Source of the DNA: a virus
Lineage: Duplodnaviria; Caudoviricetes
Length of the DNA: 37,700 nt
IMG/VR virus record: IMGVR_UViG_3300005326_000089
Location: 1-37,700 of that record
Reading direction: 5' to 3' (one strand)
Shown: piece by piece, positions 1 to 37,700 of the stretch
How the letters are laid out: each line of letters starts with the position of its first letter
Position numbering within the stretch: position 1 is the stretch's first letter
Notes under the pieces: model-generated
Database searches by the model: none
Seen by the model: the letters and a program-made list of their open reading frames with translations, nothing else
Told to the model about the DNA's origin: nothing
Program-made: the position numbers and the translations under genes

Positions 1-69
1 AAGAAGGTTTTTCGTGTCCGCAAAATTAAAGTTTCCTATTGACCGCCCCGACCCCGATAGGCGCAAATT

Positions 70-474
70 ATGGCCCGCCCGAGATTACCGACCGCTATTT
101 TGGAATCTCGGGGGGCGTTCAAAAAGGACCCGGCGAGGGGCCGCGAGCGCGAGGACGAAGTTACCGGAGGCGAACCGCTCGGCGACCGCCCCCAGGATCT
201 ACCGGTCGATGTGGCCGTGGTGTGGGATGAGCTGGTCGACTGCGCACACGCCGGGGTCCTCTGTAAATCCGATCGGCAGTCACTTGAAATAGCGGCCCGC
301 CTCATGGCGGAAATGCGCTCCAAGGGAACGAAGATGGAAGCCGGCAAAATCGCCAGGCTGCAGGCCGCACTCGGCGAGCTCGGCATGTCTCCCGCCTCCC
401 GGTCGAAAGTGAAAGGCCCCGCGAAGGCGGCCCCGAAAAACGCTTTCGCGGGCATCGTCAAAAAATCCGCATGA
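70..474 (+). CDS. terS: Terminase small subunit (P27-like)
   Basis: MARPRLPTA..E.RG N-terminus and ELGMSPASRSKV C-terminal motif typical of P27-family TerS; ATGA overlap with terL. Confidence 0.88.
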   Translation: MARPRLPTAILESRGAFKKDPARGREREDEVTGGEPLGDRPQDLPVDVAVVWDELVDCAHAGVLCKSDRQSLEIAARLMAEMRSKGTKMEAGKIARLQAALGELGMSPASRSKVKGPAKAAPKNAFAGIVKKSA

Positions 475-2189
475 CGTCCGAGGCGCCCCACGTCGACGCA
501 GCGGAGGAATACGCGCGGGGCGTGCTGGCGGGGAGCGTGCCGGCCGGCAAGTGGGTAAAGGCCGCGGCGAAACGGTTCGTCGAGGAGCTCGACGCCCAGC
601 TACAACCCGACTTCCCCTACTACTTTTCGGACGATGAGGGCGAGCGCGTCTGTGCTTTCATCGAGCAGCTATCGCACGTAAAAGGCAAGTGGGCGAAGGG
701 CGGCGAGCGGATCCACCTCGAGCCCTGGCAGTGCTTTATCGTGGTCAATATCTTCGGGTGGCTGCGCAAGCGAGACCACACCCGGCGCTACCGGGAAACG
801 TACCTCGAGATCCCCCGGAAAAACGGTAAGTCGGTCCTGGCGGCGGGCATCGGCTTGTGGATGTTCACGGGGGACGATGAGCATGGCGCCGAGGTGTACG
901 CAGGCGCCACCACGGAAAAGCAGGCGTGGGAGGTATTTCGGCCGGCGAAACAAATGCTCGAGCAGTGCCCCGAGTTGCAGGAGGCCACCGGCGCCGAGGC
1001 GTGGGCAAAGGCCCTTTCTGTTCCGTCCGACCTGTCTCGCTTTGAGCCGGTCATCGGCAAGCCTGGCGACGGCGCGTCCCCCTCGTGCGGCATCGTGGAT
1101 GAGTACCACGAGCACGACACGCCGGACATGGTCGACACGTTCATCACCGGCATGGGCGCGCGCGAGCAACCGCTGCTCCTCATCATTACGACGGCCGGGT
1201 ATAACACCGGCGGCCCGTGCTACGCCAAGCGGGAGCAGGCGTGCAAAGTGCTCGACGGGGTGCTCGATAACCCCGAATTGTTCGCGCTCATGTACAGCAT
1301 TGACGCGGAGGACGACTGGACGGACCCGGCCGTGCTGCGCAAGGCAAATCCGAATTTCGGGGTGTCGGTCGACGGGGAGTTCCTCGAGGCCCAGCAGCGG
1401 CAGGCCACGCTCAACCCGGACCAGCAAACGCGGTTCCGGACGAAACACCTCAACGAGTGGTGTAACGCTAAAACCGCCTGGATGAGTGCCCCCTTGTGGA
1501 AGGCCGCCACCGACCCGGCGCTTGCGCGTGACGAGCTCATCGCCGAGCGCGCGGAGTGCTTCATATCGGTCGACCTGGCGTCAAAGACCGACCTTGCCTC
1601 AGAGCAGACGATATTCCGCCGGCTGCTCGACGGGCGGTGGCATTACTACCTGTTCGGCCGGTACTGGCTGCCCGAGGAAACGATCGAGGAACCCGGAGCG
1701 GCGAATCAGCACCTTTACCGGCGGTGGGTCATCGAGGGGTGGCTGACCGCCACCGAGGGCGCGACGATCGACTACGACGTCATCGTGGAGCAGGTAAAGC
1801 AGGACCTGAAAGCCACGAACGCGGGGGAATTCATTTTCGACCCGTTCAACGCCACGCACCTGGCGAACAAGGTAAGCGAGGCGGCTGGGGACTCGGTCGC
1901 GGTGGTAGAGTTCCAGCAAAAGCCGTGGAACTTCGCAGTGCCAATGGACGACATAACCGCGGCCTTGAAAGACGGCCGGTTCCACCACGACGGCAACCCG
2001 ATCACCGCGTGGTGCATGTCCAACGTCGTCGGCAAGGTGGCGAAAAAGGACATGTATAGCCCGACGAAAGAGCGGCCGGAGAACAAAATAGATGGCGCAG
2101 TCGCCACGATTATGGCAATGTCCCGCGCTATGGCAGAGGACCCCGTCGACGAGGGTATTGATTCATGGCTGAAAAAAGCGGTCGTTTGA
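471..2189 (+). CDS. terL: Terminase large subunit (Terminase_1 type)
   Basis: LEPWQ adenine-binding motif, Walker A EIPRKNGKS, Walker B GIVDEYHEH, ITTAG coupling motif, nuclease VDLASKTD and KIDGAVA. Confidence 0.97.
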   Translation: MTSEAPHVDAAEEYARGVLAGSVPAGKWVKAAAKRFVEELDAQLQPDFPYYFSDDEGERVCAFIEQLSHVKGKWAKGGERIHLEPWQCFIVVNIFGWLRKRDHTRRYRETYLEIPRKNGKSVLAAGIGLWMFTGDDEHGAEVYAGATTEKQAWEVFRPAKQMLEQCPELQEATGAEAWAKALSVPSDLSRFEPVIGKPGDGASPSCGIVDEYHEHDTPDMVDTFITGMGAREQPLLLIITTAGYNTGGPCYAKREQACKVLDGVLDNPELFALMYSIDAEDDWTDPAVLRKANPNFGVSVDGEFLEAQQRQATLNPDQQTRFRTKHLNEWCNAKTAWMSAPLWKAATDPALARDELIAERAECFISVDLASKTDLASEQTIFRRLLDGRWHYYLFGRYWLPEETIEEPGAANQHLYRRWVIEGWLTATEGATIDYDVIVEQVKQDLKATNAGEFIFDPFNATHLANKVSEAAGDSVAVVEFQQKPWNFAVPMDDITAALKDGRFHHDGNPITAWCMSNVVGKVAKKDMYSPTKERPENKIDGAVATIMAMSRAMAEDPVDEGIDSWLKKAVV

Positions 2190-3400
2190 GTATCGTACAG
2201 CGGGCGGCGCTTTGGGCGGCCTCGAAAGCGCTGGGCGGCACGACCCACGCGCTCACGGATCACGACGCGGTGGCCCGCCTCCTCGGCCACCGCAACGACG
2301 CGGGCGTCCTGGTGACGGAGCAAACGGCGCTTCAGGTTTCCGCCGTGTTCAGCTGCAACCGGGTTCTCTCGGAGACCGTGGGGTCGCTCCCGTGGGCGTT
2401 CTACGAGCGCGACAGCAACGGCAACATGACGAAGATCGACCATGACCTCGGCGCGGTGCTGATCGACATGCCGAATCCGGACATGACCAGCCAAGAGCTC
2501 CGGGAATCGCAAATGCTCCGGCTCGGCCTGTGCGGCAATGCGTACGCCCACATCAGCCGGCGCCGGTTCGACGGGTCCGTTATTTCGGTACAACCGGACG
2601 ACGCGATCGTCCCGCACGTGCGCGACGGCCGCCTCGCTTACAAGCGCGGGAACGAGTGGCTCAACACCGACGACGTGTGGCACCTCAAGGGGTTCGGTAA
2701 TGGCCTCGTCGGCTTGTCCCCGGTGGGCATGGCGCGGCAGGCGTTCGGCCTGGCCCTGGCGACCGAGAGTTTCGGAGCGCGGTTTTTCAAGGAGGGCGCG
2801 TCGGCCGCCGGCATCATCAAAAGCAAAGACTGGCTAAAGGACGACCAGCGGGAGACCGCCCGCAAACTGCTGGCGGAAATGTGGTCGGGCCTCACCAACA
2901 GCCACAAAGTGCAGCTGCTTGAAGGCGGCATGGAGTACCAGTCGATCACGATGCCGCTCGAGGACGCGCAATTTCTGCAGACTCGGAAATTCCAGGTGAC
3001 GGAGGTCGCGCGCTGGTACCGGGTGCCCCCGCATTTGATCGCGGACCTGGACAGGGCCACGTTTTCCAACATCGAGCAACAGGCCCTTGAGTTCGTGCAG
3101 TACACGCTGCTCCCGTATTTCGTCCGTTACGAGCAAACCGTTCGTAAACTCCTGCCCGAGAAAGACCGCGGGCGGATCCTTTTGCGGTTCAACGTCGACG
3201 GGCTCCTGCGGGCAGACTCGACCAGCCGCGCGGGTCTCTATTCCGTTTTGCTGCAGAATGGTGTAATTTCGCGCAACGAGGCCCGCGCGAGTGAGAACCG
3301 CCCGCGGTCGGATGCCCCGGGCATGGACGACTACACGGTGCAAAGCAACATGATCGGGACAACCCAAATCGGGCAACCGCCGCAGGGGGCAGGAAAATGA
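2186..3400 (+). CDS. Portal protein, HK97 family
   Basis: TALQVSAVFSC, GNAYA, GLSPV, DAQFLQTRKF..EVAR.YRVPPHLI, TFSNIEQQ, NEARA.EN motifs. TTG at 2186 gives a TTGA overlap with terL (ORF track starts at 2165). Confidence 0.96.
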   Translation: MSIVQRAALWAASKALGGTTHALTDHDAVARLLGHRNDAGVLVTEQTALQVSAVFSCNRVLSETVGSLPWAFYERDSNGNMTKIDHDLGAVLIDMPNPDMTSQELRESQMLRLGLCGNAYAHISRRRFDGSVISVQPDDAIVPHVRDGRLAYKRGNEWLNTDDVWHLKGFGNGLVGLSPVGMARQAFGLALATESFGARFFKEGASAAGIIKSKDWLKDDQRETARKLLAEMWSGLTNSHKVQLLEGGMEYQSITMPLEDAQFLQTRKFQVTEVARWYRVPPHLIADLDRATFSNIEQQALEFVQYTLLPYFVRYEQTVRKLLPEKDRGRILLRFNVDGLLRADSTSRAGLYSVLLQNGVISRNEARASENRPRSDAPGMDDYTVQSNMIGTTQIGQPPQGAGK

Positions 3401-4038
3401 AAACGCTTCACGCGCCGACCGAGTTCAAAGCGATCGGGGACTCCGGGAGTTTCGAGGGCTACGCCAGCGTCTTCGGGAACGTCGACCTCGGCGGCGACGT
3501 CATCGAGCGCGGGGCGTTCAAAGAGTTCGTAAAGAACGGTGACGGCAAGGTCGTCGTCCTGTGGCAGCACCGCAGCGACTCCCCCCTCGGGGTGGCCGAG
3601 GTGAAGCAGGACGACGCCGGCCTGTATTTTTCCGGGCAACTGGTCCTCGACGACCCGCAGGCGCGGAAGGCGCACGCCCACATGAAAGCCGGTAGCGTGC
3701 GCGGAATGTCGATCGGCTACGACGTCATGGCCGGCGGGGCGGAGGTCCTCAAGAGCGGCATCCGCTCTTTGAAGGCGCTTAAGCTGTGGGAGATCTCGGT
3801 CGTAACGTTCGGGATGAACCCGGCGGCCGGTATCTCCGGAGTGAAGGCGGCGGATATTCGCACGCCTCGAGAATTCGAGACCTTCCTGCGGGACGTGGGG
3901 GGTTACTCGGCGAACCAGGCCAAGGCGATCGCCTCGGAAGGGTTCAAAGCTTTGGACCGTGACACACGGGACGTGTGCACCCCGGAGCAGGTAGCGCAAA
4001 AGCTGGCCGAAGCGATGGCCGAATTCAAAATCCTGTGA
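3397..4038 (+). CDS. Prohead maturation protease, HK97 family
   Basis: FEGYASVFGNVD.GGDVI..GAF, LWQH, GMSIGY, LWEISVVTF.MNP motifs; lies between portal and capsid. Confidence 0.96.
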   Translation: MKTLHAPTEFKAIGDSGSFEGYASVFGNVDLGGDVIERGAFKEFVKNGDGKVVVLWQHRSDSPLGVAEVKQDDAGLYFSGQLVLDDPQARKAHAHMKAGSVRGMSIGYDVMAGGAEVLKSGIRSLKALKLWEISVVTFGMNPAAGISGVKAADIRTPREFETFLRDVGGYSANQAKAIASEGFKALDRDTRDVCTPEQVAQKLAEAMAEFKIL

Positions 4039-4050
4039 GAGGTACACATC

Positions 4051-5367
4051 ATGCAACGTAAATTCCTTTGGGGCCTGGGCGCAATCCTCGGCCTGTTCGC
4101 GTCGGTGGCTTTCGGCGCGGATCCCGCGGCGGCCGCAATCGTCGGCCTGTGCGTCGGAAACATCGAAGTGAAGGACCTGGAAGCGCTCCAAGAGACTCTG
4201 AAAAAGGGCCTCAAGGAAGTCCGCGAGCAGACCGGCGAGAAACTCGAGACCGCGCTGCAGGAGGTCAAAACGATCGGCACCCTGGTCGGCGACACGAACA
4301 AAGAGCTCACGAAGCTCGGCGAAAAGTCCGCGGAAGTTCAGCAGCGACTGCTCGAGGTCGAACAGAAACTGGCACACCGTGGCAACGCCCCGGACCCGCG
4401 CGAGGTCAAGAGCCTCGGCGCGATGGTGTCCGATTCGGACGAGTTCAAGGCGGCCCTTGCGCTGGGCAGCCGCGCGCGCGAAATTGACGCGGTGCAGGTC
4501 GGCAGCTTCCACAAAACCGCGATCATCAACGCCACCGGCCAGAACCAGCCGCTCGTCCCGTCCGATCGCCTCGGCGGCATCGTCACGCCGGCGGAACGCC
4601 TGCTCACCATCCGTTCGCTGATCCCGGTCGGCACCACCGACAGCAACCTCATCGAGTACGCGAAAGAAAACGTTTTCACCAACAACGCGGGCCCGCAGTA
4701 TTCCAGCCCCGCGAAGGAAAACGTCGCCAAGAATGAGTCGGCGATCACCTTCACGCTGGCGACCGCCGCGGTGGTGACGCTGGCCCACTGGATCCCCGCG
4801 TCGCGCCAAGTCCTGGCCGATGCCGGCATGCTGCGCGGCTACATTGACGGCCGCCTCACGTACGGGATGAAGCTCGAGGAGGAGGACGAGATCCTCAACG
4901 GCGACGGCACCGGCGGCAAGCTGGATGGCCTCATCAACCAGGCCACCGCCTACACTGGCGCCACCACCGGCGACCAGGCCCTCGACACCCTGCTGCGCGC
5001 GTTCCTGCAGGTCACGACCGGCAGCGAGTTCGTCGCCGATGGCGCGGTGCTGAATCACGCGGACTGGACCGGTATCCTGCTGCTCAAGGACACCACCGGT
5101 CGTTACCTGTTCGGGGACCCGGGCGCGCAGCAAGCACCGCGCGTGTGGGGCCGTCCGGTGGTGCCGACGAACAGCATGACCGCCGGCAGCTTCCTGGTCG
5201 GTGCCTTCACGCTGGCCGCCCAACTGTGGGACCGCGAGCAGGCCACCATCCGGGTCGCCGAGCAGCATAGCGACTTTTTCGTCAAGAACATGGTCGCCAT
5301 TCTGGCCGAGGAGCGTCTTGCGCTCACCGTGTTCCGCCCGACCGCGCTCGTCAAGGGCACGCTGTAA
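4051..5367 (+). CDS. Major capsid protein, HK97 fold, with delta-domain and a hydrophobic N-terminal leader
   Basis: Coiled-coil N-terminal region, TLAHWIPASRQVLAD, EEDEILNGDGTG, KDTTGRYL, FVKNMVAILAEERLAL.V.RP.A; SD GAGAGG upstream. Confidence 0.96.
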   Translation: MQRKFLWGLGAILGLFASVAFGADPAAAAIVGLCVGNIEVKDLEALQETLKKGLKEVREQTGEKLETALQEVKTIGTLVGDTNKELTKLGEKSAEVQQRLLEVEQKLAHRGNAPDPREVKSLGAMVSDSDEFKAALALGSRAREIDAVQVGSFHKTAIINATGQNQPLVPSDRLGGIVTPAERLLTIRSLIPVGTTDSNLIEYAKENVFTNNAGPQYSSPAKENVAKNESAITFTLATAAVVTLAHWIPASRQVLADAGMLRGYIDGRLTYGMKLEEEDEILNGDGTGGKLDGLINQATAYTGATTGDQALDTLLRAFLQVTTGSEFVADGAVLNHADWTGILLLKDTTGRYLFGDPGAQQAPRVWGRPVVPTNSMTAGSFLVGAFTLAAQLWDREQATIRVAEQHSDFFVKNMVAILAEERLALTVFRPTALVKGTL

Positions 5368-5408
5368 GATGACCGCAGCGGCGGACATGTCCGCGGCGTA
5401 GCGTAACG

Positions 5409-5446
5409 GGGCGGGCCTCTCGCAAGGGGGGCCCGCCCTTTATTTT
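5409..5446 (+). terminator. Intrinsic terminator downstream of the capsid gene
   Basis: 13-bp stem GGGCGGGCCTCTC / GGGGGGCCCGCCC (two G-U pairs) with GCAA tetraloop, followed by TTTATTTT. Confidence 0.85.
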
Positions 5447-5456
5447 GGGAGCAACC

Positions 5457-5834
5457 ATGCAACCTGTGAAAATGATCGTCACCGCCCGCTATATCGGCGA
5501 GGAGGGGTCGAAGCGGCCCGGGGATATCATCCTCGTTACCGAGCGGCGCGCGGCGCAGCTGGAAGCGTCGAGCGCGGCAAAGCGGGAGGGCCTCGAGCTA
5601 AAAAAGCCGAGTTCGCCGGACAGTGGGCCGGCGCAACCGCCTGCATCATCGCAGGCGGCCCCAGCCTTACCGCCGCAGATTGCGAGCACGCAGCCGGCCG
5701 AGGATGGCGCCTCGTCGGTATCAACGACGCCTATCGCATCGCCCCCCGCCTCGACGTCCTCTACGCCTGTGATGGTCGATGGTGGGACGCCCACGAAGCG
5801 CGGGCGCGGGAGGCCGCCCAAGGCGCGCGGTTAG
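5457..5834 (+). CDS. Small head-associated protein (0-frame product, 125 aa): ~50-aa N-terminal domain, Ser/Thr/Pro-rich linker, C-terminal AT-hook
   Basis: SD GGGAG (5447-5451) before ATG 5457; N-terminus VKMIVTARYIGEEGSKRPGDIILVTERRAAQLEASSAAK resembles small post-capsid proteins; ends in TPTKRGRGRPPKARG. Confidence 0.75.
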   Translation: MQPVKMIVTARYIGEEGSKRPGDIILVTERRAAQLEASSAAKREGLELKKPSSPDSGPAQPPASSQAAPALPPQIASTQPAEDGASSVSTTPIASPPASTSSTPVMVDGGTPTKRGRGRPPKARG

Positions 5835-6214
5835 TCACCCGGGACGAGGCCGCCGCCGCGCGCTACGGGCTGGAATGGATCCGTAGCGACAAGGGCCGCG
5901 GCTTGAACCGGGACCCCGCGGTCATCAACGAGGGCGGGAACAGCGGGTATCAAGCCATAAACCTTGCCTATCATGCCGGCGCCCGCCGCATCGTGCTCCT
6001 CGGGTTCGACATGCAACGCACCGCGGGCCGCTCGCACTGGTTCGGAGACCACCCCGGCCGGATGAATGTGCCCAGCCCTTACGAGCAGTGGGTCGCAGCG
6101 TTCCGGCCCCTGGCGGCGGATCTGGCGGCGGAGGGGGTGGAGGTTATCAACGCGTCGAGGGCGACCGCCCTTGATTGTTTTCCGGGGGCGGAGCTTGAAT
6201 CCATTGTTGATTGA
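5457..6214 (+). CDS. -1 frameshift fusion (~252 aa): N-terminal 50-aa domain plus Maf/MptE-like (DUF115; sialyltransferase-like fold) putative glycosyltransferase
   Basis: -1 frame from 5600 reads KKAEFAGQWAGATACIIAGGPSL...LVGINDAYR...VLYACDGRWW...GGNSGYQAINLAYHAGARRIVLLGFDM...HWFGDHP...VEVINAS. The frame is open 5402-6214 with no ATG/GTG/TTG before 5903. Confidence 0.8.
5584..5637 (+). other. Programmed -1 ribosomal frameshift signal (dnaX-like)
   Basis: GGGAGG at 5584-5589, 10 nt upstream of in-frame A AAA AAG (5600-5606); hairpin GTT-CGCCGG(5611-5619)/CCGGCG-c-AAC(5628-5637) downstream. Confidence 0.85.
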
Positions 6215-7052
6215 CGGCATGCACGGGCTGGGGGACAACCTGTACCAGCGAGCGGTACTGCGGGAGTACCACCGCGACCGCGACGTGTACCTCGTGACCT
6301 CGTGGCCGCAGCTATACGCGGATCTCCCGCACGTGCGGCCCGTCCGGCACCCGAACGTTCGCCTACGCACGCAGGCCAAAAACGCCGGAATGCACGGGCA
6401 CCGGTGGCACGCCCCGCCGCCTGGCGCCGAACGCGTCCGCTGGCACTACGCCCCGAGCGGGGGAACGATCCTCGAGAGCCTATGCGCGGGCCTCGGTATC
6501 GCCCCCGCGGCGCTCGATATGGCGGGCCCCGCGGTATCGCCCCCGAGCGGACTACCCGAACGGTACGTCGTCATCCGTCCCGCTACCATCCGGGCGGAGT
6601 GGCGGGCGGATTCCCGCAACCCCCGCCCCGAGTATCTCGCCCTAGCGGCCGAGGCGGCGCGGGCGGCCGGGTATGCCGTGGTAAGCGTGGCGGACCTCAA
6701 GGCGGGCGAGGAATGGGCACTCGACCCCCTCCCACCGGCGGACATGCGGTACCACGCGGGCGAGCTCGTGCTGCCGGACCTGCTCGGCCTCGTGGCAGGC
6801 GCCGCGGCGGTAATCGGCGGAGTCGGGTGGCTCGTGCCGGCGGCTCTTGCGTATCGGCAGCGCATGCTCTTGATTTACGGGGGGTGGGGGTTCCACAATG
6901 GCCCGCAACGGATTTTCGATCGCAGGGTCGACACGTCCGCGATTACGGGCCTGATGCCGGAGCCGTTCTGCATGTGCACGACGCCTGCCCACGCCTGCGA
7001 CAAAACCATAACCGACGTGGAGGCGAAAATTGCTCGATTCTTTGCAAGCTGA
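6195..7052 (+). CDS. Putative glycosyltransferase, GT9 / heptosyltransferase-like (GT-B fold)
   Basis: N-terminal GMHGLGDNLYQ, mid-protein YVVIRPAT...RNP, DLLGLVAGAAAVIGGVGWLVPAALAY..RMLLIYGG and C-terminal PFCMC...C; likely TTG start at 6195 after GGAG. Confidence 0.72.
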   Translation: MNPLLIDGMHGLGDNLYQRAVLREYHRDRDVYLVTSWPQLYADLPHVRPVRHPNVRLRTQAKNAGMHGHRWHAPPPGAERVRWHYAPSGGTILESLCAGLGIAPAALDMAGPAVSPPSGLPERYVVIRPATIRAEWRADSRNPRPEYLALAAEAARAAGYAVVSVADLKAGEEWALDPLPPADMRYHAGELVLPDLLGLVAGAAAVIGGVGWLVPAALAYRQRMLLIYGGWGFHNGPQRIFDRRVDTSAITGLMPEPFCMCTTPAHACDKTITDVEAKIARFFAS

Positions 7053-7647
7053 CCGGCTGCGGTGGTACCCCGAGGTCGGGGTGGGGTACTACCCGGTACC
7101 GCCCGAGGCGGCCCCCTACGACGCCGACTACTGGAACCGATATCGCGCGATGGACCGCACGCCCGCGGGGGATGCTCTGACCGCCGCCCGCCTCGGCCTC
7201 GTCGGTGAATATTTCAACGGGGACGCGGTCGACGTCGGCATCGGCGGCGGACGCTTTGTGGAGGACCGGCCGCGCACGCGCGGGTTCGACGTCAACCCCG
7301 AGGCGGTGGCCTGGCTCAAAGGCACCGGTAGGTGGTGCGATCCGTACGCGGGGCCCGTCGACGCGGCTACGTTTTGGGACTCGCTCGAGCACATCCACGA
7401 CCCCCGCGCGCTGCTCTCGAACGTCCGGTATTATGCGTTCGTGAGCTGCCCGATTTTCCGCGGTCCCGAGCACGTCCTGCGGTCGCGGCATTTCCGCCGC
7501 GACGAGCATGTATGGTACTTTACGCCGGAGGGCATCCGGTGGTTTATGGAGGCGCAGGGGTTCCTGATGGTCGAGCACAACGCAATGGAGCAGGACTGCG
7601 GGCGTGAGGATATCGGCACGTTCGTTTTTGCGAGGGGCGAACAGTGA
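7030..7647 (+). CDS. Class I SAM-dependent methyltransferase (Methyltransf_23-like)
   Basis: YDADYW, motif I VDVGIGGGRF, GFDVNP, FWDSLEHIHDP, EHVWYFT; TTG start with GGAGG at 7019-7023. Confidence 0.82.
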   Translation: MLDSLQADRLRWYPEVGVGYYPVPPEAAPYDADYWNRYRAMDRTPAGDALTAARLGLVGEYFNGDAVDVGIGGGRFVEDRPRTRGFDVNPEAVAWLKGTGRWCDPYAGPVDAATFWDSLEHIHDPRALLSNVRYYAFVSCPIFRGPEHVLRSRHFRRDEHVWYFTPEGIRWFMEAQGFLMVEHNAMEQDCGREDIGTFVFARGEQ

Positions 7648-8252
7648 CGACGTATCTAAAGCGCACCGTAACGGCAGTCTCCGAGGTCATGACCTTGCAA
7701 GAGGCGTACCGCCATTGCAGGGTCGACGGGTACGGGGAGAGTCCCCCGCACGAGGACGACGCGCTTATCGCCGACCTCATCCCCGCCGCGCGCCAGCACG
7801 CCGAGAATTTCACCGGCCGCGCGTTCATCGCCTCCACGTATGAGCAGCGGGCGGACTACCTGGCGGACGTGCTGCCCCTCAAGGTCCTACCGGTGCGGGC
7901 GGTCTCGTCCGTCGAGTACGTCGACCAGGACGGAGTCGTGCAAACGCTCGACCCGACGCTCTACGTGTTTGACGACAATCCCACCGCCCCCACCATCCGG
8001 CGCGCGTATCAAGCGATCTACCCGGCAACGCGCGGCGAGGTCGGGGCGGTGCGGATCCACTACACCGCGGGCCCTACGGATGGCACCAGTCCCGACGACG
8101 ACCCGCTCCCACGCACCGCCTACCAAGCGATGGCCCTCATTCTGGCGAGCCTGTACGAGCACCGGGAGGACACAGTCGTCGGCACCACGGCAACCGAGTT
8201 GCCGCTCGGGGCCGCTGCGCTGCTCCGGCCGCTGCGGGTATCGATCCTATGA
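7644..8252 (+). CDS. Head-tail connector (gp6 / phiE125 gp8-like)
   Basis: MTLQEAYRHCRVD..EDDALI..LI.AARQHAENFTGRAFI, SLYEHRE, LPLGAAALLRPLR. Confidence 0.88.
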   Translation: MTTYLKRTVTAVSEVMTLQEAYRHCRVDGYGESPPHEDDALIADLIPAARQHAENFTGRAFIASTYEQRADYLADVLPLKVLPVRAVSSVEYVDQDGVVQTLDPTLYVFDDNPTAPTIRRAYQAIYPATRGEVGAVRIHYTAGPTDGTSPDDDPLPRTAYQAMALILASLYEHREDTVVGTTATELPLGAAALLRPLRVSIL

Positions 8253-8605
8253 GAGCCGGACGCCTGCGGCACCGCGTCACGGTGCAACGGCCCGTTGAGG
8301 CGCAGTCGGCCAGTGGCGAGGTCACAACCACGTGGCAGGACTGGCGCACCGTGTGGGCGGACGTGCTGCACGCGCGCGGGTCGAAGTACCTGGCCGCGGC
8401 GCAGATCGAAGCGGCCCAGGACGTAACGGTCGTCGTGCGCTACCGCACGGGCTACCGCACGGGCCAGCGGGTCCGCTTTGAGCACGAGACCGGGGAATTC
8501 CAGACGCTCGAAATTGTAGCGGCCGTCCCGGTGCGCAATGACCCCGGTCGCCTCGAGCTGCAATGCACGATGCGGGAGTCGGACGGATTTAGGGGGGCGA
8601 AGTAA
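8249..8605 (+). CDS. Head closure / head-tail adaptor (SPP1 gp16-like)
   Basis: MRAGRLRHRVTVQRP, TVWADV, VRYR, LELQC motifs. Confidence 0.9.
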   Translation: MRAGRLRHRVTVQRPVEAQSASGEVTTTWQDWRTVWADVLHARGSKYLAAAQIEAAQDVTVVVRYRTGYRTGQRVRFEHETGEFQTLEIVAAVPVRNDPGRLELQCTMRESDGFRGAK

Positions 8606-8700
8606 TGGCCGGCTGTTCAAAATGCGAGGCGCTCCGCCGCAAGCTGGCCGAGGCGGCGCGGGCCTTGGCGGAGAAAATCAAAAATGGCAAGGCGAGCTAA
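8605..8700 (+). CDS. 31-aa CxxC micro-protein (MAGCSKCEALRRKLAEAARALAEKIKNGKAS), not in the ORF track
   Basis: TAATG coupling to the upstream stop; exactly fills the gap to the next gene, which it overlaps. Confidence 0.6.
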   Translation: MAGCSKCEALRRKLAEAARALAEKIKNGKAS

Positions 8701-9157
8701 GCCGGTCGGCACGCTAAGTGGCTCGCGGGAGCTGCTGAAGGGGGCGAAAGAGCTTGACGCGAAGCTTGCCGCTTTGGGCGCGACGGCCGGTGAAAAGGTG
8801 ATGCGCGCCGCGCTACGGGCCGCCATGAAACCAACGCTGGAAAAGGTTAAGGCGGCGGCGCCGGAGGGGGACCGAGCGCACCGGACATATAAAGGGCGTC
8901 TGGTGTCCCCCGGCTTCGCAAAGCGAAGTTTACGCCTCGTCGTTCCGAAGATGCGAGACGGTAAGAAATTCAGAATCGTCCTTGGGGTCCGGGCGGAAGC
9001 GTTTTACGCGGTTCAATTTTGGGAGTTCGGAGTACGCGGACGCCCGCCGCAACCGTGGCTTACGCCAGCGTTTGAAGCGGACAAAGAGAACGTAATTGCT
9101 CGGTTTAAAGAGCAACTGGCGCAGCGCATTGAGCGCGTCGCAAAGGGGCAAAAATGA
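8684..9157 (+). CDS. HK97 gp10-family tail-completion/neck protein
   Basis: LKGAKELDAKL..L, RAALRAA, AFYA.QFWEFG, QPWLTPAFE motifs; position. Confidence 0.85.
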   Translation: MARRAKPVGTLSGSRELLKGAKELDAKLAALGATAGEKVMRAALRAAMKPTLEKVKAAAPEGDRAHRTYKGRLVSPGFAKRSLRLVVPKMRDGKKFRIVLGVRAEAFYAVQFWEFGVRGRPPQPWLTPAFEADKENVIARFKEQLAQRIERVAKGQK

Positions 9158-9555
9158 AACCGGCGGACTTTCGCACGCTTCTACTCGCGCAACCCGGACT
9201 TTCCGCGGTGGTCGGTGCTCGCATCTTCCCTGTCAAGGCGCGGCCGGAGACATGGGATTCTGACTCGCAGCGGCCGTGCCTGATCTACCGGGTCGACGGT
9301 GTGGGGCGGTCCTCCACATTCTGCGCAACGTCCGGCCTCGTGGCGGAGTCGGTGGCGGTGGATTGCTACGCGCGCAGCTACGACGGCGCGGTCGACCTCG
9401 CTCTGCTGGTGAAACAAGTAATTGATTTTTCCGGGCAAGTGGGGGAAACTCTTTTCAATGCCATCCGGCTGGAATCAGAGTTCGACCTCATGGACCTTGA
9501 GCCGGGGCTTTTTCGCCGAGCCTTGAGCTTTACCATTTGGAATAGGAGTGTTTGA
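9154..9555 (+). CDS. Tail terminator (DUF3168-like)
   Basis: L.A.VGARIFP, P.LIY, VDCYARSY..A..LA pattern; lies before the tail tube gene. Confidence 0.78.
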   Translation: MKPADFRTLLLAQPGLSAVVGARIFPVKARPETWDSDSQRPCLIYRVDGVGRSSTFCATSGLVAESVAVDCYARSYDGAVDLALLVKQVIDFSGQVGETLFNAIRLESEFDLMDLEPGLFRRALSFTIWNRSV

Positions 9556-9557
9556 GC

Positions 9558-9992
9558 ATGCCGACCGCAGGAGTTGATGACGCATTTGTCGGGGATATGT
9601 TCCTCGAGCGCGGGAACGGGGCCAGTCCCGAAGTCTATACCCGCATCTGCCAGGTTTTCGGTATCTCCGGGCTGGGCGAAAGCAACGAACTGGTCGAGGC
9701 GACCACGTTCTGCAGTCTCGGTAACCGCGAGTATCTCGGCGGCCTGGCAGACGGCGACGAGATGACGATCGAATGTAACTACGAGCAAGGCGACGTCAAT
9801 CTGCTCGCCATGATTACCGACGTGAAGAACAAAACCACCCGCGATTTCCGGGTCGTCGCCGAGCACTCGAGCCCATCCGAAGTGTTCAGTTTCGCGGCCG
9901 TGTGTATGTCTTGGACGCTCAATCCCAGCGTCGAGGACCGCAACACAATCAGCTACGGCCTGAAAATCTCCGGCGCGGTGACGATCGCATGA
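9558..9992 (+). CDS. Major tail tube protein
   Basis: GNGASPEVYT.I, VEATTF.S..REYLGGLADG, LKISGAVT; SD AGGAG 9 nt before ATG 9558. Confidence 0.88.
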   Translation: MPTAGVDDAFVGDMFLERGNGASPEVYTRICQVFGISGLGESNELVEATTFCSLGNREYLGGLADGDEMTIECNYEQGDVNLLAMITDVKNKTTRDFRVVAEHSSPSEVFSFAAVCMSWTLNPSVEDRNTISYGLKISGAVTIA

Positions 9993-10321
9993 GCGGCCAA
10001 CTGACGAACGCGGCCGCTTTTTTCGCGGCCGCCACGCTGGCGGAGAGCGACGTTCATCTGCCGGACGGGCTTACCGTCCGCGTGCGGGAGCTGTCGATCC
10101 TGCAGCGGGCGGAGTTCTCACGCAAAGCTAAAGAGGACCCGGTCGAGGCGGGCGCTTGGCTGTGTGCGCAAGCGTGCCTTGATTCGCAGGGGTTCCGTAT
10201 GTTCGCGGACGACCAGGTTGGGGACCTGATGCTCGGCTCGCCCCGGCTGGTCGAGCACGTAGCGTGGGCGGTTATGCGCCTGTCTGGGATGTCAAAGGGC
10301 GACGAAGCGGGAAACGATTAA
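9989..10321 (+). CDS. Tail assembly chaperone (gpG-like)
   Basis: ATGA coupling to the tube gene; V.VRELS motif; ends ...AGND with slippery G GGA AAC. Confidence 0.82.
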   Translation: MSGQLTNAAAFFAAATLAESDVHLPDGLTVRVRELSILQRAEFSRKAKEDPVEAGAWLCAQACLDSQGFRMFADDQVGDLMLGSPRLVEHVAWAVMRLSGMSKGDEAGND

Positions 10322-10635
10322 CCCCCGAGAGGCGGTTTAAATTCCGCCTCGCGCTTGCCCTCGGGCGCACCGTCCGGGAGCTTGAATGCGGGATGGGGGC
10401 GCGGGAGTTTGACGAGTGGGCGGAGTATTACGCTTCGGAACCGTGGGGGGCGTACCGGGATAACCTCCACGCGGGCATAATCGCCAGTGTGATTGTGAAC
10501 TCCCAGCCAGGCCGCAAGCGCAAACCGATGGCCCCCGGCGACTTTGTACTGAAAACGAAGCAGAGTAAGCGGGCCGAGGATACCCGGCGCAGCCTCAACT
10601 ACCTACGGGCGATAGGCAAAAAGCGTGGCGACTGA
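10309..10635 (+). CDS. gpT-like (DUF4035-like) extension of the tail chaperone via -1 frameshift at G GGA AAC (10309-10315)
   Basis: -1 frame GKRLTPERRFKFRLALALGRTVRELE..M...EF.EWAEYY..EPWG; canonical siphophage G/GT arrangement. Confidence 0.85.
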   Translation, partial: GKRLTPERRFKFRLALALGRTVRELECGMGAREFDEWAEYYASEPWGAYRDNLHAGIIASVIVNSQPGRKRKPMAPGDFVLKTKQSKRAEDTRRSLNYLRAIGKKRGD

Positions 10636-13003
10636 TCTGGCAAAACTGGTCGTTTCTCTCGAGGCCGAGACCGCGAAATACACGCGCGAGCTCGAAAAGG
10701 CGCAGAAGAAACTCGACTCGTTCAGCAAGCGCGCGCAAGCCGAGGCCACCGCCGCCGGGGTGGTAATCGGGCAGTTTGCGGTCGACGCGGCGCGCAGCAT
10801 CGCCACGTTTGCAAAGCAGACGATCGACGCTGCGGACAACATCGCTAAAGTGTCGCAGTCGACCGGCATGGCCGCCGAGTCGATCTCCCAGCTAGGTTAC
10901 GCGGCGGACCTTTCCGGGGTCTCTCAGGATGAGCTATCGACCGCTCTGGTCAAGCTGAACAAGGCCGCCGTCGAGGCCGCCGAGGGCGGGAAAACCCAGG
11001 CGCAGGCATTCGAGTCGCTCGGGGTCAAAGTCCGGGACGCCGCCGGCAAGATCAAACCAACGGAACAGCTGCTGACCGAGGTCGCGCAAGCGTTCTCCGA
11101 GCTCAAGGACGGACCCGGCAAGTCCGCCCTTGCGATGGACATCTTCGGCAAGTCCGGCGCCAAGCTAATCCCGCTCTTGAACAACGGGCGTCAGGGCCTG
11201 GCGGATCTCCGCGCCGAGGCGGTGCAGTTCGGGCAATCAATCTCCGGGGAAGCGGCGGCGGCCGCCGAGCAGTTCAACGACAACCTTGCACGCCTGCAGC
11301 GGGCCGCGCAGGGTGTGGTCATCACAATGACCGGCGAACTGCTGCCGACGCTGGCGGCAGTGACGGAGGCGGCGGTCGATGCGGCCAAAGAGACCGGCGC
11401 GGGCGGCGGCCTCGTGGCCGGATTGCGCGTGGCGTTTGAGACTATCGTCGTGCTGGGCGCGAACGTCCGGTATGTGCTCGAGGGAATCGGCCGGGAGATC
11501 GGCGGAATTGCCGCGCAGGCCGCCGCGGTGGCAACGCTCGACTTCGGTCAGGCCGCCGAGATCGGCCGCGCGATGCGCGAGGACGCGGCCGCCGCCCGTG
11601 CGGAGATCGACGGGTTTTCCGATCGGGTGCTGAGCGCCCACGCCAACGCGGAGAAAGTCCGCGGCACGATGGCGAAGTGGGGCGACGCGATCAAGTCCGC
11701 CCGCTCCGGCGATCTCGCCCAGCAGCAGCAGGTAATGCAAGGCCTCGCGGCCGCCTACCAGGCCGGTGAGTTCGGGGCGATCGGCACCAAGGCCGCAACC
11801 GAGGCATACCAGCGGGCGGTCGACCAGGCACTCCCCTCGGTAAAGAAAAAAACTGTGGCGGTCCGGGAGAACGCGGACGCCACACGCAAGGCCGCGGACG
11901 ATCTCGGCCGGATGCTCGAGGCGGTGCAACTCGAGGCCGCGACGCTGGGCATGTCCGCCGCGCAGGTAGAGCTACACCGCTTGCGCCTGGCCGGCGCCTC
12001 CTCGGGGCAGCTTGCCTTTGCGGCCAGTGTGAAAGAGGCGGTCGAGCAGTTCGACAAGCAAAAGCAAGCGCTAGCGGACGGCAAAAGCCTTACCGAGGCG
12101 GTACGCACGCCGACTGAGTCCTACGCGGCCGAGGTGGAGCGGCTGGGCGATCTGCTGGCGCGCGGGGCGATAAGCCAGGAAACGTTCAACCGGGGCGTCA
12201 TCGGCGCGCAGAATGCGCTCGTCGCGGCCGACCCCGCCATGCAAAAGGCCATTCAGCGGGCCAAAGAGCTCGACGACTTGATTGCTTCCACGCCTACCGG
12301 GCAGCTGGAAAAGCAGCAAGCGCTGATGCTCGACCTTGCGCTCGCCTACGAGAAAGGGCGGTTCGGCGCGGCCGGGTCCGCCGAGGCCCAGCAGCGTTAC
12401 GCCGAGGCCGCGCAAACCGCGCTCGGGACGCTCCCCGGCACGGTCGAGGAGTCGACCGGGCTCATGCAGGAATTGACCGCCGAGGCCGCCCGCAACATGC
12501 AAGGGGCCCTGGCTGACTTCTTTTTCGACCCGCTCTCGGGCGAGTTTGACGACATGGCGGACGGATTCGCCAACGCGCTCCGCCGCATGGTGGCCGAGGC
12601 CGCGGCGGCGGAGCTGATGCAGGCGCTAGGGTTCGGGAAGGCTGGCAGCAGCGGGGGGTTTGACAGCCTGCTCGGGACCGTTGCTACCGCCGCAGCCGGC
12701 GCGTTCGCGGGCACGCAGGCGCCGGCTCCGGTATCGGAGGCCAGCTTTACCCCCATCCCAGGGCGGGCGAACGGCGGCGACATGCGCGCGAACCGCCCCT
12801 ACTGGACGGGCGAGGTAGGGCCGGAGCTCGTATTCCCCGGCACTACCTCGCGGATTCTGTCGGCGCGAGACTCGCAGGAGTTCATGCGCGGCGGTTCGCG
12901 CCAGGTGAATCAGGTATTCAACATCGTGGCGCCGGACCCCAACGCGTTCCGGGCCAGCGAGCGGCAGATAGTCCGCAAGGCACGGCAGGGGATGAGCGCA
13001 TGA
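10625..13003 (+). CDS. Tape measure protein
   Basis: 792 aa, Ala-rich and helical; ATDLAKLVVSLEA N-terminus, AMDIFGKSGAKLIPLLN, C-terminal RANGG...GEVGPEL. Confidence 0.93.
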   Translation: MATDLAKLVVSLEAETAKYTRELEKAQKKLDSFSKRAQAEATAAGVVIGQFAVDAARSIATFAKQTIDAADNIAKVSQSTGMAAESISQLGYAADLSGVSQDELSTALVKLNKAAVEAAEGGKTQAQAFESLGVKVRDAAGKIKPTEQLLTEVAQAFSELKDGPGKSALAMDIFGKSGAKLIPLLNNGRQGLADLRAEAVQFGQSISGEAAAAAEQFNDNLARLQRAAQGVVITMTGELLPTLAAVTEAAVDAAKETGAGGGLVAGLRVAFETIVVLGANVRYVLEGIGREIGGIAAQAAAVATLDFGQAAEIGRAMREDAAAARAEIDGFSDRVLSAHANAEKVRGTMAKWGDAIKSARSGDLAQQQQVMQGLAAAYQAGEFGAIGTKAATEAYQRAVDQALPSVKKKTVAVRENADATRKAADDLGRMLEAVQLEAATLGMSAAQVELHRLRLAGASSGQLAFAASVKEAVEQFDKQKQALADGKSLTEAVRTPTESYAAEVERLGDLLARGAISQETFNRGVIGAQNALVAADPAMQKAIQRAKELDDLIASTPTGQLEKQQALMLDLALAYEKGRFGAAGSAEAQQRYAEAAQTALGTLPGTVEESTGLMQELTAEAARNMQGALADFFFDPLSGEFDDMADGFANALRRMVAEAAAAELMQALGFGKAGSSGGFDSLLGTVATAAAGAFAGTQAPAPVSEASFTPIPGRANGGDMRANRPYWTGEVGPELVFPGTTSRILSARDSQEFMRGGSRQVNQVFNIVAPDPNAFRASERQIVRKARQGMSA

Positions 13004-13668
13004 CGCGGTTTGTCGACGAGTACATGAACGATTGCGTGCCGGGGTACCCGGTCATCGCCTCGCCCCGGTGGTCGACCGACCTCGTGATGGCGGACAGCGG
13101 GGACGAGCAGGCGAATCAGCGGTGGGCACACCCGCTGCACCGTTACACGCTGCCCGAGGCGGTGCGGACGATGGCGGTATTCAATTCGATCCGCGACCAC
13201 TGGCTGGTAATGCGAGGGCCGGCGAAGATTTGGCCATTCCGGGACCCGCTCGATTTCGCCTCTGTGGCATTGGCCGCCCCGAACACGCCTCCTGCAGTGA
13301 CGCCTTACGACCAGCCGCTCGGTACCGGCGACGGGGTGACGCGCACATTCCAGATGCAGAAGGAATACACGGTCGGGGCGCAAACTTACACTCGGGTAAT
13401 TACGCTCCCCGTGCTCTCGTCCGTCCGCGTCGGGCGGGACTCCAATTCGAGCCCCCCGCAGGAGTATCTCGCGGGGTTCTCGGTCAATCGCGTAGCCGGC
13501 ACGGTGACGTTCGACATCGCCCCGACAATCGGTACCCTTCTTACGTGGGGCGGGTATTTCGACGTGCCTGTCCGCTTCGAGAGCGACGAGGCGTTCGACG
13601 GCATCGTTCGCACGTTCGGCATCGGCGGGTTCGCGGATATCGTTCTATTTGAAATGAGGAATTGCTGA
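13000..13668 (+). CDS. Distal tail protein, DUF2460 (GTA-like)
   Basis: PRWSTDLV...SG.EQ.NQRW..PL, RGPA..WPFRDPLDF, GTGDGVTRTFQ, FDVPVRF. Confidence 0.88.
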   Translation: MTRFVDEYMNDCVPGYPVIASPRWSTDLVMADSGDEQANQRWAHPLHRYTLPEAVRTMAVFNSIRDHWLVMRGPAKIWPFRDPLDFASVALAAPNTPPAVTPYDQPLGTGDGVTRTFQMQKEYTVGAQTYTRVITLPVLSSVRVGRDSNSSPPQEYLAGFSVNRVAGTVTFDIAPTIGTLLTWGGYFDVPVRFESDEAFDGIVRTFGIGGFADIVLFEMRNC

Positions 13669-13669
13669 T

Positions 13670-14764
13670 ATGTCTTTGCTTTGGATGGACGGTTTCGACC
13701 ACTACGGAGCCGGCGCTGACGGTCCCCTCGCCATGCTCGACGGGGTATACGCCGAGGTCGATAACAACCTGACGACCGCCGTTACTCACGCGCGCACCGG
13801 CACATACTCGGCGGTATGCGGATCCGGCGCAGGGCAGGCGGGGAGCATGCGGCGAATTTTCGGGGAGGCGAAGGCCTCGGCGGGGGTCGGGTTCGCATTG
13901 TGGCCGGAGGAGATCCCCGCCATCAATGACTCGTGCTACCTCGTGGCGTTTTGCGACACCGGGAACGTTGGCCAGGTAATCTTCATCCTGCAGAGCACCG
14001 GGAAAGTATCCGCGTACCGTTGCACCGGCACGAACGTCGCAATCGGGACGCTCCTGGCGGAAAGCGCAGACGGAGCGATCGTGGCGAGTGCGTTTCAGCA
14101 TTTCGAAGCCGCCGTGACCGTCAGCCAGACCGCGGGAACGGTGGAGGCCCGAGTAAATGGGGTCACGGTGCTGTCAGCGTCGGGGCTGGATACCGCAGCG
14201 ACCGCCAACGTGGAAACGTCGCAGGTGCGGGTCCATGGCCGGCTCGGGGCCTCGACGGTGGTCATGCACATCGACGACCTGTTCGCGTGGGACACGGCCG
14301 GCGCGCAAAATAACTACTTCCTCGGCGACCGCCGGGGGCGGACTTTCTTCCCGAACGCGGACACGGCGGTCGCCGACTGGAGCCTTACGGGCGCCGCGGC
14401 GGGGTACGATTGCATCAACGACGCGGCCCCGGACGAGGACACGACTTACCTATCCGCGGTGCCCCTCGTGGGGAGTCCCGTTACTCCTCTCGTGAGTGAG
14501 TTCGGGTTAGAGAATCCCCCCTCTACGATCGGCGCAGTCGCGGCGGTGCAGACATATGTCCGGGCGAGAAAGACACAGGCGGGGGACGGGGACATGCAAG
14601 TGTCGATGCTCTCGGGTAGTTCCGCCTCCGCCGGGGCGGACCGCCCCCTAACGGAGCAGTACACGTATTGGACGGACGTGCACGAACTCAACCCGGACAC
14701 AGGCACCCCGTGGAACGAGTCGTCGCTTACGTCGGCAAAAATCCGCCTGAGCCGGACCGCCTAA
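13670..14764 (+). CDS. Virion structural protein (beta-rich, putative tail/baseplate accessory)
   Basis: MSLLWMDGFDHY start, EARVNG, IDDL, NPDTGTPW; located in the tail-tip cluster; Ser/Thr/Gly-rich. Confidence 0.65.
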   Translation: MSLLWMDGFDHYGAGADGPLAMLDGVYAEVDNNLTTAVTHARTGTYSAVCGSGAGQAGSMRRIFGEAKASAGVGFALWPEEIPAINDSCYLVAFCDTGNVGQVIFILQSTGKVSAYRCTGTNVAIGTLLAESADGAIVASAFQHFEAAVTVSQTAGTVEARVNGVTVLSASGLDTAATANVETSQVRVHGRLGASTVVMHIDDLFAWDTAGAQNNYFLGDRRGRTFFPNADTAVADWSLTGAAAGYDCINDAAPDEDTTYLSAVPLVGSPVTPLVSEFGLENPPSTIGAVAAVQTYVRARKTQAGDGDMQVSMLSGSSASAGADRPLTEQYTYWTDVHELNPDTGTPWNESSLTSAKIRLSRTA

Positions 14765-14765
14765 A

Positions 14766-16478
14766 ATGCCGGTCGCATTTCGCGCAAAGGGGGCCAACGG
14801 GACGACGACGTACGCCCTGCCGTCCGGGTGGCAGGCCGGCGACCTCCACCTATGGTATGTGGAAACAGCGAACGACGCGACCGTGCCGAGTCCTCCCGCC
14901 GGGTGGGCGGAGGTCCCAGGTAGTCCGCAGGGGACGGGGGCCGCTGGCGGCACCACGTCGACCCGGCTCTCCGTGTTTTACCGTTTCGCGCAAGCGGGGG
15001 ATGGTTCTGCAACCCTGTCGGGGACCTACAACCATAACATCGGATTCATTCTTGGTTTCTCCGGGGTCGACCCGACTACGCCCTTCGACGTAACGCCCGC
15101 CGGCGACGTGGAGGCGTCCGCAGTAACGGGGGTTACCTACCCGGGGGTGACAACGACCACCGACGGGGCAATGATCGTTTTTGCGGCCACCTCGCAAATT
15201 GACACGAGCACGCAGCAAATCACCGCGGCTACGTTTGCGGGCCTTGCGAGTGTGTCCGGCCCCGAGTGGTATCAAATCACTTTCGGCAACGGCGGGGGCG
15301 TTTACGTTTTCTATGGCGTAAAGACGGCCGCCGGCGCGACCGGCACCGGGTCATCCACCGCCGCAACCGCCACCACCCAAGGCCGCCTTACCATACCGTT
15401 GCGTCCCGAGGGCGGGGGGCCGGCCGCGTCGGACCTCCACGCCACGCAGGCGGCCGTCCTGACGCTGGGCAAAGAGGAGGCGGACACGCGGGTTACGCAG
15501 GCGGCCGTCCTAACGCTCTCGCTCGAGGGGGTCGACCTGCACGCTACGCAGGTAGCGGTCCTCACCCTGTCTAAAGAGCCCGTTACGCTGCGCACTACGC
15601 AGACGGCCGCACTTGTCCTCACGCACGAAACCCCTTGCCTGCAGCAACTGTGCCAGTGCTGGTCGATCGAGCGCGCGGACGGAACCGTGCTCCGCTTCAC
15701 CACGCACGACGAAGCGGTAGCGCTGCAGGGCCAAATTTATCAGCCGTGCGACAGCCTGGCGGCCACCGCCACGTCGGGCGGCATGGTGGCCTCGAGCGTG
15801 GGCGACGTCACCGTCAAGGGCATGATCTCCGCGGACACGATTACCGCCGCGGACCTACTCGGCGGCATCTACGACGGCGCGATCGTGGAGGTGTGGGAGC
15901 AGCAGTGGGGCGACGCCGAGTACGGTTTCATCCCGCGGCGCCTGGCGCGGGGCATCCTCGGCAAAGTGAAGCAGGCCGACGCAGGCTACCAGGCCGAAAT
16001 GTTGAGCCCTGGCGCCCGCCTCATGCAGCGGCCCCTCCTGCGGCCGCACACGCCCGCCTGCCGGCATGACCTCGGAGCGGGTCTCTGCCCTGTGGATCTC
16101 GGGCCGCTCACCGTTACGGGCGCCGTTACCTCGCTCCCGGCGCGTCAAGCCCTACAGCGGAGCGAGTTCCGGATGTTCTCCGACTCCTCGCGGGCTGAGG
16201 CGGACGGGTATTTTGCAGACGGGCGCATCACCTGGACGTCGGGGCTCAACACCGGCACCGCCTCCGAGGTACGCACCAATGCGGCCGGCGCCTTCACCCT
16301 GTGGGCGCCCACCGCCTACCGGATCCAAGTGGGGGACGCCTACACCATGACCCCGGGCTGCAACAAAACGACGGACGACCACACGGTGAAATTCGGCCTC
16401 AATATGGTCGACTTCGGGGGCTTTCCGCATCTCCCCGGTAACGATCTCATGATCCGCACGCCCGATGCCAAAGCGTAG
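14766..16478 (+). CDS. Baseplate hub protein (DUF2163/BR0599-like) with an extra N-terminal beta domain and 17-aa repeats
   Basis: C-terminal half: CW.IERADG.VLRFTTHD, GIYDGA.V, CRHDLG...C, YFADG.ITWTSGLN, PGCNKT, FGGFPHLPG. Confidence 0.82.
   Translation: MPVAFRAKGANGTTTYALPSGWQAGDLHLWYVETANDATVPSPPAGWAEVPGSPQGTGAAGGTTSTRLSVFYRFAQAGDGSATLSGTYNHNIGFILGFSGVDPTTPFDVTPAGDVEASAVTGVTYPGVTTTTDGAMIVFAATSQIDTSTQQITAATFAGLASVSGPEWYQITFGNGGGVYVFYGVKTAAGATGTGSSTAATATTQGRLTIPLRPEGGGPAASDLHATQAAVLTLGKEEADTRVTQAAVLTLSLEGVDLHATQVAVLTLSKEPVTLRTTQTAALVLTHETPCLQQLCQCWSIERADGTVLRFTTHDEAVALQGQIYQPCDSLAATATSGGMVASSVGDVTVKGMISADTITAADLLGGIYDGAIVEVWEQQWGDAEYGFIPRRLARGILGKVKQADAGYQAEMLSPGARLMQRPLLRPHTPACRHDLGAGLCPVDLGPLTVTGAVTSLPARQALQRSEFRMFSDSSRAEADGYFADGRITWTSGLNTGTASEVRTNAAGAFTLWAPTAYRIQVGDAYTMTPGCNKTTDDHTVKFGLNMVDFGGFPHLPGNDLMIRTPDAKA
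15432..15635 (+). repeat. Four degenerate 51-bp (17-aa) tandem repeats, D(L/T)xxTQ(A/V)AVLTL
   Basis: Units start at 15432, 15483, 15534 and 15585: DLHATQAAVLTL, DTRVTQAAVLTL, DLHATQVAVLTL, TLRTTQTAALVL. Confidence 0.85.
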
Positions 16479-16896
16479 CGACGTCATCGCCGAGGCCCGC
16501 CGGTGGCTGGGGACCCCCTTCCACCACCAGGCGCAAACGTGCGGCCTGGCGACAGACTGCGCGGGCCTTATTTGTGGCGTAGGCCTGGCGCTCGGGGTAA
16601 TGCCCGAGCTCTCGCACGCGGAGCGGCGCTACGGACGCCTCCCGCAGCCCGAGCGCATGCGGGGGGTCATTGCCAAGTACCTCGACCCGATCGAGGGCGA
16701 GCCGCGGCCAGGGGACGTTCTCTATATGGGGTGGTCGGCCGGCCGCCCTATGCACCTCGGCATTTTGACCGGGCTACACGGGCGGGGCATAATCCATGCG
16801 TTCGCGGACGCGGGGGAAGTGGTCGAAACCAAGTTCCCCCCGCACTTTGAAGCGCTGGTCGACTCGTGGTGGAAATTTCGGGGGCTTGAGGAATGA
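16465..16896 (+). CDS. NlpC/P60 tail-associated peptidase
   Basis: ARRWLGTPFHHQ, DCAGL (catalytic Cys), PGDVL, HLGI, IIHA. Confidence 0.92.
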   Translation: MPKRSDVIAEARRWLGTPFHHQAQTCGLATDCAGLICGVGLALGVMPELSHAERRYGRLPQPERMRGVIAKYLDPIEGEPRPGDVLYMGWSAGRPMHLGILTGLHGRGIIHAFADAGEVVETKFPPHFEALVDSWWKFRGLEE

Positions 16897-19457
16897 GCGC
16901 ATCGAGCGCGCTGTCGATCATCGGTACCGCGGTCGGCGCCTGGCTGGGCGGCATGGTGGGCATGCCCACCGTGGGGGCTGCGATCGGCGGGTCTCTCGGC
17001 GGCGCGATCGGTGCAACGTTCGACCCGACGCAGAAGTTTGAAGGCCCGCGGCTTACCGACCTCCGCCTGCAGTCTTCGAGCTATGGCGTACCGCTCCCCC
17101 TCGTGTACGGGGCGGACAACCGCATATCCGGGGCCGTCATCTGGTCGACCGGCCTGATCGAGACCCGGAAGAAAAAGAAGTCCGGCGGCAAAGGGGGCGG
17201 CGGCGGTTCGTCCGTTACCACCTACTCTTACCGCACCTCGGCCGCGATCTCTCTAAGCGAAGGTCCCTGCAAAACGATCCGCCGCATTTGGGCGAACGGT
17301 AAAGTTCTGTTCGATCTGGCGAAGGTACAAGCCGAGGTCGACCGCCTCGACGGCATCGCCACCACGCGGGACGCGCAGGCCGACGCAGCGGAGGCGGCGC
17401 TAGCGGCCGCGATCGCGGCCGGAGACCCGCCCGAGGTCCTCGCCGAGCTTCAAGCAGCGGCCACCGCGGCGCGTGCGTACGCAGACGCGGCAGCGGCAGC
17501 GGCGGCAGCGGCAGCGGCAGCCCTCGCGGCCGCAACGGCGGGTAACGCCCCCTGGACGCTGGCGAAGGGCAACGGACTACCGCGCGGGCCGCTCAAGTCC
17601 TTGAGCTTTTACCCCGGCAACTCCACGCAGGACCCCGACCCGATTATCGAAGCGAAGGTAGGCGCCGGCCTGGCCCCCGCTTACCGCGGGGTATGCTATG
17701 TGGTACTCGGCGATCTGCAACTGGCGAACTATGGCAACAGCCTTCCGAACCTGGAATTTGAATTCGACGGCATGGCGCCCCGCACGGTGGGGGCCATCGT
17801 TACCGATATTTGCGAGCGCTCCGGGATGCGAGTCGGTGAATACTCCACGCATTCGGCGCTATTCGGCCGCAGTGTGGCGGGGTATTCGGCGGCTACCGCC
17901 AACAACGGCATGGCGGCGGTCGTCCCGCTGCAAGGGGTGTATTTCTTCGACACTGCCGAGCAAGGCGGAGAGGTGCGTTTCATCCCGCGCGGCCTCGGGC
18001 CCAAAGCGGCCATTCCAGCGGAGGATACCGCCGCGCGCGATCGGGCGGACGCTACGCCGGAACGCTGGCTCATCGAGCGGGCGCCGGACTTCGACCTACC
18101 GCACGAGGTGGCGCTAACCTACAAAGACCCGGAACGGGACTTCCAGGAGAACACGCAGCGGGCCGTCCGCCTGTTCGGCGACGCCTATTCGGTCGTGTCC
18201 CTGCAGGCGGCGGTAACGCTTACGGCGGACGAGGCGCGCAAGATTGTCGACCGAGCACTGTGGGAGGCATGGAGCAACCGCGCGGCATCGCGGTTCGCGG
18301 CGACAGACAAGTACCGGTTCCTCAATGCCGGGGATGTGATAGCGCTCGAGGTGGCCGGGACGTGGGTTCCGCTCCGCATCGAGAACCGCACGCGCGGCGC
18401 CAACAGGCGTATCGACTTTGAACTCGCGATGGAGGACCCGTTTGTCTATGAGGGGTCGACCGCCGGAGCCTCGGCGCCAGTCATCACGAACGCGGCGGCC
18501 GATGTGGGCGACACGTTCGCCCTTGCGATCAACACGCCGATCCTGGCCGCGGGGCAGTCCTCCACATCGTTTGGGTACGTGATCGACGGGGCGGAGGCCG
18601 GGTGGTCCGGGGGCGCGATCCTGCGGAGCACGGACGGGGGCGCGTCCTACTCCGAGATCGAGTCGTCCGGCGAGCGCAACACTACCGGCACGGTGGCCGC
18701 GGCGCTACCGGCCGGGTCGACCAGCACGTGGGACCGCGTTAATACCATCACCGTCCAGCTACTGCACGCCGACCACGAGCTCGAGAGCCTGGACGAAGCG
18801 GATATCCTCAACGGCAAAAACGCGGCCTGGCTGGGCGCGGCGGACGGTTCGCACGGGGAGATTATCCAGTTCGCCACCGCCACGCTTTCGAGCACCTCGC
18901 CCAAGGTCTACGTCCTATCTGACCTCCTCCGCGGGCGACGCGCAACGGAACACGAGGCCGCGCTGCACGGAGCGGACGAGGTTTTCGTATTCCTCGAGGC
19001 AGATCTGATGCGCTCGGCGGATTACGATACCGCCGATTGGGACCGGGAGCGCCTGTACAAGGGGGTTTCCGTGTATGACGCCGAGGAGGACGTGGTCGAC
19101 GTGCAGGCCTTCACCAACGTCGGCGAGCGGGCGAAACCCCGGGCCCCGGTGCACGGTGCTGGCACGCGGGACGGTTCCAACAATTTGACGCTCACGTGGG
19201 TCCGCCGCGTGCGGGGGTTCCAGGTAGGCATCGGGTACGGTAGCCTCCCCCTGGACGAGCAGACGGAGAGCTACGAGGTCGACGTGGTCGTCGGCGGGGT
19301 GGTGAAGCGCACCATCACCGCGAGCACCCCGGCCGCCAGCTACACGGCGGCGCAACAGACGGCGGACGGCATCACCCCGGGCAACCCGGTAACGGTCCGC
19401 ATCTATCAACTCTCGGCCACGCGCGGGCGCGGCCACAAGGGGGAATTTACGGTATGA
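16893..19457 (+). CDS. Tail tip / host-specificity protein (GTA-like phage tail protein)
   Basis: EGPRLTDL..QSSSYG.PLP.VYG, RIWANGK, PAYRG.CYVV..DL.LA.YGN.LPNLEFE, GEIIQFA.A, LLRGRRATE. Confidence 0.88.
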   Translation: MSASSALSIIGTAVGAWLGGMVGMPTVGAAIGGSLGGAIGATFDPTQKFEGPRLTDLRLQSSSYGVPLPLVYGADNRISGAVIWSTGLIETRKKKKSGGKGGGGGSSVTTYSYRTSAAISLSEGPCKTIRRIWANGKVLFDLAKVQAEVDRLDGIATTRDAQADAAEAALAAAIAAGDPPEVLAELQAAATAARAYADAAAAAAAAAAAALAAATAGNAPWTLAKGNGLPRGPLKSLSFYPGNSTQDPDPIIEAKVGAGLAPAYRGVCYVVLGDLQLANYGNSLPNLEFEFDGMAPRTVGAIVTDICERSGMRVGEYSTHSALFGRSVAGYSAATANNGMAAVVPLQGVYFFDTAEQGGEVRFIPRGLGPKAAIPAEDTAARDRADATPERWLIERAPDFDLPHEVALTYKDPERDFQENTQRAVRLFGDAYSVVSLQAAVTLTADEARKIVDRALWEAWSNRAASRFAATDKYRFLNAGDVIALEVAGTWVPLRIENRTRGANRRIDFELAMEDPFVYEGSTAGASAPVITNAAADVGDTFALAINTPILAAGQSSTSFGYVIDGAEAGWSGGAILRSTDGGASYSEIESSGERNTTGTVAAALPAGSTSTWDRVNTITVQLLHADHELESLDEADILNGKNAAWLGAADGSHGEIIQFATATLSSTSPKVYVLSDLLRGRRATEHEAALHGADEVFVFLEADLMRSADYDTADWDRERLYKGVSVYDAEEDVVDVQAFTNVGERAKPRAPVHGAGTRDGSNNLTLTWVRRVRGFQVGIGYGSLPLDEQTESYEVDVVVGGVVKRTITASTPAASYTAAQQTADGITPGNPVTVRIYQLSATRGRGHKGEFTV

Positions 19458-19873
19458 CCACGACCGCCGATATCGGCCTGCCCGAGGTGGCGAGCCAACA
19501 AGCGCAGCCCGAGGTAACGCACAACGAGGCCCTGGCGATGCTCTCGGCCATGCTCAACGGGGTAATCTCTGCGGGAGACAACACTCCGCCGGCCGGTTCC
19601 CCGGGCCCTACCGAGGGCGACGCCTACATCGTCGGCACCGCACCGACCGGGGCGTGGGCGGGGCGAGCAAATACGATCGCGGTCTATACCGGCGGCGGGT
19701 GGCGGTTCATTCCCGACCGCAACGACGCCGGCACCGTCATCACGATGGGTACGAGGCACAAGGGCATGACCACGTGGGTGCGGGACGACGGCGCCAGTCC
19801 GGCCGGAGGCAGCCTTTACCTGTGGAAAGGGGCGGCATGGGTCGCAGTCCCGGGAACGCGAGTCGCGGATTAA
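19454..19873 (+). CDS. DUF2793-domain tail-associated protein
   Basis: LP.VA..QAQPEVTHNEAL..L, EGDAYIVG..PTGAWAG, GGWRF.P. Confidence 0.85.
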   Translation: MTTTADIGLPEVASQQAQPEVTHNEALAMLSAMLNGVISAGDNTPPAGSPGPTEGDAYIVGTAPTGAWAGRANTIAVYTGGGWRFIPDRNDAGTVITMGTRHKGMTTWVRDDGASPAGGSLYLWKGAAWVAVPGTRVAD

Positions 19874-19917
19874 TCACGTGCGGGGCGAACTCAACTGTGC
19901 TATACAGGTCGGAAACA

Positions 19918-20166
19918 ATGCCTAACAATTCTGCGGACCGCTCGACTATGACAATCGTAGAGGCAGCAGCAGCCAAAGTCACCCATGCGGCAGGACAAAC
20001 GTCCGCTATCGCGACAGTGTACTTTGGACTCACCCTGAACGAGCTGGGCATCGTCGTCGGTATCGTTTGTTCGCTTGCGATGGCCGCGGCCAACGTGTTC
20101 TTTACCTGGCGTCGCGATCGGCGCGAGGAACGCGAGCTGCAGCGGCGCTTGGGGGAAGGGGCGTAG
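19918..20166 (+). CDS. Putative holin
   Basis: FGLTLNELGIVVGIVCSLAMAAANVFFTW hydrophobic segment followed by a charged tail (RRDRREERE); directly upstream of the endolysin; alternative ATG at 19948. Confidence 0.75.
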   Translation: MPNNSADRSTMTIVEAAAAKVTHAAGQTSAIATVYFGLTLNELGIVVGIVCSLAMAAANVFFTWRRDRREERELQRRLGEGA

Positions 20167-20167
20167 C

Positions 20168-20638
20168 ATGCGAAGGGTAGCGGCGGGCCTCCTGGTTCTG
20201 TCCGCTGCCGGCGGGGCGTTCATTGCCTCGCACGAGGGCACGCGACTTGCGGCCTACCTGGACCCCGTAGGCCTCCCCACAATCTGCACCGGGTCGACCG
20301 AGGGCGTCCGCCTCGGCCAGGTGGCCACCTTCGAGGAGTGCAACGCGCGCCTGCAGCGTGACACCACGCACGCCGGCCGGGCGGTAGCGGCCTGCACCCG
20401 TGTGGGCATCACGCAAGCGCAATACGACGCGCTCGTGTCGCTCGCCTTCAACATCGGCCAGGCCGCCTATTGCGGCTCAACGCTGGCCCGCAAACTCAAC
20501 GCTGGGGACTGCTGGGGCGCGGGCGCGGAATTCCCCCGGTGGATCTACGCCAAAGGCCGCCGGTTGAAGGGCCTCGAGCGGCGCCGAGCCGAGGAGCGCG
20601 TCGCCTTCGAGTCCGGATGCGATCGGGGGGCAGCGTGA
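20168..20638 (+). CDS. Endolysin, GH24 lysozyme with SAR N-terminus
   Basis: MRRVAAGLLVLSAAGGAFIA SAR-like segment; catalytic E-X8-D-X5-T (EGTRLAAYLDPVGLPT); YDALVSLAFNIG, STL.RKLNAGD, GL.RRR..ER. Confidence 0.93.
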   Translation: MRRVAAGLLVLSAAGGAFIASHEGTRLAAYLDPVGLPTICTGSTEGVRLGQVATFEECNARLQRDTTHAGRAVAACTRVGITQAQYDALVSLAFNIGQAAYCGSTLARKLNAGDCWGAGAEFPRWIYAKGRRLKGLERRRAEERVAFESGCDRGAA

Positions 20639-20883
20639 GCAAGCTACTGGAAGCGGTCGATCGGCACTTCCTGGTGCGGCGCCTAGCCTTCCTGGTGCTG
20701 CTCGCTCTCACCTGGCGGGCGTTCGATTGGGCCATGGCCTACGCGGCCACGAGCGAGCGCACCGGGGCGGATCTCGCCCTCGTGGTGGCGGTGGTAACGG
20801 CGCCCGTTGCCTGGCTGCAGAAGGCGGTGGTCGATCTCTACAACGTAGCGCGCGGGAGCACGAGCCATGCAAGCGGCGGATAA
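20635..20883 (+). CDS. Two-TM membrane protein in the lysis cassette (holin/antiholin-like)
   Basis: GTGA coupling to the endolysin stop; LVRRLAFLVLLALTW and LALVVAVVTAPVAWL hydrophobic segments. Confidence 0.6.
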   Translation: MSKLLEAVDRHFLVRRLAFLVLLALTWRAFDWAMAYAATSERTGADLALVVAVVTAPVAWLQKAVVDLYNVARGSTSHASGG

Positions 20884-21241
20884 TGGGGCGGTAGCGGTCA
20901 CACTGGAATGGTGCTCCGCGACGGTGCGAGCGGTGCAGTCCGTCCCCTGCGAGAGCAACCCGCGGCCCCCGTACCGAGCGGTCGCTACCATCACCCGAAT
21001 GTCCGACACGGTGGCGAAGATCAGCGGCCTGTGCGGCGAGGTGTCGCGCGGTCACATGTGGTTGCTCGCGCAACTGCTCCGCGGCGAGGGGTTCCGGTAT
21101 CTCTATGCCGAGCGTACCGCGGCGCATGTCGTGCCGGCGGCGGAGTTCATCGACGCGGGCGACTTCGCTGGACACTGGCGCCTAGACCTCGAGACCATGC
21201 AGGACCGGCGGCGCAGGCCCCGGGCGGCGGAGGGCTCTTGA
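20867..21241 (+). CDS. Hypothetical protein in the lysis cassette
   Basis: Fills the gap between the membrane protein and the spanin; globular-looking sequence; GGGAG upstream. Confidence 0.55.
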   Translation: MQAADNGAVAVTLEWCSATVRAVQSVPCESNPRPPYRAVATITRMSDTVAKISGLCGEVSRGHMWLLAQLLRGEGFRYLYAERTAAHVVPAAEFIDAGDFAGHWRLDLETMQDRRRRPRAAEGS

Positions 21242-21242
21242 T

Positions 21243-21617
21243 GTGCTACGCACCGTTCTGGTTACCGCCCTTATGGTGGGCGCACTATCTGGCTGGACTG
21301 GCTACCGCGTCGGCACTGGCATGGAGCGGGGGCGGGCGGCTACGCTCGCGGAGTCCGCTTCTGCGGTTGCACGTCGCAACGCTGCACACGAGGAGCAACG
21401 CAGGGCAGCGGCCGCCTTACGAGATGCACGGGCCGACGCTGCGGGTCGTGAAGTAGCGTTGCGGGCGCAGATTGATGCACTGGCGCGCGCTCCTCGTCCT
21501 GGCTGTGAGTGGGGCCCTGACAGGCTGCGCGGGGTCAATGCCGCGGTCGACCTCTACAACGGAGCGGGCGTGCCTGCAGCCCTGCCCGACGATGCCGAGG
21601 GCACCGGCGGGCGATGA
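21243..21617 (+). CDS. i-spanin (Rz-like)
   Basis: N-terminal TM (VLVTALMVGALSGWTGY), Ala/Arg coiled coil, C-terminal Cys. Confidence 0.78.
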   Translation: MLRTVLVTALMVGALSGWTGYRVGTGMERGRAATLAESASAVARRNAAHEEQRRAAAALRDARADAAGREVALRAQIDALARAPRPGCEWGPDRLRGVNAAVDLYNGAGVPAALPDDAEGTGGR

Positions 21618-21720
21618 GAGGGCGGTAGAGCTTTGGATTGTGGAGATCCTCGGCGCCGCCCGCCAGTGCCGCCAGCTTCACGACGCTTGTCGGGCGGGGC
21701 GCACCTCGACGGTGCCGTAG
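21475..21720 (+). CDS. o-spanin lipoprotein (Rz1-like), overlapping Rz
   Basis: MHWRALLVLAVSGALTG-C lipobox; Pro/Cys-containing mature part; starts inside Rz in another frame. Confidence 0.8.
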   Translation: MHWRALLVLAVSGALTGCAGSMPRSTSTTERACLQPCPTMPRAPAGDERAVELWIVEILGAARQCRQLHDACRAGRTSTVP

Positions 21721-21902
21721 AGCACGCGCATTGCGACACGGCCCGGGTGGTCGACGTCCGGACGTAGCGGCCCCTTGAACACAACCACCACGCCCCGCAA
21801 CGTGTTCGCGTACCAGACGCGCGGCACCTCGTACCCGTTGAGCAGCACGACGCGATTGCCGCGGCCGTCGTCGGCGCGATGCACATAGGAGGGGCGGGCC
21901 AT
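21678..21902 (-). CDS. Hypothetical protein
   Basis: 74 aa; GGAGG upstream; last gene of the minus-strand operon. Confidence 0.6.
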   Translation of the reverse strand: MARPSYVHRADDGRGNRVVLLNGYEVPRVWYANTLRGVVVVFKGPLRPDVDHPGRVAMRVLYGTVEVRPARQAS

Positions 21903-21903
21903 C

Positions 21904-22122
21904 CTAACAATCCTCCCGCACCGATAGCGCGAACTCCCACACGTCCCGGCCGACGCGCTGCTCCATACCGGGGGACAGCAGGAACTGGTCGAGCGCTATT
22001 TTCAGTAGCGCGATGCGCCCCGCGTCCGTTTGCGGGCGCAACGATCGGAGGTCCCGCGTCTGGCTGGGAGGTTCGACGGTGGCGCGCAGCCGAGTCATGA
22101 ATTCAGCAAACTCCTGTGTCAT
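21904..22122 (-). CDS. Hypothetical protein
   Basis: 72 aa, tightly packed in the operon, AGGGG upstream. Confidence 0.55.
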   Translation of the reverse strand: MTQEFAEFMTRLRATVEPPSQTRDLRSLRPQTDAGRIALLKIALDQFLLSPGMEQRVGRDVWEFALSVREDC

Positions 22123-22131
22123 GGTTGCCCC

Positions 22132-22320
22132 CTACCGTAGAGTTACCGTGCCTGCAAGAATCCGGGCCGCCTGCACTGCCTCGGCTCGGGACGTGTAGTA
22201 AGTCGGGCTGCCCTCGTCCGTTGTGAGTGCGACACGCCAAAGTTCGCCGGACGAGTCGGTCGGCACGGCGCGGGCGTGTCCACCCGGACCGATCGCGCTG
22301 AATGGGTTACTCGTCATCAT
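22132..22320 (-). CDS. Hypothetical protein
   Basis: MMTSNPFSAIG... 62 aa; fills the operon gap. Confidence 0.45.
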   Translation of the reverse strand: MMTSNPFSAIGPGGHARAVPTDSSGELWRVALTTDEGSPTYYTSRAEAVQAARILAGTVTLR

Positions 22321-22639
22321 GAGGAACCGCCTGGTAAAACGGGACCAGCGTGCAGCCGCGGCGGACTTCCGAGACGCGGCGGACCAGTCCGTACTCAATA
22401 CAGCAGCGGAGAGTGTGACGCGTGTTGTCGACCTCGGAGCCGATGTGCGCCGCGATGGTCTTGCACTCACGCATCCGGCCGTCCTCAAGGAAGTCGAGCA
22501 CTTTACGCATGGTCGGGCCGATACGCTTACGCCCGGGCAGGGAGCGAGGTTTCGCGGCCGGGAAGGCGGCGAGCTGTGACAGGAGGGACGGGAGTGCGAC
22601 CCGATGCCCGAGCTGTTCGGCGATGCTGGGAATGCTCAT
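22307..22639 (-). CDS. Hypothetical, possible winged-HTH DNA-binding protein
   Basis: ATGA coupling to the polymerase stop; KVLDFLEDG....KTIAAHIG......RHTL....EYGLVRR is wHTH-like. Confidence 0.55.
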   Translation of the reverse strand: MSIPSIAEQLGHRVALPSLLSQLAAFPAAKPRSLPGRKRIGPTMRKVLDFLEDGRMRECKTIAAHIGSEVDNTRHTLRCCIEYGLVRRVSEVRRGCTLVPFYQAVPHDDE

Positions 22640-24930
22640 TTCCGGTATCTCCTCCCGCGCCAGCCCCCCGACGCGCGTATCGGCCAGTCGTGCGCCCACG
22701 GGGGCATCGTGGACATGATGCGTTCAAACTCCTCGACGCTGCCGAACCCGTGCGGGACCTCGGCGACGTCCTCGTCATACACATGCAAAACGATCGGGTA
22801 CCCGGCCGCCTCGAGGTTCCGCATTCCGTACCACTGGATATCTCGCGCGGTGGCCTGAACGACGTTCTCGGTGAGCCGGCCGCCCCATGTGTCCATGCGG
22901 ATCCAGCCGACCGGGCCGTTCTTTGGGTTCGTGTTCCAGCCTTCGTAACTGATCGCGTACCCGGGGTCGCGCGTCGATGGCGACAGGCGCGGGCGGTGGT
23001 ACGTCAGCAGGCGCCCCGAGAGCAGGCGGCAGAAAAGCGCGTCGCTCGAGGCGAGGTAGTAGTACCCAATGCCGCGGAAGTCAAACCACTGGCCGGGGGA
23101 CAGCACCGCCTGGACGACGCAGCCCTCGAGGCCGAAATACTCCTGCCGATAGTCCGGGTCCCACGGGCGGCCGCGGAATTGACCGCCCCAAAATTCCACG
23201 ATGGCTGGGCTGTCCGCCCTCCACTTGAGGATGGCCCGCTTGATCTCGTCGTCCGTACCTTCAGCACCGAACGCGCGCCATGCCCCGACCCACCCCTGGT
23301 ATCCGGAGGCGAGCTCGGCCACCTTGCCTATTTTCTTGCGGGCGGGGTGGTGCTGGCCGGTCTCGGCTTTGTGGCGTAGAAACTCCTCGAACGGGATGCC
23401 AGTGATTTGCGAGGCCGACATTTCATAAATCTTGCCGTGGCCGCGGAATACCTCCATTCGCCATTCCTCTCCGGCGAGGGCGGCCAACACGACCGCCTCG
23501 ATCGCGGAGTAATCCGAGCAGATAAGGTCGTGGCCCGGGGCCGCCACAAAGAGCCCCCGCAGGCATGCCGCAATGACCGGCACCACCTGGCCCACGCCCC
23601 ACACGTACTCCCCCCACTCGAGCGAGCCGACGGCCAGCGACGCCAGTGCGTCCTCTACCGCCTCGGGGCACCACTCGACCGTGCTGGACGCCCAGCCGGG
23701 CCCGCCGCAGTGGGGGCACGAGGCGAGGGCCTTGCCGTAATGCTTGCCACACGTGGCGTCCGCGCACCGGCGCACCTCGGGCCCGCTGTTCGGCAGGTTC
23801 GTCGGCTGCGGGCCGGCGCCGGTAGTGCGGCCGGTGCGGGCAGCGTGGAACAGGAACAGGTCGTGCAGCCGGTCGGCGCGCGTGGCCTGGTGCTCCATCG
23901 CATAGAGCTTTTTGACGGCGGCCGAGCCGATGGCCTGGCGGATCTCAAGGGCGCGGCGCACATGCGGCGGGAGCGGCCCGCCGAGGGCAGCGTCTAGCGC
24001 GTCCTCATCAGCGGCCGGAAGATGCACGCCGGCGCCGGCGCACCATGCGACCAGCTTCTGCAACTCGCTCGCGGCCTGCACCGTCCCGCCGGTAAGGGCC
24101 TGCAGTTCCGCGTTGTACCGGGCGTGCGCCTGCTCGAGAACGGCAATGCACGAGCGCACCGCGGCCCGGTCGATCGCCACACCGCGGCGGTTTATGCGCT
24201 GGTCCATTTGCCAGTTCTGGAACTCGTCCGGCGAGAGATCCGGCACCGCGGCGGAAACGGCCGCCTCGGCGGCGATATCCTGGGCGTTGTAGGCGTAGAG
24301 CGCGGCGGCGCCTTCCGGGTCGGTCTCGGGACGGATGCGGCGGCGCGGGTCTTTCTTCGTGGGATTGCGCGGCTTGCTGAATTTATCTAGCAGCCGCTTA
24401 CCGTCTTTGTCCTTCTGCACGTCGAGCCCGAGCACCGCTCCGGCATTACCGAGCGCTCCGGGCAGCCCGAACGCGCGGGCCTTTGCCATCGCGCACCGCA
24501 GCTGCTCGCGCGGGAGAGGCGGCCAGTTGAGGCGGGGCGCGCACACGTTGCCCCACACCCAGCTCTCAAACCCCACATTCCACGCCTCGAGCAGCCCACC
24601 GCGGCCGATGTGGGCGAACAGGTCGACCGGCGGTAGCTGTCCGGGGCGCCAGTGGCGGCGGCCGCGGCCGTCCTTGAGGTCATAGGCGAGCGACAGCACC
24701 TCGCAGGAGGGCGCCTCGGAGTACACGGCCGCCCCCACCGCCGGGAGGCCACGGTTCTGGTCCCCGTACCCGGGCAGCGACCGCCACTTGTTCGCGGCCT
24801 CGTCCCATCGGTACCCTGCCTCCGAGTAGGTCTCAAAGTCGAAGTCGGGGAGGACGGTAGCAACGCCGAGCGCGGCGCGCATCTGGTAGCCGGCGGGGAG
24901 TTCCTCGAGGCGGGGCGGGGGAGGCAACAT
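22636..24930 (-). CDS. polA: Family A DNA polymerase with 3'-5' exonuclease domain
   Basis: Exo I DFETYS, AWNVGFE, YNAQD; ARTGR, QPTNLP, motif A DYSAIEA, motif B RKKIGKVAELASGY, ENVVQATARD, motif C LHVYDE. Confidence 0.95.
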   Translation of the reverse strand: MLPPPPRLEELPAGYQMRAALGVATVLPDFDFETYSEAGYRWDEAANKWRSLPGYGDQNRGLPAVGAAVYSEAPSCEVLSLAYDLKDGRGRRHWRPGQLPPVDLFAHIGRGGLLEAWNVGFESWVWGNVCAPRLNWPPLPREQLRCAMAKARAFGLPGALGNAGAVLGLDVQKDKDGKRLLDKFSKPRNPTKKDPRRRIRPETDPEGAAALYAYNAQDIAAEAAVSAAVPDLSPDEFQNWQMDQRINRRGVAIDRAAVRSCIAVLEQAHARYNAELQALTGGTVQAASELQKLVAWCAGAGVHLPAADEDALDAALGGPLPPHVRRALEIRQAIGSAAVKKLYAMEHQATRADRLHDLFLFHAARTGRTTGAGPQPTNLPNSGPEVRRCADATCGKHYGKALASCPHCGGPGWASSTVEWCPEAVEDALASLAVGSLEWGEYVWGVGQVVPVIAACLRGLFVAAPGHDLICSDYSAIEAVVLAALAGEEWRMEVFRGHGKIYEMSASQITGIPFEEFLRHKAETGQHHPARKKIGKVAELASGYQGWVGAWRAFGAEGTDDEIKRAILKWRADSPAIVEFWGGQFRGRPWDPDYRQEYFGLEGCVVQAVLSPGQWFDFRGIGYYYLASSDALFCRLLSGRLLTYHRPRLSPSTRDPGYAISYEGWNTNPKNGPVGWIRMDTWGGRLTENVVQATARDIQWYGMRNLEAAGYPIVLHVYDEDVAEVPHGFGSVEEFERIMSTMPPWAHDWPIRASGGWRGRRYRK

Positions 24931-24936
24931 GTCGCG

Positions 24937-25149
24937 TTATACCCTTCCGAGTTCGGCATCGACCAAGTGTGCAATCATGTGCGGATGGTGGCCGAGCGGA
25001 ACTTCGTCTCGGTACCGTGCGAGCAGGATGTGCAGCCGTCTCACCTTGTCCTGAAGGGCGATCTCTTTAGCGGTGGTTGCCTGTGTCACCTGCGAAAGCT
25101 CAAGAAAGAGCCGGTCTATCGTTTCGGTTTCCATACCTTCTTCTCCCAT
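24937..25149 (-). CDS. Hypothetical protein
   Basis: IDRLFLELSQVT..TTAKE; start may be the ATG at 25134. Confidence 0.6.
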   Translation of the reverse strand: MGEEGMETETIDRLFLELSQVTQATTAKEIALQDKVRRLHILLARYRDEVPLGHHPHMIAHLVDAELGRV

Positions 25150-25188
25150 TCAGCCACCGGGCATAACTCGGCGGTCAAGCGCGACGGG

Positions 25189-25308
25189 CTAAAGCCCGCC
25201 CCTTTGCTGGTCCTCGAGCTCGATCGCATCCAGGCGCGCGCGGAACATCCGGGACCCCCCGTAACAGAGCAGAGCGGCGAGCACGGCAAGTGTGAAAGCT
25301 ACGTCCAT
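25189..25308 (-). CDS. 39-aa single-TM peptide (MDVAFTLAVLAALLCYGGSRMFRARLDAIELEDQQRGGL), not in the ORF track
   Basis: AAGGGG SD upstream; fills the operon gap; hydrophobic N-terminus. Confidence 0.55.
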   Translation of the reverse strand: MDVAFTLAVLAALLCYGGSRMFRARLDAIELEDQQRGGL

Positions 25309-25319
25309 CGTCGTCCCCT

Positions 25320-25868
25320 TTATGCGGTAAGCCGGAGGCCGGCGCGAACCAGATCCGCCACGAGCGCGTTTCCGGCTGCGACGGGGAGGTCACGGGGGGC
25401 CGCGACGGGTGCCGGGATGAGGTCCGCGAACTCGGGGAAAACCTCCCGCAACTTTTCGTCGGTGGTGCAAAAGTCAGCAACCGCGCGAACACGGGCGAGC
25501 AATGCGCGGCGCTCCTGCTTACGCTGTTTCCACGAGTCAAAGTGCGCGAACGCGGCTTCGTCCCTCGCGGCCTTCTGCTCGGGGTTCTCCGCGTCGGCTA
25601 TGTAGGTCGTTTGCAGCTGGTACGGTGCGCGGGAGTCAAATAGGGCTTTTTCCTCCTCGCTAAGGTACTTGAGGTTCGCGACGGTGCGGTCGACGAACCG
25701 CGGGTATTTCTCGGCGAACGCCCTTACCTCCGCGGGGAGGACACTTTCCGCCGCGCGGCGCACCGGGGAGGCAAATTCAGCTTGCCAGTCGAAGTCGGGA
25801 AGCGGGGGAAGCTTACGCCCCACCGCCGCGACAAACGCCTCCCGGCGCTCTTTGGTCAGTCTTGCCAT
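25320..25868 (-). CDS. Nmad5-like (nucleotide modification associated domain 5) protein
   Basis: RLTKERREAFV, LPAEV, AVADFCTT..KL...FPEF..LIP, LPV....LVADL..AG pattern. Confidence 0.65.
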   Translation of the reverse strand: MARLTKERREAFVAAVGRKLPPLPDFDWQAEFASPVRRAAESVLPAEVRAFAEKYPRFVDRTVANLKYLSEEEKALFDSRAPYQLQTTYIADAENPEQKAARDEAAFAHFDSWKQRKQERRALLARVRAVADFCTTDEKLREVFPEFADLIPAPVAAPRDLPVAAGNALVADLVRAGLRLTA

Positions 25869-26011
25869 TTTTCCAGCCTCGTTTCGTAGCGGCCGCACAG
25901 TCCGCAAAGGTACCGGCGGCCTTCCTTGTGGGAGACCCCGCGCACCGTCCGGCGGATTACGACCACTTTGTCGACGTACCACCAGACATGGGCGCACGGG
26001 GCGAGGGTCAC
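25856..26011 (-). CDS. Small Cys/His (Zn-ribbon-like) protein
   Basis: GTGA coupling to the SSB stop; C.HVW...C..CG. Confidence 0.55.
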   Translation of the reverse strand: MTLAPCAHVWWYVDKVVVIRRTVRGVSHKEGRRYLCGLCGRYETRLEKWQD

Positions 26012-26937
26012 GCTTGCATCATCCCATGTTGGATGAGCAGGGCGTCGGTCCAACCGGCCGCAACCATCGCCTCATACGTGGCGCCCTGCGCGGCGGGGAG
26101 CATGACGCGCGCGGGGGCGGCCGGCGGCGGCGGGGGCTGCAGGATGGCCGGGTTAGGGACGATCGGCGGCGCAACCGTGGCCGCCGCCACGACGGCCGGG
26201 GTCATCGCGGGGGGCGTCACCGCTGCAGCGGGCGTGGGCACGTACGGGGCGCCAACGGCCGGGACCGGCGAGCCGGCAGGCGGGGCGGGATTGAAAGGGG
26301 CGGAGACCGGCACCGCCGAGGCGCCAGCGGGCAGCGCACCGCCACCGAAACCAACGGCCGCCGCGTCCGGGCCGACCACGATCTCGGGGCCGTACGCGGA
26401 CAGGGCGACCATGCCGTGGTTAAGGAATACCCCGGGCTGCTGCAACGAGCCGTTACCGGACACACTGCCGAATACCTGGACGTAGTAGCCGAGCTTTACC
26501 GCGTTCTCCTCGAGCAGCTGCTGCGACCCGTCCGCGTTATAAATCTTGGGCGCGAAACCGGACGAGAACGCCAGGACCCAATTCCCCTTATAGCCTTCAC
26601 GATCGCACGGCTTTTTGCCCAAGCTGTTCGGGACCTGGCTATCCCCGTCCGTCACCTTCCAAGCGAAGGTCGGAGCGTTGCCCTGGCCTTGCGGGAAAGC
26701 GGCATGACCGGCGGCCCAAATCTTTTGGCCCCACGGGGTTTGCGACCAGTGCTGCTCCTGCCCCTTGGGGATGGCGAGGGCGAAGAAGAAGTCGACGCGG
26801 GGCTGGCCGGCCTGCGGGCCGGACTTGATTACCAGCGGGCGGCCCTCCGCGTCGGTCGTTTGGGCTTTGTACAGGGACCCGGCGACCAGACGGCCAACGG
26901 GGGTGAGTAGGTCGGTGCGGTCGGTGCGAGTTGCCAT
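26008..26937 (-). CDS. ssb: ssDNA-binding protein (DUF2815 / T7 gp2.5-like) with Pro/Ala linker and small C-terminal domain
   Basis: LTPVGRLV.GSL, FAWKVTDGDS, GYKGNWVL..SS, GYYVQV, PGVFLN; GGAG SD; sits in the PolA / Cas4-like module. Confidence 0.8.
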   Translation of the reverse strand: MATRTDRTDLLTPVGRLVAGSLYKAQTTDAEGRPLVIKSGPQAGQPRVDFFFALAIPKGQEQHWSQTPWGQKIWAAGHAAFPQGQGNAPTFAWKVTDGDSQVPNSLGKKPCDREGYKGNWVLAFSSGFAPKIYNADGSQQLLEENAVKLGYYVQVFGSVSGNGSLQQPGVFLNHGMVALSAYGPEIVVGPDAAAVGFGGGALPAGASAVPVSAPFNPAPPAGSPVPAVGAPYVPTPAAAVTPPAMTPAVVAAATVAPPIVPNPAILQPPPPPAAPARVMLPAAQGATYEAMVAAGWTDALLIQHGMMQA

Positions 26938-26972
26938 GAGTTTATGCTCCGGTGGTAAGTGGTACGACTACA

Positions 26973-27004
26973 AATTAACGACTATTGACGGGGGTGTCAA
27001 TAGT
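26973..27004 (-). promoter_or_regulatory. Sigma70-like promoter for ssb, overlapped by a 9-bp inverted repeat
   Basis: Minus strand TTGACA-17-TAATTT; ACTATTGAC-N6-GTCAATAGT at 26981-27004. Confidence 0.75.
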
Positions 27005-27163
27005 GCAGTTGACGCGGGTTTGTCCGGTTTGCCAGTAGCCGCGCTTCTGGCACGCTTCGACTACCGCGGAATCCCACGACCACGGCTTCGCGGCGAGCGT
27101 TCCGCCGAAAGCCACCGCGCCCACGAGGGCAAATATGACGGCAAAGCCTGCGAAGTCTTCCAT
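26975..27163 (-). CDS. Small membrane protein
   Basis: AGGAGG SD; MEDFAGFAVIFALVGAVAFGG TM segment. Confidence 0.65.
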   Translation of the reverse strand: MEDFAGFAVIFALVGAVAFGGTLAAKPWSWDSAVVEACQKRGYWQTGQTRVNCTIDTPVNSR

Positions 27164-27164
27164 G

Positions 27165-28262
27165 CTAGTTACCTCCTGAAAAGGTACGCCGAGCGAGCGA
27201 CCCGTCGTCCGGCACAAGCTTTGCGGCACCGCGCGGCCGCTCTGCGCAGCTGGCGACCACCGCATCGGGCATGCCGGCCTTGCGAGCCTGGCCCGGGGTG
27301 ATAGCGGCGGGGGGTTTGGCGAGGTCGACCCCCAGCATCGAGCCGAGCGCGATAACCTGCGGTGCTGGAACCGACCACCGCTCGCGCCCCGACCCCGCCT
27401 CGAGCCGGTACCCCGGCACGGGCGCCCCGCCCTTGAGGAGCGCGGTTACCTGCTCCTCGAGGCCCGTAACGCGCGCGGCGATGCGCTCCGCGGCGCGGTG
27501 CAGCAGGCGGAGCTCGAGCGCGGCATGCGCGGGCGAGAGTTCCACCGGGAGGCCGCCCACGAGGCCAACGTCGGCATGCGTGAGCGTGGTGTACTGCAGG
27601 GCCGCGCAAGCGTGGCGCCCGTCGCAGTCCTGGCAACCGGCCGAGACTTGCAGCATGTCGTCGGGGGCGTGCGCAGCCCCGCTCAAGATATTGATGAGCG
27701 GCCGGAGGTCCGAGGCCATGCACGACCACGTCCGCACCGGGCCGTCGCGGTGGTAGGCGCGGGGCTGCACGATGTGGAAATTAACGCGGGTATGTTGATC
27801 GGCCAGCCCGTCGACGCTCGCCGCGCGCAGGATGCCCGAGGCGTAGCACACGAGTTGATCGTTCTGGAACGGGTCGACCGGGCGGTGGCCGTACTTGAGG
27901 TCATAGACGTCGAGCACGCCAGGGGTGTAGCGGTAGGCGTCCGGGGTGCCCCAGCACTCGGGGTGGATATCGGGGCACGCGACCGGAGTCTCGAGCACCG
28001 CACCGGGCCCCACGAGGTCCGCCCACACTTCCGCGGCATCGAGCATTTCGTCATCGACCTCGACCCCGTTCGGCGCGATCGTCCCGGCCGCTACCGGGCG
28101 GCCTTGCGCTACCTCTGCGGCGGCCCAATGCGCGGCGGTGCCTTCCTCCGCCTCGGGGCCGGACGGCCGAGCGTAGCGGCGGGCCATCGCCCGAGACCCC
28201 GGGCAGCGCTTCCACACGTGCGCAGCGGAGGGGGCGTAGGCGGAATGCTGTCCGGGGGCCAC
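27165..28262 (-). CDS. DUF2800 / Cas4-like PD-(D/E)XK exonuclease
   Basis: HS..APSAA..W..CPGS, EEGTAAH, WGTPDA, VYDLKYG, N.QL.CYA, HIVQPR, C..C.....C. Confidence 0.88.
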   Translation of the reverse strand: MAPGQHSAYAPSAAHVWKRCPGSRAMARRYARPSGPEAEEGTAAHWAAAEVAQGRPVAAGTIAPNGVEVDDEMLDAAEVWADLVGPGAVLETPVACPDIHPECWGTPDAYRYTPGVLDVYDLKYGHRPVDPFQNDQLVCYASGILRAASVDGLADQHTRVNFHIVQPRAYHRDGPVRTWSCMASDLRPLINILSGAAHAPDDMLQVSAGCQDCDGRHACAALQYTTLTHADVGLVGGLPVELSPAHAALELRLLHRAAERIAARVTGLEEQVTALLKGGAPVPGYRLEAGSGRERWSVPAPQVIALGSMLGVDLAKPPAAITPGQARKAGMPDAVVASCAERPRGAAKLVPDDGSLARRTFSGGN

Positions 28263-28264
28263 GG

Positions 28265-29032
28265 TTACAGCCCCAGCATCGTGGCGACAGACGGCACGAG
28301 GTCGGGGCGCGCGGCGAGGGCCGGGAGCGTGGGGACGCCCACCGCCTGGCACGCCTCGAGGACTCCCGCCTGCGTGAGAGTGCCGGCCGCGATAGCCGCG
28401 CTCGCAGCAGTCAGCAGGGCGGCGAAGCTAGAAGGGCTCGCACCAATCGCACCACCAACGGGGGCCGCCGGAGCAGCGGGGGCGCCAGTCGGCGGGGGCG
28501 CAGGGACGGCCGCAACCGGCACAGTAGGGGCGGGCGGCACCGGGGCGGCGGGCGCACCCTGGGCGGCGCGCAGTTCGTTCTCGACTTGGGTGACGTACGC
28601 CGCGTCGGTCCCGCGCTTCTGACGCCACGACCCGTCCTGCAGTTTGGCGCGCGTGCTGGCGTGGATTCGGCCGTCCCACGGCAGGCCGCGGTTATCCAGC
28701 TCTACGCTACCGGCCGGGAGCGGGGGTGCGGGTGGCGCAACATTCGCGGGGGCTGACGGCAGCGGGACCACGTTCGTCGGTGCTTGAGAAAAAACCGTCG
28801 ACGCCTCGGGGGCAATCGGCGGCGCTTCGGCAACCGCAGTGCAGAGGACAACGGTTGCCGGCGGGGGCACCAAAGGGGCAGCGTGGGCCTCCTTGGTTTC
28901 GGTCGGGCCGGCAACCGTGATCGCGAGGGGGGTACCGGTTGCACCATCCGCCAGCGTTTGAAGCATGAGAATTACCGCGTTCGCCTCCTCGCGGGACAGG
29001 GCGGCCGGGTCCGAGATGCGGATTTCGAGCAT
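28265..29032 (-). CDS. Conserved replication-module protein (Pro/Ala-rich)
   Basis: LDNRGLPWDGRIHASTRAK..DGSWR.KRG core; GAGGA SD; first gene of the leftward operon. Confidence 0.7.
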   Translation of the reverse strand: MLEIRISDPAALSREEANAVILMLQTLADGATGTPLAITVAGPTETKEAHAAPLVPPPATVVLCTAVAEAPPIAPEASTVFSQAPTNVVPLPSAPANVAPPAPPLPAGSVELDNRGLPWDGRIHASTRAKLQDGSWRQKRGTDAAYVTQVENELRAAQGAPAAPVPPAPTVPVAAVPAPPPTGAPAAPAAPVGGAIGASPSSFAALLTAASAAIAAGTLTQAGVLEACQAVGVPTLPALAARPDLVPSVATMLGL

Positions 29033-29062
29033 CGTTTATTCCTCGTAGGTATTTCGTCGGGA

Positions 29063-29107
29063 TTGACGTGGCCGAATGTTGCCGCTTATTATTCGTCCCG
29101 TCAATAG
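29063..29107. promoter_or_regulatory. Overlapping divergent sigma70-like promoters
   Basis: Rightward TTGACG(29063)-18-TATTAT(29087); leftward TTGACG(29104-29099)-17-CAACAT(29081-29076); located exactly at the strand switch. Confidence 0.7.
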
Positions 29108-29122
29108 CGGAGGTCGAAAATT

Positions 29123-29647
29123 ATGGATGCCGGAAAATTTGTGGAACTGCTGCGTTTCGTATCCCATGCCGTCGACCAGGGCGAACGGCGCGAACCGTTG
29201 CGGGGCGTACTATTCGAGTTCCGGGCGCCCGATCGCCTGGTGCTCGTGGGGACGGACGGAGCACGATGCGCAATCGCTCGCGTGCAGCACCCCCACATGA
29301 TGCCGGATTGCGATCTGATCGTATCGAACGCAGCGGAAATTTGCGCGGCCTTTGAAGGAACGCCCGGGGAGGTGGTTTTCTTTGGGGACAGCGTAATGGA
29401 CATGACGGGCCGCAGCGTGAAATTAATCACGCTATTCGGCATTTATCCGGATTGGCGCAAGGCGGTCGATGTGCTCGGGCGGGAGACTCACGTAGCGGTG
29501 CAACCACGCTACGTGGCCGAGGCCGCAACGACGATGCCGGCGGGCCCGGTTGTTGCGCGGGCGGTGCGAGTCTCCGGCGGCCCCGCGCTCGAAATGCAGG
29601 CGGCGGACGACCGCGCGCGCGTCATTATCATGGCGGTGCGGCAGTGA
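29123..29647 (+). CDS. DNA polymerase III beta-clamp (DnaN) central-domain-like protein
   Basis: HAV...ERREPLRGVLFE....LVLVGTDGAR and GIYPDWRKAV match DnaN R..L.GV...VATDGHRL and G.YPDY.RV; GGAGG SD. Confidence 0.68.
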   Translation: MDAGKFVELLRFVSHAVDQGERREPLRGVLFEFRAPDRLVLVGTDGARCAIARVQHPHMMPDCDLIVSNAAEICAAFEGTPGEVVFFGDSVMDMTGRSVKLITLFGIYPDWRKAVDVLGRETHVAVQPRYVAEAATTMPAGPVVARAVRVSGGPALEMQAADDRARVIIMAVRQ

Positions 29648-31275
29648 CCCAGCTACGCCCGTACCAGGCGGAACTCAAGGACGCCACCTATCAGGCGTGG
29701 GCCGGGGGCGCCCGCAACGTCCTGGCGGTGCTGCCGACCGGCGGCGGGAAAACTGTCCTGTTCGCATCCGTCCTCGGCGAGCACCGCGGCCCCACTGTGG
29801 CTATCGCGCACCGGCAAGAGCTCGTCGGGCAGATAGCGCTCGCCTTGGCGCGGGAGCGGATCCGCCACAAGGTCATCGCCCCGGATGCGGTAATCCGCAA
29901 CATTGTTGCCGTGCAGATGATCGAGCTCGGCGCCTCCTACTATGACCCCGGCGCCCCGTGCGCGGTGGCTGGGGTGGATACGCTCATCCGGCGCAAAGAG
30001 GACCCGTGGACGCGCTCGGTCGGGATGTGGGTCATTGACGAGGGGCACCACGTTTTACGGGCGAACAAGTGGGGCAAGGCGGCGGAGCTATTCCCCAATG
30101 CGCGCGGCCTGCTGGTGACAGCGACGCCGGTGCGCGCGGACGGTAAGGGCCTCGGCCGGCATGCGGACGGGCTGGTCGACACGATGGTAGAAGGGCCGCA
30201 AATGCGGTGGCTGATCGACCACGGGTTCCTGACGGATTACCGCGTGTTCGCCCCACTCTCCGACGTCGACCTCCACAACGTGGCAGTAAGCAACGCGACG
30301 GGGGACTATAACGCGGCCCAGGTGCGGGCGGCCGTCCATAAATCCCACATCGTGGGGGACGTGGTGGCGCACTACCTACGCATCGCCCCCGGGCAGCGGG
30401 GGGTAACGTTCGCGGTCGACGTCGAGGCCGCGGCGGAGCAGTGCGCGGCATTTAACGCGGCGGGCGTCCCGGCGGAGCTGGTCACCGCAGAGACACCGGA
30501 CGCTATCCGGGTCCGCGCGGTGGGGCGCCTGCGGTCCGGGGAGCTCAAGCAACTGGTCAATGTGGACTTGTTCGGCGAGGGTTTTGACCTCCCGGCAATC
30601 GAGGTGGTGAGCATGGCGCGGCCGACCGCCAGCTACAGTCTGTTCGCCCAGCAGTTCGGCCGCGCGCTTCGCATCATGGAGGGCAAAGACCGCGCCATCA
30701 TCCTCGACCACGTCGGCAACGTCATCCGGCACGGGCTACCCGATCGGCCGCGCGTGTGGTCCCTGGACGCCCGAGAGCGGCGCGGGAGCAGCACCGGCCC
30801 GGCCGCTATCCCCGTGCGCGCCTGTCCGCAGTGCACGGGCGTCTATGAGCGCGTGCTGCTGGCGTGCCCCTACTGCGGCCACGCCCCGGAGCCGGTGGGC
30901 CGCTCGAGCCCCGAGCAAGTCGACGGGGACCTCCCGGAGCTATCCCCTGAGGTCCTGGCGGCCATGCGCGGCGAGGTCGAGCGCATCGACGGTGCCCCGG
31001 TGATTCCCCGCCACCTTGAGGGCCCCGCAGCTCGTGCGGTATTCAATCGCCACCTCGAGCGGCAGCAGGCGCAGGCCGCGCTGCGGGAGGCCATAGCACT
31101 GTGGGGCGGGTGGCGGACGGCCGCAGGCGAGAGCGTGCGAGAGGCGCAAAAGCGCTTTTACCTTGAGTACGGAGTCGACGTGCTGACGGCGCAAGCGCTC
31201 GGAGCGCGGGAGGCGGAAGAATTACGCGGTCGACTATTGACGGTCCCGGCAGTAGCGGGCAACATGCCGACCTAA
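29644..31275 (+). CDS. Superfamily 2 DEAD/DEAH helicase (RadD/YejH-like) with C-terminal Zn finger
   Basis: LRPYQ, LPTGGGKT, IDEGHH, TATP.RADG, EGFDLP, QQFGRALR, CPQC..CPYCG; GTGA coupling. Confidence 0.93.
   Translation: MTQLRPYQAELKDATYQAWAGGARNVLAVLPTGGGKTVLFASVLGEHRGPTVAIAHRQELVGQIALALARERIRHKVIAPDAVIRNIVAVQMIELGASYYDPGAPCAVAGVDTLIRRKEDPWTRSVGMWVIDEGHHVLRANKWGKAAELFPNARGLLVTATPVRADGKGLGRHADGLVDTMVEGPQMRWLIDHGFLTDYRVFAPLSDVDLHNVAVSNATGDYNAAQVRAAVHKSHIVGDVVAHYLRIAPGQRGVTFAVDVEAAAEQCAAFNAAGVPAELVTAETPDAIRVRAVGRLRSGELKQLVNVDLFGEGFDLPAIEVVSMARPTASYSLFAQQFGRALRIMEGKDRAIILDHVGNVIRHGLPDRPRVWSLDARERRGSSTGPAAIPVRACPQCTGVYERVLLACPYCGHAPEPVGRSSPEQVDGDLPELSPEVLAAMRGEVERIDGAPVIPRHLEGPAARAVFNRHLERQQAQAALREAIALWGGWRTAAGESVREAQKRFYLEYGVDVLTAQALGAREAEELRGRLLTVPAVAGNMPT
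31234..31265 (+). promoter_or_regulatory. Putative internal promoter CTATTGACG-17-CAACAT
   Basis: TTGACG 31237-31242 and CAACAT 31260-31265; same hexamers and spacing as the leftward promoter at 29076-29104. Confidence 0.6.
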
Positions 31276-31276
31276 T

Positions 31277-31477
31277 ATGAGACACCAACACACGTGCAAA
31301 CGGCAGGGCCCCCGCGGAGTAGCGACGGTCGTGCTCGTACAGAACGGTTACAAGCCGGGGACGCGAGAGCCCCACATGGTCGAGCACCGCACCGACTGGC
31401 TGCCGATCGCGTGCGGGTACCTCGCGCGAGCAACGGATAACGACTGCGGGCAATGCCCGAATAGGAGCAGGCAATGA
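31277..31477 (+). CDS. Small Cys-rich hypothetical protein
   Basis: 66 aa; ATGA coupling to the next gene; C..C near the C-terminus. Confidence 0.55.
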   Translation: MRHQHTCKRQGPRGVATVVLVQNGYKPGTREPHMVEHRTDWLPIACGYLARATDNDCGQCPNRSRQ

Positions 31478-31953
31478 TCGAATGGAACGGCGGCAAAATG
31501 CCGGTCGACGGCACGACGGCGGTACGGTTCCGGCTACGCAACGGGTGCGAGGGCCTGGCGCAAGCGGGGTGCCTGCGGTGGCAGCACGCGGAACCGGCGT
31601 CGCTCGCGGCCGACCGGGACCTCGTGGCGTACAAGGTAGCACCGTCGGGCCCGGTGGCCCCCGCGCCTCACCTCCAGCCCCCGACCGCAGCGGAGATCCT
31701 ACGGGCCGCCCTCGGCCACATGGAGGACCGGGCCGCCACCTACGACGCCCCGAGCGGCGAGCGCAGCGTTCCGGCGGTCGTGGCGGCGTTCGCTGCGGTG
31801 ACGGGGGTCAAGCTCACGCCAGAACAGGGATGGCTGTTCCTGGTGCTGCTCAAGGCGGTGCGCAGCCAGCAGGGCAGCTACCGCGCGGACAACTACGAGG
31901 ACCTCGCAGCGTACGCCGGACTCATGGGGGAGGCCGCGGCATGCTCGCGCTGA
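31474..31953 (+). CDS. DUF6378-like protein with an N-terminal small phage domain
   Basis: AAEIL..A..HMEDRA.TYD...GERS, GWLF..LLK.VR, DNYED..AYAGL; N-terminal IEWNGG.MPV...W.H...D.VAYK. Confidence 0.7.
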   Translation: MIEWNGGKMPVDGTTAVRFRLRNGCEGLAQAGCLRWQHAEPASLAADRDLVAYKVAPSGPVAPAPHLQPPTAAEILRAALGHMEDRAATYDAPSGERSVPAVVAAFAAVTGVKLTPEQGWLFLVLLKAVRSQQGSYRADNYEDLAAYAGLMGEAAACSR

Positions 31954-32414
31954 CCGCGTGGGCGGCCCGGTGGGGCATCCCGGCCGATGCGCTCGCCGAC
32001 CTGCAAGCGGTCATTACCACCGACCCGGGCGTAGCACCCAGCGTGGCCCGCAACGAGGCGGACGTGCAGGCGGCCATCCGGCTCGAGGCGTCCCGCAAGG
32101 GGCTGCGCCTGTGGCGTAACAATGTGGGCGTGCTGACGGACGACCGCGGGGTGCCGGTGCGCTACGGTCTCGCCAATGACTCCGCGGCGGTCAATGCGTC
32201 CATCAAGTCGGCGGACCTCATCGGCATCCGGCCGGTACTCATCACCTCCGCCCACGTGGGGGCCACGCTGGGGCAGTTTGTCTCCCGCGAGTGCAAGGCG
32301 CCCGGGTGGAAGTACCGCGGCGGCGAGCGGGAGGCGGCGCAATTGCGCTGGGCCGAGATCGTTACCGCGCTCGGCGGCGACGCGCGGTTTGCAGCCGGGG
32401 AGGGCACGCTATGA
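31941..32414 (+). CDS. VRR-NUC nuclease (resolvase-like)
   Basis: NEADVQ..IRL, LWRNNVG, RYGL, SADLIG, F..RECK, Q.RW...V...GG.A.F. Confidence 0.85.
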   Translation: MLALTAWAARWGIPADALADLQAVITTDPGVAPSVARNEADVQAAIRLEASRKGLRLWRNNVGVLTDDRGVPVRYGLANDSAAVNASIKSADLIGIRPVLITSAHVGATLGQFVSRECKAPGWKYRGGEREAAQLRWAEIVTALGGDARFAAGEGTL

Positions 32415-32809
32415 AGCGCACACGGCTGCAGCCCGACGTCCGGCGGGAGGCAATCCTATCGGCGGCCCTGAACCTGGCGGCCGCGCATGGCTACCGTCAA
32501 GTAAGCCGCGCGGCGATTGCAAAGGCTGCGGGGGTAAGCCCCGGCCTGGTCTCCACGTACCTCGGGTCGGTGCCTCGCATGCGGCGGGTTCTAATGCGGG
32601 CGGCCATCGAGCGGCGAAACCTTGCGATCGTTGCCCAGGGTCTTGCGCACGGAGACTCGGCCGCTACTGGCGCGGACAGGGACCTTAAGGCCGCGGCCCT
32701 GTCCGGCCTGCTTTGGGCGGAGGGACGCCAGGGTAGCCCAGCCGGCGACGCCGGGGATATGGGCCTCCCAAAATTCCCAGCCGTTCATGGGGCGGCCGGC
32801 GATGCGTAG
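32411..32809 (+). CDS. TetR-type HTH transcriptional regulator
   Basis: RREAILSAAL.LA...GY..VS..AIAKAAGVSPGLV..Y. Confidence 0.8.
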   Translation: MKRTRLQPDVRREAILSAALNLAAAHGYRQVSRAAIAKAAGVSPGLVSTYLGSVPRMRRVLMRAAIERRNLAIVAQGLAHGDSAATGADRDLKAAALSGLLWAEGRQGSPAGDAGDMGLPKFPAVHGAAGDA

Positions 32810-33064
32810 GGCGGCCGCGGACGGGGCGTCGAATTCCTCATCCTTGAACACGATGCGGCCGTTGCTGATCGTGGCCCACCAGGCGCGGCCGTTGTGCCAG
32901 GCGCGGAGGTCCGTCCCGTTCGGCAAATGCACGCCCATGCGGGACCACCCGGTCGGGGGCGGTGGTAGCGCTTCGAGAGCCTTGCGCAGGATTTCCTCGG
33001 GGTGAGCTCCGCGGGCGGACAGTTCCCTGACGAGGTCGTCCGGTAATTCGATTTTGGCGGACAT
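32591..33064 (-). CDS. RAMA-domain protein with an N-terminal RHH/CopG-like segment
   Basis: KIELPDDLVREL...EEILRKAL, then G.HLP.GT.LR...NG...ATI.NG.I......F..PSAAA..I.G..NGWEFW......W..L..LR; GGGAG SD. Confidence 0.68.
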   Translation of the reverse strand: MSAKIELPDDLVRELSARGAHPEEILRKALEALPPPPTGWSRMGVHLPNGTDLRAWHNGRAWWATISNGRIVFKDEEFDAPSAAALRIAGRPMNGWEFWEAHIPGVAGWATLASLRPKQAGQGRGLKVPVRASSGRVSVRKTLGNDRKVSPLDGRPH

Positions 33065-33154
33065 GGCGTTGTCTCCCCATAACAGATATTGACGTACTGC
33101 AATTCTGATATAGGTCAACACCGTTAATTTTTCACTATTTATAGGCGTAACGAA

Positions 33155-33556
33155 ATGTCACAAACGCGCAAATCGTCACTTATTGAGGCGGTAGTAAATA
33201 CCGCCGTCGGGTTTGGTATCTCGCTAATTTCACAATTGGCGATATTTAGCGCGTATGGGGTGACGCTGCCCTTGGCCGATAACGTCCTCATTACCTGCTG
33301 GTTCACGGTAATTAGCATCGCGCGCGGCTACCTGCTGCGGCGGTGGTTCAACGCAAGGGGGCGGGCACCGGTTGCGGCGGACTCCGGGTGGAAACCGCCG
33401 CACCGGAACCCGTCCGCACCGGCCGCGCGGTGGAGCGATCTACCGCCGCGCCCGTGCCCCCCTCCGCCCCGCGTCATCCTCGAGGGGCGCCGGGTACTCA
33501 CGCCCGACGAGGCCGCCGAGTGGGCGCGCGAGCGCTTCGACCGGGAGAGCGCGTAA
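33155..33556 (+). CDS. Membrane protein (DUF7220-like) with a Pro-rich C-terminal extension
   Basis: QTRKSSLIEAVVN.AVGF.IS, N.LIT.WFTVISIARGY.LRRWFN. Confidence 0.72.
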   Translation: MSQTRKSSLIEAVVNTAVGFGISLISQLAIFSAYGVTLPLADNVLITCWFTVISIARGYLLRRWFNARGRAPVAADSGWKPPHRNPSAPAARWSDLPPRPCPPPPRVILEGRRVLTPDEAAEWARERFDRESA

Positions 33557-34584
33557 TGCTCAAAGCCCCATTCGTTTACTTTGGAGGAAAGTCCGCCGTG
33601 GCCGATACCGTGTGGCAATACCTCGGGGCGGACTGCCCCAATTACGTCGAGCCGTTCGCCGGTAGCCTGGCGGTGCTGCTCGCGCGCCCCGGCGGCGCCG
33701 GCAAGACCGAGACCGTCAATGACGCCGACGGGCTTCTCGCCAATGCGTGGCGGGCGATGCAGCACGACCCCGAGGCGGTGGCCGAGGCGGCCGACTGGCC
33801 TGTCAACGAGGCGGATCTGCACGCGCGGCACTTGTGGCTAGTGCGCCAGCGGGAGAGCATTACCGACCGCCTCATGGGCGACCCGCTGTGGCATGACCCA
33901 GTAGCGGCGGGATGGTGGATTTGGGGCGCATGCGCCTGGATCGGGTCCGGCTGGTGCTCGGGAGAGGGGCCCTGGACCGAGGAGGGCGGCCGCCTCGTGC
34001 GCCGAGAGCCTGGCGGGGTGCTGCGCAAAATGCCGCACGTGGGCGACGGGGGCCGGGGCATCAACCGCAAAATGCCGCACGTGGGCGACGGGGGCCGGGG
34101 CATCAACCGCCAAATGCCGCACGTGGGCGACGGGGGCCAGGGCATTAACCGCGCGGCCCCCGCTCATGAGCACCGCGGGCAATTTATCTCCGCGTGGTTC
34201 AACGACTTGGCGACCCGCTTGCGTAACGTCCGGGTCGTATGCGGCGACTTTGAACGGGTGCTCGGTCCGAGTGTGACGCACCGCCACGGGGTGACGGGAA
34301 TATTCCTCGACCCGCCGTACGACGCCGGCAATACCGACCCTTACGGGGTGGGCAGCACGGCGGGAGTCGCGGGCCGTACGCTCGAGTGGTGCATCGCCAA
34401 CGGCAACCACCCCGACCTACGTATCGTATTGGCCGGGTACGCCGGGGAGCATGATGCCCTTGCGCTGCTGGGGTGGCGGTCGGTACCTTGGAAGGCCCGC
34501 GGCGGCTACGGGTCGCAGGGGGACGGGCGCGGGCGGGAGAATGCCGCGCGTGAAAGATTGTGGATCTCGCCGGGGTGCCTGTAA
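33556..34584 (+). CDS. DNA adenine methyltransferase (D12/Dam-like, alpha class)
   Basis: PFVYFGGKS, YVEPFAGSLAV, ETVND (SAM binding) and catalytic FLDPPY; TAATG coupling. Confidence 0.9.
   Translation: MLKAPFVYFGGKSAVADTVWQYLGADCPNYVEPFAGSLAVLLARPGGAGKTETVNDADGLLANAWRAMQHDPEAVAEAADWPVNEADLHARHLWLVRQRESITDRLMGDPLWHDPVAAGWWIWGACAWIGSGWCSGEGPWTEEGGRLVRREPGGVLRKMPHVGDGGRGINRKMPHVGDGGRGINRQMPHVGDGGQGINRAAPAHEHRGQFISAWFNDLATRLRNVRVVCGDFERVLGPSVTHRHGVTGIFLDPPYDAGNTDPYGVGSTAGVAGRTLEWCIANGNHPDLRIVLAGYAGEHDALALLGWRSVPWKARGGYGSQGDGRGRENAARERLWISPGCL
34024..34152 (+). repeat. Three 42-bp tandem repeats (RKMPHVGDGGRGIN) inside the methylase
   Basis: Units at 34024, 34066 and 34108; the first two are identical and the third has a few substitutions. 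Confidence 0.95.
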
Positions 34585-36950
34585 TGCTTGCTCTAACCTC
34601 CCGCCCGCAGTGGCTGATTTTCCGCACCGCCCCGAGTGCCACCCGCCCCGGCAAAACGGATAAGATACCGTGCGACCCGCGCACCGGGTATGACTGCAAC
34701 GCGCACGACTCGGCGCTGTGGGTAACGCACGCCGAGGCCGCCCAGGCCGCCACCCGCTACGGGGTGGGACTGGCCTTTGTGATTACCTCGGACGACCCGC
34801 TCTTTTGCCTGGATATCGACGGGTGCCTGCAGCCCGATAACACGTGGAGCCCCCTGGCCCTCGAGCTGTGCGCGGCCTTCCCCGGGGCGATGGTGGAGGT
34901 GTCCAACAGCGGGCGCGGCCTCCACATTTGGGGCAGTTATGCGGGGCCTATGCCACCGCACAAAACCCGGAACCCCCTCGGCCTCGAGCTCTATCACGAG
35001 TTGCGGTTCATCGCGCTTGGTACCGGCGCGGTGGGCGATGCGGCGGTCGACTGCACGCTGGCGCTGGCCGGCATCATCGCGCGGTATTTCCAGCGGGACC
35101 CGAGCGAGGCGCGCGCGGCGGAATGGACGGACGGCCCGGTCGACGGCGCCCGCCCCATCCTGGACGACGGGGACCTCATCCGCCGCGCCTGCTCCTCCCG
35201 CCAGTCAATGCGCGGGCTGCTGGCCGGCAAAGCAACGTTCGCGGACCTGTGGGAAGGCAATGCCGAGGTGCTGGCGCGGGCGTACCCGGACGGGGGCGGC
35301 CAGGGGCGGGCGTGGGATTGCTCCTCCGCGGACGCAGCCCTCGCCCAGCATCTGGCCTTCTGGACCGGTAACGACTGCGAGCGCATCGAGCACCTCATGC
35401 GGCAATCCGAGCTCGCGCGCGACAAGTGGGAGCGGGAGGACTATCTGCCCCGTACCATCCTGGCCGCCTGCAGCCGGCAAACCTCGTGGTACGTCGAGCC
35501 GATTGCAGCCCCGCTGCAGGCCGCAACACCGGCGCCGGGGGCATTCACCGTGCCGGCACTCCCCAGCCCGTTCGCCGACGCAAGGGACGGCACGGCGGCC
35601 ACTCGGCCGCTGACGGAACTCGGTAACGCCATGCGCCTGCACGATCGGCACGGCGGCGACGTCCGCTACGTGCACGACGTGTCCGGGTGGGTCCTGTGGC
35701 GGGCGGGCGCGTGGCAGTGGGATATGGACGGCGCGGCGGTGCGCGGACTGGCCGCAGGGCTGGCGCCGGTGGTTTATTCCGAGGGGGCGAATAACCTGTA
35801 CGAGGGCGATAAATTCGCCAAGTGGGCGCGACAGTCACAGCAGGCCGGCACCATCCGGGCCGCGGTGGGCATCCTGTCGGACCTCGACGGGGTGCGCCTT
35901 CCGCTCGCCTCCCTGGACAGCGACCCGATGCTCGTAGGAGTCAATCAAGCGCGGGACGTGATCGACCTGCGCACCGGGCTGACGCGGCCGGCCGAGCACA
36001 CCGATTACATTACCAAGAGCTTGTCTGTCGGGGAGGCGGGCCGGCCCGAGGCGTGCCCCCGGTGGCGGTCGTTCCTCGAGCAAGTGTTCAACCACGACCG
36101 CGAACTCATCGACTGGATACAGCGCTGGTGCGGGTACCTGCTGGCGGGGGACGCGCGGGAGCATTTCTTCGTCTTCGCCTATGGATTCGGCCGCAACGGT
36201 AAGGGCACGTTCGCTGAGACTCTGAAGACCGTCATGGGGGACTACGCCCGCAGCGTGAGCTCGGAGACCCTGACCGACACCAAGCGCAACGCCGGGAGTG
36301 CGTCCCCGGACCTAGCCGCCCTGATCGGTGCGCGCATGGCCTTGACGAGTGAGACCGAGGAGGGCACCGCCCTTGCCGAGAACCTCGTCAAAACCCTGAC
36401 GGGCGGCGATACCATCAGCGTGCGCCAGCTCTACGCCCCGCCGGTCGACTTCAAACCGCAGTTCAAATTGCTGGTCCTCGGCAACCACAAGCCGGTGGTG
36501 CGCGGTAACGATTACGGCATTTGGAGCCGGATCCGCCTAGTGCCCTTTACCCGGGTATTTACCGAGAGCGAGCGCGACCCGGCGCTCCCGGACAAACTGC
36601 GCGCCGAGGCCCCCCACATCCTCGCCTGGATGGTACGGGGGTGCCTTGAGTGGCAGCGGCGCGGGCTGTCGGATATCCCCGCCGCGGTGGCGGCCGCAAC
36701 GGCCGAGTACCGGACGGAAATGGACCTCGTCGGCCGCTTCCTCGAGGACCAGACGGTGCGGGACGGGGCGGCGGAGACAGACGGCCGGCTACTCTACGGG
36801 GCTTACAAAATGTGGGCGGCGGAAAACGGGATGCGCCCCCAAACGTCGACCAGCTTTACCCGGCGCCTGACAGAGCGAGGCATCGGCAACCGGCGGACGG
36901 GGGGCGCGCGGGTGTGGCTAGGGCTACGGCTCAACCTCGGTGGCGCCTAA
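34584..36950 (+). CDS. Primase-polymerase/helicase (NrS-1-like AEP + helical bundle + D5/SF3 helicase)
   Basis: KIP, CLDIDGC (DxD), EVSNSGRGLHIW, S.AD.ALA.HLAFWTG.D, D5_N TELGNA.R, Walker A GFGRNGKGT, KTLTGGD, NHKP, GIWSRI..VPF. Confidence 0.92.
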   Translation: MLALTSRPQWLIFRTAPSATRPGKTDKIPCDPRTGYDCNAHDSALWVTHAEAAQAATRYGVGLAFVITSDDPLFCLDIDGCLQPDNTWSPLALELCAAFPGAMVEVSNSGRGLHIWGSYAGPMPPHKTRNPLGLELYHELRFIALGTGAVGDAAVDCTLALAGIIARYFQRDPSEARAAEWTDGPVDGARPILDDGDLIRRACSSRQSMRGLLAGKATFADLWEGNAEVLARAYPDGGGQGRAWDCSSADAALAQHLAFWTGNDCERIEHLMRQSELARDKWEREDYLPRTILAACSRQTSWYVEPIAAPLQAATPAPGAFTVPALPSPFADARDGTAATRPLTELGNAMRLHDRHGGDVRYVHDVSGWVLWRAGAWQWDMDGAAVRGLAAGLAPVVYSEGANNLYEGDKFAKWARQSQQAGTIRAAVGILSDLDGVRLPLASLDSDPMLVGVNQARDVIDLRTGLTRPAEHTDYITKSLSVGEAGRPEACPRWRSFLEQVFNHDRELIDWIQRWCGYLLAGDAREHFFVFAYGFGRNGKGTFAETLKTVMGDYARSVSSETLTDTKRNAGSASPDLAALIGARMALTSETEEGTALAENLVKTLTGGDTISVRQLYAPPVDFKPQFKLLVLGNHKPVVRGNDYGIWSRIRLVPFTRVFTESERDPALPDKLRAEAPHILAWMVRGCLEWQRRGLSDIPAAVAAATAEYRTEMDLVGRFLEDQTVRDGAAETDGRLLYGAYKMWAAENGMRPQTSTSFTRRLTERGIGNRRTGGARVWLGLRLNLGGA

Positions 36951-37098
36951 CACCCAAGGTTTCCGCCGGGGACGGGGCGTTAATCCGGATCCAGTTCCGG
37001 TACGCCGTCAAAGGCGTGTGGCCGAGGCCGACCCGAGCGCGGTGGGTGCTTACGCAAAGCCAGGTCCCTGCCATTGACCATATCTTCGGTTTGTTCAT
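36931..37098 (-). CDS. Small hypothetical protein (MNKPKIW...GLGHTPLTAY.NW)
   Basis: GGAGGGAG SD; TAATG coupling with the upstream ORF. Confidence 0.6.
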   Translation of the reverse strand: MNKPKIWSMAGTWLCVSTHRARVGLGHTPLTAYRNWIRINAPSPAETLGVRRHRG

Positions 37099-37277
37099 TA
37101 CGCTCCCTCCACGAACACTGTTGCCTGACTGTCGAGATCCCGCCCGGGGCCGCTGCGCCCCGGGCACTCCTCGCGCGACAGCTGCGCGGGGTCCAAGGGC
37201 GGTGAGAACTCCCGCCCGCACTCCTCGCACCAGACGGTTTGCGAGAGTGCGTCGAGCCTGATCGTGTGGCGTTTCAT
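37098..37277 (-). CDS. 59-aa CxxC protein (MKRHTIRLDALSQTVWCEECGREF...), not in the ORF track
   Basis: ATGA coupling upstream, TAATG coupling downstream, GGAGG SD. Confidence 0.6.
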   Translation of the reverse strand: MKRHTIRLDALSQTVWCEECGREFSPPLDPAQLSREECPGRSGPGRDLDSQATVFVEGA

Positions 37278-37612
37278 CTAAGAGCCTCCCCGCAAAAGGG
37301 GCAAAACCGGAACACAACCCCGCTCGCGTACGGGCTCGGCCTGAATAGGTACTGGTACGCAAGCGGGCCGGACAACCCACGCCGGATGTGCTGTTCTATT
37401 ACCCCCACCGCACCGCCGGGGGCGTCCATATTCTCGGGCACCGCAACGCCTCGGAAGCACCCGTGGGGGGTAGTCAAGCCACCGGGGCGCGGGAGCCGAG
37501 CGCGCACCCAGGCCGCCCCGCCGAGGGTGCGCAGCTTGTTACGCTGGGCGGCGGTCATGCGCAGGGTCACCACCTCACTCGGGGCGCCGGTCGGGTCAAG
37601 CGGGGGCCTCAT
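37274..37612 (-). CDS. Small protein with RHH-like N-terminus and C-terminal CPFCG; true start may lie upstream
   Basis: RPPLDP....VTLRMT.AQR.KL..LGGA.WVR pattern of small phage DNA-binding proteins. Confidence 0.5.
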   Translation of the reverse strand: MRPPLDPTGAPSEVVTLRMTAAQRNKLRTLGGAAWVRARLPRPGGLTTPHGCFRGVAVPENMDAPGGAVGVIEQHIRRGLSGPLAYQYLFRPSPYASGVVFRFCPFCGEALR

Positions 37613-37649
37613 GCCACCGCCTCGAGGAAGTCCGCTCGCTGGCGGTCGC

Positions 37650-37700
<51 letters not shown>

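Follow-up and report, generated by a model that had tools for sequence, protein, structure and literature searches.

We predict that the gene following the major capsid gene of an uncultured phage contains a programmed -1 ribosomal frameshift site (A_AAA_AAG), which, on the strength of sequence comparisons, is very probably real and used. The whole stretch of DNA analyzed (i.e., the window; 37,700 nt of IMG/VR record IMGVR_UViG_3300005326_000089) belongs to an HK97-type siphophage, with genes for terminase, portal, protease, capsid, neck, and tail proteins identified by profile searches and a G+C content of 66.9%. The best overall explanation, which we regard as reasonably probable, is that the frameshift yields two products, and that the longer one is a Maf-like enzyme that would glycosylate virion proteins together with the enzymes encoded by the next two genes. 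The following features of the window (all on the + strand) are needed for the argument.

4051 to 5367, + strand: gene for the HK97-type major capsid protein (PF05065, E = 6e-55).
5407 to 5444, + strand: terminator-like hairpin and T run (putative function), between the capsid and module genes.
5457 to 5834, + strand: zero-frame open reading frame (ORF) of 125 aa (N-terminal module, S/T/P/A-rich linker, and basic AT-hook-like end).
5457 to 5597, + strand: shared module of ca. 47 aa (DUF7210/L9-N/gpFI-C-like), similar to the N termini of fused homologues.
5584 to 5589, + strand: internal Shine-Dalgarno (SD)-like GGGAGG, a predicted stimulator 10 nt ahead of the heptamer.
5600 to 5606, + strand: slippery heptamer A_AAA_AAG in the -1 register, followed by CC.
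5606 to 6214, + strand: -1 frame encoding a 202-aa Maf/Cst-II-like glycosyltransferase domain without a start codon of its own.
5611 to 5658, + strand: two predicted hairpins (5611 to 5637 and 5637 to 5658), 3' of the slip site.
5796 to 5822, + strand: KRGRGRPPK in the zero-frame product, a motif which we take to be AT-hook-like.
6207 to 7052, + strand: second glycosyltransferase (GT-B fold, TibC/GT9-like), the start of which overlaps the -1-frame stop codon.
7030 to 7647, + strand: S-adenosylmethionine (SAM)-dependent methyltransferase with an uncertain start (PF13489, E = 6e-9; phrog_6564, E = 1e-73).
7644 to 8252, + strand: gp6-like head-tail adaptor, the end of the cassette (PF05135, phrog_442).

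Elsewhere, the window encodes its own DNA polymerase, single-stranded-DNA-binding protein, exonuclease, helicase, methyltransferase, and primase (22636 to 36950), and the record is 78% complete. No integrase was found among the 29 ORFs scanned in the window. An ordinary tail-chaperone -1 site (G_GGA_AAC, 10309 to 10315, + strand) lies just ahead of the stop of the chaperone gene and opens a T frame that ends at 10635; together with the post-capsid site, this makes two predicted -1 sites for the phage.

The zero frame at positions 5598 to 5609 reads CTA AAA AAG CCG, which sets A_AAA_AAG in the -1 register. A first-pass annotation, made from the sequence alone, had described this in-frame CTA AAA AAG together with an SD sequence (GGGAGG) 10 nt upstream and a hairpin at 5611 to 5637, and we located all three base by base. 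The spacing between SD sequence and heptamer is also 10 nt in Escherichia coli dnaX. The -1 frame is open from 5402 to 6214, and its first ATG, GTG, or TTG codon is the TTG at 5903, again as the annotation had stated; this codon lies 297 nt beyond the start of the enzyme domain. Recomputed product lengths (125 aa for the zero-frame protein and 50 + 202 = 252 aa for the predicted fusion) equal those claimed. The ATG of the zero-frame ORF is preceded by GGGAG (5447 to 5451), and the terminator-like hairpin upstream of it has a z value of -3.70 (0 of 200 shuffles equally stable; RNAfold, 5380 to 5450). On the + strand, the window contains two AAAAAAG strings, at 2172 and 5600. The core of the first hairpin 3' of the slip site (CGCCGG at 5614 to 5619 pairing with CCGGCG at 5628 to 5633) extends to 5611 to 5637 and is unremarkable by itself (z = -1.27; 18 of 200 shuffles equally stable), while the 56-nt stretch with both hairpins has a z value of -2.32 (3 of 200 shuffles). 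According to two recoding papers, CC is the most shift-prone dinucleotide 3' of a heptamer, shift efficiency depends on the Lys tRNA set of the host (PMC5009743), and A_AAA_AAG and C_CCA_AAG are both among the top three motifs by efficiency in E. coli (PMC4066793).

The -1 frame without a start codon encodes a genuine domain. The profile phrog_4603 (annotated "sialyltransferase") matches residues 15 to 201 of the -1 frame from its own first position (E = 9.5e-49), which bears out the proposal that a coherent domain begins right after the slip site, and 1,393 proteins match this domain. The model of P0001, a homologue in which module and enzyme are fused in a single frame, has a pLDDT of 95, and its best structural match is Maf (5MU5; Z = 15.8; rmsd, 3.0; 180 aligned residues), followed by MptE (Z = 11.2), SteA (10.8), a Campylobacter sialyltransferase (9.8), and mammalian sialyltransferases (8.2 to 9.5); these searches used the fused model and so barely probe the module by itself. 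Taken with phrog_4603, the Maf fold supports the Maf/MptE/Cst-II-like glycosyltransferase signature noted in the first-pass annotation. Of the references that it had proposed for comparison (PF01973, Maf, and Cst-II), the Maf fold was recovered, PF01973 matched the -1 frame below its gathering cutoff (E = 1e-6; 29.2 bits versus 34.6), and Cst-II matched by sequence with E = 0.8.

The two closest homologues, P0001 (65% identity) and P0002 (59%), carry the module and the enzyme in a single frame, i.e., the in-frame fusions that the annotation had suggested looking for. The module of the window is 47 to 50% identical to their N termini (first 50 residues). The phage of P0002 has the gene order of the window: its capsid gene is followed by the fused gene, and then come the genes for the same second enzyme, the methyltransferase, and the adaptor. 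No slippery site was found at the fused gene. The fused P0001/P0002 lineage forms the sister branch of the window (SH-aLRT, 95; quick tree). These relatives indicate that the joined module-enzyme protein is a natural form; since their lineage has no separate short product, the latter is not universally needed.

A slip site within a homopolymer of an uncultured contig, with the nearest relatives fused in frame, might reflect misassembly or the recent breakage of a fused gene, a reading that we consider extremely improbable. Four public sequencing runs hold the stretch (as DNA contigs only), and contigs bridging the junction are present in X1 (which may be the run behind the record itself), X3, and X4 (not in X2); all of these cross the A run without an indel, including that of an X4 strain that is ca. 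94% identical to the window, and an assembly error of the A run, which the annotation had named as something to check, is thereby ruled out. The X4 contig covers 5380 to 6256, with 48 differing letters and three gaps (5426, 5711, and 5714). For the 39 of 67 rows of this comparison that were scored for codon effects, 8 of 11 changes within 5607 to 5902 (i.e., ahead of any start codon) are silent in the -1 frame, and 7 of 9 changes in the overlap alter the zero-frame protein. Another X4 contig carries AAAAAAGCCG in matching register. Decay is further opposed by the coincidence of SD sequence, heptamer, and open basic tail at one locus and by the 39 other clusters that share the layout.

To survey the family, we gathered 269 loci, dropped 11 without the anchor motif, and grouped the remaining 258 into 76 clusters at 70% identity. 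Classes were assigned from start codons only, the frameshift class being defined by an ATG-led zero-frame ORF that overlaps the domain and by the lack of a nearby ATG in the enzyme frame. This -1 layout was found in 40 of the 76 clusters, the window among them, a count that retains one probable false member (L150; without module and without motif). The mirror layout was seen alone in 2 of 76 clusters and mixed with an own start in 2 more, and a zero-frame ORF plus an own ATG in 2 of 76. Because the clusters are related, they do not represent 40 independent origins; a quick tree requires 16 changes of the frameshift label, 5 of them enforced by strongly supported branches, and 8 changes for fusion, with 3 so enforced.

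In 32 of the 40 frameshift clusters, no ATG, GTG, or TTG occurs from the last stop to the domain, while in the other 8, including that of Pseudomonas phage D3, a GTG, TTG, or distant ATG precedes the GPS motif in the enzyme frame. These 8 clusters, the ATC codons just ahead of the GPS motif of the window (5645 and 5648; others in the -1 frame are at 5720 and 5738), and the existence of stand-alone versions with an ATG of their own (PAJU2 ORF10 and P1/P7) would fit translation of the enzyme from a rare start (ATC here; GTG or TTG in relatives) or by reinitiation, with incidental slippery sites. We consider independent translation very unlikely given the 32 clusters without a start, the lack of an SD sequence ahead of ATC 5645 and ATC 5720 (the two inspected), the joined protein made naturally by the fused relatives, and the 20-fold enrichment of heptamers, confined to the -1 register, described below.

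Slippery sites were searched in a stretch from 32 to 7 codons ahead of the GPS motif (bounds chosen once the data had first been inspected), and expected counts were derived from control genes at the same loci. Canonical heptamers occur in register in 22 of the 40 clusters against 1.1 expected (out of register, 8 and 5), which answers positively the question of whether homologous phages conserve such a site; any X_XXY_YYZ occurs in register in 28 of 40 (2.1 expected). In the other classes, the corresponding numbers are 4 and 8 of 34. The 12 frameshift clusters without a heptamer are left with tetramers. Shift-prone tetramers, ranked after PMC4066793 (as far as accessible), lie in register in 39 of 40 clusters (12.9 expected) and are also common out of register (22 and 24 of 40). 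C_CCA_AAG is kept in all 68 D3-like loci (D3-like prophages; 54 distinct haplotypes). Six loci outside the counts share the layout (L274-L282, L294, and L297; some repeat earlier contigs), with the sites C_CCA_AAA, G_GGA_AAC, T_TTT_TTT/A, A_AAA_AAA, A_AAA_AAG, and G_GGA_AAA.

Two alternative sites occupy one position, ca. 28 codons ahead of the GPS motif, in the largest freshwater-type cluster (L020; 56 loci). Its 47 distinct haplotypes carry A_AAC_CCY (31), C_CCA_AAC (13), or a bare C_CCY (3), and the codon preceding AAC ends in A whichever amino acid it encodes (CTA, GTA, TTA, ACA, GAA, GCA, or ATA). The commonest site of this cluster (A_AAC_CCN) is absent from the high-efficiency motifs in the accessible part of PMC4066793.

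The annotation had likened the whole layout to that of dnaX, and this comparison holds for the heptamer and the SD sequence of the window, where a hairpin is also predicted (with the modest z values given above), but not for the family. Only 3 of 28 family sites have a strong SD sequence, and only 5 of 28 have a hairpin with z below -2 (mean z, -0.76; p = 0.10; D3 site, -0.67). Family-wide SD or hairpin stimulators were not found in this 28-site survey; the combination of SD sequence and hairpin is specific to the lineage of the window. As these signals are not conserved, many relatives may shift only weakly. The dnaX-like signal set of the window is the most complete among the sites examined, which makes it a good candidate for a reporter assay.

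Junctions with runs of nine A's were seen in L023, L088, L153, L175, and L179, and in these lineages transcriptional slippage could act instead of or beside ribosomal slippage. As a general explanation of the join, slippage of the polymerase on the A run, which would account for nine A's in 5 and eight A's in 2 of the 40 clusters, appears highly improbable to us, since the run of the window has six A's only and most relatives use mixed heptamers (e.g., C_CCA_AAG and C_CCT_TTC), on which polymerase slippage is impossible.

Further variants of the layout were observed. In Tetraselmis viridis virus S20 (Caudoviricetes; HQ632857; L305), C_CCT_TTG lies in register at 2462 to 2468, after a long post-capsid gene, and the annotation of the enzyme begins at an internal start codon. 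In L152 (P0295), another domain, which we read as glycosyltransferase-like, is fused in frame ahead of the module; the module then has C_CCT_TTC leading into the Maf-like frame, possibly giving a three-part protein. No NCBIfam match was obtained for the six proteins searched, which included L152/P0295 and the 125-aa protein of the window. GenBank annotates orf7 of D3 from within the enzyme domain.

The short product also leaves a signature in the overlap. The zero frame stays open for at least 15 codons beyond the GPS motif in 36 of the 40 frameshift clusters versus 14 of 34 others (p = 1e-5), and no comparable difference in openness between these groups was found in the third frame. In 30 of 33 versus 9 of 26 cases (background, 17 of 108), the Leu codon of GPSL is one that does not create a stop in the zero frame. 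Zero-frame tails are more basic in frameshift clusters (p = 2e-5), with RGRP in 9 of 40 and in none of the 34 others; the AT-hook-like terminus of the 125-aa protein had gone unmentioned in the first-pass annotation. The zero frame is thus, like the -1 frame, under selection, in its case to remain open and to finish with a basic tail. A profile built on the module retrieves 479 proteins. Of the top 150, 145 are short; 118 lack the overlap signature, and 100 of these have a basic patch at their end. Because module proteins are mostly short and end in this way, the module with its basic tail looks like an ancestral protein that was kept by the overlap.

The 125-aa protein of the window matched neither a Pfam nor a PHROG profile. 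DUF7210 (PF23843) is matched by 3 of 36 family members, and the module weakly resembles the GINS B-domain, L9-N, and the C-terminal domain of lambda gpFI, for which two weak hhalign comparisons gave P values of 0.002 and 0.00015 (probabilities of 14% and 52%). 2LSM was not among the profile matches of the module, and the ESM Atlas returned no usable match for it. The gene for lambda gpFI is likewise located directly 3' of the capsid gene (lambda map), and the C-terminal domain of gpFI binds the capsid protein. The roles of the gpFI domains are said to have been described by Popovic in 2012. The accessible text of PMC13595911 describes gpFI as a bridge between the capsid and the terminase-DNA complex.

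Among clusters with enough DNA, 30 of 32 with the frameshift layout and 4 of 29 others have a capsid gene upstream, although distant capsids can be missed in this count, as the capsid of the window served as the query. The next gene (6207 to 7052; phrog_6804, E = 2e-88) was modeled with a pLDDT of 96.8 and has a GT-B fold with TibC as the best match (E = 4e-8; TM, 0.57), the lipopolysaccharide (LPS) heptosyltransferases WaaC/WaaF ranking behind it. Maf and TibC are protein O-glycosyltransferases. The family of this second enzyme has a GLGD motif and a C-terminal Cys cluster (invariant G7-D10, C255, C257, H262, and C264), and D3 and PAJU2 carry the same pair of TibC-like enzyme and methyltransferase. 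In a scan of the 26 loci with 2 kb downstream (Pfam on 56 of 82 ORFs and PHROGs on 16 of those), the next genes are sugar-related, glycosyltransferase, or methyltransferase genes in 16 (the window included), directly neck genes in 6, and others in 4. Neighbors include GT2 and other glycosyltransferases, FkbM methyltransferases, and a GDP-mannose dehydratase (L101). Radical-SAM genes follow the enzyme in two frameshift loci (L023, 6018 to 6950; L267, 5237 to 7531), one of them with an intein.

Stand-alone homologues also occur outside head operons (P1 pmgO, and Citrobacter phage phiNP beside lysis genes), which argues against a strict link with the head operon. In phiNP (L304), an unannotated enzyme copy (2501 to 3603) lies directly ahead of an annotated paralogue; lysis genes and terminase genes flank the location, which has no slippery site, and P7 has two tandem paralogues (hdmB and hdmC). 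According to the accessible portion of PMC10695390, pmgO of P1 is nonessential. Virion glycans have been reported in mycobacteriophages (Freeman 2023, as cited in the accessible part of PMC12619734), and Cluster O phages carry a glycosyltransferase/methyltransferase cassette within the head operon (PMC4351075, in the part available).

A real frameshift might also yield an enzyme whose target is not a virion protein: it could modify phage DNA during packaging or, late in infection, an LPS or pilus receptor of the host, or carry out a phospho-group transfer of the MptE type. The resemblance of the module to the nucleic acid-binding L9-N, the AT-hook-like end of the short product, the fold shared with MptE and with thiamine pyrophosphokinases (Z = 7 to 9), the place of WaaC/WaaF next after TibC, and the known phage glycosyltransferases acting on DNA and on the host surface (PMC12619734, accessible part) are all compatible with such a role. 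We nevertheless consider a nonvirion target rather unlikely, because the gene keeps its head-operon position in 30 of 32 clusters, Maf and TibC are the top-ranked matches of the two enzymes, the neighbors are of the kinds listed above, and the enzyme domain lacks a strongly hydrophobic stretch.

We therefore retain virion glycosylation after a -1 frameshift as the working model. The frameshift fusion as such is supported by the fused homologues, the in-register sites across 40 clusters, the independent assemblies, and the Maf-like fold. In the model, both Lys tRNAs would slip back one base at A_AAA_AAG, aided by the SD sequence and the hairpins, and a minority of ribosomes would read on into the enzyme frame to produce the 252-aa fusion, so that the frameshift would set a low ratio of enzyme to helper. 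The short product would carry on an ancestral post-capsid job, helping in assembly or packaging as a small protein whose module binds the head and whose tail binds DNA; we suggest this role tentatively, from the analogy with lambda gpFI, which is encoded at an equivalent place. The shared module may carry the enzyme to the prohead or head, a docking suggested by the gene position and the weak likeness to gpFI. There, the enzyme would take a sugar from a nucleotide-sugar of the host and attach it to Ser/Thr residues on a virion protein, and the TibC-like enzyme and the methyltransferase would extend or cap the glycan. We lean slightly toward this part of the model, i.e., that a module-targeted enzyme glycosylates a virion protein at the head and that the other two enzymes add to or cap the glycan. 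It is quite possible, though somewhat less likely than not, that a gpFI-like helper now serves to address an enzyme that glycosylates the capsid, with the zero frame retaining the basic DNA-binding tail of the helper and the -1 frame supplying the targeted enzyme in a small amount, and that phages of Proteobacteria such as D3 have glycan-coated virions that have gone unnoticed.

To our knowledge, phage annotation knows one broadly conserved frameshift, that of the tail chaperones. The site described here would be a second conserved one, located in the head operon. This frameshift hides the N-terminal half of the enzyme in public records, as for D3 orf7 and the S20 gene, which are annotated from internal starts. 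Since D3 is cultured, whether virions of phages of Gram-negative hosts are glycosylated can be tested directly, and virion glycosylation bears on the recognition of phages by hosts and immune systems. In addition, the frameshifted, fused, and stand-alone forms provide a natural series for studying the evolution of recoding sites and overlapping frames. No description of a post-capsid frameshift was found in the literature searched (including the accessible parts of PMC5009743, PMC3711429, PMC4066793, PMC10885494, and PMC13088612), a search that did not extend to the GeneTack, Sharma, and PRFect supplementary tables or the original D3, PAJU2, gpFI, and Freeman papers, which could list it.

The individual elements have parallels in known systems. 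The enzyme family shares its fold with Maf (5MU5), Cst-I/II (GT42), and MptE (PF01973) (Z = 15.8, 9.8, and 11.2, respectively), as well as the motifs GPSL...N...SG...A...G...I.L.G.D, but it is only 11 to 14% identical to them, consists of a single 200-aa domain instead of 630 aa, and falls below the Pfam cutoff. Mycobacteriophages with glycosylated virions also have glycosyltransferase and methyltransferase genes in the head operon (PMC12619734 and PMC4351075, accessible parts); their hosts are actinobacterial, their enzymes appear to belong to other families, and those parts mention neither a frameshift nor a targeting module. The gene for lambda gpFI directly follows the capsid gene, as in the window (PMC13595911, accessible part), but the match to the module is weak (14 to 52%), the domain order is reversed, and gpFI involves neither a frameshift nor an enzyme.

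As for the recoding itself, a -1 shift in the head module adds a C-terminal domain in T7 (10A/10B) and, reportedly, in the major head protein of Lactobacillus phage A2, as it would here. These shifts extend the capsid protein itself, with Ig-like display domains, whereas that of the window extends a separate small gene with a predicted catalytic domain. The -1 frameshift of the tail assembly chaperones is said to have been described by Xu, Hendrix, and Duda in 2004. Like the G/GT shift (PMC10885494, in the part accessible), the present one combines a conserved position in a virion operon, variable heptamers, and a shared N terminus. It follows the capsid gene rather than lying between the major tail and tape-measure genes, its long product is a predicted enzyme, and its zero frame overlaps the enzyme frame by up to 86 codons. 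With the dnaX (tau/gamma) and IS3-family sites of E. coli, the window shares A_AAA_AAG and, as candidate stimulators, an upstream SD sequence and predicted 3' hairpins (PMC5009743 and PMC4066793, accessible parts). Yet the dnaX shift truncates a protein while that of the window extends a small protein with an enzyme, and the stimulators are not conserved across its family. The frameshift of the window thus works like those of dnaX and the tail chaperones but is neither of them.
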